A DNA stretch of 64,000 nucleotides from Candidatus Omnitrophota bacterium (GCA_028715345.1 JAQUSB010000005.1:10042-74041), one strand, 5' to 3'; positions 1 to 64,000 are shown, counted from the first letter of the stretch. The notes: a model not told the origin generated them from the sequence alone. Numbers and translations: made by a program.

Positions 1-504
1 AATGCGGCTACAGCCATAGGGGTGGCCGAGGCGCTGAAATTCCACGATATCGAAATAGGCCCCGACGCCGTAAGGCGCGGGATCAAAAACGCCGAATGGC
101 CGGGCAGGCTTGAGGTCGTTTCGAAAAACCCGCGCATTATCCTAGACGGCGCGCAGAACCGCGCCAGCGCGAAGGCGCTTGCCCTGTCAGTAAAGCGTAT
201 ATTCGAATACGATAAGCTCATCTTAGTATTCGGGGTTTCGAAAGACAAAGATATTAAGGGCATCCTCGACGAGCTTCTGCCTCAGGCCGATATGGCTATA
301 CTTACAAAAGCTAAGATCGTCGAAAGGGCCGCCGACCCGGGAAAAATAAAAGAATTGATGCCGCAAGGCGAAAATATCCATTTAACGGATAACGTAAAAG
401 AGGCTGTCGAAAAGGCAAAAAGCATGGCGGGCGCTAAAGACATTATTTTAATTACAGGTTCGTTATTTGTGGTGGGGGAAGCGAGACAGATTATTTATGG
501 TTAG
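1..504 (+). CDS. folC: Folylpolyglutamate synthase/dihydrofolate synthase FolC, C-terminal part (5' end outside window)
   Basis: Frame-1 ORF is open from nt 1. It carries the Mur-ligase C-terminal motifs 'WPGRLEVV' and 'ILDGAQN' typical of FolC. Confidence 0.6.
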   Translation, partial: NAATAIGVAEALKFHDIEIGPDAVRRGIKNAEWPGRLEVVSKNPRIILDGAQNRASAKALALSVKRIFEYDKLILVFGVSKDKDIKGILDELLPQADMAILTKAKIVERAADPGKIKELMPQGENIHLTDNVKEAVEKAKSMAGAKDIILITGSLFVVGEARQIIYG

Positions 505-1900
505 GCACAGCACGGAAGATACGATAGTCGCGATATCGACGCCGATGGGCGAGGGCGGAATAGGCATCGTGCGCTTGAGCGGAGATAAAGCGACCGGGAT
601 AGCTGATAAAATATTCAAGGCCAAAGACGGCCGGAAGCCGTCACGGTTTACCACATACACCGTCCATTACGGCCACGTTATCGATACGCGGTCAGGTTCC
701 GCGAAGGTGATCGACGAGGTCCTGTTGACGGTGATGAAGGCCCCGAAGAGCTACACGAAAGAAGATATCGTCGAGATAAACTGCCACGGCGGGATACAGG
801 CGGTAAAGCGCATCATGGAGCTGGCGCTGGAATGCGGCGCGCGCATGGCGGAACCCGGCGAATTCACGAAGAGGGCTTTCCTGAACGGCCGGATCGATCT
901 TGTCCAGGCAGAGGCGGTGCTCGATGTGATAAGGGCGAAGACCGAAGGCTCTCTTAAAGTCGCCGTGGGCCAGCTTGAAGGTGAGCTTTCGAAGACCGTT
1001 AACGATATCCGTGAGGAAATTATAAATATTGCCGCCGAGATAGAGGCCTCTATAGATTTTCCCGAGGAGGAACTGGAATTATCGAAGCGGAACGAACTTG
1101 CGAATAAAATGAACGATGTCACACAAAGGCTCGGCGGCCTTGTAAAGAGTTACGATAACGGCATGATATTCAGGGAAGGGGTGCTTGCGATAATATGCGG
1201 CAAGCCCAATGTCGGCAAATCGAGCCTGATGAACCTGCTTCTGAAAAGGGACAGGGTCATAGTTTCCCCTATACCCGGCACTACACGTGACGCCGTAGAA
1301 GAGATGATAAGCTTAAACGGCATACCGATACGTTTAGTCGACACGGCGGGCATATCGGACACCAAGGACATCCTGGAAAAAGAGGGAGTGAAGAAGAGTA
1401 AAAAATATCTGAAACTGTCGGACATAGTGATCCTGATGCTCGACGCCTCCGCGCCTATAGGCAAGGCGGATAAGGACATAATCGATCTGGTCGCCGGCAA
1501 AAAGAAACTGGTCGTCCTTAATAAGACCGACCTGGCGAAAAAAGAGAATATCTGCAAATTAAAAGAAAAATTCAGGGCCGACACGGTGGTCGGTATATCC
1601 GTTAAGAATAAAAATAATATCGCCGCGCTCGAGAAAACCATACATAATATGGTGCTTGGAGGCTCGTTCGGCCAGGGCGAGGGGGCAGTCGTCAGCAATG
1701 CCCGGCACAAGGATGCACTTGACAAGGCTTACAGGTCTATGTTATCTGTAAAAAGAGAATTCGATAAGGGCGGCGGCTCTTTTGAGACGGCCGCCATAGA
1801 CCTTAAGGACGCGATATTTTATCTCGGGCTGGTAATAGGCAAATCGGTCTCGGACGACATCCTCGACAGGATATTCAGCCGGTTTTGTATAGGAAAGTAA
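497..1900 (+). CDS. mnmE: tRNA modification GTPase MnmE (TrmE)
   Basis: Has a G-domain 'GKPNVGKSSLMN' and 'DTAG', and the hallmark C-terminal 'CIGK'. Start chosen at the internal Met 'MVRHSTEDTIVAISTP'. Confidence 0.85.
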   Translation: MVRHSTEDTIVAISTPMGEGGIGIVRLSGDKATGIADKIFKAKDGRKPSRFTTYTVHYGHVIDTRSGSAKVIDEVLLTVMKAPKSYTKEDIVEINCHGGIQAVKRIMELALECGARMAEPGEFTKRAFLNGRIDLVQAEAVLDVIRAKTEGSLKVAVGQLEGELSKTVNDIREEIINIAAEIEASIDFPEEELELSKRNELANKMNDVTQRLGGLVKSYDNGMIFREGVLAIICGKPNVGKSSLMNLLLKRDRVIVSPIPGTTRDAVEEMISLNGIPIRLVDTAGISDTKDILEKEGVKKSKKYLKLSDIVILMLDASAPIGKADKDIIDLVAGKKKLVVLNKTDLAKKENICKLKEKFRADTVVGISVKNKNNIAALEKTIHNMVLGGSFGQGEGAVVSNARHKDALDKAYRSMLSVKREFDKGGGSFETAAIDLKDAIFYLGLVIGKSVSDDILDRIFSRFCIGK

Positions 1901-1920
1901 ACTTAAGAAAGAGGTTATAG

Positions 1921-2478
1921 ATGGATAAGAAGCGCATAGAGAAGGCGGTAAGGGAGATATTGTCCGCGGTCGGCGAAGATGTGAAACGTAAGGACATCGT
2001 CGATACGCCGCGCCGCGTAGCGGAAATGTACGAAGAGATACTCGGCGGCACAAATAAAGACCCGGCCAAAGAGCTTGAGGTCGTCTTCGAAAAAGACCAC
2101 GATGAGATAGTCCTCTTAAAAGGCATCCCGCTCTACTCCGTATGCGAGCACCATTTACTCCCATTTATAGGGCGCGCCCACGTGGCGTACATACCCAGCA
2201 ATAACAAAGTTACGGGCTTAAGCAAACTCGCCAGGGTCGTTGATGCTTTCTCCAAAAGGCTGCAGGTCCAGGAACGCCTCACTACGGATATCGCCGATCT
2301 TATTATGCGGAAACTCTCGCCCAAGGGCGTGCTGGTCGTGATAGAAGCCGAACATCTCTGCATGTCGATGAGGGGAGTGAAGAAACCGGGGGTTTTGACG
2401 GTCACCAGCGCCGTCAGGGGCGTCTTCCGCCAGAACGAGAAGACGCGCGCCGAGGCGATGGCCCTTATAAGAGGCTAA
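1921..2478 (+). CDS. folE: GTP cyclohydrolase I
   Basis: Classic FolE motif '[25 protein letters not shown]'. An RBS 'aagaaagagg' lies upstream. Confidence 0.9.
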
Positions 2479-2490
2479 CTCAGCTAACTC

Positions 2491-2531
2491 AGTAGCGCAC
2501 CCTTAAGGGTGCGCTACTTTTGTGGATAATT
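2491..2531. repeat. REP-like palindromic element copy 1
   Basis: Sequence AGTAGCGCACCCTTAAGGGTGCGCTACT plus TTTGTGGATAA tail. It sits between convergent genes, and the same family recurs at 21060, 27187, 31231, 31768 and 47348. Confidence 0.8.
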
Positions 2532-3075
2532 AATCAGAAGGCTTGCCGAAACACTTCCATACAAAATTCGACGCGATCTTATTCGAAATGAGCGGTATAC
2601 TGTCCTCGGCGCTCATCTTTTCTTTTATGTGCGGATTGAGCAGTTCTTTCCAGACAAGTTCACCCGTATCGGTTTTTATTACGGCGAATTCGACTGCCAT
2701 CTCCGCGTAATTCATAGTCGCCGATGCCGCCATGTCCAGAAGGGTAGTGCCTAACCCCGGAGTGGGTTTGATGGGGCCTCTTTCCATGTACATGAATTTT
2801 TTAATGACCGAATAGATCTGGACGTCGCTTTCTTGCGGGGTCTTAGCCAGCTCGAATTTCACCGATTTACGGTTCAAGAGCGCCGATTCCAGAGCTTTTT
2901 TAAAGTCTATCTTTACGATCTTATTTTGCCCGGATCGATTTTCCGGTTCCCCGACATATACTTTAATGGAGCCTTTATCCTGCCCTATACGCCATAGCCC
3001 TCCTTCAGCCGTTGCCGCCGTTTGGCCCAGTGCGAGGGAAGCGATAACCGCAAAAAACAGCAACTTCTTTGCCAT
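2530..3075 (-). CDS. hypothetical secreted protein (signal peptide)
   Basis: 181-aa ORF with an N-terminal signal-like 'MAKKLLFFAVIASLALGQTAATA'. No recognisable catalytic motif. Confidence 0.5.
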   Translation of the reverse strand: MAKKLLFFAVIASLALGQTAATAEGGLWRIGQDKGSIKVYVGEPENRSGQNKIVKIDFKKALESALLNRKSVKFELAKTPQESDVQIYSVIKKFMYMERGPIKPTPGLGTTLLDMAASATMNYAEMAVEFAVIKTDTGELVWKELLNPHIKEKMSAEDSIPLISNKIASNFVWKCFGKPSD

Positions 3076-3096
3076 ATATGCTCCTTTCTTTTATCG

Positions 3097-3125
3097 TTGA
3101 ATTTCGGGAACCCTTATATTATAAT
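3097..3125 (+). promoter_or_regulatory. sigma70-like promoter TTGAAT-N17-TATAAT
   Basis: Hexamers lie 27 nt upstream of the 3152 start codon in the divergent intergenic region. Confidence 0.35.
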
Positions 3126-3151
3126 ATCCGCTAAATACATAAGCAAGGTAT

Positions 3152-3598
3152 ATGAACTATTTCGTAGAATTCAGTAAAAATTATATATTCTGGGCGTCTG
3201 CCGCCTCCTGGATAATAGCGCAGAGCATAAAGGTCGCGCTCGGCGTATTCAGGGAGAAGCGGTTCAATTTCCGCTGGTTCATAGGCACCGGCGGGATGCC
3301 GAGTTCCCATGCCGCCGGGGTTTCCGCCCTTGCCACATCGATCGGGGTCACCTACGGTTTCGATTCGGCGCTGTTCGCCATATCCCTGATATTCACCCTC
3401 ATAGTGATGTTCGACGCGCAGGGTGTCCGCCTTGCCACGGGCAAACAGGCGGAGATACTCAATAAGATGCTGGACGACATTTACTGGAAGAAGAAGCTGG
3501 ACGAAGATCAGCTGAAAGAACTTATAGGCCATACGCCCGTCGAGGTATTTGCCGGGGCGTTTCTGGGTATTGTGATATCATTACTGCTGTATAAATAA
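3152..3598 (+). CDS. divergent PAP2/DUF212 family membrane protein (YuiD-like)
   Basis: Signature 'GGMPSSHAAG' and multiple TM helices. Confidence 0.65.
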   Translation: MNYFVEFSKNYIFWASAASWIIAQSIKVALGVFREKRFNFRWFIGTGGMPSSHAAGVSALATSIGVTYGFDSALFAISLIFTLIVMFDAQGVRLATGKQAEILNKMLDDIYWKKKLDEDQLKELIGHTPVEVFAGAFLGIVISLLLYK

Positions 3599-3620
3599 AG
3601 GATAAGAAAGAAGGTACTGT

Positions 3621-4478
3621 TTGAATAAAAATGTCCTCATAATAGCTCTCATAATCGTTATGTCGGTGATCGCCGCGTTTTTAGCTTACGGGATAATCAC
3701 TCGTGCGGGCGCGCCAAAGGAAGAGGTGAGCGCGGCGGCGGAAACAAAAAGCAGCGTAGTAAAAGTGAGCGCTCGTCCCGAATCCGATTATTTAACGGAA
3801 GCTGCCGATCGCGAGAAGAAGGGAGAACTTTTAAAGGCCAAAGAGATCTATCAGGAAGTATTGGAAAAATTTCCCGGCTCCGGCAACGTATCGAAGGCCC
3901 AGGAAGCCCTGGACAATTTGAATGTGAAGATGCTCTTCTCCCCGGTCATTACTCCCGACTCTTTTTCTTACGAGATACAAAAAGGCGATACGCTGACTAA
4001 GATCGCGAAGAAATTCAACACTACTGTCGAGCTTATAATGAAAGCCAACGGCCTTAAAGACGCTAACGTAAAAGTGGGCAGGAAACTGAAGATAGCGAAA
4101 GCGAAATTCAGCATAGCGGTGGATAAATCCCAGAACATCCTGACATTGAAAGCCGACCAGGATGTATTCAAGACTTACAGGGTTTCGACAGGAAAAAACT
4201 CCTGCACTCCCGTCGGGACATTCAAAGTGACGAATAAGCTTATCGATCCTCCGTGGTATCCCTCGACAGGCGGTATGATACCCGCCAAGGACCCGAAGAA
4301 CGTCCTGGGCTCCAGGTGGATAGGCTTGTCCAAGCAGGGCTACGGCATACACGGCACCGTAGAGCCCGAATCTATAGGTAAGAGCGTCACCGAAGGCTGC
4401 GTCAGGATGAGAAATGCCGAAGTGGAAGAATTATACTCGATAATACCCGTCGGGACCGAAGTGGTCATCGTAGATTGA
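3621..4478 (+). CDS. L,D-transpeptidase (YkuD) with LysM domain
   Basis: TTG start with upstream RBS and an N-terminal TM. LysM segment is '[16 protein letters not shown]...GRKLKI'. YkuD catalytic 'HGT...EGCVRM' is present. Confidence 0.75.
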
Positions 4479-4506
4479 TCCCGTAACTAAAAAAAGAAAG
4501 TCCGAT

Positions 4507-5475
4507 ATGGCTACACGTCATATACCCGGCCTCGATTTCGAGAGGCCTATAATGGAGCTGGAGCGGAAGATAGAGGAGCTCAAAGGCTTCACTTCCCATA
4601 AGGATATCGATATATCCGGAGAGGTGACGCGGCTAGAAGCGAAGCTCGCCCATATAAAGAAAGACGTTTACGATAATCTCACGCCATGGCAGAGAGTGCA
4701 GTTGGCCAGGCACCCCAAAAGGCCTTATACCCTCGATTATATAGAATTGATGATGACCGACTTTATCGAGATACACGGCGACCGCCATTTTGCCGACGAT
4801 AAAGCAATGATATGCGGGTTCGCGAAAATTAACGGAGACAAGGTCGTCGTTATCGGCCATCAGAAGGGCAAAGACACCAAAGAGAACCTGGAGAGGAACT
4901 TCGGCAGCGCCCATCCCGAAGGTTACCGTAAGGCGATGCGCGTAATGAAGATGGCGGAGAAATTCGATGTGCCCGTCGTGGTTTTCATAGATACTCCCGG
5001 CGCTTATCCGGGGATAGGGGCCGAAGAGAGGGGCCAGGCCGAAGCCATCGCGTTCAATCTGCGCGAAATGACAGACCTCAAGACGCCGGTGATAGTGTTC
5101 GTGATAGGCGAAGGCGGGTCCGGCGGCGCCCTGGGAGTGGGGGTCGGAGATAAGGTTTATGTCCTCGAGAACGCGTACTATTCCGTCATCTCGCCCGAGG
5201 GTTGCGCTGCGATATTGTGGAAAGAGCGCTCGCGTTCACCCGATGCCGCGGCGGCGCTCAAACTTACCGCGAAAGACCTATTCGATATGGGCGTTATCGA
5301 CGGTATAGTGAAAGAGCCATTAGGCGGCGCGCACAGGAACCCGAAAGAGGTGGCGGAAAATATCAAAAAGATAATAAAAAAGGATATAGCGGCGTTAAAG
5401 GATGTGCCGAAAGACAAGCTCATAGAAGCCCGCTATAATAAGGTCAGGGCGATAGGCATATTCAAGGAGCCGTAA
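4507..5475 (+). CDS. accA: acetyl-CoA carboxylase carboxyltransferase subunit alpha
   Basis: '[17 protein letters not shown]' and 'GGSGGALG' are typical AccA. Confidence 0.9.
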
Positions 5476-5504
5476 TTTTGGGAAAAGATCGATGGTTAAA
5501 CTAA

Positions 5505-5541
5505 GCCGGCAGATATGACAATATGCCGGCTTTATTTTTTG
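5505..5541 (+). terminator. rho-independent terminator after accA
   Basis: GCCGGCA-loop-TGCCGGC hairpin followed by a T-run. Confidence 0.5.
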
Positions 5542-5556
5542 ACAATAGGGGGTGTT

Positions 5557-6084
5557 ATGAAACGTTATAAGTTCTTATCGATGATCATGGTCCTCGGATC
5601 CCTGGCAGGCTGCTGCGCCCATTCCGATAGCGGCACCTGCGAAAAAAAGAGCGTGGTCGCGAAGGTGAACGGCTACGAGCTGACCGAGAGCGATTTCCTG
5701 AACGAGGTAACGCTTATTTCGCCGAAGATCTACCAGTCCGCGGATAAAGAAAAAGCGAAAGAGCGCGCGCTGAACGAGCTCATAACCAAAAAAGTGCTCC
5801 TGCAGGAAGCCCAGAGATCTAATTTCGATAAAGACCGGAAATTCATGAGGGAGATCGAAAGGTATTGGGAGCAGGCCCTGCTTAAACTTTTGATGAAGAA
5901 GAAGATCGACGAATTCTCCAAGGCCATCTCCCCGGAGGTGCCTTTCGAAACACGGCAGCAGATATTGCGCGCGGAGATAAGTAAGTGGATAGCGGATGTC
6001 CGAAACGCCGCGAAAATAAAGATATATAAGGAAAACCTTGATAAAGTAGAGATCAAAGAGGGAGGCCTCGATGGAAGAGAATAA
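5557..6084 (+). CDS. SurA N-terminal-domain-like periplasmic chaperone lipoprotein
   Basis: Lipobox 'LAGC'. 'VVAKVNGYELTESDFLNEV...LNELITKKVLLQEA' resembles the SurA N-terminal domain. Start chosen at the internal Met. Confidence 0.45.
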   Translation: MKRYKFLSMIMVLGSLAGCCAHSDSGTCEKKSVVAKVNGYELTESDFLNEVTLISPKIYQSADKEKAKERALNELITKKVLLQEAQRSNFDKDRKFMREIERYWEQALLKLLMKKKIDEFSKAISPEVPFETRQQILRAEISKWIADVRNAAKIKIYKENLDKVEIKEGGLDGRE

Positions 6085-6619
6085 GAACAGAAGAAGGAAT
6101 TATTACATCAAGAAAGATTTCCAGAGAAATTTTATACTGAAGTTCTGTCTTCTCGTCCTTCTGGGCTCGGCCGTATCGGGAAGCATCATATACCTGATGT
6201 CGAAAGCCACCGTTACGACTTCATTCGAAAATCTCAGGCTTGTGATAAAGAGCACCGCCGACTACATCCTGCCGGCCGTATTATTGAGCGGGTTTGTCGT
6301 GATAATGATCACCGGAATAGCGGCCATATTCATAACGCTTTTCACCTCGCATAAGATCGCGGGCCCTCTTTACAGGATAGAGAAGGATATAAATGAGATA
6401 ACGTCCGGGAACCTGAGGCAGGAATTCAACTTAAGGCAGGGGGACGAGATCAGGCCCATAGCCGAAAGCTTAAACGAGATGGCCCATTTCCTGCGTGATG
6501 AAATAGGCGGGCTGAAGAAGGCGTTGGCCGACCTTGAGTCTGCCGGCGGCAGCCTTCCTCCCGAGGTGCGCGAAAAGATAAAAACGCTGAAAACAAAACT
6601 GGATAAGTTCAGAACGTAA
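6071..6619 (+). CDS. membrane protein with HAMP domain
   Basis: Two TM helices followed by a HAMP-like 'AGPLYRIEKDINEITSGNLRQEFNLRQGDEIRPIAESLNEM'. Confidence 0.5.
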   Translation: MEENKNRRRNYYIKKDFQRNFILKFCLLVLLGSAVSGSIIYLMSKATVTTSFENLRLVIKSTADYILPAVLLSGFVVIMITGIAAIFITLFTSHKIAGPLYRIEKDINEITSGNLRQEFNLRQGDEIRPIAESLNEMAHFLRDEIGGLKKALADLESAGGSLPPEVREKIKTLKTKLDKFRT

Positions 6620-6620
6620 T

Positions 6621-7211
6621 ATGATGAGAATTTTCGCGCCCGTATTAATAATAGCTTTTACGGTCATAAGCCCTTTTTCGATATTCGCGGCGGATGATGC
6701 GCCTATGCCGGCAGGAGGGGTTGAGCCGGAATGGGTTAAGCTTGAGACGGGGTACCTGACCGTCTATTATCTGCCGGGCGCCGACGTCGAGGCTATGGAA
6801 CGCCGCCTGAAAAGCCGCGCCACGTATTTCGACAGCGATATACCGGGCGACGCAGCCCCGTCGGAAGAAAAGATGCGCTATCAGCTCGACGCCTTATTCC
6901 GCCACGCGCAGGCGATCCTCGACATGAGGCCGGCCAATATACATGTGAATATAAGGATATTCAGGACCAGGGAGGCGCTCGAGGCCGAATACGCGAAGAT
7001 ATTTCCCGCAGGCACGCCTACGGAAGAAGACCTTAAGGCTTTTTACGTAAATAAATATAATACGATATATGTTTCCGAGGAAGACATTTCCGATTCCGTC
7101 ATAGCACATGAGATGGGCCACGCCATAGTGGACCACTATTTTGCGGTAGTCCCTCCCGAAAAGATAAGGGAGCTTCTGGCTTCCTATGTTGACTTGCATC
7201 TTGCGGAATGA
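6621..7211 (+). CDS. secreted protein with HExxH (zincin-like) motif
   Basis: Signal peptide 'MMRIFAPVLIIAFTVISPFSIFAADD' and motif 'HEMGHAIVDH'. Confidence 0.45.
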   Translation: MMRIFAPVLIIAFTVISPFSIFAADDAPMPAGGVEPEWVKLETGYLTVYYLPGADVEAMERRLKSRATYFDSDIPGDAAPSEEKMRYQLDALFRHAQAILDMRPANIHVNIRIFRTREALEAEYAKIFPAGTPTEEDLKAFYVNKYNTIYVSEEDISDSVIAHEMGHAIVDHYFAVVPPEKIRELLASYVDLHLAE

Positions 7212-7229
7212 TGCGAAAATTGCTATAAT
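7201..7229 (+). promoter_or_regulatory. extended -10 promoter (TTGCGG-N17-TGCTATAAT) for tRNA-Ala
   Basis: TGnTATAAT ends 14 nt upstream of the tRNA 5' end. Confidence 0.4.
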
Positions 7230-7243
7230 AAACGGCATTTCCC

Positions 7244-7317
7244 GGGGCTGTAGTGAAGAGGGATCACGACACAATGGCATTGTGTAATCACGAGTTCGAT
7301 TCTCGTCAGCTCCACCA
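7244..7317 (+). tRNA. tRNA-Ala (anticodon GGC), CCA encoded
   Basis: Cloverleaf folded by hand. Acceptor GGGGCUG/CAGCUCC has a G3:U70 pair, the Ala identity element. D stem is GUGA/UCAC. Anticodon stem ACACA/UGUGU carries loop AUGGCAU. T arm is ACGAG-UUCGAUU-CUCGU. Discriminator is A, followed by CCA. Confidence 0.8.
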
Positions 7318-7430
7318 ATTCCAAAAACGACTTCGCCGAGGTGGCGGAACTGGCATACGCGTCGGTCTCAAAAACCGATTTCCTCACGGATATGAGGGTT
7401 CAACTCCCTCCCTCGGCACCATCGGATAAT

Positions 7431-8279
7431 ATGCGGATCGGTCTGCACGTCTCCATAGCCGGACATATTTACGAATCGCTCGGCAGGGCGAAGGCGCTCG
7501 GCTGTAACGCGATGCAGATATTCAGCCGTAATCCCAGAGGCTGGCAGGTTACGGCACTCGATGAGGCCGACGTAAAAGAATTCAGGCGCCTTAAAGAGAA
7601 GTACGATATAAACCCGGTAGTTATCCATATACCGTATATAATAAATCTCGCGACGCCCGACGACAATTTATACGAAAGATCGATCGGCGCTTACATAGAA
7701 GACCTGAAACGCGCGGACACCCTCGGCGCAGAATATTTCGTAACGCACCTGGGCAGCCATGTGGGCAGCGGCGAGGATAACGGCATCAGGAGGTTCTCGG
7801 ACGCGCTCAGGCAGATAAGTAAAAAAGCGGACCCGAAGACGATGATACTTTTGGAAAATACCGCGGGTTCGGGCGACGGCATCGGCTATAGGTTCGAGCA
7901 TCTTAAACGTATCATAGAGGCCCAGCCCGATCCGGCGAAGATCGGCGTCTGTCTCGATACGGCGCACACTTTCGAAGCGGGTTATGATGTTAAAGATAAG
8001 GCGGGCCTTGAAAAGACGCTGAAAGATTTCGATAAATTGCTGGGGCTGGACAGGATAAAGGTAGTACATTTTAACGACAGCCTTTCACAAATAGATTCGC
8101 GCGTCGACAGGCACCAGCATATAGGTAAAGGCGAAATAGGCGGCGCGGGATTGAAGCGGATAATAAACCACCCCGGATTAAAGAACGCGGCCTTCATAAT
8201 GGAAACGCCGAAGGATACAGATAAAGACGATAAGAGAAATATGGCCATAGCTAAAAAAATGGCCGGAATAAAAAAGTAA
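7431..8279 (+). CDS. nfo: endonuclease IV (AP endonuclease family 2)
   Basis: 'HIPYIINLA', 'THLGSH', 'ILLENTAGSG', 'DTAHTFEAGYD' and 'HFNDS' match Nfo metal-binding motifs. Start at 'MRIGLHVS', downstream of the tRNA. Confidence 0.8.
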   Translation: MRIGLHVSIAGHIYESLGRAKALGCNAMQIFSRNPRGWQVTALDEADVKEFRRLKEKYDINPVVIHIPYIINLATPDDNLYERSIGAYIEDLKRADTLGAEYFVTHLGSHVGSGEDNGIRRFSDALRQISKKADPKTMILLENTAGSGDGIGYRFEHLKRIIEAQPDPAKIGVCLDTAHTFEAGYDVKDKAGLEKTLKDFDKLLGLDRIKVVHFNDSLSQIDSRVDRHQHIGKGEIGGAGLKRIINHPGLKNAAFIMETPKDTDKDDKRNMAIAKKMAGIKK

Positions 8280-8287
8280 AGGTTATC

Positions 8288-10774
8288 ATGGAAGACGAAA
8301 GACTTTATCCTTTTAATACGATAGAGCCGAAGTGGCAGAAATTCTGGCGCGAGCAGAGGCTCTTCAATATCGACACCAAAAATACCGCGAACAAATATTA
8401 CTGCCTTATGATGTTCCCGTACCCGTCGGCCGCTCTTCACGTGGGCCACGGACGCAACTATATCATAGGCGATGTCGTCGCGCGCTATAAGATGATGCGC
8501 GGCTTCAATGTCCTGGCGCCTATGGGATTCGATTCGTTCGGCCTCCCGGCGGAGAACGCCGCCATAAAAGGCGGTATCCATCCGAAGACATCCACTTTAA
8601 ATAATATCAGCACGATGAAGCGCCAGCTGAACCAATGGGGCGTCGAATATGACTGGGACAGGGAAGTGATATCCTGCCTGCCGGAATATTACAAGTGGAC
8701 GCAGTGGATATTCGTAAAATTATACGAGAAGGGATTGGCTTACAAGAAGAAGGCGTTCGTCAATTGGTGCCCTTCGTGCAAAACGGTCCTCGCAAATGAG
8801 CAGGTCGTTAACGGCGCCTGCGAAAGATGCTCTACGGAGGTTAGTCAGAAAGAGCTCGAGCAGTGGTTCTTTAAGATAACGGCGTATGCAGATAGGCTCC
8901 TGGCGGATCTCGGTAAACTCACCGAGTGGCCCGAACGCGTAAAGACGATGCAGGCGAACTGGATAGGGAAGTCGGAAGGCGTCGAGATAGACTTTAAGAT
9001 CGACGGTATGGACCGGACGCTTAAATGTTTTACGACGAGGGTCGACACCATCTACGGCGCGACTTTCATAGCTTTAGCCCCCGAGCACCCGCTTGTCAAT
9101 ACGCTCATTAAAGGATGTAAAGACGAGGCCGGGGTCCTGAAGGCGATCCAGAAGATGCGCAACGAATCAAAGATAGAACGCTCCCAGGCCGAGATAGCCA
9201 AGGAAGGCGTTTTCACCGGCAGGTATGTCATAAATCCGGTCAATAACAAGAAAGTGCCCATATGGATCGCGAACTATATCCTGATGGACTACGGCACAGG
9301 CGCTATAATGGCTGTTCCCGCGCACGACCAGCGTGATTTTGATTTTGCCAAACAATATAAACTTCCGATCGAGGTCGTCATAGATAATCCTAAAGAGAGC
9401 CTTAACGCCGGAACGATGAAAGAGGCTTACACCGAAGAAGGCGTCATGGTGAATTCCGCGCAGTTCGACGGCCTCACCTCGCAGGTTGCTATGAAAAAGA
9501 TCGCCGATTATTTCGAAGAGAAGGAATTCGGTAAAAAGACGACTCAATATAAGCTGAGAGACTGGCTCATTTCCCGCCAGCGTTATTGGGGCGCGCCGAT
9601 ACCTATGATATATTGCGAAAAGTGCGGCGTCATGACGGTGCCCGCCGAAGACCTGCCGGTGCTTTTGCCGGAGAGCGTGGAGTTTCGACCGACGGGAGAA
9701 TCGCCGCTGAAATTTGTCAAAGATTTCGTGAATACCAAATGCCCGAAGTGCAAAGGCCCGGCCGCAAGAGAGACCGACACGATGGATACTTTTGTCGACT
9801 CGAGCTGGTATTTTTTGCGGTATATCACTCCGAAGATGAATGACAAGCCTTTCGATACCGATCTTGTGAATAAATGGCTCCCCGTAGATCAATATATCGG
9901 CGGCATCGAGCACGCCATACTGCACCTTTTGTATTCGCGTTTCATAACGAAATTTTTATGCGATATAGGCATGGTCGGTTTCGATGAGCCGTTCAAAAAT
10001 CTGTTCACGCAAGGCATGATAATAAAAGACGGCGCAAAGATGTCGAAGTCGAAGGGGAACGTCGTGTCGCCCGACGCGCTCATAAGAGATTTCGGAGCCG
10101 ACACGGTGAGGTTATACACGTTATTCATCGGGCCTCCGGAGAAAGACGCCGAGTGGTCGGATAGGGGCGCGGAAGGCTCGTATAGATTCTTGGGAAGGGT
10201 GTGGCGGTTGGTGGAAAAACGGCCCGCAGCCAAAGGCCGGGCCGCGTCGGGCGCTAAGATATCAAAAGAAGCCGAGGATTTAAAACGCAAAGTCCACCAG
10301 ACTATAAAAAAAGTCACCGAGGATCTCGACGGAGGATTCCATTTCAATACGGCTATCAGCGCTATAATGGAACTGGTGAACGAAACTACCGACGCGATGA
10401 ATGCCGAGGCCGCCACTCCGGGCGACGGAGCAGGCGTTTTAGCCGAAGCCATAGAGAGCATCGTTATCCTTCTTTCGCCGTTCGTGCCTCACATAGCAGA
10501 GGAGATGTGGCAGTCGCTCGGTAAAGAGAACAGCATCTTTAAATGCAAATGGCCGTCTTACGACAAGGCCGCTATCGTGGAGAACGTCCTTACGATCCCC
10601 GTCCAGGTGAACGGTAGACTCCGCTCGAAGGTGGAAGTGCCTTCGGACATAAGCGAAGATAAATTGAAAGAGCTTGTCCTGGCCGATCCGAAAGTCAATA
10701 CCTGGATATCCGGCAAAGCGATAAAAAAATTCATAGTCATCCCGAAGAAATTGGTAAACCTGGTAGTCCAATAA
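8288..10774 (+). CDS. leuS: leucyl-tRNA synthetase
   Basis: HIGH-type 'HVGHGRNY' and 'KMSKSKGN', 828 aa. Confidence 0.92.
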   Translation: MEDERLYPFNTIEPKWQKFWREQRLFNIDTKNTANKYYCLMMFPYPSAALHVGHGRNYIIGDVVARYKMMRGFNVLAPMGFDSFGLPAENAAIKGGIHPKTSTLNNISTMKRQLNQWGVEYDWDREVISCLPEYYKWTQWIFVKLYEKGLAYKKKAFVNWCPSCKTVLANEQVVNGACERCSTEVSQKELEQWFFKITAYADRLLADLGKLTEWPERVKTMQANWIGKSEGVEIDFKIDGMDRTLKCFTTRVDTIYGATFIALAPEHPLVNTLIKGCKDEAGVLKAIQKMRNESKIERSQAEIAKEGVFTGRYVINPVNNKKVPIWIANYILMDYGTGAIMAVPAHDQRDFDFAKQYKLPIEVVIDNPKESLNAGTMKEAYTEEGVMVNSAQFDGLTSQVAMKKIADYFEEKEFGKKTTQYKLRDWLISRQRYWGAPIPMIYCEKCGVMTVPAEDLPVLLPESVEFRPTGESPLKFVKDFVNTKCPKCKGPAARETDTMDTFVDSSWYFLRYITPKMNDKPFDTDLVNKWLPVDQYIGGIEHAILHLLYSRFITKFLCDIGMVGFDEPFKNLFTQGMIIKDGAKMSKSKGNVVSPDALIRDFGADTVRLYTLFIGPPEKDAEWSDRGAEGSYRFLGRVWRLVEKRPAAKGRAASGAKISKEAEDLKRKVHQTIKKVTEDLDGGFHFNTAISAIMELVNETTDAMNAEAATPGDGAGVLAEAIESIVILLSPFVPHIAEEMWQSLGKENSIFKCKWPSYDKAAIVENVLTIPVQVNGRLRSKVEVPSDISEDKLKELVLADPKVNTWISGKAIKKFIVIPKKLVNLVVQ

Positions 10775-10775
10775 A

Positions 10776-11144
10776 ATGATAAAGCTTGAACGGGCCGAGC
10801 GGGCGATACTGATATTTCTCGTCTCGGCTCTTATTCTGGGCGTAGCGGTCTCCGCGATACGCAAGGCAAAACCTCCCGCCAAAATAACCGTAGAAAAATT
10901 CAATCCCGAAGACTATAAAAATATACAGAGCGATATTACTTCGCGCGGTGAAAAGATAAATATCAATACCGCGTCAGCCGAAGACCTTATGAAGTTAAAG
11001 GGCGTGGGCCTTACGCTTGCCGGCCGCATAGTGGAATACCGCTATCAGCACGGCGGTTTCGCGTCCATAGACGACCTTAAAAGTGTGAAAGGCGTCGGCG
11101 TCGAACTCTTCGAAAAGATAAAGTCCCGGGTAACCGCAGAGTAA
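10776..11144 (+). CDS. comEA: competence protein ComEA (helix-hairpin-helix DNA binding)
   Basis: N-terminal TM, then 'ININTASAEDLMKLKGVGLTLAGRIVEYR...DDLKSVKGVG' forming an HhH pair. Confidence 0.75.
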   Translation: MIKLERAERAILIFLVSALILGVAVSAIRKAKPPAKITVEKFNPEDYKNIQSDITSRGEKININTASAEDLMKLKGVGLTLAGRIVEYRYQHGGFASIDDLKSVKGVGVELFEKIKSRVTAE

Positions 11145-11146
11145 TT

Positions 11147-13558
11147 ATGAAGCGACCGATCCTTTACATCCTCATTCCGTTCTGCCTCGGAATAGCGGCG
11201 GCAAGGACGTTCCACTTTTCTTTCCTCTACAGCATTATCCCGTCCGCTATTTTTGTCATAGGTTCGATCGTCCTGTCCAAAAATAGAAAGATATCGCTCG
11301 TTTCGTTTTTCCTGGCCGTATTCTTCGCCGGCGCTGCAGTTTATATCAATTCCAATATTCTCGCCGCCGACAATATATCGAATTTCATCCCGTCCGACGA
11401 GCGCGCTAAAGTCCTGGTCAGAGGGACGATCGCGGACGATCCCGTCATAAGCATGACCCCGTATAGAGCTATAAAGACGAGCTTTACGCTCAAAGCCTCG
11501 ATGCTTAAAAGCGGGGGGTCGTGGCGCAAGACGAGCGGCCTTGTAAAGACCGACATATTTTCCAGAGGGACCCAGCCTCTCTTTTTCGGCAACGAAGTCA
11601 TTCTGCAGGGCGTTATATCCAAGCCGCACGGCCTAAAGAACCCGGGTCTTTTCGATTACGCCGAATACCTGGCCATAAAGAATATCTATTGCCGCCTCAG
11701 GGTGGGCGAAGGAAATACCGTCGAGATATTCAAAAAAGACGCGGCCGGCCCCGTGGAAACCGCAGCTTACAAAATAAGGCATAAGATGCTGGCGCTTATA
11801 GATGAATATATGGCGATGCCTTACAGCGGATTTTTGAAAGCCATCCTCGTAGGCGATAAGACAGGGCTTAAGGACGTCATACAGGATGATTTCATAAAGA
11901 CCGGGACGGTGCACGTGATCGCCGTGAGCGGCCTCCAGGTGGGGTTGATCGCCCTGGTCTTCCTGGCCATATTCAGAATATTCGGCCTGCCGAGAAAAGT
12001 CAACCTCATCGTTACCGCGTCGCTTCTTGCCGTATATGCTTTCATCGGCGGAGCGAACCCTCCCGTCGCGAGGGCCGTAATAATGTTCGCGATATACGTC
12101 ATCGGCTACCTGATAGACAGGGACAGCGATATCCTGAATTCGTTATCGCTCGCCGCACTCGCGATACTTCTGTGGAACCCGAAGGAATTATTCGACCCGA
12201 GTTTCCAGTTATCTTTCGTATCCGTGGCGAGCACGATAATATTCGCGCCGAAAATATACGCCGTTTTCCCGGAAGCCAAATTTAAAAAGAATCCATGGGA
12301 TCTTCCGGCGCGGGCGTATAAGTATATTACCGTCGGGATATCCGTTTCCGTTGCGGCGTGGATAGGGAGCTTCCCGATCATCGCTTCATACTTCAATATC
12401 CTTTCTCCCGTTTCTATAGTCGCGAACCTCATAGCCGTCCCTGCGCTATTTCTCCTCGTGGCGGTATCGTTCGTATTCTTCGCAGCCTGTTTTGTCTGGG
12501 CGGGCGCGGCCGCATTTATTGCGCAGGGGCTCGAGCTATTCGAGCGATCCATATTCGCGGCAAATAGCTTCATGGCAAATATGCCTATGGCATTTTTCAG
12601 GGTGGGCAAACTCTCGCCGGCAGCCGTCATCTTTTATTACTTTCTGGTATCTTTCATTATCGTTCCGCCGAAAAAGCGCACCGTGATCGCGGCGCTTGTT
12701 GTGCTGAATATTTTTGTATGGGCGAGCCTGATACGCGATAGCGCCGGCAGCCTTAAGGTCACGTTCCTGGATGTAGGGCAAGGGGACTCGGCGTTCGTCG
12801 AATTCCCGGGCGGTAATAATATGCTGATCGACGCAGGCCCCGGCGGTGAAGAGGACAGGGCGGATATGGGCGAATCTGTCGTAGCTCCGCTTCTGTGGAA
12901 CAAGGGCATAGGAACTATAAGCGCGGTAGTGGTGTCGCATTTCCATGATGACCACACCGGCGGCATTCCTTACGTACTGAAAAATTTCAAGATCGGGTGC
13001 GTGATCGACAGCGGCGCTTCGGGCGCTGAGAACGAAAATATTTATAACGAATACCTTCGCCTGGTGAAGGGGAAAAATATACGCAGGCTTACCGTCAGGG
13101 AAGGGGATATAATAAAATTCCCCGGCGGCGCGGAAATGTTCGTGCTGAACCCGGAAAAGGACAAAAAAATATCCGACTCCAACGACAATTCTCTCGTCCT
13201 GAAATTATCCGGCAAAAATTTCAGAGCTTTATTTTGCGGGGACATAAAAGATAGGGCCGTTTCGCGTATCATAACGTATGAAAATTTTTTAAGATCCGAT
13301 GTAATAAAGATCCCGCATCACGGCGGCGACCTTGGAAGCGCCAAGGTAATAACGCAGTTTATCGACGCTGTTTCTCCGAGCGTGTCGGTTATAAGCGTTG
13401 GCAATTTGAACAAGTACGGCATGCCGTCAAAGGAAACTTTGAATATCATAAATACCTCGAATTCAAAGACTTACATGACAAAAGAAGACGGTGCGATCGA
13501 GATTTCCGCAGTAGATAGGCCGCCCTTCATGAAAGTAAATATCGCTAATAAAAACTAA
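11147..13558 (+). CDS. comEC: DNA internalization competence protein ComEC/Rec2
   Basis: Polytopic membrane core plus a C-terminal metallo-beta-lactamase domain 'FLDVGQGDS...HFHDDHTGG'. Confidence 0.85.
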   Translation: MKRPILYILIPFCLGIAAARTFHFSFLYSIIPSAIFVIGSIVLSKNRKISLVSFFLAVFFAGAAVYINSNILAADNISNFIPSDERAKVLVRGTIADDPVISMTPYRAIKTSFTLKASMLKSGGSWRKTSGLVKTDIFSRGTQPLFFGNEVILQGVISKPHGLKNPGLFDYAEYLAIKNIYCRLRVGEGNTVEIFKKDAAGPVETAAYKIRHKMLALIDEYMAMPYSGFLKAILVGDKTGLKDVIQDDFIKTGTVHVIAVSGLQVGLIALVFLAIFRIFGLPRKVNLIVTASLLAVYAFIGGANPPVARAVIMFAIYVIGYLIDRDSDILNSLSLAALAILLWNPKELFDPSFQLSFVSVASTIIFAPKIYAVFPEAKFKKNPWDLPARAYKYITVGISVSVAAWIGSFPIIASYFNILSPVSIVANLIAVPALFLLVAVSFVFFAACFVWAGAAAFIAQGLELFERSIFAANSFMANMPMAFFRVGKLSPAAVIFYYFLVSFIIVPPKKRTVIAALVVLNIFVWASLIRDSAGSLKVTFLDVGQGDSAFVEFPGGNNMLIDAGPGGEEDRADMGESVVAPLLWNKGIGTISAVVVSHFHDDHTGGIPYVLKNFKIGCVIDSGASGAENENIYNEYLRLVKGKNIRRLTVREGDIIKFPGGAEMFVLNPEKDKKISDSNDNSLVLKLSGKNFRALFCGDIKDRAVSRIITYENFLRSDVIKIPHHGGDLGSAKVITQFIDAVSPSVSVISVGNLNKYGMPSKETLNIINTSNSKTYMTKEDGAIEISAVDRPPFMKVNIANKN

Positions 13559-13575
13559 CTTTTTTATATTTTACC

Positions 13576-13604
13576 TTGACAAACTTATGTTTATATGGTA
13601 TAGT
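13576..13604 (+). promoter_or_regulatory. sigma70-like promoter TTGACA-N17-TATAGT
   Basis: Consensus hexamers upstream of the PilZ gene. Confidence 0.4.
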
Positions 13605-13661
13605 TTGTTGAATAAATTGTGTCTTTTTACTAAAATTTTTTAAATCAGGAGCTGCCGATAT

Positions 13662-14027
13662 ATGCAAAATTATAATCAGGCGCAGGAGAATAGAAGATAT
13701 AAAAGGGTGGACGCCAGTTTAGGTTTGCAGTATAGGGATTTGCGAAAATCTGCAGAAATACCGAAAGGCTCTCTTCTCAAAAATATTGGCGAGGGCGGAG
13801 TCTGCTTCAGCTCCAAAGAATTCATGTCTTTAGCGTGCCGTCTTGTTCTTAATATAACTCTCCCGAATAATCCTAAACCCATCAAAGTCATTTCGAAAGT
13901 TGCCTGGATCAGAAGACTGCCCACCGGCGGCCAATATGAACTGGGTAACCAGTTCCTCGAGGTCGCGAAAGACGATAAGGCTCAGATAGTCGACTTCGTC
14001 AACAACGCTACAGGCGCCAGCCTGTAA
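13662..14027 (+). CDS. PilZ domain protein
   Basis: 'RRYKRVDAS' (RxxxR) and 'NIGEGGVCFSS' (DxSxxG-like). Confidence 0.55.
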   Translation: MQNYNQAQENRRYKRVDASLGLQYRDLRKSAEIPKGSLLKNIGEGGVCFSSKEFMSLACRLVLNITLPNNPKPIKVISKVAWIRRLPTGGQYELGNQFLEVAKDDKAQIVDFVNNATGASL

Positions 14028-14042
14028 AAATCTTTAATAGTT

Positions 14043-14072
14043 TTGACTAATCACTCCTCTGCGTGGTATAAT
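14043..14072 (+). promoter_or_regulatory. sigma70-like promoter TTGACT-N18-TATAAT
   Basis: Located upstream of the 14125 ORF. Confidence 0.35.
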
Positions 14073-14124
14073 CTCAAATCTGGATTTACCGAATAATATC
14101 CCGACAATATAGGAATAAATATTA

Positions 14125-16101
14125 ATGAGAAAAAATATCATCGCCAGGAACATAATAATTGCTGGTATGGCATTTCTGTTCCTATTTTCCGAGACAGCCC
14201 TTGCTTACTGGGTCTGGACCCCGGGCACGAAAAAATTCATAAATCCCAAGAATGCCGTCAAAGACAGCCCTAAGGAACAATTCGAATGGGCGATGACTTT
14301 TTATAAGGCCAAGGATTACCAGAGGGCCGCCGCCGAATTCGAAAAACTCACGAAACAATACGAATATTCCGAATACGCTTCCCGCGCGCAATACCATGTC
14401 GGCCTCTGTTACGAGAATATGAATAAATTCTATATCGCGTACCAGAATTACCAGAAGGCCATAGATAATTTCCCGCACATAGAGAATATGGACGAGATCG
14501 TGGCCAGGGAATTCAATATAGCCAATATGTTCGTGGCAAAGGAGAGCCCGAAAGTCCTGGGTGCGGACATCCTGACATCTCTCGACCGCGCTATAGAAAT
14601 ATATAAGAAGGTGGTGGAGAATGCCCCGTACGGCCGCCTGGCGGACGAAGCCCAGTTCAGGATGGGGCAGGCGCTGAAAAAAGGCGAGCGCTATGATGAA
14701 GCTATACAGGCTTTCCAGAAAGTGCTGGATGACTATCCTGCGTCGGCATTGGCCGATAAGGCTAAGTTCGAAGTTGCCGATTGCGCGAATAAGGCCGCCT
14801 TGAAGCCCGCATACGACGCCGAGCCTACCGCAAGGGCGATCAAGGCGTTCGAGGACTTCAGCCGCGAGAATAGGGACAGGACCCTGACGAGCGAAGCCGA
14901 TAAGACGATACAGAGGCTTAAGGACAGGGCCGCGGAAAAGTCGCTCCTGACCGCGCAATTTTACGAAAAACAGCACCGTTACCAGGCAGCCATAATTTAC
15001 TATAAGGATATAATTGCTACTTACCCCGAAAGTTCTTTTGTAGAAATGGCCAGGGCCAAGATAGATCATTTGACGGAGAAGCTCCAGAAGCCCAAGAGAT
15101 CCGTTCCTGTTAATTTCATCAGGCCGGCCAAGCCTAAAAAGACCGCCGAGGAGATCGCCGCGGAAAGAGCGCAGAGGCCGAAACCGGAAGGCGTGAAGCT
15201 CTGGAATCCTTTCAGCTCTAAAAAAGCGGCACAGCCCGCGGAAGCCGTATCCGAAAAGCCGAAAGCAAAAGGCTGGGCGCCATTCAGTTTTATGAAGCCT
15301 GCCAAGCCTAAAGAAACCGCCCCGGAAGCGAGCGCCGAAACTGCCGTGAAACCTAAGTCAGAAGGCATGAAGCTCTGGAATCCTTTCAAATCGTCCAAGA
15401 CTGCGCAGCCGAAAGAAGCTGTGCCGGACGCGCCGAAAGCTAAAGGCTGGAAGCCTCTCAGTTTCGATAAAGAGGCTAAGGCTAAACCCGAAGGCGAAGG
15501 CATGAAGCTCTGGAATCCTTTCAAATCGTCCAAGTCTGCGCAGCCGAAAGAAGCTGTGCCGGACGCGCCGAAAGCTAAAGGCTGGAAGCCTCTCAGTTTC
15601 GATAAAGAGGTTAAGCCTAAAGAAACTGCTCAGGAAACTGCCGCGGAAACGCCCGGGAAACCCAGATCGGAAGGTTTAAAACTTTGGAATCCTTTCGGTC
15701 GTAAGGGGTCGGCACAAACTAAACAGGCCGTAGCCGAAGCGCCTAAAACAAAAAAATGGACGCCGCTCAGTTTCGATAAGCCTAAAGCCGCGCCTACTGT
15801 AGAAACTTCACCGGCAGCGCCTGCGGAAACCGCACCCGAGGTAAAGACAGAAGAGGTTAAGGCGGAAGAAGCCAAAACAGAAGAAACTAAACCCGAAGAA
15901 ACCATAGCCGAAGAGGCTAAGGCTCCGGAAGTCCAGGAGAGCGTTACTATACCTGCCGACGATTCCGAAAAGCCCAGTGAGATAAGGGTCACTACCGACG
16001 AAAATGAGGTCAAGGCAGCGCAACCCAGGCCCGATGTAAGTACCGCTTACGAGAGCGGGGAAGAGAATAACGACGACCTGATAGAGAAAACGGAATATTA
16101 A
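14125..16101 (+). CDS. TPR-repeat (BamD/YbgF-like) secreted protein with C-terminal KLWNPF tandem-repeat and acidic tail
   Basis: Signal peptide and N-terminal TPR-like helices (similar to 'YQRAAAEFEKL...YHVGLCY'). Four 'EGxKLWNPF..AQP.EAV...PKAKGW.PLSF' repeats follow, then an E/K/T-rich tail. Confidence 0.5.
   Translation: MRKNIIARNIIIAGMAFLFLFSETALAYWVWTPGTKKFINPKNAVKDSPKEQFEWAMTFYKAKDYQRAAAEFEKLTKQYEYSEYASRAQYHVGLCYENMNKFYIAYQNYQKAIDNFPHIENMDEIVAREFNIANMFVAKESPKVLGADILTSLDRAIEIYKKVVENAPYGRLADEAQFRMGQALKKGERYDEAIQAFQKVLDDYPASALADKAKFEVADCANKAALKPAYDAEPTARAIKAFEDFSRENRDRTLTSEADKTIQRLKDRAAEKSLLTAQFYEKQHRYQAAIIYYKDIIATYPESSFVEMARAKIDHLTEKLQKPKRSVPVNFIRPAKPKKTAEEIAAERAQRPKPEGVKLWNPFSSKKAAQPAEAVSEKPKAKGWAPFSFMKPAKPKETAPEASAETAVKPKSEGMKLWNPFKSSKTAQPKEAVPDAPKAKGWKPLSFDKEAKAKPEGEGMKLWNPFKSSKSAQPKEAVPDAPKAKGWKPLSFDKEVKPKETAQETAAETPGKPRSEGLKLWNPFGRKGSAQTKQAVAEAPKTKKWTPLSFDKPKAAPTVETSPAAPAETAPEVKTEEVKAEEAKTEETKPEETIAEEAKAPEVQESVTIPADDSEKPSEIRVTTDENEVKAAQPRPDVSTAYESGEENNDDLIEKTEY
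15172..15790 (+). repeat. tandem ~135-bp coding repeats (4 copies, copies 2 and 3 near-identical)
   Basis: 15367..15475 and 15502..15610 differ by 1 nt. The flanking copies are diverged. Confidence 0.7.
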
Positions 16102-16111
16102 AGGGATATCG

Positions 16112-16660
16112 ATGAAGCCTTTATTCTCGAAAAGAATTTGTTTGCTGATGATCGCTGTATTTATTATGGCGGGCTGCGGATATACGACTCAATCGCTGCT
16201 TCCGTCGGATATCAAATCCATCAGGGTAGATAATTTTAAGAATAGAATCAATGTCGCGGCCGAACAGAGCAACGTCAGGATGTACAGGGGGTACAGGCCC
16301 GGCATGGAGATCGAGATAACGACGGCCGTCATAAATAAATTCCTTACGGACGGCACTCTTAAAATAGCCAGCGCGCAAAACGCGGACCTGATACTGACGG
16401 GCGAGCTCATAGATTTCAACAGGGGCGCCCTGCGTTATGATACGAACGAAAATATCGAAGAATACAGGATAAAACTTATAGTCAATATCGAAGTAAGGTA
16501 TGCCAAGACGGGCGAATTGATGTGGAGCGAAAAAGGATTTGCCGGTGAAACTACCTATATGACTACCGGCGGCCTGGCAAGAAGCGAAAACGCCGCTGTT
16601 GCCTCCGCCATCGAAGATCTCGCCAGAAGGATAGTGGAGAGAACCGTTGAGGTATGGTAA
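16112..16660 (+). CDS. lptE: LptE-like LPS-assembly lipoprotein
   Basis: Lipobox 'MAGCGY', about 180 aa, placed between leuS-side genes and holA (the conserved leuS-lptE-holA order). Confidence 0.45.
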   Translation: MKPLFSKRICLLMIAVFIMAGCGYTTQSLLPSDIKSIRVDNFKNRINVAAEQSNVRMYRGYRPGMEIEITTAVINKFLTDGTLKIASAQNADLILTGELIDFNRGALRYDTNENIEEYRIKLIVNIEVRYAKTGELMWSEKGFAGETTYMTTGGLARSENAAVASAIEDLARRIVERTVEVW

Positions 16661-17619
16661 ATTCGAAGCCTTCAGTTTTTTTATTCGCCGGCGCCGACAG
16701 TTATTCCAAAGAGCAGGAGATAAAGAAGCTCGGCGGTCCCATTTTTAAAGGTTCTTCGCGGGACCTGGACTACAAAGTGTTCGACTGCGGCGATGACAGC
16801 TCGCGCGACATACTCGATTACATCTCGACGGTCCCTTTCATGTCGCCGAAGAGGCTTGCAGTAGTAAAGAATTTCGAAGAACTTTCCGATGAAGATCTAT
16901 CCCGCCTTATAAGTTATATAAAAAATCCGAATAAATACACATATCTCGTCATCGACGCGGAAGACGATTCTCTTTTAAAAGATCATCCCGAAATACTGCG
17001 CCATGTAATACCGGTCAGGTTCGGAGAGCTGACCGACCAGCAGTTCCAGGCGCGCACAAAGCAGATGTTGGAGCCTTTGAAAAAGAGCATCAGTCCCGAG
17101 GGCGCGAAAGCGCTTAAAGAGCTTTACGGCCCCGATATGGGCTCTGTATCTCAGGAGCTGCAGAAACTTTCTTCTTTTGTGGGCGAACGGGGCAGGATAG
17201 AAGCCGAAGACGTAGAGGCCGCGGCCGGCAAGCATATAACCGCGTCGGCCTTCGACCTTACGGATGCGATCGAGGTAAATGACCTGAAAAAAGCGCTGTC
17301 GATAGTATCGGATCTCATTCTTTCGGGCAAAAAGCATTATGAGATAGTGGGGCTATTGTGCTGGCAGATGAAAAGGCTGTTCAGGGGCAGGGTGCTTTTC
17401 GAGAAAGGGACGTCCGGAACGCAGATCGCCGGCGCGCTCAGGATAAACAAGCGTTATTACGACAGATTCTTAAAACAGCTTAAAGCGTCCACGCTCGCGG
17501 GGATAGAGGCGAAGATAAAAACACTTTTAGAGGCCGACCTTGACATCAAACGCTCGAGGTATGATCCGGCGGTTGCCCTGGAATTCGCGGTTATAAAATT
17601 ATGCCTTGGCTTGAGGTGA
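16654..17619 (+). CDS. holA: DNA polymerase III subunit delta
   Basis: HolA-like N-terminus 'VFLFAGADSYSKEQ', a ~320-aa length and synteny after lptE. Confidence 0.7.
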   Translation: MVNSKPSVFLFAGADSYSKEQEIKKLGGPIFKGSSRDLDYKVFDCGDDSSRDILDYISTVPFMSPKRLAVVKNFEELSDEDLSRLISYIKNPNKYTYLVIDAEDDSLLKDHPEILRHVIPVRFGELTDQQFQARTKQMLEPLKKSISPEGAKALKELYGPDMGSVSQELQKLSSFVGERGRIEAEDVEAAAGKHITASAFDLTDAIEVNDLKKALSIVSDLILSGKKHYEIVGLLCWQMKRLFRGRVLFEKGTSGTQIAGALRINKRYYDRFLKQLKASTLAGIEAKIKTLLEADLDIKRSRYDPAVALEFAVIKLCLGLR

Positions 17620-17868
17620 GAGCTTCTTCATAAGGCGGGATATCTTTCTTGCTGCCGTATTCTTTTTGATGATCCCTTTCGACGCGGCCTTGTCCAGTTT
17701 CGAAATAAGAGATGACAGGGCTTTTTTAGCTTCTTCATTCTTTTTCGCTTTTACAAGGCTTTCGTAATTCTTTACCGAAGTCCTCAGGTCTGATTTTGTA
17801 GAGATATTCTTAAAATGTCTCTTTTTGGCTTTTCTGAGTTCTTTGTACGCGGTTCTTTCTCTTGGCAT
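17599..17868 (-). CDS. rpsT: 30S ribosomal protein S20
   Basis: Basic 89-aa protein ending in '...KGIIKKNTAARKISRLMKKL', typical of S20. Confidence 0.85.
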   Translation of the reverse strand: MPRERTAYKELRKAKKRHFKNISTKSDLRTSVKNYESLVKAKKNEEAKKALSSLISKLDKAASKGIIKKNTAARKISRLMKKLSPQAKA

Positions 17869-17932
17869 CTTGTTCTCCTTTTAATGAGTTTTGGATTATA
17901 GCATGTAAATAATGCGAGGTCAATATTTTTGT

Positions 17933-19465
17933 ATGAGTAAAAAAAACCTGATAAGATCGACCGGGGTCATTGGTTTTGCCACCGCTACAAGCAGGGTCCT
18001 GGGCTTTGTGAGGGATATCGTCATAGCCCGGTTCTTCGGCACGGCCATTTTTGCCCAGGCGTTCGTCATAGCTTTCCGCATACCTAACCTTTTGCGCGAT
18101 CTCGTGGGGGAGGGCGCGGCAAATTCCGCTATTGTGCCCGTCCTTACGGACGAATTGACCAAAAAAGGGAAGAAAGATTTTTTCCAGCTGGCGCAGGTTA
18201 TCCTTAATATAATGTTCGTCGTGCTCCTGGTGCTGACGGTAGCGGGCGTATTGTTATCCCCGCTCATAGTGCGGCTCATCGCGCCCGGCTTTTCAGCCGA
18301 TATCGAGAAATTCGAGATAACGGTCAAGCTTACCCGCATCCTTTTTCCGTTTCTTATCCTGGTGGGACTGTGGGCATACGCTATGGGGGTATTGAATTCG
18401 CTCCGCAGTTTCGCGGCGCCCGCTTTCGGCCCCAGCATAATGAACCTTTCTATGATACTTTGCGCCGTCTGGTTCGGCGAGAACATATTCGGGCTTGCGG
18501 CCGGCGTCCTTGCGGGCGGATTTCTGCAGCTTGCAATACAGTTCCCGCCGCTATACGCGAACGGGTGGAGGCCAAGGCTTACCGCCGAATTTTCCCATCC
18601 TCAGGCTAAAAAGATAGGGCTCCTTCTCATCCCGCGCTCCCTCGGGGCGTGCGTCTACCAGGTCAATGTATTCATCAGCACTATACTTGCCTCGCTCTCG
18701 GCTATAGCGGGCGAGGGGGCGGTGGCGGCATTGTATTACGCGAACAGGGTCTGGCAGCTGCCCCTGGCGATATTCGGCATCGCGCTGGCGCAGGCCCTGC
18801 TTCCTATGATGTCGAGGCACGTGGCGCTGAACGAGCATGATAAGCTTAAAGACACTCTCCTGTTCTCGCTCAATGTTTTATTTTTCATACTTGTGCCGTC
18901 GAGTGTGGGGCTCATAGTTTTCAGGGAACCCATCATCAGAGTATTGTTCGAGCGCGGCGCGTTCACCGCTTACTCGACCGAGATAACGTCGATAGCGCTC
19001 CTATTCTACGCGGTAGGCCTCGTTGCCTGCGGCGGAATAAAAGTCCTCGTCAACACGTTCTATTCGATGCACGACACGATGACGCCGGTAAAGACGGCGT
19101 TGGGCAGTTTGCTCTTGAACGTTGTGCTGAGCGTGATCCTGATGTTCCCGATGAAGCTCGGCGGGCTGGCCCTGGCAGCTTCCGCGTCGGCCGTCTTCAA
19201 TTTTTTCGCGCTGTATATCCTGCTTAGCAGGCGCCTGGGGGATTTCGGGACGAGGGCTGTCATCGATTCTTTTATTAGAGTGACGCTCGCCAGTATCGTA
19301 ATGGCCATTGCGCTGCAGATAGTGGTGATCCGCGCGGTGAATTTCACGTTCCTGACGCTCGCCGGGTCGATAATCATGGGGATAACGGTATTCCTCTCGG
19401 CAAGTTATATATTCGGCGTAAAAGAGATGAAAGACCTCCTCTTATGGATCTCAAAGAGAAAGTAA
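17933..19465 (+). CDS. murJ: lipid II flippase MurJ
   Basis: 'GFATATSRVLGFVRDIVIARFFG' is the MurJ N-terminal signature. About 14 TM helices. Confidence 0.85.
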   Translation: MSKKNLIRSTGVIGFATATSRVLGFVRDIVIARFFGTAIFAQAFVIAFRIPNLLRDLVGEGAANSAIVPVLTDELTKKGKKDFFQLAQVILNIMFVVLLVLTVAGVLLSPLIVRLIAPGFSADIEKFEITVKLTRILFPFLILVGLWAYAMGVLNSLRSFAAPAFGPSIMNLSMILCAVWFGENIFGLAAGVLAGGFLQLAIQFPPLYANGWRPRLTAEFSHPQAKKIGLLLIPRSLGACVYQVNVFISTILASLSAIAGEGAVAALYYANRVWQLPLAIFGIALAQALLPMMSRHVALNEHDKLKDTLLFSLNVLFFILVPSSVGLIVFREPIIRVLFERGAFTAYSTEITSIALLFYAVGLVACGGIKVLVNTFYSMHDTMTPVKTALGSLLLNVVLSVILMFPMKLGGLALAASASAVFNFFALYILLSRRLGDFGTRAVIDSFIRVTLASIVMAIALQIVVIRAVNFTFLTLAGSIIMGITVFLSASYIFGVKEMKDLLLWISKRK

Positions 19466-20700
19466 AAGCCCTCCCGGCTCTGCCCGGCGTATATATAATG
19501 AAGGGCGCCGAAGGCCGGGTCCTGTATGTAGGCAAGGCCGGGAACCTTAAAAAGCGCGTATCGAGTTATTTTTATCCGAACCGAAGGCTTAACGAACGCA
19601 TAGACCAGCTCGTTTCCTCTATAGCCGATATCGAGCATATGACCACTTCGACGGAAGCCGAAGCGCTCATCTACGAAAATAGCCTCATAAAGCAGTTAGC
19701 CCCCAGATACAATATCGCCCTGCGCGATGATAAAAGCTACCCGATGCTTAAATTGACGGTGAACGAAAAGTTCCCGCGCCTTTTTATTACCCGCAGGAAA
19801 GTGAACGACGGGTCGATGTATTACGGCCCTTACGCGAACGCGAAACTTCTTAAAGAAGCGGTGGTGTTATTGCGGCAGATGTTCCCTTTGCGGACCTGCG
19901 GGAAGATGCCGAAAAGCCTCTGCCTGAATTATCACATTAAACAATGCCTCGGGCCGTGCGCAGGCAAAGTGACCGATGCGGAATACGCCGACGTCGTGTC
20001 CGAACTCAAATTATTCCTGGAAGGACGCAAGGCGGAACTCCTGAAAGCGCTGACCGAGAGGATGACGAAAGCGTCACGCGCCGAAGATTTTGAGAAAGCG
20101 GCCGAGCTGCGCGGCAGGATCGAGGCTTTGAGCACGATAAAAGAAGACTCGGTGAGCTATAAGCCTCTGGGTGAGATGGAAGAGCTCGGGAGGATACTCG
20201 GGATAACGAAACCGCCGGAAAAAATAGAGGCGTTCGACGTTTCGAATATAATGGGACAAGAAGCCGTCGGCTCTATGGTCTACTTCTATAAAGGCAGGCC
20301 CAGGAAGAGCGAGTACAGGAGATTCAAGATCGCGACTGTCCCCGGGATAGACGATTACGCGATGATGCGCGAGATAGTCAGCAGGAGATATTCGAAACTG
20401 TCGGAGCCCGGCAGGGTGCGGCCCGACCTCATATTGATCGACGGCGGGAAAGGGCACCTGGCGGCCGCTTTGGGCGAACTCGACAAACTGGGCCTTGCGG
20501 ATATTCCGGCGATCGGCATTGCCAAGGAATTCGAACATATCTACACAAAGGACAAAAAAGATCCTATCGTATTGCCAAAAGAATCGAAGGCCTTGCATTT
20601 ATTGAAGAGGGTGAGGGACGAAGCGCACAGGTTCGCCATAGCCTACCACAGGAAACTGCGCTCTAAAAAACTTTTACCTGAAAGAAAAAGGAAAAGATGA
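19444..20700 (+). CDS. uvrC: excinuclease ABC subunit C-like (GIY-YIG + UvrBC + endonuclease domain, no C-terminal HhH)
   Basis: GIY-YIG segment 'GVYIMKGAEGRVLYVGKAGNLKKRVSSYF', a Cys cluster 'CLNYHIKQCLGPC' and a UVR domain. Ends after the RNaseH-like domain at 418 aa. Confidence 0.7.
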   Translation: MDLKEKVKALPALPGVYIMKGAEGRVLYVGKAGNLKKRVSSYFYPNRRLNERIDQLVSSIADIEHMTTSTEAEALIYENSLIKQLAPRYNIALRDDKSYPMLKLTVNEKFPRLFITRRKVNDGSMYYGPYANAKLLKEAVVLLRQMFPLRTCGKMPKSLCLNYHIKQCLGPCAGKVTDAEYADVVSELKLFLEGRKAELLKALTERMTKASRAEDFEKAAELRGRIEALSTIKEDSVSYKPLGEMEELGRILGITKPPEKIEAFDVSNIMGQEAVGSMVYFYKGRPRKSEYRRFKIATVPGIDDYAMMREIVSRRYSKLSEPGRVRPDLILIDGGKGHLAAALGELDKLGLADIPAIGIAKEFEHIYTKDKKDPIVLPKESKALHLLKRVRDEAHRFAIAYHRKLRSKKLLPERKRKR

Positions 20701-21026
20701 AAAAACGGCGCGGGATATTGTCGGTCATTTTGAAAAATAAAAATTTAAGCGATTTCGAAAAAGCGGTTTACAAGGCCCTTTTAAAGATACCAAAAGGCGA
20801 GGTGCGCAGTTACAAATGGGCGGCCTGTGCTGTCGGAAGGCCTAAAGCGGCGCGCGCGGTAGGCAACGCATTGAATAAGAACCCGTATCCTGTCGTTGTC
20901 CCGTGCCACAGGGTCATATGCTCGGACGGCTCCATAGGCGGTTTCGCGCGCGGCCTGAAGGCCAAAAGGCGCCTCCTGGCGAAGGAAGGCGTTGACTGTT
21001 TTAAGGCGCGTTGCTATAATCAATAG
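20697..21026 (+). CDS. ogt: methylated-DNA--protein-cysteine methyltransferase DNA-binding domain protein
   Basis: Active-site 'PCHRV' motif. Confidence 0.7.
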   Translation: MKKRRGILSVILKNKNLSDFEKAVYKALLKIPKGEVRSYKWAACAVGRPKAARAVGNALNKNPYPVVVPCHRVICSDGSIGGFARGLKAKRRLLAKEGVDCFKARCYNQ

Positions 21027-21067
21027 ACTGCGGGGCAGCGTTGCTATGATCAATAAGCCGTAGGGCA
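21008..21067 (+). repeat. 30-bp direct tandem repeat carrying TTGCTATAAT/TTGCTATGAT
   Basis: Units are 'gcgttgctataatcaatagactgcggggca' and 'gcgttgctatgatcaataagccgtagggca'. The second runs into REP copy 5. The first contains the extended -10 TGCTATAAT, a candidate prfB promoter. Confidence 0.6.
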
Positions 21068-21085
21068 GGTTTAAACCTGTCCTAC
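21060..21085. repeat. REP-like palindromic element copy 5
   Basis: GTAGGGCAGGTTTAAACCTGTCCTAC, with one G:T position in the stem. Confidence 0.7.
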
Positions 21086-21108
21086 GTTGTAATTTGATAA
21101 AGGAAAAT

Positions 21109-22219
21109 ATGATCGCGGAGCTTAAGGAAACAATAAATATATTAGAGGAGAAATTCAGGAACCTCAGAGGTTATCTTTGAGGTAGGCAAAAAGTGCGAAC
21201 ACATTGCCTCTCTGGAAGATGAGTCGTCCAAGGACGGATTCTGGAATGACGAAACCCGCTCTAAAGAATTATTCAAAAAATTAAAAGCGCTTAAATCGGA
21301 TATAGAGCCCTTCATAAAACTCGAAAGCGAATTTAAAGACCTTAAGGACGTGATATCCATTGCCGGGCCGGAAGACGCATCATCCTTAGAACATTTCAAA
21401 AATGACCTCGCCGGCATAATTAAGCGGCTCGACGCGCTGGAATTCAGGACGCTCCTGGACGATGAGGCCGATAGGTCCAACGCCATACTGAGCGTAAACG
21501 CGGGCGCGGGAGGGACGGAGTCGTGCGATTGGGCTGCGATGCTTTTGCGGATGTATATAAAGTGGGCGGAGTCGAAAGGTTTTAAGATCGATATCATCGA
21601 CCAGCTCTCGGGTGAAGAGGCGGGCATAAAGAACGCGACGATGCTTATAAAAGGCGAATACGCCTACGGCTTTATGAAATCCGAGACCGGAGTCCATCGT
21701 CTCGTCAGGATCTCGCCGTTCGATTCGAATAAGAGGCGCCACACTTCTTTCGCATCCATAGATATTATACCCGAAGTATCCGACGACATACAGCTCGACA
21801 TAAAAGAAGCGGACCTGAAGATAGATACGTATAGGGCGGGCGGCAAAGGCGGACAACATGTCAATAAGACCGATTCCGCCGTGCGCATTACGCATATCCC
21901 GACCGGCATCGTGGTCCAGTGCCAGAACGAGCGCTCGCAGCTTAAGAATAGATCGACGGCGATGAAGATATTGAAGGCGAAACTGTACGAGCGCGAGCGG
22001 ATGAAGAAAATGAAGGAGCAGGAGAGCGCTTACGACTCGAAAAAAGAGATAGCGTGGGGAAGCCAGATACGTTCTTACGTCCTGCACCCTTATTCGATGG
22101 TAAAAGATCACAGGACCGATTTTGAGACGGGCAAGGCGCAGGCTGTGCTAGAGGGTGAGATAGACGATTTCATCGAAGCGTATCTTAAGTGGGCAAAGGA
22201 GCAAAGGACCGGCAAATAA
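21109..22219 (+). CDS. prfB: peptide chain release factor 2, programmed +1 frameshift (21109..21177 frame 0, then 21179..22219)
   Basis: A 23-codon frame-0 ORF '[23 protein letters not shown]' ends at CUU UGA G. It is preceded by an SD-like AGAGGU. The +1 frame continues into the RF2 body with 'SPF' and '[16 protein letters not shown]'. Confidence 0.85.
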
Positions 22220-24966
22220 TGATCAACTATATACTGAAAAAGATAATCGGCACCCAGAACGAACGCGCCATACGGCATCTTAGGCCGATAGTAGAACAGA
22301 TAAATTCATTGGAGCCCCAGGTTTCCAAGCTTTCGGACGATGAATTGAAAGCGAAGACGCCTGAATTCAGGGCCAAGATCGCCGCTAAGCGCAAAGATTA
22401 TGAGGATGAGTTAAAAGAGCTCGACAATGCTTTTAAGGAGTCGACATCGCCTGCAGAGAAAGAGAAGATAAAGAAGAAGGCGCGCGATGTAAAGAATAAG
22501 ATATTCGAGGATGTCCTGCCCGAGGCCTTTGCGGTGGTACGCGAGACCGCGAAGCGCGTACTCAAGATGAGGCATTTCGACGTCCAGCTTCTGGGCGGGC
22601 TCGTCCTGCACGAGGGCAAGATCGCCGAAATGGCTACAGGCGAAGGCAAAACTCTCGTCGCCACACTTCCTGTCTACCTGAACGCGCTGACGGGCGAAGG
22701 CGTTCACGTAGTCACCGTGAACGATTACCTGGCCAACCGTGACAGGAACTGGATGGGGCCGGTGTATGAATTTCTGGGCCTCACGATCGGTGCGATACAG
22801 CACGATATGGATCCCGCGGCGAGAAAGGCGGCATACGCCTGCGATATCACATACGGGACGAATAACGAATTCGGTTTCGACTACCTGCGCGACAACATGG
22901 TCGTGAATCTGGAGGATATGGTCCAGCGTCCGCTCAATTACGCCATCGTCGACGAAGTAGATTCGATACTTATAGATGAATCGAGGACGCCGCTCATCAT
23001 ATCAGGGCCCGCCGAAGAATCTACCGATAAGTATTACATCATAAATAAAATAATCCCCCGCCTTAAGGGCAAGAAAATAACCGATAAGGACGAGATCGAC
23101 GCCAAATATAAAGGCGTAGACATAGAAAAAGATATCGACTACATGGTGAACGAGAAAAATCACACCGTGAGCCTTACCGAGCAGGGCGTCAAACGCTGTC
23201 AGGAGTTGATCGGCGTCGAAAATCTATATGACGATATCCAGTCCGAATGGGCCCACCACATAAACCAGGCCATACGCGCCCACGCGCTCTACCAGAAGGA
23301 CGTCGATTACGTGGTCAAGGACGGCGAAGTGCTGATCGTGGACGAATTTACGGGCAGGCTCATGCCGGGCAGGCGCTGGTCGGACGGACTGCACCAGGCC
23401 GTAGAGGCGAAAGAGGGCGTCAAGATCGAGCGCGAGAACCAGACGCTCGCTACCATCACATTTCAGAATTATTTCAGGATGTACAAAAAACTCGCCGGTA
23501 TGACGGGTACCGCCGAGACCGAGGCCGTGGAGTTTGGCAAGATATACGGGCTGGACGTAGTCGTCATCCCGACCAACAGGCAAATGAAGCGAGCCAATTT
23601 ATCCGACGTAATATATAAGACCGAAAGGGAAAAGTTCAACGCCGTCTGCGCCGAGATCGCCGAGCTTTACAAGGCAGGACGTCCGGTCCTCGTCGGCACC
23701 ATATCTATAGAAAAGTCCGAGCATCTATCGAATCTTTTAAAACGGATGGGCGTGCCTCACCACGTCCTGAACGCCAAATATCACGAGCAGGAAGCGCAGA
23801 TCATCGCGAAGGCGGGGGCGCCTTACGCGATCACGATAGCGACTAACATGGCCGGCCGTGGCACGGACATCGTGCTCGGCGAGGGAGTGGCCGAGAAGGG
23901 CGGGCTGCACGTCCTCGGCACAGAGCGCCACGAGGCGCGGCGCATCGACAACCAGCTGCGCGGACGTTCCGGCCGCCAGGGCGATCCGGGCTCGAGCAGG
24001 TTCTACCTGTCGCTCGAGGACGACCTGATGAGGATATTCGGCTCCGACAGGATAAAGATGGTGATGGACAAGATGGGGATGGAGGAAGGCCAGGACATCC
24101 AGCACCCTTTCATCACCAAGGCGATCGAGACCGCCCAGAAGCGCGTTGAGCAGCACAATTTCGAAGTGCGCAAGCACCTCCTCGAGTACGACAACGTGAT
24201 GAACAGGCAGAGGGAAGTGATCTACGAAGAGCGCCGGAAAATTTTGCAGGGCGCCGATCTTAAAGAATATATCTATGAAATAATGGAAGAGGTGGTCGAT
24301 TACGCGCTCGACGCGTACTTAAACGACAAGGTGAGCGTAGACCAGTGGGATCTTGACGGATTCAGGCAGTATCTCGACTCGCGTTTTTCCGTGAAGACGG
24401 ACGACATCAAGCTCGACGAGTTAAGAAGCGCCGAGATACGCGATATGGTCCTGGAGAGGATGAAAAAAGCGTATGAAGATAAAGAGAATTCCATGGGTAA
24501 AGGCCTGGCCAGGTACATGGAGAAGATGATACTCCTGCAGGTGGTCGATTCGAAATGGAAAGATCACTTATACGCTATGGACAGCCTTAAAGAGGGCATA
24601 GGCCTGAGAGCTTACGGCCAGCGCGATCCTTTGGTCGAATACCAGCACGAAGGATACGCGATGTTCATGGATATGATAAGCCGCATAAAAGAAGAAACGC
24701 TCGAGTACCTCTTCAAGATAAAGACGGTGAAAGAAGAGAAAGAGGCGCCTGTATTCAATCCTGCCCGCCAGCAGCTCCTGCACGAAGAGAAGACCCAGTT
24801 TTCGGACGTCCGCGCGATGGGAGAAGAAAGCGGCGCGGCTTCTTATAAAGGACAGCTGCCGAGGGAAAACATACCGACGTATAAAAGGGAAGAGCCTAAG
24901 GTCGGCAGGAACGACCCGTGCCCCTGCGGCAGCGGTAAAAAATATAAAAAATGCTGCGGACAATAA
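22219..24966 (+). CDS. secA: preprotein translocase subunit SecA
   Basis: DEAD-motor motifs and a C-terminal zinc-binding '[14 protein letters not shown]'. The start overlaps the prfB stop (TAATG). Confidence 0.92.
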
Positions 24967-26507
24967 AACTTAAAACATTCCTTCCTGTCTTGTCGGCCGC
25001 TCTCCTTGTGCTGTCGTTCCCCGACTTCAACTTCGAATTTCTCGCCTGGATAGGTTTTGTCCCGCTTTTCTTCGCGATCGAAAATAAAAAACCTGTAAAA
25101 GCATTTGTGATCTCTTATATTACGGGGATAATATTTTTCTTAGGCACTATTTACTGGCTTATCCATGTAACGCTGCCGGGAATGTTAATAGTAGTCCTGT
25201 ATCTCGCGCTTTATTTCGGGCTTTTCGGGCTCGCGTGCAGCCATTATTTTAAGACACCCAAGACTTACATGCTTCTATTATTGGTGCCGTCTGTATGGAC
25301 GGCGCTTGAACTTGTCCGTTCCCATTTTATAACAGGTTTCGGCTGGAACCTCCTCGGTTATTCCCAGAGTTTTACTTTGCCCGTCATCCAGATCGCCGAC
25401 CTTACAGGGCCGTACGGCGTAAGTTTTCTGGTAATGCTCGTCAATATCGCCGTATATATAACGATCAAGGAACTGCGTAAAAAAAATTACTACTTAAAGG
25501 CCGCGGCGATAGCCTTATTGGTGGTCTTTGCCGCCCTTTATTACGGGACGATGAGAGTCAGGAATGTATTTACCGGCGAGAAAGTATTCGTGGCCGTCGT
25601 CCAGGGTAATATCCCGCAGGTCAAAAAATGGGACCCTTCTTTCAGGGAAACCATAATGAATAAATACGAACGTTTGACCCGGGAGGCTGCGCTCAGGCAC
25701 CCGGAACTTATCATATGGCCGGAGACGTCCGTGCCGGGATTCATGGAATCCGAGCCCGACCTTTTCGACAGGGTGACGTCTCTTGCGCGCGAGATAAAGA
25801 TACCTATCCTGGCAGGTTCGCCCAGGGAAGATCCCGCGATAAAAGACGCCTATTATAACAGCGCCATATTTATCGATGAGAACGGCAAAATAGCCGGCCG
25901 CTACGACAAGAGCCATCTTGTGCCTTTCGGCGAATACGTTCCGTTGCGCGCGCTCCTTTCGTTCGTCGAGAACTTCGCGCCGTCGCCCATAGGCGATTTT
26001 TCCGCCGGTAAAAATTATACGGTCTTCGACTTTTTCATAAAGAGAAGCGCCAAAGATAAAGACCGCACGCTCCATTTGATAAAGAAGGCGCGCTTCTCCG
26101 CGCTCATATGCTTCGAAGACATATTCCCGGATCTGGCGCGGCGTTTCGTGTCGGCAGGGGCTAATTTTCTCGTGAACATAACGAACGACGCATGGTTCGG
26201 CAAGACCTGCGCGGCGTACCAGCACGCGCAGAGTTCCGTATTCCGGGCGGTCGAGAACAGGGTCAATGTGGTCCGCGCGGCGAATACCGGGGTATCGTGT
26301 TTTATCGACCAGAAAGGCGCCATGGTCGGCGGGGTCGGGTCGGAAAAAGGGTCTACGTTCGTCGAGGGATACGCGATACGCGAGATAACCCTTACGAAGA
26401 CGCGTACCTTTTACAACGTTTACGGCGACCTGTTCGCGTATATCTGTGTATTCATAGCTTTCGGTTATTTCTTGATAACATTGAGAGGCAAAAAATGGAA
26501 CGTTTAA
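24951..26507 (+). CDS. lnt: apolipoprotein N-acyltransferase
   Basis: N-terminal polytopic domain plus a CN-hydrolase domain (about '[10 protein letters not shown]', '[10 protein letters not shown]'). Confidence 0.8.
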
Positions 26508-26755
26508 TATTGGGGATGACGGCAGGGGCTTTGACCACTATATCTTTCGTACCGCAGGTGATAAAGATCTATAAGATGAAAGACGCCAAAGAGCTTTCGC
26601 TCGCGACTTTCGCTATTTTTTCCTGCGGTGTATTTTTATGGCTTGTGTATGGTATAATTATACGGGAATGGCCGGTCATCCTTGCGAACGGCATAACGTT
26701 CGCGCTGATCTGCCTGATAATCGCGATGAAGATAAAATATAGCGGGACGAAATAA
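26495..26755 (+). CDS. SemiSWEET / PQ-loop 3-TM transporter
   Basis: 87 aa with three TM helices and 'SFVPQVIKIYK' (PQ motif). The 26192 long form is rejected. Overlaps the lnt 3' end by 13 nt. Confidence 0.55.
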   Translation: MERLILGMTAGALTTISFVPQVIKIYKMKDAKELSLATFAIFSCGVFLWLVYGIIIREWPVILANGITFALICLIIAMKIKYSGTK

Positions 26756-26781
26756 GCCCGACCGTAAATGGGGGATCCGAA

Positions 26782-27162
26782 ATGAAAAAAGTCAAAGTTC
26801 TCCTGGTGGACGACGAGCCGGATTTTTTGAAAGTGATGAGTTTTCATATAACGGACTGGGGGTACGACCTCGTCACTGCGACCAACGGCAAAGAGTGTGT
26901 CGATATCGTTAAGGCCCAGAAGCCCGACATCGTGATCCTGGATTATGTCATGCCCGACATGGACGGCCTGAAAGCCCTGGCCCAGATCCGTAAGATAGAT
27001 AAAGAATTACCCGTAATAATGTTCACGGCAAATCCCGATATCAAATCGATAAAAGGCACTAAGAAACTGGGCGTCAGCGCCTACATACCAAAACTTTGCG
27101 TCTATACGGACGTTCCCTCGTCGGTAAAGGACGAGCTTGAAAAGATAGTGAGAACGCTGTAA
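26782..27162 (+). CDS. stand-alone response regulator receiver (CheY-like)
   Basis: 'VLLVDDEPD', 'DIVILDYVMPDMDG', and a conserved Lys in 'IKSIKGTKK'. Confidence 0.75.
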   Translation: MKKVKVLLVDDEPDFLKVMSFHITDWGYDLVTATNGKECVDIVKAQKPDIVILDYVMPDMDGLKALAQIRKIDKELPVIMFTANPDIKSIKGTKKLGVSAYIPKLCVYTDVPSSVKDELEKIVRTL

Positions 27163-27186
27163 CGGCTTTCATCCCACAAATTACGA

Positions 27187-27225
27187 TTTATACACAAAGT
27201 AGCGCACCCTTAAGGGTGCCCCAAG
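27187..27225. repeat. REP-like element copy 2 (decayed right arm)
   Basis: TTATACACAAAG tail plus TAGCGCACCCTTAAGGGTGCC. The right arm is degenerate. Confidence 0.55.
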
Positions 27226-27441
27226 CTTTGCTCTTGCCTGAGCTGGGCGGCCCTATCAATAGGACGTTGTGGACGAAATACGACGATTCCCTTCGAGATA
27301 GAGGCGGTTTTAAGATGAAATATAACCAGATATTCGGCGCTTTTCGTCGGATAATTGAAGTGCGAAGAGTTAATATTTCACGTGAAATAAATGGGCGAAG
27401 GGATAAAGGTCGAGGTAAAAATGACAGTAAAATAAACCTTG

Positions 27442-27472
27442 ACATCGAAGCTTGCCAAATGCTATAAAGTAA
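27442..27472 (+). promoter_or_regulatory. sigma70-like promoter TTGACA-N18-TATAAA for island operon
   Basis: 'ttgacatcgaagcttgccaaatgctataaag' lies about 100 nt upstream of the first island gene. Confidence 0.35.
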
Positions 27473-27570
27473 TGTAAGCTTTAAAAGAAAACATATGTTA
27501 AAACCCGCCAAAGTAGTGCATAGCCAAAAAATCCGCGGCTATTTTTATGTTATGGAGAGGAGGCGATAAG

Positions 27571-27747
27571 ATGACACGTCCGCAAACCAATAAAGAAATA
27601 CAAGAGCAGTTTATTAAAAAAGCCCAGAGTGCCGGTGTCACAGTCTATAAGAACAATATTCACACGGCTAAACCATTATCGCAAATCTGCGGATCTATCA
27701 AGACAAGGTATCCTTCCTGCACCCGGGATCTTATCTGCGGACGATGA
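27571..27747 (+). CDS. small protein (58 aa), translationally coupled upstream partner of PIN protein
   Basis: Strong SD 'GGAGAGGAGG' 8 nt upstream. Its stop overlaps the PIN start (ATGA). No recognisable fold. Confidence 0.35.
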   Translation: MTRPQTNKEIQEQFIKKAQSAGVTVYKNNIHTAKPLSQICGSIKTRYPSCTRDLICGR

Positions 27748-28430
27748 GCCCAGATAGTTCATCCTATAAGAATTTTTCTGATAGGCCTATCCCACCCATT
27801 CTATATGTTGATACTAGTTTTATTGTAGATGCCCTAGTTGATGGGCAGCTTTTCCATAAGGAATCTATGGGGTTTATCGACGAGATGGCTAAAGATGTCG
27901 ATAAGCAGCCTATTCTCATATTCTCTGATATCCTGAAGATTGAATTGAAATGCGCTGTTACTTCAATATGCATAAGAAACGACTACGGTAAAAATATTAG
28001 TATAAATAGAGTGCTTAAGCTGCATCCGGATTTAATACAAAAATATTACCCCACTGTGGAGTTGGCAGAAAAACAGTTTATGGATGTCTTGCAAAGATTT
28101 AAGAACTGGACATCCATGCCTATTGATGAAGAAATAATAAATAGAGCTGGATCGGTTATGCCAAAATACCGACTTGGGAGTTCAGACGCAATACATGTTG
28201 CTACGATGGAAAAGTGGGATATAAAAGATATATTGACATACGATTGGGGCATCGAGGATCTTCCGATGTATAAAGGGGATTGCAGTGTTTGGACCTGTAA
28301 TGGATGGCGAAGGTATCTTAGCCGATCAAAACGGCGTAGTAAGCGTGATGAGGAATTAAAGAGACTAATTGAAGAAGCCAAAGAAATACTTAAGCTAGGA
28401 TCCAGAGACGAGAATAGGTCGTTAGCGTAA
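27744..28430 (+). CDS. PIN-domain nuclease with C-terminal basic/coiled extension
   Basis: N-terminal 'ILYVDTSFIVDAL' (first Asp) and C-terminal 'SSDAIHVATM' (PIN fourth acidic motif). Confidence 0.55.
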   Translation: MSPDSSSYKNFSDRPIPPILYVDTSFIVDALVDGQLFHKESMGFIDEMAKDVDKQPILIFSDILKIELKCAVTSICIRNDYGKNISINRVLKLHPDLIQKYYPTVELAEKQFMDVLQRFKNWTSMPIDEEIINRAGSVMPKYRLGSSDAIHVATMEKWDIKDILTYDWGIEDLPMYKGDCSVWTCNGWRRYLSRSKRRSKRDEELKRLIEEAKEILKLGSRDENRSLA

Positions 28431-28463
28431 TAGTGTTACGATAAAATCAGAGGATAGATCATC

Positions 28464-29270
28464 ATGACGATTTGTATAGGTGCATTGTGTGATCAAGGTA
28501 AAAATTGCATTGTGGCGGCAGATAGGGAGATCACCGCCCCCGGTCTTAGCTTAGAATTTGATCATGAAAAGAAAATAGAACCGTTAACCGATTCTTGCGT
28601 AGTAATGTCGGCGGGAGATTCGCTTCTTGCTGCTGAAGTTATAGAAAAAACACGCTCCATCGTTACTGGCAAGTCCGGCGCTACTATTCGACAGATCGCT
28701 GAAGCGTTGAAGAATGTTTATTTTCAGGTTCATACTGAAAGGGCAGAAAACGTTATTCTACGGCCGCGCGGCCTTACTTTGGCAGAGTATAAACAAAATG
28801 GCGCGCAGCAAATTCCTTTACAGGCATATATGAACATAGACAATCTTTTCTGGACCTTCGGTATTAATGTAGTTGAGTTCATCATAGCTGGCGTTGATTC
28901 CACAGGAGCGCATCTTTTTAGAATATATTATTCTGGTATAGCTGGTGGAAACTGGTTGGAATGGTGCGATAGGATTGGCTTTAGGGCGATAGGTTCCGGT
29001 GCGTTGCATTCAGCAATATTACTTTCTCTCGACGGTCAGCATAAAAATACGGCGCTTGAGCAAACGATATACAATATTTATTCTGCAAAAAAGAGCGCTG
29101 AAGTAGCACCTGGAGTCGGCCCATCTACCGACATAGCTGTTATAACTTCTTCCAAGGTAGATTTTCTTTCTACGACGGCGATCGACAAGCTTTCAACCGT
29201 TAGATGCGAAGCTCTGAAAAATAGACTAGTAAATTCTGAAAAAATAAAAGGAATTTATGAATCAAGATAA
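28464..29270 (+). CDS. proteasome beta-subunit/HslV-like N-terminal nucleophile (Ntn) hydrolase
   Basis: Thr immediately after Met ('MTICIGAL'), 'CIVAADREIT' (Asp17 equivalent), a Lys about 33 and 'AIGSGALHSA' (the GSG motif of the T1 peptidase family). Confidence 0.55.
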   Translation: MTICIGALCDQGKNCIVAADREITAPGLSLEFDHEKKIEPLTDSCVVMSAGDSLLAAEVIEKTRSIVTGKSGATIRQIAEALKNVYFQVHTERAENVILRPRGLTLAEYKQNGAQQIPLQAYMNIDNLFWTFGINVVEFIIAGVDSTGAHLFRIYYSGIAGGNWLEWCDRIGFRAIGSGALHSAILLSLDGQHKNTALEQTIYNIYSAKKSAEVAPGVGPSTDIAVITSSKVDFLSTTAIDKLSTVRCEALKNRLVNSEKIKGIYESR

Positions 29271-29463
29271 TGCGATTAATATTGCTAATGTAATAACAAA
29301 CACAAGATATTGTCAGAATGATGATTATTATAATCTCTTTTTAAGGGCCACAGAGATCGACCTGGAAAGCATAAAGGTTGCCCTGCGAACGGGGACGATA
29401 ATTGATCTTATTAGCCCTTCGCTTAAAGAAATACTTAACGAGAAAGCGAATCAGGACTTCTAA
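29257..29463 (+). CDS. hypothetical small protein (68 aa)
   Basis: ORF overlaps the preceding gene by 14 nt in an operonic arrangement. No motifs recognised. Confidence 0.3.
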   Translation: MNQDNAINIANVITNTRYCQNDDYYNLFLRATEIDLESIKVALRTGTIIDLISPSLKEILNEKANQDF

Positions 29464-29520
29464 TTTATTGCAGGCCTTTGTTTTATTGACATCCCATCCC
29501 CATAGGTTTACAATGGCCAC

Positions 29521-30234
29521 ATGGACGGTACCAAGGCTCTCATAGACCTCGAAAACCCGAAAAGCATTGCAGAGCTACTTCGCGAACCTACCATAAAGAT
29601 ATCCGAATTCCTTACCGGGCTGATCATTTCAGATAAGAACGACTATAAATTATCTGCTGGCCACCTGGTCCAGGCGGCGATAAAGTGTAACCTTTTACAG
29701 CAATTTGGCCGCGAGATAAAGCACTACCGCGAAAAAGGCAAGATCAAAGAGGACTTTTTCTCAACCGATAAGCAGCGCGCTACATTGCGAGAGTTGCTCG
29801 AGTTCATAGATAAAGAAGCACCGGATGAGGATCGTTTCAAGGCTATGAAGTCGATATTTTTTGCAACAATTTCAAAAGATTCCACTGGCCCTGATGAAAT
29901 ACTCGGATACGAGCTCATGCAGATATGTAAAAAATTAACAAGCAATGACGTAGTTCTTTTAAAAACGGCTTATAGTGTTTACATTGGTGGAAGTTCTGCC
30001 CCCATAGAGGAAACTACAAGGCCGCGCGAAGCGACGGCATGGTTCAATATCATTGCAGAAAAAATAGGCCATAAGTTACCGGCGTTAGCCGAATTAAGTG
30101 AGCAAAACTTAATGGATCTTAAGTTAATAGGAAGGCGGCGCTATCCCGACGGGAGCGGGCTTTATAATCAAGAATCGTTTCGTTTGACAGATTTAGGAAT
30201 TAAGCTATGCGAATTTATTACTGAATATCAATAA
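29521..30234 (+). CDS. hypothetical protein (237 aa)
   Basis: Uninterrupted ORF with AT-rich codon usage matching the island. No motifs recognised. Confidence 0.45.
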   Translation: MDGTKALIDLENPKSIAELLREPTIKISEFLTGLIISDKNDYKLSAGHLVQAAIKCNLLQQFGREIKHYREKGKIKEDFFSTDKQRATLRELLEFIDKEAPDEDRFKAMKSIFFATISKDSTGPDEILGYELMQICKKLTSNDVVLLKTAYSVYIGGSSAPIEETTRPREATAWFNIIAEKIGHKLPALAELSEQNLMDLKLIGRRRYPDGSGLYNQESFRLTDLGIKLCEFITEYQ

Positions 30235-30315
30235 AGTGAACGTCATAAAGGGTATGGTATGAGTTCTGACAAATAATATAGGTAAACTGAGCAACTCCAG
30301 AGAGGGGTTGCTTTT

Positions 30316-31095
30316 TTGTTGGAGAACTTAATGGCAGATTGCAAATCTTGCGGTTACTGGATTCCTGACGGTGCTAAGAAGTGCGCGCATTGCGGCGCCG
30401 ATATTAGTCTTACGAAGCCACAAATAGCGTGGAAATGGGTATCGTTTATCACGAATCTCGGTGCGATTGCTGCAAGCTTTGCGACATGCGTGATGGCTAT
30501 TGTCATGCTTGCTCAGAGTTCATCCATGGAAAAGCAGTCGATTTCGCTCGAGGAACAGACACAAGCCTTAAAGGTCCAGGCCGCCTCTATTAAAGCTCAA
30601 ACGAAGATCCTCCAAAAGAATTTTGAACTCGAGTATATTCCGGTTATAAAAATAGGAGCGGTAGCTTTTAATTACATACCATATAGCGACCGTCCGGACC
30701 ATCGCCTGGTGATGATGTATTTTATAGTACCTATAGAAAATAAACACGGCTTCGCGGAAAATATAAAAATAATTAAGAAAGAGATCGTTCTATTGAGAGG
30801 TACATTTAACCTTCAAAACGCGGAATGTATGCGCGGTCCTTTAGTAGAACGCCCCTTTGAATTGTCGTCTGGGCAAATCAAATACGACACAATAAAGATC
30901 GATGAAGAAGCGCCCAATTTTGAAAAGGTTATGGAAGGGAAAGAAGCCTTTATTCTCGAATATAAAATAGAATATGAAGCATTGCCGGGAGTAGTTAAGG
31001 GTAGCTATATTTATAACTATGTTATAAAATTCAGTGGAGGGCGGCAAGAGGTTATTACTGAAAATACTATACCTCCAAAGGAGACAGCACAATGA
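30316..31095 (+). CDS. Zn-ribbon membrane protein with coiled-coil
   Basis: N-terminal 'CKSCGYWIPDGAKKCAHCG' (CxxC...CxxC) and a TM helix 'VSFITNLGAIAASFATCVMAIVML'. Coiled-coil 'EEQTQALKVQAASIKAQTKILQK'. Confidence 0.45.
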   Translation: MLENLMADCKSCGYWIPDGAKKCAHCGADISLTKPQIAWKWVSFITNLGAIAASFATCVMAIVMLAQSSSMEKQSISLEEQTQALKVQAASIKAQTKILQKNFELEYIPVIKIGAVAFNYIPYSDRPDHRLVMMYFIVPIENKHGFAENIKIIKKEIVLLRGTFNLQNAECMRGPLVERPFELSSGQIKYDTIKIDEEAPNFEKVMEGKEAFILEYKIEYEALPGVVKGSYIYNYVIKFSGGRQEVITENTIPPKETAQ

Positions 31096-31140
31096 AAAAG
31101 ATGATATCTGTATTAATGATTTGCCTATTCATGTCCGGCC

Positions 31141-31216
31141 CGTATCTTTTTAAGTACCATAAGGCATTTCTTGCGAGGTGCTTCTTTTTAAGCCATGTTA
31201 TCGAAAGATAAGGAGT
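31141..31216. repeat. 76-bp duplicate of an internal yraN segment (about 93 % identity to 33519..33594)
   Basis: Aligned by eye with 5 mismatches. The 33519 copy is in frame within yraN and encodes 'GPPYLSITWLKKKHLVRNALWYLKRY'. The 31141 copy is intergenic. Confidence 0.75.
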
Positions 31217-31230
31217 TAGGATAGATTAGT

Positions 31231-31270
31231 AGTAGGGCACCTTTAAAGGTGCCCTACTTTGTGGATAACT
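31231..31270 (+). repeat. REP-like element copy 3 (left flank of RAYT)
   Basis: AGTAGGGCACCTTTAAAGGTGCCCTACTTTGTGGATAACT. Confidence 0.8.
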
Positions 31271-31273
31271 TTA

Positions 31274-31778
31274 CTAATCTATCGGGTCTATCCCTAAAGC
31301 ATTCCTATTGTTGCCGAAGTAATGATCATAACTGGAATATGGATAATCTCCAGGTGATACGGCAATGTTTTTGCGGATAGGATTATTATGTATATATTCT
31401 ATTTTTTGCATTAACATTCTCGTATCTCTTATGCCCTCATCGTAAAAACGTTTTTGCCATACCTGTCCGCTGATATTGCTTAACTTATTATACTTTCTTG
31501 CAAAACTTCCTTTTTATCATCCGCATTATGTACGATAAGTCATATTTTCCGACAGGGCGTAGTATGAGATGCAAATGGTCGGGCATTATGCAGTAAGCAT
31601 ATATTTTATAGTCTAAAATCAGTTTGTAATATTCGATCGTTATCAAAAGAATTCGACACATTTTATCATCTTTAAATATAGGGTAGCGTTCTTGTGCTAT
31701 AGTTGTCACGAAATACGAATACCCTGCTTCGAAATGACGTTTAATATTTCCCATGAAAAGCCTCCGAGTTATCCACAA
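31274..31778 (-). pseudogene. REP-associated tyrosine transposase (RAYT / IS200-like Y1 HUH), frameshifted
   Basis: N-terminal frame (31488..31778) has 'YSYFVTT' and the HuH motif 'PDHLHLIL'. A different frame (31274..about 31490) encodes 'GQVWQKRFYDEGIRD...EYIHNNPIRK...YPYSSY' with the catalytic Tyr region. Confidence 0.7.
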
Positions 31779-31808
31779 TGTAGGTCACCCTTAAGGGTGA
31801 CCTACATA
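31768..31808 (-). repeat. REP-like element copy 4 (right flank of RAYT, inverted)
   Basis: GTTATCCACAATGTAGGTCACCCTTAAGGGTGACCTACAT. Confidence 0.8.
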
Positions 31809-31845
31809 TAATCAAAACAATATACATAACGATAGTTGTATATTC

Positions 31846-33375
31846 TTACCCCCACAAATTCCTATCCAGGCTCCTGTATGAGATCGCTTCCGATATGTGA
31901 TGAGCTTCGATGATCTCTTTTCCGTCGAGATCAGCGATGGTGCGGGCTACTTTCAGTATCTTGTCGTAAGCTCTCGCCGAGATGCCGAGCTCGAGGATGG
32001 CGAGCTTCAGTAATTCCTCGCTCTCTTTATCGAGAACGCAGTATTTTTCCAGTTCTTTCGATTCCAGGTGGGCATTGAAATAAACGCGGTCATTTTTATA
32101 CCGCGCTTTCTGGACTTCGCGGGCTGAGTCTACGCGTTTGCGTATCTCTTCCGAAGGCTCGCCCCGGCGCTTGTCGGTGAGGTTTTCCAGTTTCAGCCGC
32201 GGGACCTCGAGGTGCATGTCTATCCTGTCGAGAAGCGGGCCGGATATCTTCGATAGATAATTCTGTATCTGGAAAGGGGAGCAGTGGCATTCGCGTTTCG
32301 GATCGGTAAAATAACCGCACGGGCAGGGGTTCATCGCGGCTACGAGCATAAATTTAGACGGGTAAGTAAGCCGATTTGAAACCCTGGAAATGGTAATAGA
32401 ACCTTCTTCGAGTGGTTGGCGCATTACTTCGAGGACGTTACGTTTAAACTCGGGCAGCTCGTCTAAGAACAGCACGCCGTTATGGGCGAGCGATATCTCG
32501 CCCGGCATCGGGTTCGGCCCCCCGCCGACCAATGCAGCGTCGGAAATAGTATGGTGAGGCGAGCGGAACGGCCTTGTCAGCATTAAACCTTTATTCGGCG
32601 GTAAGAGCCCGGCGACGCTCTGTATCTTGGACGTCTCTAAACTTTCCTCGAGCGTCATATCGGAAAGTATGGTAGGCAGGCGCTTGGCAAGCATACTCTT
32701 GCCCGAGCCGGGCGGGCCTATCAATAAAACATTATGGCCGCCCGCGGCGGCGACTTCGAGGCCGCGCTTCACGTGCTCCTGGCCCTTCACATCGTTAAAG
32801 TCGACCCTGTATCTTGCGGCCCGCTTCATGACGGTCTCCGTGCTGCATTTTTGCGGGGCCTGGATCCTGCCGTTCAGGAAATCTATCACGTCTTTCAGCG
32901 ATTCCATAGGGTAGACGCCGATATCGTCCACGACGGCCGCTTCTTTGGAATTTACTTTAGGAAGGATGAATTTTTTCCTGCCCGTCTTTTTCAGGGCCAT
33001 CGCTATCGGCAAAGCGCCTTTAATGGGCTTCAGTTTACCGTCGAGCGAAAGTTCGCCGCAGAAGACGAAATCGGATAAAAGGGAAGAGTCGGCCACGCCT
33101 TCCGTAGCGAGAATGGATAGCGCTATAGGCAGGTCGAACGACGAGCCCTCTTTCTTTATGTCGGCGGGCGCCAAGTTCACGGTGATCTTTTTCGCCGGGA
33201 ACGAATAGCCGGAATTCTTTATGGCCGATTTTATCCTGTCGCGCGATTCCTTTACGGCGGTATCCGGTAATCCCACTATATTTATGCCGGGCAGGCCTCC
33301 TCCGGTATCTGTCTCTACGATCACTTCATGAGCTTCGACGCCTATGACGCAGCTCGAAAATATCTTCGCGATCAC
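31846..33375 (-). CDS. comM: YifB/ComM family Mg-chelatase-like AAA+ ATPase
   Basis: N-terminal Lon-like S5 fold, Walker A 'GPPGSGKS', and a C-terminal ChlI-like domain. 509 aa. Confidence 0.8.
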   Translation of the reverse strand: MIAKIFSSCVIGVEAHEVIVETDTGGGLPGINIVGLPDTAVKESRDRIKSAIKNSGYSFPAKKITVNLAPADIKKEGSSFDLPIALSILATEGVADSSLLSDFVFCGELSLDGKLKPIKGALPIAMALKKTGRKKFILPKVNSKEAAVVDDIGVYPMESLKDVIDFLNGRIQAPQKCSTETVMKRAARYRVDFNDVKGQEHVKRGLEVAAAGGHNVLLIGPPGSGKSMLAKRLPTILSDMTLEESLETSKIQSVAGLLPPNKGLMLTRPFRSPHHTISDAALVGGGPNPMPGEISLAHNGVLFLDELPEFKRNVLEVMRQPLEEGSITISRVSNRLTYPSKFMLVAAMNPCPCGYFTDPKRECHCSPFQIQNYLSKISGPLLDRIDMHLEVPRLKLENLTDKRRGEPSEEIRKRVDSAREVQKARYKNDRVYFNAHLESKELEKYCVLDKESEELLKLAILELGISARAYDKILKVARTIADLDGKEIIEAHHISEAISYRSLDRNLWG

Positions 33376-33408
33376 TTCTTACTCCTTTCGATCTATGTAA
33401 TAAATTCA

Positions 33409-33786
33409 TTATCCATTATCCTCCACGGCGTTCTCTATCAATTCTATGGATTCAGGGCCGAGCCGGGCGTTCAATTTTATTGACGCGACGTCTATCCGCC
33501 AATCGGTGCCGGACAACCCGTATCTTTTTAAATACCACAGGGCATTTCTTACGAGGTGCTTCTTTTTAAGCCATGTTATAGAAAGATAAGGAGGGCCGAG
33601 AGAAGGGGAGGAACGTGTTTTGACTTCGACGAATATCGCGATACCGTCCTTTCTCGCGACGAGATCTATCTCGCCGAAAGGCGTGCGCACATTTCGGCCC
33701 AGTATATCGCAGCCGCGCTCTTTCAAAAATCTCGCGGCCATCTCTTCGCCGATCTTCCCGATCCTCTTATTCTCCCGGCCCCGCAT
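33409..33786 (-). CDS. yraN: YraN family (UPF0102) endonuclease
   Basis: 'GEIDLVARKDGIAIFVEVKTRSS...GPPYLSIT...KKKHLVRNALWYL' matches the YraN core. Confidence 0.7.
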   Translation of the reverse strand: MRGRENKRIGKIGEEMAARFLKERGCDILGRNVRTPFGEIDLVARKDGIAIFVEVKTRSSPSLGPPYLSITWLKKKHLVRNALWYLKRYGLSGTDWRIDVASIKLNARLGPESIELIENAVEDNG

Positions 33787-33787
33787 C

Positions 33788-34048
33788 TTATCCTCCGTAC
33801 GCTTCCAGGACGACGCGCTCTATCTCGTCCTTTATTTCCCGTTTGAGCGGGAAGACGGTGTTATACCACTTGCCGTCCTTTCCTTCTTCGCGCGGCATGC
33901 TTACGAAAAGCCCGTCTTTGCCTTCTACTACCCTCAGTCCGTTTATGACAAGGCAGTCGAGTATCGACAGGTCGCAGAATGCTTTTGTAGCGCCGGTCCC
34001 GTCCAGTTTGTGCAGACGGGTAACGGTCAGCTTCAGATCTTCTGTCAT
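33788..34048 (-). CDS. spoVG: SpoVG family protein
   Basis: 'LKLTVTRLHKLDGTGATKAFCDLSILDCLVINGLRVVEGKDGLFVSMP' matches SpoVG. Confidence 0.75.
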   Translation of the reverse strand: MTEDLKLTVTRLHKLDGTGATKAFCDLSILDCLVINGLRVVEGKDGLFVSMPREEGKDGKWYNTVFPLKREIKDEIERVVLEAYGG

Positions 34049-34516
34049 CGATATCACCTCCTCTCGCCGCTGAAGACGGTTTTGTGTTTCGCGGTATTGC
34101 ACTTTATTTTAAAATAATTTCAGCGAGCCCCAAAAAACCCAAAGTTAACGATGAAAAAGTCAGTGCAATAGGTATTGCAAATGCTTAATGCGTATGGTAT
34201 TTTTAATATTAGAAGAGGGGCTTAACCTTACGGAGGAAGGGCGGCTCTTCGAGAACCGGAAGCGTCATCCGGTAGTAGGTTGGCGCTACCAAGCTGGTCG
34301 AAGATCGCCGGCGTAATGACGGCCGGGACCTTTAAGAGAAGGCCGAGATCGGGGATCTCGGCACTTAGCCACCAAGTGGCTGAATAAACTTGGAGGCGAA
34401 AGCCTGAAAGCGATCGGCGATGGTTTTCTTTCGGAAAGGTTAAACCGCTTCTTCTGTGGATCCCGGGTTGAAAGACCTGGGATTTTCCATTTATAGGGAG
34501 CCTTCCGGAGTTCTCT

Positions 34517-34951
34517 TTAAAGGCGTGTCTTCATCCGGGAATCGAATCTTTTGATAACTTCCGACGCTTCGTCCTTGCCGCCGTTCTTCCACGCTTCGTG
34601 TATCATGACAAGCATCTTTGTCGACTTGGAATCCGCCACCCACTTCGCGCCCAAAAGCAGAGTAGCCACGAGTAACTGTATGAAGTGGCGGGGGAGGATG
34701 AACGACAGCGCAAATGCAAGTATCGCGAATAGAAGATAAAAATTTATTTTTCCCACGGTTTTTGCCTTTCTCTTTTTAAATTGCTTGACCGATCTATATG
34801 CGGAAACCGCTTTATTCAGGCATTCGGCGCAGGCCGATAAATGTCTCTCGACGGACCTTCTCTCTTCGCAAGACAGAAGCCCGTCCAAGTAATCCGCGAG
34901 CATCACATCCGTCGGATGAGACGCCGCCGTATCTTTTGTCCCGTTTTTCAT
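34517..34951 (-). CDS. anti-sigma factor (zf-HC2) with TM
   Basis: 'HLSACAECLN' zinc finger plus a TM helix. Immediately downstream of the ECF sigma gene. Confidence 0.6.
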   Translation of the reverse strand: MKNGTKDTAASHPTDVMLADYLDGLLSCEERRSVERHLSACAECLNKAVSAYRSVKQFKKRKAKTVGKINFYLLFAILAFALSFILPRHFIQLLVATLLLGAKWVADSKSTKMLVMIHEAWKNGGKDEASEVIKRFDSRMKTRL

Positions 34952-35057
34952 ATTTTATCCCTCGCTATATAGACGGAAAAGCCCGTCGTTTTGTTGCAAG
35001 TTTATTCAGCCACGGGGTTAGCTAAGTGCCGCGAGTTATACGAGCGGCCAAGTTATT

Positions 35058-35636
35058 TCAAAAACCTTTAAGGTCTTTCTTTAATTTATCCTTTGCTCTC
35101 TTTACATGGCTTGCGACCGTGCCCTTCGGCATCCCGAGCATCTCCGATATTTCCCGGTACTCCATCCCGTGCAATAAGTTCAATTTTATGACCAATCGCT
35201 CTTTTTCCGCCAACGACTCAATGGCTTGTTCGATCTTCCCGGCGAGTTCCCTACGTTCAGGCGTTTCGCCTCCGGAGGCGGCAATAGCGTCTTCCGCTTC
35301 CGAGAGCGGGATGAGCCCGAAGCCCCGGCGTGCTTTTTTCCTGCGCATGTGCTCGATCGCGGCGTTCCCCGAGACTATCGCCAGCCAATAAGCTATGCTC
35401 TTCCTGTTCCGGATCTGTTCGAGTTTCCCGCCTGTCCAGATGGAGGCGAGTATATTCTGGCGTATGTCTTCGGTGTCCTCGCATAACGGGTTGAAGCCGT
35501 ATTTTTTCAGGCGGTTGGTTATGGCCGCGGAAATGAGGCCCGTATATTTTTTTACAAGCTTCGCCCACGCGGCGGCATCCTTATTTATGCACGCCTCTAC
35601 AAGAGGCGAATCGTCTTCTATGTGTTCCGGTCGCAT
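35058..35636 (-). CDS. ECF-type RNA polymerase sigma factor
   Basis: Sigma-70 regions 2 and 4, including 'MEYREISEMLGMPKGTVASHVKRAKDKL'. Confidence 0.8.
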   Translation of the reverse strand: MRPEHIEDDSPLVEACINKDAAAWAKLVKKYTGLISAAITNRLKKYGFNPLCEDTEDIRQNILASIWTGGKLEQIRNRKSIAYWLAIVSGNAAIEHMRRKKARRGFGLIPLSEAEDAIAASGGETPERRELAGKIEQAIESLAEKERLVIKLNLLHGMEYREISEMLGMPKGTVASHVKRAKDKLKKDLKGF

Positions 35637-35792
35637 CCGAAGAGGGTATCACGAAATATATAAAAAAGTCAAATACAATTTTATCTTTCATCAAATAAAA
35701 GGAAGCCTTCGACCTCGGGGGCGGATTTGACATATGTTATAAAAGATAGTATACTCTTTATTACCGGATATTATGATATAAAGGATAATTAT

Positions 35793-38700
35793 ATGGATGA
35801 GAAGACGAGGTCCGTAGAAGAGCTGGAAAGGCAGCTGGAAGAGCTGCGCAAAAAGATCAGCGAACTTGAATCCGGCGGGCCGGAACGCAAGATGATAGAC
35901 GATGTATTGAACCGCTTCTGCGAATCGACCTACAGCACCATATTCAACGCTGCCTCCGACGCCATATTCATAAGCGAGATCGAGCATGCCCGCATAATCG
36001 ACGCCAATGACAAGGCGTGTGAGATGTATTGTTACCCAAAGGAAGAGATATTAAAACTCACGATCTACGACCTCGGCATACAGCAGGACCCATTTACCCG
36101 CCAGGAAGCCGACAGGCTTATGAAGAGAGCGCTGGACGGCGAGCCGCAGCTCTTCGAATGGGTCTGTAAGGACAAGGCGGGCAGGCCTTTCTGGGTGGAA
36201 GTCAACCTCAGGCGCGCCATAGTGGGCGGCAAATACCACATATTGTCTGTAGTCCGCGACATAAGCGAACGTAAAAAACTCGAGGACAGCCTCACCAGGA
36301 TAAACGAAACATTTTTGGCTTTCGGGCCGAATCCGGCGGAAAATATAAACCATCTCACGGGCCTGTGCGGCGAACTTTTAAGCGCGGATTGCGCTTTATA
36401 TAACCGCCTCGAGGATGGCACGCTCTCGACCTGCGGCCAATGGAAAGTGCCGGAGGGCTTCAATCCCAAAAGCGACGCGGAGGGGCATATCTGCTATGAC
36501 CTGATCAGTCGCGGTGAGAACGGTGTTACCGTGATCCAGAACCTTCCCGAAACGAAATACGCGAAGACCGACCCTAACATAAGCGCCTTTGGGCTCCGGA
36601 CGTATTTAGGCTGCGCCGTAAAGTTCGGAGAACATTATGTAGGAAGCCTGTGCGTGCTTTACCAGTATGATTTCCAGCCGGAAGAAGATGACAAAAAGAT
36701 AATGGAGATCATAGCCTCTGCTATAGGCGTCGAAGAGGAGCGAAGGTCCGCGGAAGACATATCGCACCTGGCGCGTTTCTCTATCGACCACGCTTCGGAT
36801 GCCATTTTTTGGCTGGATAAAGAGGGTCACATTCTATACGTTAATGATATGACGTGCAAATATCTCGGTTACACCCAGGACGAGCTCTTATCGATGAAAG
36901 CGTGCGATATCGATCCGCGCTACTCCCCGGAATCGGCATGGCGCGAACGCTGGGAAAACGTTAAAAACAAGAAGTCTTACACGATCGAGACCCTTCATAA
37001 GAAAAAGGACGGTACTTTTTTGCCGGTGGAACTCAGCGTGAACTATCTCGAATACGAAAATAACGAATATTGTTTTGCCGCGGCCCGCGATATATCGAAG
37101 CGTAAGAAGCAGGAAGAAGCGCTCCTGAGGCGCGATTACCAGCTGGAAATACTTTCCCGCACCAGCCTGCACGTCAACGCAGTCCTGGAGATCCCGGTCA
37201 TTATGCGCACGCTGGTCACCGCGGCAATGGAGCTTGTGGATGCTTCGGGGGGTACGGCGGGACTTTTAGAAGACGGTAAGATGAAATTTACCGAATACGC
37301 CAGGGAAGGGAAGCTCGAGCAGATAAATTATACTTTCGACAGGGGGCCCGTGCTTCCCGGATGGGTCATCGACACCCTAAAGCCTTACATATCGAATGAC
37401 GCCGAGCGCGACAGCCACGTTTCGCAGGAACTCCAAAAGACGTTCGGTTTGTATAATCTGGTAAATGTCCCTATATTGAGCCGAAAAGGCGAACTATTGG
37501 GGTGTTTCGAAATTCATAATAAGAACGGTCATGCGCCGTTCGACGTAGAAGACGTATTCATGCTCCAGGGGCTTGCCGCGAGCGCCGCGATCGCGCTGGA
37601 GAACGCGAAGACGCTGGTAGAGCGTAATAAGGCCGAAGCGGAACGCATCAAATTGAACAGGGAGCTCGTCAAATCCAACGCGAGGATGAAAAAACTTGCG
37701 CTGAAAGATACCCTGACAGGCCTTTACAACCACCAGTACCTTAACGAAGTGATAGAGGCGGAATTTTACCGCGCCAGGCGCTACGGACATTCGCTTTCGG
37801 TGATAATGCTCGACATAGATTATTTCAAATCTATAAATGATGTCTATGGCCACGATTTCGGCGACATCGTCCTGAAACAGTTCGCCACATATGTCAAAAA
37901 GATGGTGCGCAAATACGATACGGTCATACGTTTCGGGGGAGAGGAATTTGTAATAATATCTCCCGCCGTCGATATGTCCAAAGCCCAGCTGATGGCCCAG
38001 AGGATACTCGATGCGGTCGGCCTTTACAATTTCGGGAACAGGGAACATATCGTAAAATTGAAACTGAGCGTGGCCGTCGCGGCTTATCCGAACGGCAGCA
38101 TAGCGCGTGGCATGGAATTGATAAATGCCGCGGACAAGATACTCTCGAAGGTGAAAGAGGCGGGAGGCAACAGGGTATTTTCCGCTTATTCGCTGTCGGC
38201 GAAAAAGAATATCGTTCCGCCGGACCTGGAGCCCACGGACGTAAGGTACCTTAAAGAGAAGATCGAAAAGCTTAACAGGAGCGGCAAACAGAGCCTGGTG
38301 GAATTCATATTCGCGTTCGCCAAAACGATAGAATTGAAGGACCACTACACCGGCGAGCACGTCGAGAATACGGTACGCTATTCCACGGACCTTGCCAGGC
38401 GCCTCCATCTTTCCCCGGAGGAAGTGGAAAATATCCGCGAGGCGTCGGTCCTGCACGACCTGGGCAAGATCGGCATAAGCGACAAGATACTCCTCAAAAA
38501 AGCCAAACTTACGAAGAAAGAATTCGACGTCATAAAACACCACCCGCAGATTGCCGCCGACATCATCCGGCCGATCCAATTCATGCACGACATAATCCCG
38601 CTCATACTTTACCACCACGAGCGATGGGACGGTAAAGGTTACCCGGCCGGTCTCAAAGGCGAAGAGATACCCGTCGGCGCGCGCATAATAGCCGTTGCCG

Positions 38701-38858
38701 ACGTGTACCAGGCGCTGACCTCGAACCGCCCTTACCGGAAAGCGTTCCCGAAAAAAGAGGCGCTGAAGATAATCAAAAAAGGCGCCGGCACACAGTTCGA
38801 CCCGACGATAGTGAATATTTTCTTACACATGATAAATAAGGATAAGGAGAAGAAGTAG
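35793..38858 (+). CDS. PAS/GAF sensor diguanylate cyclase (GGEEF) fused to HD-GYP phosphodiesterase
   Basis: Multiple PAS and GAF segments, 'RFGGEEFVII' (GGDEF active site) and 'HHERWDGKGYP' (HD-GYP). Confidence 0.75.
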   Translation: MDEKTRSVEELERQLEELRKKISELESGGPERKMIDDVLNRFCESTYSTIFNAASDAIFISEIEHARIIDANDKACEMYCYPKEEILKLTIYDLGIQQDPFTRQEADRLMKRALDGEPQLFEWVCKDKAGRPFWVEVNLRRAIVGGKYHILSVVRDISERKKLEDSLTRINETFLAFGPNPAENINHLTGLCGELLSADCALYNRLEDGTLSTCGQWKVPEGFNPKSDAEGHICYDLISRGENGVTVIQNLPETKYAKTDPNISAFGLRTYLGCAVKFGEHYVGSLCVLYQYDFQPEEDDKKIMEIIASAIGVEEERRSAEDISHLARFSIDHASDAIFWLDKEGHILYVNDMTCKYLGYTQDELLSMKACDIDPRYSPESAWRERWENVKNKKSYTIETLHKKKDGTFLPVELSVNYLEYENNEYCFAAARDISKRKKQEEALLRRDYQLEILSRTSLHVNAVLEIPVIMRTLVTAAMELVDASGGTAGLLEDGKMKFTEYAREGKLEQINYTFDRGPVLPGWVIDTLKPYISNDAERDSHVSQELQKTFGLYNLVNVPILSRKGELLGCFEIHNKNGHAPFDVEDVFMLQGLAASAAIALENAKTLVERNKAEAERIKLNRELVKSNARMKKLALKDTLTGLYNHQYLNEVIEAEFYRARRYGHSLSVIMLDIDYFKSINDVYGHDFGDIVLKQFATYVKKMVRKYDTVIRFGGEEFVIISPAVDMSKAQLMAQRILDAVGLYNFGNREHIVKLKLSVAVAAYPNGSIARGMELINAADKILSKVKEAGGNRVFSAYSLSAKKNIVPPDLEPTDVRYLKEKIEKLNRSGKQSLVEFIFAFAKTIELKDHYTGEHVENTVRYSTDLARRLHLSPEEVENIREASVLHDLGKIGISDKILLKKAKLTKKEFDVIKHHPQIAADIIRPIQFMHDIIPLILYHHERWDGKGYPAGLKGEEIPVGARIIAVADVYQALTSNRPYRKAFPKKEALKIIKKGAGTQFDPTIVNIFLHMINKDKEKK

Positions 38859-40322
38859 ATGTCTAACATAACGGAAGATAGCGAACTCATAAAACAGCGC
38901 AGGACGAAACTCGATAATATTTCTAAAAGAGGTATCTACCCTTACGGCGGCCGCTACGACACCTCCTCGACGATAAAAGCCCTGAAAGACGATTTTAGCG
39001 AAGGCAAAGTCGTGTCCGTGGCCGGCAGGATAATGGCGGTAAGGTCACACGGCAAGAGCTCATTTTACGATATCAAAGATTCGACGGGCAAGATCCAGGC
39101 GTATTTCAAGGCGGATATCGTGGGCGCGGATCTGTTTGCCCTTTTGAACGACCTCGATATAGGCGATTTTATCGGCGTGAAAGGCGATACGTTCAAGACG
39201 CGCACAGGTGAAGCTACGGTCATCGCGAAAGAATTCACGATCCTGGCGAAGTCGCTCAAACCTCTTCCCGAAAAATGGCACGGCTTAAAAGACGTCGAGA
39301 CCAGGTACCGTCAGAGGTACGTCGATCTTATCGTTAACGACGAAGTCAGAGAAGTGTTCATCACGCGCTCGCGTATAATAAGCGAGATCAGGAGATTTCT
39401 CGACGAGAAAGGGTTTACGGAGGTCGAGACGCCGATGATGCAGTCGATGCCCGGAGGAGCCGCCGGCAAACCGTTCAAGACTCACCATGAGGCGCTCGGC
39501 ATAGACCTTTACCTGAGAATAGCCCCGGAATTGTACCTGAAAAGGCTTTTAGTCGGCGGCATGGGGAAAGTGTACGAGATAAACAGGAATTTCAGGAATG
39601 AAGGCATATCGATAAAACACAATCCCGAATTCACGATGCTCGAAGTGTATGAAAATTATTCCGACTGCGAAGGTATGATGAAACTTACCGAGGATCTGGT
39701 GAAGAACCTCGCCGGGAAAGTCCTCGGCCGCACCACGATCGAGTACCAGGGAAAGACGATAGACCTTTCGAAGTGGGAGAGGGTCTCGTTCGCCGATCTA
39801 ATGAAAGAGCAATTCGGCATAACGCCGTCCGACGACCACCACAGCTGGATAAAGAAACTGAAAGCTAAAGGTATAGAGATGGAAGGAAAGGATATTACGA
39901 GGACGCAGATCATAAATATAGTCGGCGATCTCGTCGAGCCGAAGGCCGGCAGCCATCCCGTATTCGTCATAGACATGTTCAAAGAGCTCTGTCCGCTGGC
40001 GAAAGTGAAAAAGGATAACCCCGACCTTACGGATCGGTTTGAATTATACATGGGCGGCATGGAGATAGCGAACGCTTACTCGGAGCTTAACGACCCCATA
40101 GAGCAGAAGAAGCGCTTCGAAGACGAACTGGCGGGCACCAAGGGCGGCAAGCGCAATATAGACGAAGACTTCGTAAACGCGCTCGAATACGGCATGCCTC
40201 CGGCAGGCGGGCTCGGTATAGGCATCGACAGGCTCGTCATGATATTGACCAATTCACCGTCCATAAGGGACGTTATACTTTTCCCGCAGCTGAAACCCCA
40301 AAGCCCGACGGAAGAGAAATAG
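38859..40322 (+). CDS. lysS: lysyl-tRNA synthetase (class II)
   Basis: N-terminal OB fold plus class II motifs 'FRNEG' and 'GGLGIGIDRLVM'. Confidence 0.9.
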   Translation: MSNITEDSELIKQRRTKLDNISKRGIYPYGGRYDTSSTIKALKDDFSEGKVVSVAGRIMAVRSHGKSSFYDIKDSTGKIQAYFKADIVGADLFALLNDLDIGDFIGVKGDTFKTRTGEATVIAKEFTILAKSLKPLPEKWHGLKDVETRYRQRYVDLIVNDEVREVFITRSRIISEIRRFLDEKGFTEVETPMMQSMPGGAAGKPFKTHHEALGIDLYLRIAPELYLKRLLVGGMGKVYEINRNFRNEGISIKHNPEFTMLEVYENYSDCEGMMKLTEDLVKNLAGKVLGRTTIEYQGKTIDLSKWERVSFADLMKEQFGITPSDDHHSWIKKLKAKGIEMEGKDITRTQIINIVGDLVEPKAGSHPVFVIDMFKELCPLAKVKKDNPDLTDRFELYMGGMEIANAYSELNDPIEQKKRFEDELAGTKGGKRNIDEDFVNALEYGMPPAGGLGIGIDRLVMILTNSPSIRDVILFPQLKPQSPTEEK

Positions 40323-40328
40323 GCTAAA

Positions 40329-41552
40329 ATGAGCTGGAAGCTTTTCGTAAGCCTGCGTTACCTGACCGCGAAGCGTAAAGAGAAATTCATATCTCTCATA
40401 AGCCTCATCTCGATACTCGGTGTCGCTGTCGGTGTCGCCGCGCTCATCATAGTCATCTCCGTAATGAGCGGGTTCGACGAAGACCTGAAAAATAAGATAA
40501 TCGGCACTTACTCCCACATCGAAATAGTCTCCGACTACGGCGTAAAGCCGTCTCAGGAGCTTACCGGCAAAATAATGAGCGTTGAACACGTGGTCGCCGT
40601 GTCGTATTTTTTGAACGGCCAGGCGCTTATCCGCAAAGAGGGCAGCGTCGCCGGCGTGATAGTGAAAGGCATCGAGCCGCGCGACGAGGTCCGTGTCAAC
40701 TCTCTCGGCACATACATAAAGAGAGGGACGCTCGACGGCATGAAGGACGGCGGCATAGTGTTGGGCAGTGAGCTTGCGGATAAATTGGGCGTGGATATCG
40801 GAAGCGCCGTATCCTTGGTCTCTCCGGCGTATATAAGCGAGAGGAAAGCGAAACTCTCGAACCTCTTTTCGGTCGAAGGTAAAAATTTCAAGGTCACCGG
40901 CATCTTTACATCGGGAATGTACGAATACGATTCGAACCTGGCTTATATCGACCTCGCTACGGCGCGGGAACTTTTGGCGACGGGCGAGATGACGACCGGA
41001 TTGTCCGTAAAGGTGGACGACGCCTTCAACGTGGACGGCGTCAAAAAAGCGCTGCGCGTCCGTCTCGGCCCCGCCTACGACGTACGCACGTGGTTCGACC
41101 TGAACAGGAACCTTTTGGAAGCGATCAAGCTTGAGAAGACGGTGATGTTCATAATATTGACCCTGATAGTCATGGTCGCGTGTTTCAATATCGCCAGCGC
41201 TCTTATAATGACGGTCCTCGAAAAGACGAAGGACATAGGAATACTGAAGGCGATAGGCGCCAATAACGCCGACATAATGACGGTCTTCGCCCTGCAGGGA
41301 AGCTTCATCGGCATATTGGGAACGGCGCTCGGCGTGCTTTTGGGATTTACCGCGTGCTGGTGCCTTGCGACATATAAATTCATAAATCTGCCGCACGATA
41401 TTTATTATCTCGATAAACTTCCGGTAAAAATGGAGCCGTATGACATCACGGTCATAATCGTATCGAGCATATTGATAAGTTTCATAGCCGCGATCTATCC
41501 GGCTTATAAAGCATCCCGGCTCGATCCTGTGGAGGCGCTGAGATATGAGTGA
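40329..41552 (+). CDS. lolE: lipoprotein-releasing system permease LolC/LolE
   Basis: FtsX-like 4-TM permease with a large periplasmic loop, followed by lolD. Confidence 0.8.
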   Translation: MSWKLFVSLRYLTAKRKEKFISLISLISILGVAVGVAALIIVISVMSGFDEDLKNKIIGTYSHIEIVSDYGVKPSQELTGKIMSVEHVVAVSYFLNGQALIRKEGSVAGVIVKGIEPRDEVRVNSLGTYIKRGTLDGMKDGGIVLGSELADKLGVDIGSAVSLVSPAYISERKAKLSNLFSVEGKNFKVTGIFTSGMYEYDSNLAYIDLATARELLATGEMTTGLSVKVDDAFNVDGVKKALRVRLGPAYDVRTWFDLNRNLLEAIKLEKTVMFIILTLIVMVACFNIASALIMTVLEKTKDIGILKAIGANNADIMTVFALQGSFIGILGTALGVLLGFTACWCLATYKFINLPHDIYYLDKLPVKMEPYDITVIIVSSILISFIAAIYPAYKASRLDPVEALRYE

Positions 41553-42231
41553 TCATTTTCTCCTGGCCCAGGATGTCTGCAAAACATATAAAGACGAAGG
41601 CAAAAAAGTAAAAGCCGTCGACGGCGTCAGCGTCGGTTTTAAAAAGGCCCGCTCGACAGCTATTCTCGGCCCGTCGGGTGCCGGTAAATCGACCCTGCTC
41701 CACATACTGGGCGGGCTCGACAAGCCGACGTCCGGCCGTATCGTGCTGGGTGGCACCGACATCTATAAGCTTCCCGATAAACGAAGGGCTTATATAAGGA
41801 ACAAGCGCGTCGGTTTCGTATTTCAGTTCTATCATCTACTGTCGGAATTTACCGCCCTCGAGAATGTGATGATGCCGGCCCTGATCATGGGGCAGGGTGC
41901 GGCAGATAAAGGACAAAACGTAAGAGGCAGGGCTGCCGGTGCGCTGAAACTCGTGGGCCTGTCCAATAGGATGGGCCATAAGCCGTCCGAACTATCCGGG
42001 GGCGAATCCCAGCGCGTGGCCATAGCCAGAGCGATCATAAATGAACCGGAGATTTTACTGTGCGATGAGCCTACGGGCAATTTAGATTCCAAAACAAGTG
42101 AATCTATATATGAAATATTATTCGATCTCAAGTCCAGGATAGGCCTTAGCCTCGTAATCGTTACCCACGATGAGCAATTGTCCGGCAAAACCGACGATAT
42201 TATCCGCCTAAAAGACGGCAAAATAGCGTAA
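41545..42231 (+). CDS. lolD: lipoprotein-releasing system ATP-binding protein
   Basis: Walker A 'GPSGAGKST', ABC signature 'LSGGESQR' and Walker B 'LLCDEP'. Confidence 0.85.
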   Translation: MSDHFLLAQDVCKTYKDEGKKVKAVDGVSVGFKKARSTAILGPSGAGKSTLLHILGGLDKPTSGRIVLGGTDIYKLPDKRRAYIRNKRVGFVFQFYHLLSEFTALENVMMPALIMGQGAADKGQNVRGRAAGALKLVGLSNRMGHKPSELSGGESQRVAIARAIINEPEILLCDEPTGNLDSKTSESIYEILFDLKSRIGLSLVIVTHDEQLSGKTDDIIRLKDGKIA

Positions 42232-42250
42232 TTTTCGCCGCCCCAACCCC

Positions 42251-42279
42251 TTGACAACCCGTAATTTATGTGATATACT
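42251..42279 (+). promoter_or_regulatory. sigma70-like promoter TTGACA-N17-TATACT
   Basis: Consensus hexamers upstream of cvpA. Confidence 0.4.
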
Positions 42280-42315
42280 TCTTTTTCCTTTTAATAAGAT
42301 AAATTAAGGAATATT

Positions 42316-42909
42316 ATGGAGATACTGACAAAGATAAATTGGGTCGATATTATTATCCTAATTATAATAGTACGAACTAGTTACGTATCTTTGCAGGATG
42401 GCTTGAGCCATGAGATCCTTCCGCTTATCGGATCGGTATGCATGCTCGTATTCTCCCTCCATTATTACAGCAAAATAGCATTATTTTTGTATAATAACGG
42501 GCTGGCGCTGCCTATGGCTCTATTGGAGCTTTTGGGATTTGCTATTTCGGCAGTATTTATAGGCTTGTTATTCAGGTTTTTGAAGATGGTCATAGACAAG
42601 ATCATAAAGGTTAGTTGGCACCCATTAATAGAAAAATTCGGTGGGCTTGCGGCCGGCATCGTAAGGGGCACTATCCTTGCAAGCCTGATCCTTATAATGC
42701 TTATGCTGATACCGCTGTCTTATTTGCAATGGTCGGTCAGGGACCGTTCATTGACTGGGATATATTTTTTGAGGATAGGGCCTTCGATTTACGAGAAAGC
42801 CTCGGTATTTTTACCCACAGTTCCGGTCAGCGCCAAAGAATTGATGGCGGGCCTTATGTCCGATAAATCCGTTGCGTCCGGCGAAGAGAAACCTTCCGTA
42901 AAGAAATAA
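42316..42909 (+). CDS. cvpA: CvpA family membrane protein
   Basis: 'INWVDIIILIIIV...SLHYYSKIA' resembles the CvpA N-terminus. Four TM helices. Confidence 0.55.
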   Translation: MEILTKINWVDIIILIIIVRTSYVSLQDGLSHEILPLIGSVCMLVFSLHYYSKIALFLYNNGLALPMALLELLGFAISAVFIGLLFRFLKMVIDKIIKVSWHPLIEKFGGLAAGIVRGTILASLILIMLMLIPLSYLQWSVRDRSLTGIYFLRIGPSIYEKASVFLPTVPVSAKELMAGLMSDKSVASGEEKPSVKK

Positions 42910-42945
42910 AAAAGAAATTTTCATAAAATAGAGGCGAGGAAAACG

Positions 42946-43902
42946 ATGAGATTGATAGATCTTTATAAATTGGCCGTTAAGAAAGGTATCGAAAAAGATG
43001 TGCGCGGCAAGGCCGGGATAAAGAAAACGTTCGACGCGGCGCGCGCCGAATACAGGAAATTAAAAGGCGCGGACAAAAAGGCATTTGACAAGGAGAAGCT
43101 GACGAATCCATACGCCGATACGCGGATATTATACGGCGATCCCGATACGGAAGTCAGGACGGTGCTGGCAGGCATAGATATGGAAGGGCCCGAGCTTTTG
43201 CTCGCGGACAGGCTTAATCAATCCGACCGCAGGTCCATAGACCTTGTGCTGGCTCACCATCCCGAAGGCCGCGCCTGGGCGAAATTGAACGATGTGATGG
43301 CCCTCCAGGCGAACATGCTGAACAAGTTCGGTATCCCTATGGATATAGCGAGCGACCTGTTAAAGGACCGCTCCGACGAGGTATCCAGGGCGCTTGCGGG
43401 CGCTAACCATTTCAGGTCTATAGATATAGCAAGGCTTCTCGATATTCCCTTTATGTGCCTGCACACAGTCGCGGATAATCATGTAGCCTCTTATCTGCAG
43501 AAAATTTTTGACAGAACAAAGCCTAAGAAATTATCTAATGCGCTGGATATATTGAAACGCATACCCGAATACGCCGACGGCATGAAGAAGGGCGCGGGCC
43601 CGACCATATTGATCGGCGAGCCGGGTAAAAAAGCGGGCAAAATATTCGTCGACATGACGGGCGGCACCGAAGGGCCGAAGAGGGTCTATTCCAGGCTTTC
43701 GCAGGCCGGTGTAGGCACCGTAGTGGGGATGCATTTCAGCGAAGATCATTACAAGTACGCGAAAGAAGAGCATATGAATTTGATCGTGGCCGGGCACATT
43801 GCCAGCGACAACCTGGGTTTGAACCTTTTACTCGACGAGATAGGGCGTTCTGCGCGGCTGAATGTGATAGCATGTTCAGGTTTTATGCGAATAAACAGAT
43901 AG
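42946..43902 (+). CDS. hypothetical protein, possibly Nif3-like dinuclear-metal fold
   Basis: 'LVLAHHPEG', 'CLHTVADNH' and 'VAGHIASDNLG' loosely resemble Nif3 His motifs. The N-terminus is atypical. Confidence 0.3.
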   Translation: MRLIDLYKLAVKKGIEKDVRGKAGIKKTFDAARAEYRKLKGADKKAFDKEKLTNPYADTRILYGDPDTEVRTVLAGIDMEGPELLLADRLNQSDRRSIDLVLAHHPEGRAWAKLNDVMALQANMLNKFGIPMDIASDLLKDRSDEVSRALAGANHFRSIDIARLLDIPFMCLHTVADNHVASYLQKIFDRTKPKKLSNALDILKRIPEYADGMKKGAGPTILIGEPGKKAGKIFVDMTGGTEGPKRVYSRLSQAGVGTVVGMHFSEDHYKYAKEEHMNLIVAGHIASDNLGLNLLLDEIGRSARLNVIACSGFMRINR

Positions 43903-43920
43903 GACATCGATCTTTCATCT

Positions 43921-45669
43921 ATGGCGATACCCGATGATCTGATAGACAGGATCCAGGAAAAAACGGATATAGTGGAAGTTATCTCGCGCTATGTTCCGCT
44001 GAAGAAGTTCGGCAGGAATTATAAAGCGCCGTGCCCTTTTCATAACGAGAAGACGCCGTCGTTCATTGTAAGCCCGGATAAGCAGATATACCATTGTTTC
44101 GGGTGCGGGGCGGGGGGCAACGTATTCTCATTTTTAATGAAGCACGAGAACCTGCAGTTCCCGGAAGCGGTGGAGATGCTCGCCGAGAAGTGCGGTGTAG
44201 TTCTGCCGAGATCGGCCGGCGGATCGGGCAATAATGCGCTTGCCAACCAGCTGTATAAGATAAACGACGAGGCGTGCCGGTTCTTCCAGGCGTCGCTGGC
44301 AAATAACGCTGCGGCAAAAGAATATATACGGTCGCGCGGCGTAGGCGACGAAGTATTAAAGAAGTTCAAGATAGGTTTCGCGCCCAACTCATGGGACGCT
44401 TTGATAAATTTTTTCAAGGCCAGATCGGTCACCCCGGCGATGCTGGCGCAGGCCGGGCTCGTTGTGACTAACGACAAAGGCGGACATTACGACAGGTTCA
44501 GGAACAGGCTTGTCTTCCCGATCATTGACTTAAAAGACAGGGTGATAGGTTTCGGGGCGAGGGTGCTCGATTCGTCTTTGCCGAAATACCTGAATTCTCC
44601 CGAGACGCCCATATATTCCAAAGGCAGGAACCTTTACGGGCTCAATTTTTCGAAAGACGATATAAAGAAGAGCGGCCATTTTCTCGTCGTGGAAGGGTAT
44701 TTGGATTTCATAGTCCCTTACCAGGCGGGCATAAAGAATATAATCGCGACTTTGGGCACGGCGCTTACCGTCGACCAGATAAAGCTGCTTAAACGTTTCG
44801 CGAATACGGCCATTATGCTTTACGACCCGGATGAAGCGGGAGAGGCGGCCAGTTTGCGCAACCTCGATCTTTTCATAAGCGAAGACGTGAATGTCTATAT
44901 CGCGGAACTGCCGGAAGGGTTCGACCCCGACAGCTTTATAAGGAAGTTCGGGTTCGATGAATTTACGCGTCTTAAGAAATCGAGCAAGAATCTCTTCGAT
45001 TACAAGCTCGGCAAACTTACGAACAGGTTCAATATCGATACGACGCACGGCAAGATGAACATAGCCGCCGAGATGCTGCCGACGATAGCGCGTATAAATA
45101 ACGCGGTCCTGAAAGCGACATTGATAAAGAAGCTCGCCGAGAGGCTGTCGGTCGACGAGGAATCGATAAAGACGGAATTGAAGAAGGTCAAAGGCGATTA
45201 CGTCGAGCGGCGCTACGCAGAGCCGGTCGTGCAGGTAAAAAGGCATTCCTCCGGCGCGGAAATGCTGATGCTTGCTCTGATGATGGACGGAGCGAAAGTG
45301 GTCGGAAAGGTGACGCAGTCGATTTCGAGCGATGAGTTCAAAGATTCATCCATACGCGATGTGGTCGACGCGATATTCGATCTGTATAAGGCGAACAAAG
45401 AGATAACCCCGCCGCGGCTTATCAACCATTTGTCGGAAAGTCCCGAAGCGGCGGCATTGATAACTGAAGCCGTCGGCGTACTGGAAATGGTGAACGACAA
45501 GGACAAGGCCCTTACCGATTGCATTGCCAGGATAAAAAAGGACAACCTTGAAGAGCGGAAGGCTTTGATACAGGATGCCATCAAGGCGGCGCATAACCAG
45601 AAAAATGACAGCAGGGTGATGGAACTGGTCACGGAATATAACGAACTTATGAAGATGGGCAAAGCATAA
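43921..45669 (+). CDS. dnaG: DNA primase
   Basis: Zinc ribbon 'CPFHNEKTPSFIVSPDKQIYHCFGCG', RNA-pol domain 'GYLD' and a Toprim 'LYDPDEAGEAA'. Confidence 0.88.
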   Translation: MAIPDDLIDRIQEKTDIVEVISRYVPLKKFGRNYKAPCPFHNEKTPSFIVSPDKQIYHCFGCGAGGNVFSFLMKHENLQFPEAVEMLAEKCGVVLPRSAGGSGNNALANQLYKINDEACRFFQASLANNAAAKEYIRSRGVGDEVLKKFKIGFAPNSWDALINFFKARSVTPAMLAQAGLVVTNDKGGHYDRFRNRLVFPIIDLKDRVIGFGARVLDSSLPKYLNSPETPIYSKGRNLYGLNFSKDDIKKSGHFLVVEGYLDFIVPYQAGIKNIIATLGTALTVDQIKLLKRFANTAIMLYDPDEAGEAASLRNLDLFISEDVNVYIAELPEGFDPDSFIRKFGFDEFTRLKKSSKNLFDYKLGKLTNRFNIDTTHGKMNIAAEMLPTIARINNAVLKATLIKKLAERLSVDEESIKTELKKVKGDYVERRYAEPVVQVKRHSSGAEMLMLALMMDGAKVVGKVTQSISSDEFKDSSIRDVVDAIFDLYKANKEITPPRLINHLSESPEAAALITEAVGVLEMVNDKDKALTDCIARIKKDNLEERKALIQDAIKAAHNQKNDSRVMELVTEYNELMKMGKA

Positions 45670-45672
45670 AAT

Positions 45673-47331
45673 ATGGCAAGGAAAAAGATGAAGGTAAAGG
45701 TTAAGAAAATTACGGCTCCCGGCGCGGGGACGGGCACACTATTGGCTCAGAGCCTGAACAAGGCCGAATCGCAGAGCAAGAAGAAGAAGCTTAAAGGGCT
45801 TACCGAGCTGATCGCTCTCGGCAAGGAAAAGGGGCACCTGACATTCGAGGAGGTAAATAATATCCTCCCCGTGGATATAGTCTCTTCCGAAGAGATAGAC
45901 GAGATACTCGGCATACTCGGCGATGAGAATATAAAGCTTGTCGACAGCGAAGAAGAGCTGACGAAAGAGGCCGCCGAGGGTGACGAAGAAAAGCCGGAAG
46001 AGAAGAAAGAGGAAGCCGAAAAGGAAGAGACGGTGAAGCTCGCCCACATCGACGACCCCGTGAAGATGTACTTAAGGCAGATGGGGCAGATAGCCCTCCT
46101 GACCCGCAAGGAAGAGCTCGATATCGCCCAGCGCATAAAAGAGGCTGAATATAAATTCCGCGACGCGGTGCTCGCGGTCAGGATCTCCAAGTACAAAGCT
46201 ATAGAGGTGGCCGATAAGATACTCAATAACGAATTCAACGAAGAAGAGTTCATAAATACGGATATCCGGTTCAAAGGCGCTAAGCTCAGAAAGAAGCTCG
46301 CGCGCCTGATAAGCGGCCTGCAGAAGGCCAGGTCCAAAGAGGGCATAGCCGGCCTCATAAAAGAGATGAACCTCGGCATGAACGTCGTCGAGGAGATGGT
46401 CAAAAAGATCGAGGAGTACCTGGAAGAGTATTCGAAGCTTTTAGCGAAGATCGCGAGCGCGCGCAAGAGAAAAGACAGGGAAGATGTCAAAGCGCTCTCG
46501 AAGCGCAAACGTAAGATCGAGAAAGAATTCGGCGAGCCGATAACCGCCGTGAAAGAACATTTTAAGCTTGTCCGCTCGACCGAAGCCAAGTTCAATAAAG
46601 CGAAGAAAGAGCTCGTCGCCGCGAATTTAAGGCTCGTCGTCAGCATCGCGAAAAAATATACGAACAGGGGCCTCTCGTTCCTTGACCTGATACAGGAAGG
46701 CAATATAGGCCTGATGAAGGCCGTCGATAAATTCGAATATAAACGCGGATATAAGTTTTCCACTTACGCGACCTGGTGGATAAGGCAGGCCATAACGCGT
46801 TCCATAGCGGACCAGTCGAGGACGATAAGAATACCGGTTCACATGACCGAGACGATAAATAAGCTCATAAAGGTCTCGAGGGCGCTCGTCCAGCAGAACG
46901 GCAAAGAGCCGACTCCGGAAGAGATAGCGCACAAGATGCGTATGCCCGTCGACAAAGTCCGCGGCATACTGAAGATCGCGCAGGAGCCGATATCGCTGCA
47001 GACGCCGATAGGGGACGAAGGCGATACGCACTTCGGCGACTTCATCGAGGACAAGCGCGCGGTGTCGCCGGCGAACGCGACGGCGTATTCGATGCTGAGG
47101 GAGCAGATGGACGACGTGCTCGATACGCTGACGGAGCGCGAGAAGAAAGTCCTGCGCCTGAGGTTCGGCATAGGCGACGGTTATCCCAGGACATTGGAGG
47201 AAGTGGGCGCTGTTTTCAAAGTCACGCGCGAACGCGTCAGGCAGATAGAGGCGAAAGCGCTCAGGAAATTGAGGCATCCGACCCGGTCGAGGAAGCTGAA
47301 GAACTTTCTTGCTATGGGGATAGGGGAGTAG
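45673..47331 (+). CDS. rpoD: RNA polymerase sigma-70 factor
   Basis: Region 1.2 '[11 protein letters not shown]', region 2 '[12 protein letters not shown]' and region 4. Follows dnaG. Confidence 0.92.
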
Positions 47332-47347
47332 CGTTGCTTTTCCATAG

Positions 47348-47373
47348 TAGGGAAGGTTTAAACCTTCCCTACA
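47348..47373. repeat. REP-like palindromic element copy 6
   Basis: GTAGGGAAGGTTTAAACCTTCCCTAC, immediately after the rpoD stop. Confidence 0.75.
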
Positions 47374-47391
47374 TTTATTTTAAAAAATAAG

Positions 47392-47420
47392 TTGACAATT
47401 ATTGAAACGTAGTGTATACT
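47392..47420 (+). promoter_or_regulatory. sigma70-like promoter TTGACA-N17-TATACT (cspA distal promoter)
   Basis: Near-consensus hexamers about 118 nt upstream of the cspA GTG. Confidence 0.45.
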
Positions 47421-47453
47421 CGTCCCATAGTGAAGAAGGCATCAAAATCTTGG

Positions 47454-47493
47454 ACCGCATGGTAGAGAAAGCTTTCGCCTTGCGGTTTTTTTT
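47454..47493 (+). promoter_or_regulatory. hairpin plus U-run (terminator/attenuator-like) within cspA leader, followed by TGCTATAAT at 47505..47513
   Basis: CCGCAUGG...palindrome GAAAGCUUUC...CCUUGCGG followed by 9 T, then an extended -10. Confidence 0.4.
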
Positions 47494-47537
47494 ATGTCGA
47501 TATTTGCTATAATTTTTCCGAAAGGAGGTATTTACAA

Positions 47538-47738
47538 GTGCCAAAAGGAAAAGTAAAATGGTTCAATGATGCAAAGGGCTACGGCTTTATTACTCCTGAA
47601 GAGGGTAAGGATGTTTTCGTTCACCACAGCGCAATTCAGGGTGAAGGTTTTAAGACATTAAAAGAAGGCCAGGAAGTTCAGTTTGACATCACGCAGGGTC
47701 CCAAAGGGGAGCAGGCGACAAACGTTGTCAAATTGTAA
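47538..47738 (+). CDS. cspA: cold-shock protein CspA family
   Basis: GTG start with RBS 'AAAGGAGG'. '[16 protein letters not shown]' and 'VFVHHSAI' are RNP motifs. Confidence 0.88.
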
Positions 47739-47755
47739 TTATTGACACACGCTAA

Positions 47756-47790
47756 TAGGGCTCGGTGGATAACCGGGCCCTATTTTTTCG
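47756..47790 (+). terminator. rho-independent terminator after cspA (REP-related hairpin)
   Basis: TAGGGC-TCGGTGGATAACCGG-GCCCTA followed by TTTTTT. The loop contains the GGTGGATAAC motif shared with REP tails. Confidence 0.55.
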
Positions 47791-47818
47791 GTTTGTTTTG
47801 CGTTACGGAGGACGATCT

Positions 47819-48133
47819 ATGAAGATATTGTTCTTGGCTCTGGCGGTTCTGACCTTATCCTGCGCGCCTTCTTACGCGCAGGAGGGCGAAGAACGCAAAG
47901 TGACGGAAGGGAATATATCGTACATCGATTGGGTGGGCTCCGTGATCGAAGTGAATAATATGACGATATCGGTCCCTCCCGGGATGTCGATACGTAAGGG
48001 TAATAGTGGCGTGATAGGCCTGGCTGAATTGAATATGGGAGACCCCGTCGTAATTACATACTACACAAGTTCGTCGGGTGAGAACGTAGCGACGAATATA
48101 ACGGTCCAGTATTACGGTGATTTCGCCGTATAA
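47819..48133 (+). CDS. hypothetical secreted/lipo-protein
   Basis: Start at 'MKILFLALAVLTLSCAPSYAQ' (signal peptide) rather than at 47765, which overlaps the terminator. Confidence 0.45.
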   Translation: MKILFLALAVLTLSCAPSYAQEGEERKVTEGNISYIDWVGSVIEVNNMTISVPPGMSIRKGNSGVIGLAELNMGDPVVITYYTSSSGENVATNITVQYYGDFAV

Positions 48134-48149
48134 AAAGAAAGGCTAAAAT

Positions 48150-48224
48150 ATGCCGAAGAAAAATATAAGAAAGACGAGGCAGCGAGCGCTCCGCAGGCAG
48201 AAACGCCGCCGGATACGCAAGTAA
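48150..48224 (+). CDS. candidate tiny basic peptide (24 aa, MPKKNIRKTRQRALRRQKRRRIRK)
   Basis: ATG with an upstream 'AAAGAAAGG'. The terminator hairpin 48253..48284 follows. Extremely basic and ribosomal-protein-like. Below the ORF-track size cutoff. Confidence 0.3.
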   Translation: MPKKNIRKTRQRALRRQKRRRIRK

Positions 48225-48252
48225 AACTGCGGCAAAAGTCGAAAGGCTCGAA

Positions 48253-48284
48253 GAAGCAATCCGTAAGGGTTGCTTCTTTTTTTG
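48253..48284 (+). terminator. rho-independent terminator
   Basis: GAAGCAA-TCCGTAAGGG-TTGCTTC followed by a T8 run. Confidence 0.55.
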
Positions 48285-48352
48285 AGTTAAGTAGGAAAAA
48301 GATAGTTATCTTTCTATTGACTTAACAAAATATATGTTATAATTTTTCTACA

Positions 48353-51300
48353 ATGTTTATATATAAGCATAATATTATATCCAAAAGCATAATATTTGCG
48401 CTGGCATTTTCTTTCCTTTCCGACTCCGTAGTTTCCGCAAATCCCGATCTGCTTGCCCCTCAGGCAGGCAACCCTTCAGTCTATCGTCAAATCCGCACCA
48501 TGATGGAGAATAATTTTGACGAAAACAAACATATAGCAAAATTCGTAGAAGATCGCTCGGATAAAGCCAGAAAACTGTCGTATATCTCCGGCCTCGAAGA
48601 TGATTTCAGGCAATGCGTAAAGGCATCTGATGCGGAAGGCATGTTCATCAGGCTCAAAAGCACCCTCATCGCAGATGGTGGGAAGATCCAGCTCATAATT
48701 TTAGATAAAGGCGAAACGCCCCCGAAAAAATTGGGAGGGGAGAGCGTATGGGGATATGCCGATAAGGATATTACGGTCTTTGTTTCCGATGATGAGTGGG
48801 AGATACTCAAAAATGATCAAACGGCCGCGAAAGAAACTAAAAGAAAGATAATCGCCCGGCTATTTCATGAGATACGCGCGCGCTCTACAAAGGCCAAGGA
48901 ATTGTTCGAGAAAGGATACGGCAGAGATAAGCCTGACGCTTCTGCAGAAGTGCCGCAGTTCGTAAGATCCTTGCGTGAAAAATACGAAAAAAATAACCGC
49001 GAAATGGAGAAGGAAATAAAAAAGCACGGCCGGATCAAGAGCAAGGCTTTGCGCGAAGAATTCGCTGGTTTAACTTTCTTTGACGGCCGCCCCCAGCTCA
49101 TGAACCGCGACTACACGATGGCGGAAACTATCGGCATCGATGACCTGGTGGATCTATGCCGCAAAGCGGATGATCCGGTAAGCTGGATAAAAGCTTTTAA
49201 AAATTTGAGCGCTGTGGATATAAATTCCAAGGCTGACCGGAATAAGGCGATAAGGGTGTGCGAAGAGTTCCTGAATTCAAGGCGTACTACGGCCTGGCAT
49301 GTTTACGTCAATGAGTATTCGGGCTGGGGAAGCGCTTGTATGAGCGCCGAATTTTATATATCCAGATTTTTTGAGCGGATAAACCATAACAGCCAATGCC
49401 CCGGCGTATACCGATGTAAAGACAGCAGTATGTTCACCCTGCAGTCTCCTGTGTGCCCGGGAGTCGAGAATCGTTTCATCAAATCCCGGCCGCGAAATGA
49501 TACAACGCTGTTAGAATTCCGGAACGGACGCCTGGCTATGGTGGATAATGTTCCGGTGGATACGTATCTTGAGCATGTCTGGCCATCTTCGGATACGGAA
49601 GTTCTGTCCGGGATCAAAGAACAGCGGATAATACTCGAGAAAGAATATTTTATAGATTGCGACAAACCTATTTATCTGGGAGCGATAAATTACGGCAGAT
49701 ACAAGAGTTCTAAGACGACTTACGCTGTTTTGCTAAATGATCTATACGTTAGATATGAGGGAGGTAAACCCAGGTTCGATAGTAGCGGAGGCGGTCGTTC
49801 TTATAATTTAAAAGGCATGCTATTCGTATTATACGGAAGGTATAGCCTGGATAAACGTTTTCCTGCATTTAAGCTGGCCAGGCCATCCGTTGTTATCGAA
49901 AGCCTGTCGGAAAAATATCTTAAAGGCGATAGGGACAGCCTTAAGCTCCAGAAATTGTTTGCCAATCGCGAAACGGCTAGTTTGTGTGCCGGGACGCCGT
50001 CTAAAAAGCCGGTGCGCAAACCCGGCGATCCGTATTATATGGCTCATCCGGACAGCATTCCTCCCGAAGATCCCGATCAGGGGCCGGATCTCAACTATCA
50101 GCCTTTGCGCGCGCCGAAACCGCAAGAGGCGGGACAGGCTAAGCCAAGTGCGGATGAAGATTTTATTATATTTAACAAAGTTCGCATGCATTTAACCGAG
50201 GCAAAAAAAGAGCTAGAGAGTATATATCCTACAAAATCATTTTTATTCAATGCGCGTGTCAATAATGGCGTTGTTGAGATAGGTGTTGTGCCTAAAGGTA
50301 GCCCGAGGAACCACCTCTCTATTAACTATCCAGGATTCGAGGACGAAGGAGTTTACCGCGGCGCTGTGTGGGGTGACGGCGGCCTATTCGAAATGTTGCC
50401 ATATTTTGATGATACGGAATACCTTGAAGAAGACAGAACAGATGACATAGTTAAGTTGACGAGAATATTGAATGCGCAGATAGATGACCACATTTTAATA
50501 TCGAAAGCCATGATCGGGCTCGGATTATCCGAACGAACAAGCGTATTGAATGAATGGATGAAAGTCAAACTCGTGGAATGGAATAGGATAACGGGTAGGC
50601 CGAAGCTTGATACCGTAAAAGATATAGGTACGCTGAGTCGTCTCCGGCTTTCAAACCAATCCGAACCGCAAGCGGTCGAGCCGCCGAAACAGCAAGGGGC
50701 AGAGCGAAGACTGCCAGCGGAACCCGAAAATCTTACCCCTGAACCAACGGGAGATTTGTCGGGATCCGGCAGAGCGCTTACTTTATTGAAGGCAATAGAG
50801 ACGATAGAACCGGGCGCGGCAGGTGTATTTGGTTATGCCGCCGCTTTAACCATGTCGGTCATTACGATGGCTTTAGTAACGGACTTAGACCCGGTCATGT
50901 ATTTTATGCTGGGATCTATTGTGACATTGTCCACTGCTAAGATAATGACGAAGATAGCCGTGAGTTATATCAGGGCGCAGATGTGCGATGTCCTGCCTGC
51001 AGGAAGTATTGTAGGAATAGCTAAAAGATCCGGTATGAGAAGCATCTCTTCCGAAGAAGAATATGCTCTGACCAGGCTTGCGAAAACACTCCCTCCGAAT
51101 TTTGAGTTCCGTATATTTCGTAATTTGACGTATTGGAGATGGTTTACCCAGGGAGAATGGCCGTACGCCCCTGCAGGCATAGCGGAGATGATCGGTAAGC
51201 GGCACGTTGTATCCTTGATCGATTTTACTGCCACTCCGGACCGTATTGCTCACGAGCTCATACATGTGCTCCAGAGATCACAGGAGGAGCGTGACGCAGC

Positions 51301-54300
51301 CGTGCCGCTGGTCGTTCCGCTAGAACGGCTGCTGGGAGAGTTGGGCGGCGAAGAAGCGGCAGGGCTTTCTGCCGAAGTGAGACGTGTCAGGGAGGATTTC
51401 CTGGAATACTGGAAGCGTTTTAATGGTACGGACCAAACGAATGTTTCGATCGCGCTTGACTTAGAATTCGGAGCCTCTCTCTATCAGCGCATATTCGCCG
51501 CGGCTTTTGAAGGCGACGCAAGGGTGATCGACTGGGAAGATTTTGATCTCGAAAATAACGGCAGGTGGGATCCTGTGCTTGGCCGATATTTTCTCGAATT
51601 AAAAGCGCATAATCCTAAGTATTCCGATTATGTTAATTCCGTAAAAAGATTTATCGCTGCTATCGAAAAAACGGAAGATCAAAAGGTCAAACGCGCCATT
51701 CTGGATTTCCTGAGAAATTATTACATGTCGTTGCATATAGCTATCCCGCTGCCCGGTATCCTGCAGCTTCAATCGCCTGCGCTGAATGACCAGCCAGGGC
51801 GCGCGCCGAAGCCGCAAGATGCGGGGCAGACCCCCGATCCGGCCGCCGTCAAGAAGCGTTTTGAGGAATTACGCGTAAAATACGGCAGCAAGGCCGCCTG
51901 GCTTATGATATTGCAGGAGTTAGGGTTGCCGGAAAAGCTCGGTTTCAAGATACCCAACTTTGCCGTGCCTGACTCCGGTTTGATCATGAGGATCATCGAA
52001 AAGACGCAAAGGGCCCTTCGCGAATTTGACGATATAGAGCGCTCGTACGAGCGCTCGGATTTAAAATACCGCAACACAAAGCTTCATTTCGAGAAATTCA
52101 TCGAGGAGTTCATCGAGGGGAAATATGACGAGGAGGGGTTCGCGTCGATTATATCCGCGAATTACAAAGGATTTTTAAAATATGCTTCGATCGAAGAATG
52201 GAAAGAATTATTTCGTCACCTAAAAAAATCTTATTACTTAAAATTGTTCGAAAATGCCAAATATGGCGGTTCTCTCGTTCCGCCTTCTGTTTTATTAGAA
52301 ATAGCGAAACAGACCGTTACATCGGCCATGATCGATAAAATAAGTATGTATTACCTTGACGACGCGGAAAAACGCGAATTTTTCAAAATGGCAAGCGAGT
52401 TAGGAGAGCACAGGATATGGAGGTCTTCGGCATTCAATGAGGATACGTTCCTGTCGAGTATGGCGGGAAAATATCTCAGCTTGAGAACGGAAGAGTCGGC
52501 GCCGCTGGGTCCGGTATGCGACTTCGGTCCGGATCTTAGGGACAATGAAATTCGACCGCTGTATCAGGACTATATATTTGCCGAAAAATCGGGAATAGCC
52601 TTTTCGGACCTTGCCGGCATTACCACGATAGAGGCTGTGTTGGGCGAATGCGCGTCGGCAGTGATAGGGGAGAATAATACTATAATAGACATTGACCGCG
52701 AAACAGGCGTTATAAACGATATAAATTACGGTTTTTATCCTTCACCATCCGAATTTTCTATCGAGGGGGGTTCGCATGCAATATATATGGCGATGAAAAC
52801 GTCCGACATTGCCGCAAGGATGTGGAGCGAGAAGACCGTCGATGTGGTGACCGCCCGCGGCGGCAGAAAAAAATCTCCTTTATCTAAAGAAGAAATAGAG
52901 AGGGTCAGGGATGTCATTAGGGGGCTTCAAAAAGCTCTCGGCTTCCCGGTCGATATCGAATTTTCATTTGAGGGAAACGATTTCGATGTCCAACAGGTAA
53001 GGCCCATTACAGGAGACGACGACAAGAGATCGTTCGCGCTGCCGGACGCCGACTTGCCATCCGCAATAAACAGCTCTCCCATATCTATCGGATATACGGC
53101 TAATGAAGGTTTTGAAGGCAATATAGTGGAGGTTTATTCCACGCCGGAGCTTAAGGATTATTCCAAACGTTTAACGGGTAAATTATCCGAGAAGTTAAAG
53201 GAATTAGGCTATGCGCCGGATAATACCATTATAGCCATAGACCAACCGCTTCTTCTGGCAAGCGGTTACAATGTATTTATAAACACTCATAGTGCATCGC
53301 GAATTTATCACACGGGAATAAATTTTAGAGAAACAGATAAGATAATAGGCGGTATGCCAGGGTTCGATCTCTTTACTGCTCCGAAGATCGCGTGGGATGA
53401 GAAAGAAATTACTTTACAGGACTGGGAGGGTAAAGAGTATAAGGTCAGGGTAAGGGTAAGCAGGGATAAAGTACGATATTATTCGAACGGTTTCAGGGGT
53501 CTATTGGTCAGAGCGGTCGAGCCGCCGAAACCGCCTCTCGGAGGCGGGAGGGATATAGTCGGCCTCGAGGAGTTTGTTCTGGGAAATACGGCAGAGACGG
53601 TGGTCGGATACTTGATGGCGCATAGCACTGCACAGGATGAGGACGTAAGAAGGATACTTGCAAGGTCGGATCCTGTAAAGGCGGCAGAATTCGACAGGCT
53701 GATGTTGCGGGAGGCCGAACAAAATGTTACTGACGAAAAATTACAGAGAGATGATTTTCTTGGATCCGATAAGATGCCGGCGCTCAAACATATAAAAATC
53801 CGGAAATGGGTGCCGGCAAGGCAGATCTTCGAAACAGGGCAGAAGTATGCGGAAGGAAAAGATTCTAACGGCATCGCCCCTATCGGCGGCGTTCCCACAC
53901 ATTACCTTGAGGAGCTTATCCCGCACATAGTCGATGAAGTAGATAAGAAGGGGTGCGCAGTTTCATTTAAATCTGATCTCGAGGGTGCGGAAATTCTTTA
54001 TATAGGCCTTGGTTTTGATGTGACACCAATGATGCGGTTTATCCGTAAATATCCAAAAATTAAGGCGATCCATCTTTTGGATGTAAACTCAAAAACGTTC
54101 GGGGTCTTAGATATGCTTATTAACGAAAACAGGTCTGAGCTTCCCTCCGGGTTAAAGATATATGGATACCGGGCGACCGTGCTTGATATGCCGCAGGAAT
54201 TAACGGGAGCCATAGATATTGTGACAGATCGCAAAGTTTTTGATACGTGGGATGACAGAAGTTTTTCCTTGCCGCAAATAGACCGTGCCCTGGAGGAAAT

Positions 54301-57300
54301 TTACAGGGTCCTTAAGCCGGGCGGTATTCATTCTTCCTTCGGGAAGTTTGCGATAACCGAATATCCCGAAACTATCGATATGGAAGCATTGGGTAAACTT
54401 GACGCACGGGGTGAAGAGTCCTGTGTTTTTGTCAAGCCTCCCGCTGTAAACCCCGGGGAATTTAAACGCAACGAACTTACTGCGGGTGTCCGGGGAGCGC
54501 CGTCGCTTGCTATTTTGGCCGCAGGTCTGGCTTCCGGCATTATGCTTATGGCGGTCTTCTTCGTAAACGATGTCATATACGGTTTGCTTCGAAATGAAAG
54601 ATTTTACCAGTCTCTCCTGAACAAACATCCTAAGCTTTGCAGATTCCTTAAAGGCTTTTTTAACTATAGGATATTACCCGATCTTTGTTCTTCCTGGGCC
54701 GTAAGGCTGATACTTTCCGGACATGCCGAAAATAGTCCGCAGAAGGCGTCCTCCGCAGAAACTTCGTTAGTACCCGGCGATATAGACACGCTTATAACCG
54801 CTTTACAGGGCGGAGCCGATGAACTGGAATTTTATCGTCCGGCAGTCGCGCGGTTCCTGAATATAATTTTGTCACCCCATCTTATAAATGTTCCCGCCAG
54901 CCCCCATTCGGTATCGGAGGGCGATTATGAATCGGCTAAAAAACTGCATGCCTTTTTAGGGTTATGCGGCCCTGTTGTATATTCAAAATTTATAAAAATA
55001 GTGAATCAAATGGGATTTCAGGAAAAAGAGTTGTTCCTGGATCGGCCGTTAATTTCCGGCGTATTCAATTACGGCCATACCGTTGTACCCGATCCTTTAA
55101 TGGCGCATCAGGCTTTATATCCCGGTCTTTCCAGGGAAAGTCGGCGCGAACCTCTGGAATCGCTCGCCGGGCCGTGGTTAATGCTTGCAGGGGCCGATGA
55201 GTCTCAGTTGAAGGCGATTTTTGACGGCTGGCTGCATGGTGATGGCACAGTTGTTAATGAGGCGTGGTTTGGCGGCCTTATTGAAAGGGCAAAAGATAAC
55301 ATACGAAGGGCATTACCGGAAGGTAAAAGCTTATCACCCGTCGTTAATTTCTTTAGTAAACGCTCCAGACTAGATCCCATGGTGCCGACAGAGTCCAGGA
55401 TAATGTTTGGCTATATGGCCATAGGAGAGCTTGAAAAATTGCGCGGACAAGTGCCGAGAAAAGCTTTAACGCACGAAGGCGGAAAGGTAAGGAGGCTGCC
55501 CCCAGAAACAAAGCCTGCGAAAGAGGGGAAAGATTATGGAGACGACATACCCGAAGATTGGCTGGCCGGCGACGCCATTAAGTATCGCCCGCTGCCGGAT
55601 GATCCGGATCAGACCGGATGGGGCGGCATAGGCGAGCCCGGCCTTATCGAATACTTAAAGGACGGAACGATCCCGCCGGAGAGAGTCGCGAGACTTGCTT
55701 TGCAGGATATCAAAGAACATTTTATAGACGCCGACGGTTTTGTGTCAAGGCTGGACGATATGGCCAATGAAGCTAAAAAAGGCGGGAACCGCGATCTTGC
55801 GGGGGCATGCCGTGAAGTGATCGATATAATACGCGCCGGAAGGTCGTCGGAAGGTTTGTCGCCCGGTTCAGACGGGAACGGTGATGCGGGAAGAATTTCG
55901 AAGTTTTTCAAATGGGCAAAGCGGCTGTTTTCCGCCGCCGCAAGTTCGATTTCCAAAAACTTATCCATGCGGAAAAACGGCGCAGCGAATACAGTAAGCG
56001 TACTAAGGAGCCACCGCTGTATTTACTACAATATAAATATTAAAACGGCGGCGAAGATCCTGCTCGATGACGACACTAACGGCATACTCAATTTCCGGGC
56101 TAAAGGCGCATATTCGAAAATATCCTTTTACATGGATCGCAATGCCGCTCTTGCCCAATGCAAAGGAAATGGTGAAGAGTTTGTGCTTGAGTTCGACCTG
56201 TGGGAATGTTTGGACGCGAGGATTAAATTTACCGGTTCAACACAACCCGAAACGCACCACAAAGTGCCGCTGGAATTTCTTACCTATAACTGCAAAAAAG
56301 ATCTTGTAGCTAAAATGTGCGCGGTGCCGGAACTTAAAAAAGCCATTCTCGCCAAACAGCAGATTGTCGCGGAGAGGCTGGATTATACGTCATGGGAACA
56401 TCTGGCGGAGGAGATGGGTATTGCAGGCGACGGAGATCTCTGGGAGAATGCGTGGAATATGCCTATAATTACTTTTCGGGCAGTCCTGGGGGCCGGCGAA
56501 GACTTCGCGGCTTCGGCTTTTGACGGACATACTTATTTCATGCCGCGGGAGTTTGTCGCCGGAGATCTCGAAGGCGACGATCAGAGGACTCCTAGCTTGC
56601 GTAATCCTTATCGTCTCCCGGATGAACTTATCAATGAATTAAAATACAGGGCATTTTTGAAATATACGGAAAAAGATATCGCTGCCGATGAGATCACCCG
56701 GCGCTGCCGCGAAATATTTCCCGGGAATTATATCCCCGACCCGTACGGCAATATCGTGAGCAGGGTCGATACGGAGATAGAAACACTGCGCCTTAAATGC
56801 AAATCCGCCGCGAGATTTGTCGAAAAGCCTGTAAGGATATACGAGGTCAATGTGGCGGTCAGGATAAACGAATTGAAGAAAAGCCGGGGCGGCGCAAATC
56901 TGGCGGACCCCGATTTCCTGACGGATGAGAAACTCGAGGAGCTTAAAGCCCTCGGCTATACCCACGTCTGGCTTATGGGCGAGAAGGAAAGGGACGCGGC
57001 TGCGGCAGAGATCGCGGCATGGTTCGGCAAGGAAGGACCGTCCCCGTATGCGCTTAAATCGAACAACATCGACGAGGAATGGGGCGGAGAGGCCGCGCGT
57101 AATATACTTGCGGCCAGGCTAAAGAAATTCGGCCTTGAATTGGCAGGCGATCATGTAACCAACCATTTTGGGTTTGTCGGCGACATCATGCGCCGCTATC
57201 CTCAACTTTTCGTTATCAGGGACAAGAATCCCGCATTAATATCAGATTACTGGTTCGATTACGATGAATGGAAAAACCGGCATCCTGAAGTCCGGCCCAT

Positions 57301-60300
57301 TCCGGCATTGCAGGGCAAAGTAGTGCTGCGCGCGCAGGAAAGGCGCTGGGGCGGCGGGACGAAGACGCTGGGCACAGGCGACGTCGCGCAGATATCCATC
57401 CACTCGCCGGACGCGATCGATATAATTACGTCGCTTGTCGATGAGGCCGCGTCCAAAGTATGCGGCCCGGACGGACAGGGCGCAGGACTTCTCCGCTTCG
57501 ATCTCGCGCATTGCCTCTGGAGGAACGATCTGCTCGACCGCGTAGGAGGATTTTTAAGCTACGAAGAGTGGATGCGATTTAATAATAATTACCGCGGCAT
57601 AGAGCCGTGGAAAGTGATATTGAACCGGATAAGAAAAAAATACCCCAATCTTATTGCCGTGGCGGAAGTTTACGGAGGGGCTCAAAGTAACGCCGACCTC
57701 CTGGCTCTCGGTTTCGATTTCGCATACGATAAAGAGAGGGGTTTTTATGATATGGCGGTATTGCGGAAGGATGCGCTTAGCCTGAATGTGCATATGCGGC
57801 AATTGGAACTTATGAGGCGCGCGGGATTGTATTCGGTCCTTTTAGATGAGACTCATGACGAACACAGCATAGCAGGAATATGCCCCCGAGCGCAGCATGC
57901 CGCGATCCTTTTCCTGCGCCGTTTGAGCGGCCATGCCGAACTTATGTTCTCCGGGGAAGAATCGGGTATGGATTGGGGCAAACATAACGCCGAAGACAAG
58001 TGGCCAAGGGATTTTAAGGGAGACTTGTCGAGAAGAGCTATGTATGAGCATCCCTTATTGAAGCACCCCGCTCTTATGCACGGCAGACGGAAGCCTCTTG
58101 CCGCTTTGAACGGCAACGGCCAGGAAGGCGCTATTGCCGCGTATATTCTGGAGCATGAAGGGAAGCGCTACCTTGGAATGGCCAATATAAGTAATTCGGT
58201 CGCAAAGGGAAGGGTCAACCTGGATCCCGATTCGATATTTGACAACAAGTCGACGTTCTTCAGGTTCAGGGACATTGTCGGTGATTACAATAAATGGGCG
58301 GCTCAAAGCGGCTATGCTCCGGCGCATACCGAAGAAACCGCCCACGTTCACCGTCGGCAGGAACTTAAGTCCCTGTACGTGGAGCTCGAGCCGAATAATG
58401 TCCAATTATTCGAAATTGCTCCGTCTGAAAACGCCCGGCCTACCGGTAAGGTTGTCCCCGACGGAGATGTCGCGGTGAAAGGATTTGCCGATTTCTATCC
58501 GAAGCTGACAAATGACAATACGCAGCCTCTTAAGGAGAACAGGGTCGTATATGTGACGGTCGATTTTACGGATCGCGTCGCAGGAAAAGATGTCAGGCTA
58601 ATAATGCACTGCGCAGGCGCGGACGGAAGAAGTCATTCTTCCGTCGAAGGTCGGTATGCGGACGATTTTAAAGAAAGCCACAGGTTTAAATTTGTCGTTC
58701 CCGAGGGCACGGGGGAGTACACTCTGGAAACATCTTTTGATAGAGGCGCAACTTGGTATCCGATGGGATGGAACATAAAGATAGCCGGAGCGCAGCCTAT
58801 CGGCGGCGGCAGGGATATAGTAAGCCTCGAGGATTTCGCCCGGGATCACACGGCGGCGCAGATAGTAGGATATTTGAAGGCGCATGGTGTCGATCAGGCA
58901 GATGATATCAGACAGATACTGGCATCGTCGGATCCGGAAAAAGCTAAGGAATTCGATAAGCTCCTCGGTCTTGCGGGGTCACAGGCCGGTATGGTGCAGA
59001 TCGCGCCTGCCGGCGCGAAATTCTACAAGATGCCGGAGGATAGACTGCCGAAGCCTGCTGTGCTGCAGCCCTCCGCACAAAAAACGCAGACAGACGAAGA
59101 GGCCGCCGTGATAAGTGATGCGATAATAAATAAAGGCGAAATGTATCCGATGGGCGGAGAGGCGATGAGCGCCATAGAAGGGGATGATATATATATCGTA
59201 ACGAGGGTGCCGGATGAGTTTTTGAATAAAGAAGGTCTTGAGGTATGGATATGTTCCGATTTAAACGGCGGCTGGGAAAATACGGTAAGGATGGAGAAAG
59301 TTATTAAAGAAAATCCCGGTGAAGATAGATTTGTGGGAAAGATCAGACTTAACAGGGCAGGGACTGTGCAATACAAATGCCGCTGGTTGATACGCGAAAA
59401 CGGCCGCATAAGTTCCCAGGGGTGGGCGACGCCGCCATCGAAGAACTGTTGTATTCTCGTAAGGCAGAAGAATGACTCGCGGGAAGAAGGCGTTAGCACG
59501 GAAGAAAGATCCGTAATGCTCCGGGCCTTCAGGCGTGCGCTGGCGGGTGAGAGAATGGACCCGCGATACTTCGAGCGCAGGATAAATTATAAATTTATTA
59601 AGGACGCCCTTGAAAATCGCAGAGGCTTGAGCACTAAGAACCTGCCTGAGGATTTTGAAGAAGCCGTTTATAATATTTTCTTATCCCGGGTAATCTCGAA
59701 TAATGCCGAGTGGGACATCGTAGACCGCAGTTATCAGCCATCGCAGGCGCAAAACGAGGCTGTGCAGGAGGCAGGAGCCCTGTTAACGGAATTTTATGGG
59801 TTTAAGATAGATCTTTTGCCTCTGGTTTTATGGGGCGATCCCAAGAGGCAAACTAATAATGGGGAGGCCCTTACCATACATGATTTTATTATTATAAATA
59901 GTAAAGAGCACGTTAAAGCTCAATTGCGGCATCATCTTGTGCATGAATTTTTACATCAATTCGAAGGACGACCGAAACTTTATTGTCCTTCTCTGGAAGA
60001 GTCCGTAGTGGATTATCTCACAATGGTTATTTGTAAAGATTACAACCTGGGGAATTACTACTACAGGGAAGGCATGAAACTTGTAGGCATTCTTGTCGAT
60101 CTGGTCGGTTTTGAAAAAGTGTACAGATTTTTCCGGGACACAGACTTTAAAGGCATGGAGGAGTCGCTGGGAGATAGCGGAGAAAGGGTTTTAAGGATCT
60201 TGATGTCGTATTATTTTGCTACAGATGCTGATATATTCCCCGAACCGATAAAAGATGCCCAGGAAGATCCGGAGAGCGCAAAAATAAGCTTCAGGGAATT

Positions 60301-63300
60301 TTTAGCTAACAGGAATAACACAGCCTATCTGGACTCATTCGAACAGGAGACGGAGGTTAAGCGTGAAGGTGATCTGGTATTAGAAGCAGGTATTAGGAAT
60401 ATGCGTTCAAGGGCTTTGGGTATCGGAGTACAGCCGATGGATGTCCTGGGCCAATTGCTTAATAATATATTTGAAAGGAGCGCGATCAAATCGGATCGGG
60501 AGAGGATCGAAAAAAATCCGCCGCTGTCTTTACCCGACCTGGAAGCCCAGGTAAATAGAATAAGGGAAGAGTGGCTCAATACCCATTCCATGCCTGCCGC
60601 ATCCGGAGTTGCCGAGGAGGTTAACTTTTCATATAACTTCTCTCCGGAATTGTTTAGGCGCATGGATGCTTTAGCGCGCCCTGTGAAGTTGATAGATGAA
60701 GCCGTAGATGAGTCGGCAACGCCGAACAGCATAGATATCGAAGATTTCGATTCCTTAGACCGCGAGATCAAAGCCCAAGCGGATGGGGTGTCCATCGAGA
60801 AGATGGCAATGGAGATATTGGGTAATGCGAAGGGCGGAATATGCAGGGCTAAAGGAGCGCTGGAGCCCGGGAATATTCGCTGGAAAATGGAAGAGTTCAG
60901 GTTATCCGACCAGACGGTGCTGAAGATAACTATCACCCAATCGGCTTGCAAGAACGATGATTGGGTGTATCTAAAAGAAAACGCGGCCGTTGCGGATAAG
61001 GAAGGTATAGGATTTTTGACTGACACAGGGAACGCCAGACAGCTGTCAAAACATTTTTTTGAAAAAGGCAACGGCCTGAGCTATTTCGCATCGGTCGCAA
61101 AGCGGCACGGCGGCTGGCTGCGTTTTAGAAGAGGCGCCGAAGGCGACAATCCTATGACAACGGAATTATTCTTACGCATAAGAGAACGTGTTCCCGAAAA
61201 GCTCCGTCTGCCGGTTTTGAACGCATTAAAGAATGAGCCGGCCGGCTCCGTATGGGAATTTACGGCTCAAATATCCGAAGTTTTCAAAGAGGCCGCATCT
61301 CTTTTTGTCAAATATCCGTTTGGAGGCAGGCCTCCCGAAATCTGGGCGGCGAATGAAGACTGGTTTTTTGAGCCGTGGGGAAGGGATGAATTCATTTCTC
61401 TGCCGGGACTTCTTATCACTACGGGGAAGCTTGAGGACGCAAAAAAGATATTCCGGCTGTTCGGCTCGTTCCAGAAGGACGGGCTCATCCCGAACCGTAT
61501 ATTCGATACCTCGAAAAAAGAATCGGCTATGTATAATACTTCGGATGCCTCGTTATGGTTTATACAAGCGCTTAAAAAATATGCGGTGTCTACCGGCGAT
61601 TGGGATTTTGCCGTCGAGATGCTTCCCGCCGTGCAGGCCGTGATCAGCGGCTACGAAAACGGCACGGGATATATGCATTATAATCGATTTAACAGTATTA
61701 AAATGGACCCTTCCGACGGTCTCGTAGTAACTCCGGCCCAGTCGACCTGGATGGACGCCGATCCTTATGGAGCGGACCACCCGGTGACGCCCCGTAACGG
61801 CAAGGCGGTCGAGATAAATGCCTTGTGGTATTCGAATTTAAGGTTCTTTGCCGGGCTATTAGAAAAGTCCGGAAAAGATAAGGCAATGTCGGAGCATTAC
61901 GCCAAGCTTGCCGATAAGGTCAAGGTCAGTTTCAACGATAAATTCTGGAACGACAAGCCTAAATCTTCCGGCATTTCGGATGAAAAAGAGGGCGCGCTCT
62001 TCGATGTTATCGAAGGCGATCCTCATGGCGGAGCAATACGCCCGAACATGATCTTTGCCGTAAGTAACGGCGATGACATCCTCTCCCCGGAAAGGCAGAG
62101 ATCGGTCCTGAAGGCAGTGACGGCCGACCTGCTTACGCCTTATGGGCTCAGGACTTTATCTCCGAGAGACTCTCATTACAAAGGCTATTATTTTACGGAC
62201 CTGCCGATGCATGAAAAGGATCAGGCTTATCACCAGGGGCCTGCATGGCCGTGGCTTATAGGAGCGTATGTCGATGCTCTTTGCACGGTAATGAAAAATG
62301 AAGGAGCGTCAAATGACGAAATAGAGGCAAAGACGCGCGAAATACTCGAGCCCTTAACGCTATTTATGTTTAAATTCGGATCTTTGCCGGAACTTTTTGA
62401 CGGCAATTTACCGCAGTGTCCCGGCGGCACGCATTCGCAGGCTTGGAGCGTCGCCGAAGTCTTCCGCGCGCTCGTCGAGCACGGCGGCATAAGTATAAAA
62501 CCCGAGAGTTCGGCCGACGGCGTCGAAAACGGCCCGCGCACCCAACCAGACGACGGTTTTACCGCGCCTCCCGGCGAAGCACGAGTTTTTACGCGTCAAA
62601 TAACCGTGAAGCCGGGCCGTGTCATTCATGCGAATCCGGGGTGGGTATTAAATCGTTTAAAGTACGAGATAGACAGGAAGGCAGGCGGAAAAGTAGCTAT
62701 GTCTCTTAATGCCACAGGAGATATAAAATACACGGCCGATTTTGATCATTTTACTCAGTTTACATCATTCCCGGAAGTAGAAGAGGTGAGCCCCTATATC
62801 CTGGTATCGATCTCGAGTGTCAGCGAAGATCTTGCCAACCGGGTCCTGGAGTTATTTGATCGGCTTTTAAAAGATACCGATGTACTTGAACAGCGCAAAC
62901 CCGCAACGCCGGACGACTACGTGCTAGACGACTACATAAATGAAATAAGGGCCTGGCCCGCCGAAAATGCAGCAGCTTTGGCCGCAGATGAGGCGCTGGA
63001 AGAGATACTTAAAATTATTCCGGGTGCGCTGAATTTTACCGATTTTATGGCAGAGCTGGCGCTGATACTGCAAATAGCCGATATTTTCCGGCAAGATAAC
63101 TCAACCTTTATATTTTCCGAAAAAATTGCATTCGATAACAGGTTGGCAGCATTTTTGCCGAAGCTGATAGATCAAAAGAAAGGCGCCAAGGTTGGCGTTC
63201 TACTCAGCAGTGAAGATAATCAAAAAGCGGAAAGAGAAAAAGCTTTGATCGATATATTGAATAAAGGCAAGCCCAGGGCTGAATGGATAGAGTGCGCGAC

Positions 63301-63526
63301 GACAATAGCCGAGCTAAGAGCCAACACTCCTTCGGCAAGATATTATTATTTCCGAATGCGCGGCGATCCTGAAGATCCGGGATTGGCAGGTGTCTCTACA
63401 ATGCCCGAGCTGACGCCTGATATGGTCAAAAGGATAATAGATTCTATATGTAAGGCCTGCCGAGTCGAGCTCGAGAAGCTTCCTCTTCTGCACGAACTTG
63501 CCAGAATATTCGCGGAGGCCGCGTAA
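48353..63526 (+). CDS. giant multidomain secreted/membrane protein (5057 aa)
   Basis: Uninterrupted 15,174-nt ORF with a signal-like N-terminus and hydrophobic TM segments near 50815..50965 and 54490..54590. HExxH 'HELIHVLQ' lies at about 51247 and 'HEFLHQFE' at about 59925. A PPDK_N/dikinase-like ATP-grasp spans about 52150..53015 ('RSSAFNEDTFLSSMAGKYLS' to 'PVDIEFSFEGNDFDVQQVRPIT'). A SAM-MTase-like segment spans about 53985..54335 ('ILYIGLGFD', 'VLKPGGI'). The GH13-like regions I-IV at about 56900..58150 are 'DHVTNH', 'LLRFDLAHC', 'AVAEVYGG' and 'LLDETHDEH'. A GDE/GH133-like domain spans about 61380..62480 ('VEINALWYSN', 'LRTLSP...AYHQGPAWPWLIGAY'). Confidence 0.8.
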   Translation: MFIYKHNIISKSIIFALAFSFLSDSVVSANPDLLAPQAGNPSVYRQIRTMMENNFDENKHIAKFVEDRSDKARKLSYISGLEDDFRQCVKASDAEGMFIRLKSTLIADGGKIQLIILDKGETPPKKLGGESVWGYADKDITVFVSDDEWEILKNDQTAAKETKRKIIARLFHEIRARSTKAKELFEKGYGRDKPDASAEVPQFVRSLREKYEKNNREMEKEIKKHGRIKSKALREEFAGLTFFDGRPQLMNRDYTMAETIGIDDLVDLCRKADDPVSWIKAFKNLSAVDINSKADRNKAIRVCEEFLNSRRTTAWHVYVNEYSGWGSACMSAEFYISRFFERINHNSQCPGVYRCKDSSMFTLQSPVCPGVENRFIKSRPRNDTTLLEFRNGRLAMVDNVPVDTYLEHVWPSSDTEVLSGIKEQRIILEKEYFIDCDKPIYLGAINYGRYKSSKTTYAVLLNDLYVRYEGGKPRFDSSGGGRSYNLKGMLFVLYGRYSLDKRFPAFKLARPSVVIESLSEKYLKGDRDSLKLQKLFANRETASLCAGTPSKKPVRKPGDPYYMAHPDSIPPEDPDQGPDLNYQPLRAPKPQEAGQAKPSADEDFIIFNKVRMHLTEAKKELESIYPTKSFLFNARVNNGVVEIGVVPKGSPRNHLSINYPGFEDEGVYRGAVWGDGGLFEMLPYFDDTEYLEEDRTDDIVKLTRILNAQIDDHILISKAMIGLGLSERTSVLNEWMKVKLVEWNRITGRPKLDTVKDIGTLSRLRLSNQSEPQAVEPPKQQGAERRLPAEPENLTPEPTGDLSGSGRALTLLKAIETIEPGAAGVFGYAAALTMSVITMALVTDLDPVMYFMLGSIVTLSTAKIMTKIAVSYIRAQMCDVLPAGSIVGIAKRSGMRSISSEEEYALTRLAKTLPPNFEFRIFRNLTYWRWFTQGEWPYAPAGIAEMIGKRHVVSLIDFTATPDRIAHELIHVLQRSQEERDAAVPLVVPLERLLGELGGEEAAGLSAEVRRVREDFLEYWKRFNGTDQTNVSIALDLEFGASLYQRIFAAAFEGDARVIDWEDFDLENNGRWDPVLGRYFLELKAHNPKYSDYVNSVKRFIAAIEKTEDQKVKRAILDFLRNYYMSLHIAIPLPGILQLQSPALNDQPGRAPKPQDAGQTPDPAAVKKRFEELRVKYGSKAAWLMILQELGLPEKLGFKIPNFAVPDSGLIMRIIEKTQRALREFDDIERSYERSDLKYRNTKLHFEKFIEEFIEGKYDEEGFASIISANYKGFLKYASIEEWKELFRHLKKSYYLKLFENAKYGGSLVPPSVLLEIAKQTVTSAMIDKISMYYLDDAEKREFFKMASELGEHRIWRSSAFNEDTFLSSMAGKYLSLRTEESAPLGPVCDFGPDLRDNEIRPLYQDYIFAEKSGIAFSDLAGITTIEAVLGECASAVIGENNTIIDIDRETGVINDINYGFYPSPSEFSIEGGSHAIYMAMKTSDIAARMWSEKTVDVVTARGGRKKSPLSKEEIERVRDVIRGLQKALGFPVDIEFSFEGNDFDVQQVRPITGDDDKRSFALPDADLPSAINSSPISIGYTANEGFEGNIVEVYSTPELKDYSKRLTGKLSEKLKELGYAPDNTIIAIDQPLLLASGYNVFINTHSASRIYHTGINFRETDKIIGGMPGFDLFTAPKIAWDEKEITLQDWEGKEYKVRVRVSRDKVRYYSNGFRGLLVRAVEPPKPPLGGGRDIVGLEEFVLGNTAETVVGYLMAHSTAQDEDVRRILARSDPVKAAEFDRLMLREAEQNVTDEKLQRDDFLGSDKMPALKHIKIRKWVPARQIFETGQKYAEGKDSNGIAPIGGVPTHYLEELIPHIVDEVDKKGCAVSFKSDLEGAEILYIGLGFDVTPMMRFIRKYPKIKAIHLLDVNSKTFGVLDMLINENRSELPSGLKIYGYRATVLDMPQELTGAIDIVTDRKVFDTWDDRSFSLPQIDRALEEIYRVLKPGGIHSSFGKFAITEYPETIDMEALGKLDARGEESCVFVKPPAVNPGEFKRNELTAGVRGAPSLAILAAGLASGIMLMAVFFVNDVIYGLLRNERFYQSLLNKHPKLCRFLKGFFNYRILPDLCSSWAVRLILSGHAENSPQKASSAETSLVPGDIDTLITALQGGADELEFYRPAVARFLNIILSPHLINVPASPHSVSEGDYESAKKLHAFLGLCGPVVYSKFIKIVNQMGFQEKELFLDRPLISGVFNYGHTVVPDPLMAHQALYPGLSRESRREPLESLAGPWLMLAGADESQLKAIFDGWLHGDGTVVNEAWFGGLIERAKDNIRRALPEGKSLSPVVNFFSKRSRLDPMVPTESRIMFGYMAIGELEKLRGQVPRKALTHEGGKVRRLPPETKPAKEGKDYGDDIPEDWLAGDAIKYRPLPDDPDQTGWGGIGEPGLIEYLKDGTIPPERVARLALQDIKEHFIDADGFVSRLDDMANEAKKGGNRDLAGACREVIDIIRAGRSSEGLSPGSDGNGDAGRISKFFKWAKRLFSAAASSISKNLSMRKNGAANTVSVLRSHRCIYYNINIKTAAKILLDDDTNGILNFRAKGAYSKISFYMDRNAALAQCKGNGEEFVLEFDLWECLDARIKFTGSTQPETHHKVPLEFLTYNCKKDLVAKMCAVPELKKAILAKQQIVAERLDYTSWEHLAEEMGIAGDGDLWENAWNMPIITFRAVLGAGEDFAASAFDGHTYFMPREFVAGDLEGDDQRTPSLRNPYRLPDELINELKYRAFLKYTEKDIAADEITRRCREIFPGNYIPDPYGNIVSRVDTEIETLRLKCKSAARFVEKPVRIYEVNVAVRINELKKSRGGANLADPDFLTDEKLEELKALGYTHVWLMGEKERDAAAAEIAAWFGKEGPSPYALKSNNIDEEWGGEAARNILAARLKKFGLELAGDHVTNHFGFVGDIMRRYPQLFVIRDKNPALISDYWFDYDEWKNRHPEVRPIPALQGKVVLRAQERRWGGGTKTLGTGDVAQISIHSPDAIDIITSLVDEAASKVCGPDGQGAGLLRFDLAHCLWRNDLLDRVGGFLSYEEWMRFNNNYRGIEPWKVILNRIRKKYPNLIAVAEVYGGAQSNADLLALGFDFAYDKERGFYDMAVLRKDALSLNVHMRQLELMRRAGLYSVLLDETHDEHSIAGICPRAQHAAILFLRRLSGHAELMFSGEESGMDWGKHNAEDKWPRDFKGDLSRRAMYEHPLLKHPALMHGRRKPLAALNGNGQEGAIAAYILEHEGKRYLGMANISNSVAKGRVNLDPDSIFDNKSTFFRFRDIVGDYNKWAAQSGYAPAHTEETAHVHRRQELKSLYVELEPNNVQLFEIAPSENARPTGKVVPDGDVAVKGFADFYPKLTNDNTQPLKENRVVYVTVDFTDRVAGKDVRLIMHCAGADGRSHSSVEGRYADDFKESHRFKFVVPEGTGEYTLETSFDRGATWYPMGWNIKIAGAQPIGGGRDIVSLEDFARDHTAAQIVGYLKAHGVDQADDIRQILASSDPEKAKEFDKLLGLAGSQAGMVQIAPAGAKFYKMPEDRLPKPAVLQPSAQKTQTDEEAAVISDAIINKGEMYPMGGEAMSAIEGDDIYIVTRVPDEFLNKEGLEVWICSDLNGGWENTVRMEKVIKENPGEDRFVGKIRLNRAGTVQYKCRWLIRENGRISSQGWATPPSKNCCILVRQKNDSREEGVSTEERSVMLRAFRRALAGERMDPRYFERRINYKFIKDALENRRGLSTKNLPEDFEEAVYNIFLSRVISNNAEWDIVDRSYQPSQAQNEAVQEAGALLTEFYGFKIDLLPLVLWGDPKRQTNNGEALTIHDFIIINSKEHVKAQLRHHLVHEFLHQFEGRPKLYCPSLEESVVDYLTMVICKDYNLGNYYYREGMKLVGILVDLVGFEKVYRFFRDTDFKGMEESLGDSGERVLRILMSYYFATDADIFPEPIKDAQEDPESAKISFREFLANRNNTAYLDSFEQETEVKREGDLVLEAGIRNMRSRALGIGVQPMDVLGQLLNNIFERSAIKSDRERIEKNPPLSLPDLEAQVNRIREEWLNTHSMPAASGVAEEVNFSYNFSPELFRRMDALARPVKLIDEAVDESATPNSIDIEDFDSLDREIKAQADGVSIEKMAMEILGNAKGGICRAKGALEPGNIRWKMEEFRLSDQTVLKITITQSACKNDDWVYLKENAAVADKEGIGFLTDTGNARQLSKHFFEKGNGLSYFASVAKRHGGWLRFRRGAEGDNPMTTELFLRIRERVPEKLRLPVLNALKNEPAGSVWEFTAQISEVFKEAASLFVKYPFGGRPPEIWAANEDWFFEPWGRDEFISLPGLLITTGKLEDAKKIFRLFGSFQKDGLIPNRIFDTSKKESAMYNTSDASLWFIQALKKYAVSTGDWDFAVEMLPAVQAVISGYENGTGYMHYNRFNSIKMDPSDGLVVTPAQSTWMDADPYGADHPVTPRNGKAVEINALWYSNLRFFAGLLEKSGKDKAMSEHYAKLADKVKVSFNDKFWNDKPKSSGISDEKEGALFDVIEGDPHGGAIRPNMIFAVSNGDDILSPERQRSVLKAVTADLLTPYGLRTLSPRDSHYKGYYFTDLPMHEKDQAYHQGPAWPWLIGAYVDALCTVMKNEGASNDEIEAKTREILEPLTLFMFKFGSLPELFDGNLPQCPGGTHSQAWSVAEVFRALVEHGGISIKPESSADGVENGPRTQPDDGFTAPPGEARVFTRQITVKPGRVIHANPGWVLNRLKYEIDRKAGGKVAMSLNATGDIKYTADFDHFTQFTSFPEVEEVSPYILVSISSVSEDLANRVLELFDRLLKDTDVLEQRKPATPDDYVLDDYINEIRAWPAENAAALAADEALEEILKIIPGALNFTDFMAELALILQIADIFRQDNSTFIFSEKIAFDNRLAAFLPKLIDQKKGAKVGVLLSSEDNQKAEREKALIDILNKGKPRAEWIECATTIAELRANTPSARYYYFRMRGDPEDPGLAGVSTMPELTPDMVKRIIDSICKACRVELEKLPLLHELARIFAEAA

Positions 63527-63530
63527 CGCA

Positions 63531-64000
63531 GATGAGTATATACAAAAATAGATACGGTGGATTATTCAAGGCGATAGCCGCGATACTACTGTGCGCGTTT
63601 TTGCTCAGCGACATCGCCTGGGCGATGCCGCAGGGCCGTGATCCGTCCATACACGCTACACTTGCCACGGAATCGAGATTTAACAGGATAACGGACTTCT
63701 TCAATGGGAACAGGCTCGATTTCAAGATGAGGGCGGATGTCCTCTACGCGGCCGTCCGTTTAAGAGAATTGATCTTAGGACAAGGCGCGCTTAATGAAGA
63801 CAAAGTCATCGCGATAAAGCGCGAGATCAATACGCTCAACAGGAGATTTCCCGGAGGCGCCGCAAAAATAAGCGAAGACGTAAAACTTTATAAAGAGCTG
63901 GAATCGAGCGGCCGTAAATATCATTCGGTAACTTTTGAATTTAGAAGAGAGGGCGAAGAGCCATACCCCGTAGACCTGCTTTTATTCCCCGATTACTCGC
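63531..64000 (+). CDS. hypothetical secreted protein, 3' end beyond window
   Basis: ATG 4 nt after the giant-gene stop, with GGAGG about 12 nt upstream. Signal-like 'LFKAIAAILLCAFLLSDIAWA'. Open to the window end. Confidence 0.4.

Follow-up and report, generated by a model that had tools for sequence, protein, structure and literature searches.

Giant proteins of Omnitrophota

Omnitrophota are abundant, ultra-small, host-dependent bacteria, and their huge genes rank among the most poorly understood traits of microbial dark matter. Giant proteins of this phylum have been described as "Archaeovorins" (West-Roberts et al. 2023, bioRxiv 10.1101/2023.11.21.568195) and within a "multi-enzyme metabolic cluster" class (Nielsen & Lui 2026, bioRxiv 10.64898/2026.06.07.730766). 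According to the available parts of these two preprints, most long proteins of Omnitrophota carry a signal peptide and/or transmembrane helices, and a main theme of their modules is sugar metabolism. The giant protein analysed here, encoded in a 64,000-nucleotide stretch of DNA (the window), has the traits of this published class, i.e. an Omnitrophota source, many enzyme domains, and a leader and membrane spans recognised by hydropathy. Sugar-related, PPDK_N, methyltransferase and radical-SAM modules recur in the published giants, as far as the accessible text of both studies goes, so the domain combination that the original prediction had called unusual is not unusual in this phylum. The protein is a further multi-enzyme giant of a class that was already known.

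Integrity and surroundings of the gene

The open reading frame (48353..63526, plus strand) begins with ATG and comprises 5,057 codons with no internal stop in the translated window. Its 5,057-aa product is already deposited under a partial name (GenBank MDD5427994.1, "amylo-alpha-1,6-glucosidase", Candidatus Omnitrophota). The longest ORFs nested inside it are short, as had been claimed, with 248 and 158 aa for the longest in other frames or on the opposite strand. In DNA of approximately 50% G+C, the probability of a 5,057-codon open frame is (61/64)^5057, i.e. about e^-243, which excludes a chance origin. The same protein is encoded by an 18.5-kb Logan contig of SRR22315506 and by the 74-kb contig of the NCBI MAG, which were produced by different assemblers, possibly from the same reads. 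G+C content and skew are uniform along the ORF. It is a single, genuine gene belonging to a Candidatus Omnitrophota genome; both the single uninterrupted 15.2-kb frame and the guess of an uncultivated nanobacterial phylum, the latter judged by source names, were correct in the original prediction.

A promoter-like TTGACT-15 nt-TATAAT element (48317..48343, plus strand), read directly from the sequence, ends 9 nt before the ATG, and a terminator-like hairpin (48250-48279) lies upstream of it; the promoter consensus scan did not list this TTGACT/TATAAT pair because its spacer is 15 nt. No Shine-Dalgarno sequence was seen upstream of the ATG, and the mRNA is possibly leaderless. The next gene (63532..64000 in the window, plus strand; at least 895 aa on the Logan contig) starts 5 nt past the stop codon of the giant gene, within whose last codons a GGAGG sequence is located. 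Its product shares the family leader described below (MSIYKNRYGGLFKAIAAILLCAFLLSDIAWA), lacks the N-module, and showed neither a relationship to the N-module beyond the leader nor a Pfam domain.

Conserved terminal modules and exchangeable cargo

The conserved parts of the protein are its first ~260 and last ~165 aa. Together they define, as judged from profile searches, a previously unannotated Omnitrophota family of which the giant appears to be the longest known member. The N-module (48440..49138, plus strand; aa 30-262) has an LAPxxGNPxxY motif, and its structural elements are a small sheet of three strands and a long helix with the invariant FHEIRARS; the giant has WGYAD in place of the family WGHAG. 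The C-module (63038..63526, plus strand; aa 4896-5057) is an alpha/beta domain of HAD-like Rossmannoid type that terminates in ...LLHELARIFAEAA-COOH, the family end being ...FAEAA. The core HAD fold is present in the family model, and the nucleophile motif I, DxDx(T/V), is absent from the end of strand 1, so the module is predicted to be a HAD-like Rossmannoid fold devoid of motif I. A beta-barrel or beta-sandwich sorting domain was also considered for the C-module and was rejected by the confident alpha/beta model.

An exhaustive profile search of a library clustered at 50% identity retrieved 181 cluster representatives (127 at E ≤ 1e-10) of 0.4-5 kaa. With few exceptions, the N-module matches sit at the N-terminus or close to it, and in nearly all of the listed proteins the C-module matches reach the last residue or come within a few residues of it; 22 of the retrieved proteins contain both modules. 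The giant was the second-best match overall (N-module, E 2e-92; C-module, E 1e-47). Its relationship to another member, P0002 (3,814 aa), is confined to the ends, with 38% identity to aa 1-257 (E 1e-47) and 49% over the last 161 aa (E 7e-38), the interiors being unrelated. A search with aa 1-4300 matched the giant itself and P0002 only, and a word-indexed search with the C-module found only P0003, a 236-aa fragment. Scanning with the C-module gave no match among GTDB species-representative genomes, and a scan of JGI metagenomes yielded only another copy of P0002. All members with a source name come from Omnitrophota, and nearly all full-length ones have a signal-peptide-like start of n-h-c type and 0-2 internal hydrophobic segments. 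P0091 harbours a partial C-module copy in its interior, and SecA_DEAD is carried by one other family member.

The recognisable cargo of 27 members comprises 48 Pfam families, mostly enzymes of cytoplasmic type, including phosphofructokinase (PFK), glucose-6-P isomerase, glutamate dehydrogenase, MutS, radical SAM, sigma-54 AAA, response regulators and one Fic domain. In pairs whose N-modules are 70-80% and C-modules 78-87% identical, cargo similarity was 0%, and cargo was common to only 1 of 136 pairs in this comparison, which used the 50%-identity library and thus by design collapses members with similar cargo. The pattern indicates that unrelated enzyme cassettes have been exchanged between conserved ends in the course of evolution.

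Across six family loci, there was no conserved neighbouring gene and no extra family copy. Two family genes adjoin integrase/restriction-modification or toxin-antitoxin islands. A family of swappable cargo with conserved termini was not part of the original reading of this DNA.

Glycoside hydrolase modules

The best-supported cargo module is the GDE_C/GH133 amylo-alpha-1,6-glucosidase (alpha/alpha)6 domain (61355..62467, plus strand; aa 4335-4705), which matches PF06202 over model positions 22-367 of 367 (340.5 bits against a cut-off of 21; E 1.4e-101) and PDB chains of glycogen debranching enzyme (GDE) with E 1e-25. D4345 (WGRDEF), D4468 (TWMDA) and E4680 (LPELF) align to D1078, D1241 and E1492 of CgGDE, and the acid/base pair is likewise matched by D1261 and E1502 of hsGDE. 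These CgGDE and hsGDE residues have been validated by mutation, with D1241 as the general acid, E1492 as the general base and D1078 as the glucose-coordinating residue (PMC4837477, PMC12219210). The alignments leave a solid prediction: a GH133 amylo-alpha-1,6-glucosidase domain with its catalytic residues kept, where a C-terminal GDE/GH133-like domain had been anticipated. The equivalog cut-offs were missed by both the eukaryote-type (TIGR01531; 130.3 against 1,399.55) and the archaeal-type model (TIGR01561; 217 against 364.15).

Upstream of this domain is a divergent GH13 (alpha-amylase family) catalytic module (56837..58450, plus strand; aa ~2829-3366). Direct comparison with PF00128 gave a sub-threshold match (11.8 bits against 22, E 0.14) limited to aa 2859-2945, and no NCBIfam model matched the segment. 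In a database of 5.8 billion sequences, homologues of this segment were P0004 (E 7.4e-13) and P0005 (E 1.6e-9), which, like a further homologue, P0006, carry PF00128, and a profile (A7) that includes the segment of the giant matches PDB alpha-amylases with E 3e-41. The columns of all four conserved regions are invariant in the A7 alignment: region I, D2933-x3-N2937-H2938; region II, R3048-x-D3050; region III, E3105; and region IV, H3168-D3169. The D/E/D triad, whose roles we take to be those of the standard GH13 scheme (nucleophile Asp, acid/base Glu and transition-state Asp), is intact, and the core is judged to be real but very divergent, most closely resembling small alpha-amylases. The predicted GH13-like core is therefore upheld through intermediate sequences, and the proposed check of GH13 and GDE catalytic residues found both sets intact.

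ATP-grasp, methyltransferase-like segment, HExxH motifs and repeats

The PPDK_N-type ATP-grasp module (51782..53194, plus strand; aa 1144-1614) has its core at aa 1315-1560, with 'WRSSAFNEDTFLSSMAG' and 'DIEFSF...QVRPI'. As predicted, PF01326 recognises it (33.7 bits against a cut-off of 27), the match covering only the last quarter of the model (positions 238-316). NCBIfam models of PEP synthase, PigC and rifampin phosphotransferase match with 16-26 bits against equivalog cut-offs of 850-1,300, the PigC alignment spanning aa 1315-1560. The module is shared with the family member P0010 (BLASTP E 1e-18), which itself matches PPDK_N with E 6.8e-11. No phospho-histidine swivel domain of PEP-utilizers was matched at E ≤ 1 in Pfam or NCBIfam, no CBM family (CBM45/CBM20 being the glucan-binding modules sought) at E ≤ 1 in Pfam, and no PEP/pyruvate-binding domain was detected in the giant. 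Since the ATP-grasp alone was detected, with neither swivel nor glucan-binding domain, a glucan,water-dikinase-like function is overstated and the dikinase-type assignment is not supported. By eye, without profile support, a degenerate swivel-like stretch follows the ATP-grasp (aa ~1580-1665), and two beta-rich segments (aa ~3400-3480 and ~3610-3700) resemble CBMs.

A class-I SAM-methyltransferase-like segment (53897..54328, plus strand; aa 1849-1992) had also been proposed. Three related Pfam models agree on this region, but all remain sub-threshold: Methyltransf_11 (E 1.5e-3, 19.5 bits against 21.2), Methyltransf_12 (15.1 against 30) and Methyltransf_25 (13.3 against 27); NCBIfam ArsM matches aa 1849-1992 with E 4e-3. 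The segment thus stands as a sub-threshold resemblance. Overall, the profile searches suggested as a check recovered GDE_C and PPDK_N, but Methyltransf_11 and Alpha-amylase stayed below their cut-offs.

The two HExxH motifs are present at 51251..51265 (AHELIHVLQ; aa 967-971) and 59942..59956 (VHEFLHQFEG; aa 3864-3868), both on the plus strand, against 0.12 expected from composition. They are putative zincin sites at most; neither region had a match in Pfam, NCBIfam or PDB, or showed similarity to the family N-module.

Two short elements recur within the protein, and BLASTP self-comparison revealed no long internal repeats. A 25-aa P-rich linker is found at 50075..50149 (aa 575-599; QGPDLNYQPLRAPKPQEAGQ) and 51767..51841 (aa 1139-1163), both on the plus strand, the two copies being 76% identical at the DNA level. 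Its motif QP.RAPKPQ.AGQ is conserved in the family member P0028, a stretch of which is 50% identical to aa 544-617 around the first copy. A 57-aa module, P.GGGRDIV.LE.F..VGYL.AH..D.R.ILA.SDP.KA.EFD, is located at 53531..53704 (aa 1727-1784) and 58793..58966 (aa 3481-3538), both on the plus strand; its local alignment score is 180 against 27.5 +/- 5.1 for shuffles, and the corresponding 168-nt DNA repeat is 70% identical. For aa 270-820, 880-1140, 2080-2830 and 3540-4330, about half of the protein, no relatives or domains were detected, and phmmer with aa 1-2700 gave 0 matches in PDB at E ≤ 1.

Leader, hydrophobic segments and topology

Hydropathy and the family alignment identify a Sec-type signal-peptide-like leader (48353..48439, plus strand; aa 1-29, MFIYKHNIISK / SIIFALAFSFL / SDSVVSA|N), with the N-terminal hydrophobic segment at aa 8-30; the family consensus is M.(I)YKN.Y..LFK.IA..LVCLF. 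A lipoprotein signal was rejected: the family Cys lies inside the hydrophobic core, there is no lipobox, and the giant has no Cys there. The first internal hydrophobic segment (50822..50962, plus strand) consists of aa 824-842 (nt 50822-50878, Kyte-Doolittle 1.8) and a weaker part, aa 848-870, and by hydropathy alone may form one or two membrane spans. The second (54509..54565, plus strand; aa 2053-2071, Kyte-Doolittle 2.4) is strongly hydrophobic and a predicted span. The original prediction had placed a signal-like start and two hydrophobic segments in the interior at these sites, and hydropathy agrees. The two strongest hydrophobic segments exactly bracket the PPDK_N and methyltransferase-like modules.

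The export and two-span model is a prediction from hydropathy. With an even number of spans, the C-module would lie on the same side of the membrane as in members lacking internal spans; were aa 848-870 a third span, the model would invert. K and R are richer after aa 2071 than before it, so the positive-inside rule reads opposite to the two-span model, and simple counting of this kind does not settle the topology. Modules that depend on ATP or SAM are unable to function outside a cell, and the secreted extracellular machine of the original prediction is not supported. The same cofactor logic fails for the family as a whole, because span-free members (e.g. P0002) would export radical-SAM, pseudouridine-synthase, J-domain and thioredoxin modules without obvious cofactors or substrates.

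Possible function

The observations concern the integrity of the gene, its place in the family, the identity of its domains and their catalytic residues; export, topology, substrate and end-module roles are inferred as follows, with about even confidence: the family would be an Omnitrophota carrier chassis with swapped cargo, and the giant an exported alpha-glucan toolkit with two-span topology. The chassis would consist of the Sec-type leader, usually the ~230-aa N-module, and the HAD-like C-module of ~160 aa, with which the protein always ends; the cargo of the giant would be GH13, GH133, the PPDK_N ATP-grasp and a putative SAM-methyltransferase. The leader would bring the protein to the Sec translocon, and aa 824-842 and 2053-2071 would each be a single membrane crossing. 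Enclosed by these two, an ATP/SAM-dependent block of 1,200 aa would stay cytoplasmic, with the N-module and the 3,000-aa C-terminal block (GH13, GH133 and C-module) outside the cytoplasmic membrane, where the latter could trim and debranch a glycogen-like alpha-glucan from the environment or from host or prey cells.

A cytoplasmic scaffold is an unlikely alternative, in which the N-terminal segment would be an uncleaved anchor, all enzyme modules would be turned towards the cell's own cytoplasm, the giant would process the cell's own storage glycogen, and the family would tether diverse housekeeping-type enzymes to the membrane. It would suit the cargo, since all recognisable cargo domains of the family are normally cytoplasmic and need ATP, SAM, NAD(P), Fe-S clusters or nucleic-acid substrates, and in bacteria and archaea the cytoplasm is where GDE_C/GH133 and most GH13 glycogen enzymes are located. 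However, the leaders resemble cleavable Sec signals (n-region charge, short h-region, small-x-small c-region), their strong conservation suggests dedicated targeting, and an N-in/C-out orientation would put the bulk of the protein outside. DeepTMHMM predictions in the accessible parts of the published work likewise place the enzyme content of signal-peptide-bearing Omnitrophota giants outside.

Delivery into another cell is also unlikely in our judgement. The product would then be a MARTX-like effector polyprotein, its chassis bringing cytoplasmic-type enzymes into the cytoplasm of host or prey cells; doubtful, too, is the more detailed version in which the victim's glycogen is mobilised with the victim's ATP and SAM, and the HExxH modules might first cut the P-rich linkers. 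Host-dependent or predatory Omnitrophota would have use for such a device, and the overwhelmingly intracellular-type cargo, swapped between conserved ends behind signal-peptide-like leaders mostly without internal spans, is consistent with it, as are the two genes beside integrase/restriction-modification or toxin-antitoxin islands, the repeated linker conserved in P0028 and the excess of HExxH. Against this, searches found no translocation machinery, no pore-forming repeats and, at six loci, no secretion genes conserved in the neighbourhood. The C-module is a soluble domain of Rossmannoid type, which is not a fold known from translocators or secretion signals; no protease profile matches the HExxH regions, and HExxH is absent from other members; and the two hydrophobic spans would tend to hold the giant in the producer's membrane. 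It is equally doubtful that the chassis is an unrecognised Omnitrophota-specific system exporting, and possibly delivering, enzyme cassettes, with the giant as its largest known carrier and a glycogen-mobilising effector using the victim's ATP and SAM.

An artefact (assembly chimera, adjacent genes joined by sequencing errors, or non-expressed pseudogene) is very improbable: the sequence is MAG-derived, known from assemblies alone, and half of it has no homologues, but a 15.2-kb frame is not attainable by chance, a second assembler gives the identical protein, both ends match a family linking both modules in at least 22 other proteins, P0002 is identical or nearly so in three independent samples, both glycosidases keep their catalytic residues, and G+C content and skew are uniform.

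The more useful result is the pair of short, conserved and confidently modelled end-modules, which give a handle on ~180 protein clusters of 400 to 5,000 aa, offer small tractable members (e.g. a 451-aa leader-Fic-C-module protein), and provide a sequence signature by which such genes can be catalogued in complete genomes. They raise the question of why glycolytic, DNA-repair, radical-SAM and glycogen enzymes sit behind a secretion signal. If the chassis were a delivery device, it would represent a new route of host manipulation; if a membrane tether, an unusual organisation of metabolism in minimal cells.

Comparison with known systems

With type IX secretion (T9SS) CTD cargo and autotransporters, the family shares a signal peptide, a variable passenger and a conserved extreme C-terminal domain; the C-module, however, is alpha/beta HAD-like instead of a beta-sandwich CTD or a beta-barrel, and no cognate machinery was identified. 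MARTX toxins are very large proteins whose conserved ends flank variable enzyme cassettes. The likeness to these and other polymorphic toxins is one of layout only (closely related ends, unrelated cargo): no RTX-type repeats, cysteine-protease autoprocessing domain or type I secretion genes were detected, and the family cargo is mostly housekeeping-type metabolism, not recognised toxins, with one Fic exception.

The ATP-grasp with its RSSxxxED...AG and DxE...Q.RP signatures is common to PEP synthase, PPDK, rifampin phosphotransferase, glucan,water dikinase and PigC-type proteins, but unlike the PEP-utilising dikinases, the giant has no detected swivel, PEP/pyruvate-binding or glucan-binding domain. 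Eukaryote-type GDE/AGL (PDB 5D06, 8ZEQ) and the archaeal-type enzymes (TIGR01561; PDB 7VMA) contain a homologous GH133 (alpha/alpha)6 domain. The giant keeps the validated catalytic Asp/Glu and the Asp binding the leaving glucose, and, as in GDE/AGL, GH13 is N-terminal to GH133 in one polypeptide (same two families, same order). It differs in that its GH13 is ~1,000 aa away and shows no specific relationship to the transferase domain of GDE, and in having a leader and predicted membrane spans and scoring far below the equivalog cut-offs.

The published Omnitrophota giants, as described in the available parts of the two preprints, were selected at ≥10 kaa or ≥30 kaa, compared with 5,057 aa here and 0.4-5 kaa in the family, and mostly carry SecA_DEAD or a C39 peptidase, whereas Pfam finds no SecA_DEAD or C39/S8 in MDD5427994.1. 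Neither the N-module/C-module pair nor cassette-type exchange of cargo is described in those parts of either study. In other respects, the resemblance to what these sources report is close: the same phylum, a signal peptide and/or transmembrane helices, unique sequences, many enzyme domains tiled with no dominant repeat between large unannotated stretches, and a recurrent content of sugar/alpha-glucan, PPDK_N, methyltransferase, radical-SAM and HAD modules.

Gene integrity and genomic context

The open reading frame 48353..63526 (forward strand) is a real gene: it starts with ATG and comprises 5,057 codons without a single internal stop, and an identical 5,057-aa protein is encoded by both a 74-kb MAG contig (GenBank MDD5427994.1, deposited as 'amylo-alpha-1,6-glucosidase [Candidatus Omnitrophota bacterium]') and a Logan contig of 18.5 kb from run SRR22315506, so that two assemblers, possibly working from the same reads, concur on it. 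This confirms the uninterrupted giant ORF of the original prediction, as well as its claim that only short ORFs occur in the alternative frames or on the opposite strand, the longest of which encode 248 and 158 aa. The G+C content (0.45-0.51) and the positive GC skew are both even along the gene and the same as in the remaining window.

The window stems from a bacterial chromosome and carries secA, lnt, a class II aminoacyl-tRNA synthetase gene and lolCE-like ABC genes, with dnaG and rpoD placed directly upstream of the giant gene. The giant ATG is preceded by a terminator-like hairpin (48250-48279) and a promoter-like sequence, TTGACT-15 nt-TATAAT (48317-48343), ending 9 nt before it, while no Shine-Dalgarno sequence was found in 48250-48352. 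Judging by these signals, the 15-kb gene may be transcribed from its own promoter as a leaderless or near-leaderless mRNA.

Region 22189-26752 encodes a canonical full-length SecA (wing/scaffold and SEC-C) and the apolipoprotein N-acyltransferase Lnt; ordinary Sec export and one gene of lipoprotein maturation, that of Lnt, are thus present in the genome. The same region includes an overlapping ORF of a small PQ-loop/SemiSWEET-like sugar transporter (26192-26752). Between 26000 and 32000 the G+C content drops to 0.40-0.46 (versus ~0.50 elsewhere). This block, in which a PIN-domain ORF (27744-28427) is accompanied by three ORFs that Pfam did not match convincingly (28464-31092), may have been horizontally acquired. 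The genes for tRNA-Ala(GGC) and tRNA-Leu(CAA) (7244-7421) are spaced by 17 nt, and the latter is overlapped by a 312-aa GTG ORF (7341-8279), whose true start is probably located further downstream.

A protein family defined by its two ends

The search with aa 1-4300 of the giant protein returned only one other match, P0002, a protein of 3,814 aa with DnaJ, WD40, thioredoxin, radical-SAM, pseudouridine-synthase and methyltransferase modules. Similarity to the giant is confined to aa 1-257 of the latter (38% identity, E 1e-47) and to the last 161 residues (49%, E 7e-38), and both proteins have the common ending ...LPLLHELA..FAEAA. The giant comprises an N-module (aa 30-262, following a leader) and a C-module (aa 4896-5057, the protein end), neither of which has a Pfam model. 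An exhaustive HMMER search with a profile of the two modules against 1.84 billion cluster representatives yielded a family of 181 cluster representatives at E <= 1e-3, 127 of them with E <= 1e-10, ranging from fragments up to 5,057 aa, the longest being the window protein. All members with a named source originate from Omnitrophota. N-module matches are located at or near the N-terminus, with few exceptions, and nearly all C-module matches, among those listed, end at or a few residues from the last residue. Both modules were found in 22 of the 153 retrieved proteins, the others being mostly cut by contig ends. Nearly all full-length members have an n-h-c signal-peptide-like start, and internal hydrophobic segments are present in few; in N-module-bearing members the leader, M.(I)YKN.Y..LFK.IA..LVCLF, is kept and followed by 'TLAPxxGNPxxY'.

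The extreme C-terminus (63509-63523 in the window, and in family members) is near-invariant, ...(K/R)FA(E/Q)(A/S)A-COOH, and its terminal -AA after a hydrophobic residue is reminiscent of ssrA-type and tail-specific-protease recognition tails. In P0091 (4,505 aa; contigs L009/L010, 10001-23518) the C-module fold is present not only at the end but also, in part, at aa ~1323-1432, which indicates that the module is a domain able to occur internally and not a terminal tag alone. The gene downstream of the giant one starts 5 nt past its stop codon (63532-64000; at least 895 aa on the Logan contig, L001:15824-18508), with GGAGG within the last giant codons (..AEAA), 13 nt ahead of its ATG. Its product bears the family leader (MSIYKNRYGGLFKAIAAILLCAFLLSDIAWA), and no N-module or Pfam domain was found in the available at least 895 aa, the C-terminus lying beyond the sequence.

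No neighboring gene is conserved across six family loci. Two family genes directly adjoin mobile or defense islands: the gene of P0008 (L008, 1-9600) adjoins one with a resolvase, a phage integrase, a DNA methylase/Bsp6I restriction enzyme and GIY-YIG, and that of P0010 (L005, 500-10300) adjoins HigB-like, BrnT/BrnA and PemK toxin-antitoxin pairs and LAGLIDADG, past which housekeeping tRNA-synthetase and ribosomal genes are found.

Both end modules were modeled with AlphaFold2 using family alignments. The C-module (pLDDT 92.3, pTM 0.87) was predicted to be a Rossmannoid alpha/beta domain with helices on its flanks, which excludes a beta-barrel or beta-sandwich sorting domain. An invariant S-E-K occupies, by eye, the presumed place of the DxD nucleophile of HAD motif I, and the window protein lacks the motif-IV-like aspartates of the family; because of these two replacements or losses, the modeled domain is probably not a phosphatase. 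The N-module model (pLDDT 86) is mainly helical, with a three-stranded sheet ahead of a helix carrying the invariant 'FHEIRARS', and gave no match in Foldseek.

A pattern of cargo exchange between the conserved ends

The region between the modules differs between members: 48 Pfam families were distinguished in 27 proteins, including phosphofructokinase, glucose-6-phosphate isomerase, glutamate dehydrogenase, radical SAM/B12, GH77, trehalose synthase, PPDK_N, MutS, SecA, sigma-54 AAA, response regulator, HATPase_c and LRR; small members contribute Fic, inositol monophosphatase and CheR. In pairs whose N-modules are 70-80% and C-modules 78-87% identical, no similarity between the cargos was detected. 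Of 136 pairs, a single one, the giant and P0010, has cargo in common (the PPDK_N module); the library behind this count is clustered at 50% identity and therefore lacks members whose cargo is alike. By sequence comparison, conserved ends enclosing unrelated cargo form a pattern of cassette exchange.

Alpha-glucan cargo of the giant protein

The giant carries an alpha-glucan cargo of GH13, GH133 and ATP-grasp modules and a probable methyltransferase. The predicted C-terminal GDE/GH133 domain was recovered unambiguously over the entire Pfam GDE_C model (aa 4335-4705, E 1.4e-101) and can be aligned to glycogen debranching enzymes of yeast and human with solved structures. Residues D4345, D4468 and E4680 are kept as the equivalents of D1078, D1241 and E1492 of CgGDE (D1261 and E1502 of hsGDE), on which glucosidase activity depends, as mutagenesis has shown (PMC4837477; PMC12219210). 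The GH13-like core matched Pfam directly only at E 0.14. A search with aa 2820-3380 in a 5.8-billion-sequence database found three proteins, all PF00128 (best E 7.4e-13), and the residues of conserved regions I-IV are invariant in the four-way alignment (D2933/N2937/H2938, R3048/D3050, E3105 and H3168/D3169), whose profile matched solved alpha-amylases at E 3e-41. The predicted GH13 core is thus supported as real yet very divergent, and from the catalytic residues the GH13-GH133 pair appears competent. The same two catalytic families occur, in the same order, in the eukaryote-type debranching enzyme; an equivalog of full-length GDE of either type was excluded, as the NCBIfam equivalog cut-offs were not reached. 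Past GH13 there are two beta-rich segments (58550-59450; aa ~3400-3480 and ~3610-3700), CBM-like by eye (e.g., 'LEVWICSDLNGGWENT...QYKCRW'), which CBM profiles did not match at E <= 1.

The predicted dikinase-type PPDK_N module was retained as an ATP-grasp, homologous to that of P0010: it exceeds the Pfam cut-off (33.7 versus 27), with the match confined to the last quarter of the model, and NCBIfam models of PEP synthase, PigC and rifampin phosphotransferase widen it to aa 1315-1560. The term dikinase is not established, because profile searches detected neither a phospho-histidine swivel nor a glucan-binding module in the giant. Past the ATP-grasp (53090-53350; aa ~1580-1665) both proteins carry 'P.S.G.T...GF.G..V.V.S' and later 'SR..H.IN', a stretch that resembles a degenerate PEP-utilizers swivel domain detected by no profile; the putative phospho-histidine position is His (NTHSASR) in the giant and Gln in P0010.

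The methyltransferase segment is sub-threshold in three related models. Two HExxH motifs were observed (0.12 expected by chance), and profile, PDB and family comparisons gave domain support for neither region. The sole significant internal repeat is a 57-aa module (P.GGGRDIV.LE.F...VGYL.AH...D.R.ILA.SDP.KA.EFD; score 180 versus 27.5 +/- 5.1 for shuffles), each copy of which directly follows an enzyme block: the ATP-grasp region (aa 1727-1784; 53531-53704) and the GH13 region (aa 3481-3538; 58793-58966). It was not found in the other retrieved family members. A P-rich linker, 'QP.RAPKPQ.AGQ', also recurs, and about half of the giant has no detectable relatives.

Predicted topology

We propose that the leader would direct the giant to the Sec translocon and that the two segments of greatest hydrophobicity (aa 824-842 and 2053-2071) would each form one membrane span. 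The ATP/SAM-dependent block that they enclose would be retained in the cytoplasm, while the N-module and the 3,000-aa GH13-GH133-C-module block would lie outside and act on glycogen-like polymers. This two-span topology is favored because the cofactor-dependent modules sit exactly between the spans, and because an even span count keeps the C-module on the side seen in span-less members. The positive-inside rule speaks against it at the second span, and a candidate third span (aa 848-870) also counts against it, as do span-less members such as P0002, which would export radical-SAM and RNA-modifying enzymes. Such export makes little biochemical sense unless the enzymes end inside another cell. 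This point leaves some room for two other readings, the delivery of effectors into another cell and a cytoplasmic tether, each of which seems rather unlikely to us. The original reading of the giant is borne out as an observation and only in part as an interpretation.

Comparison with known systems

MARTX and polymorphic-effector proteins, as well as the cargo of dedicated secretion systems with a Sec signal and a C-terminal domain, resemble the family in layout, but their defining features were not found or were contradicted. The N-/C-module pair, a family of proteins below 10 kaa and cassette exchange were not encountered in the available text of West-Roberts et al. and Nielsen & Lui or in text searches. 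Giant ORFs occur throughout Omnitrophota (Seymour et al.). West-Roberts et al. describe 'Archaeovorins' with glycosyl transferases/hydrolases, methyltransferases, PPDK_N, HAD and radical-SAM domains, and Nielsen & Lui a 'multi-enzyme metabolic cluster' class including a sugar-metabolism module; the latter authors found TM helices or a signal peptide in 94% of long proteins and discuss the same localization question. Giant multi-enzyme proteins bearing TM segments or a signal peptide are an established Omnitrophota feature, and the enzyme combination, originally regarded as unusual, is therefore typical of this phylum. The end modules make this poorly understood class tractable and raise a testable question: why cytoplasmic-type enzymes are placed behind secretion signals in host-dependent nanobacteria.
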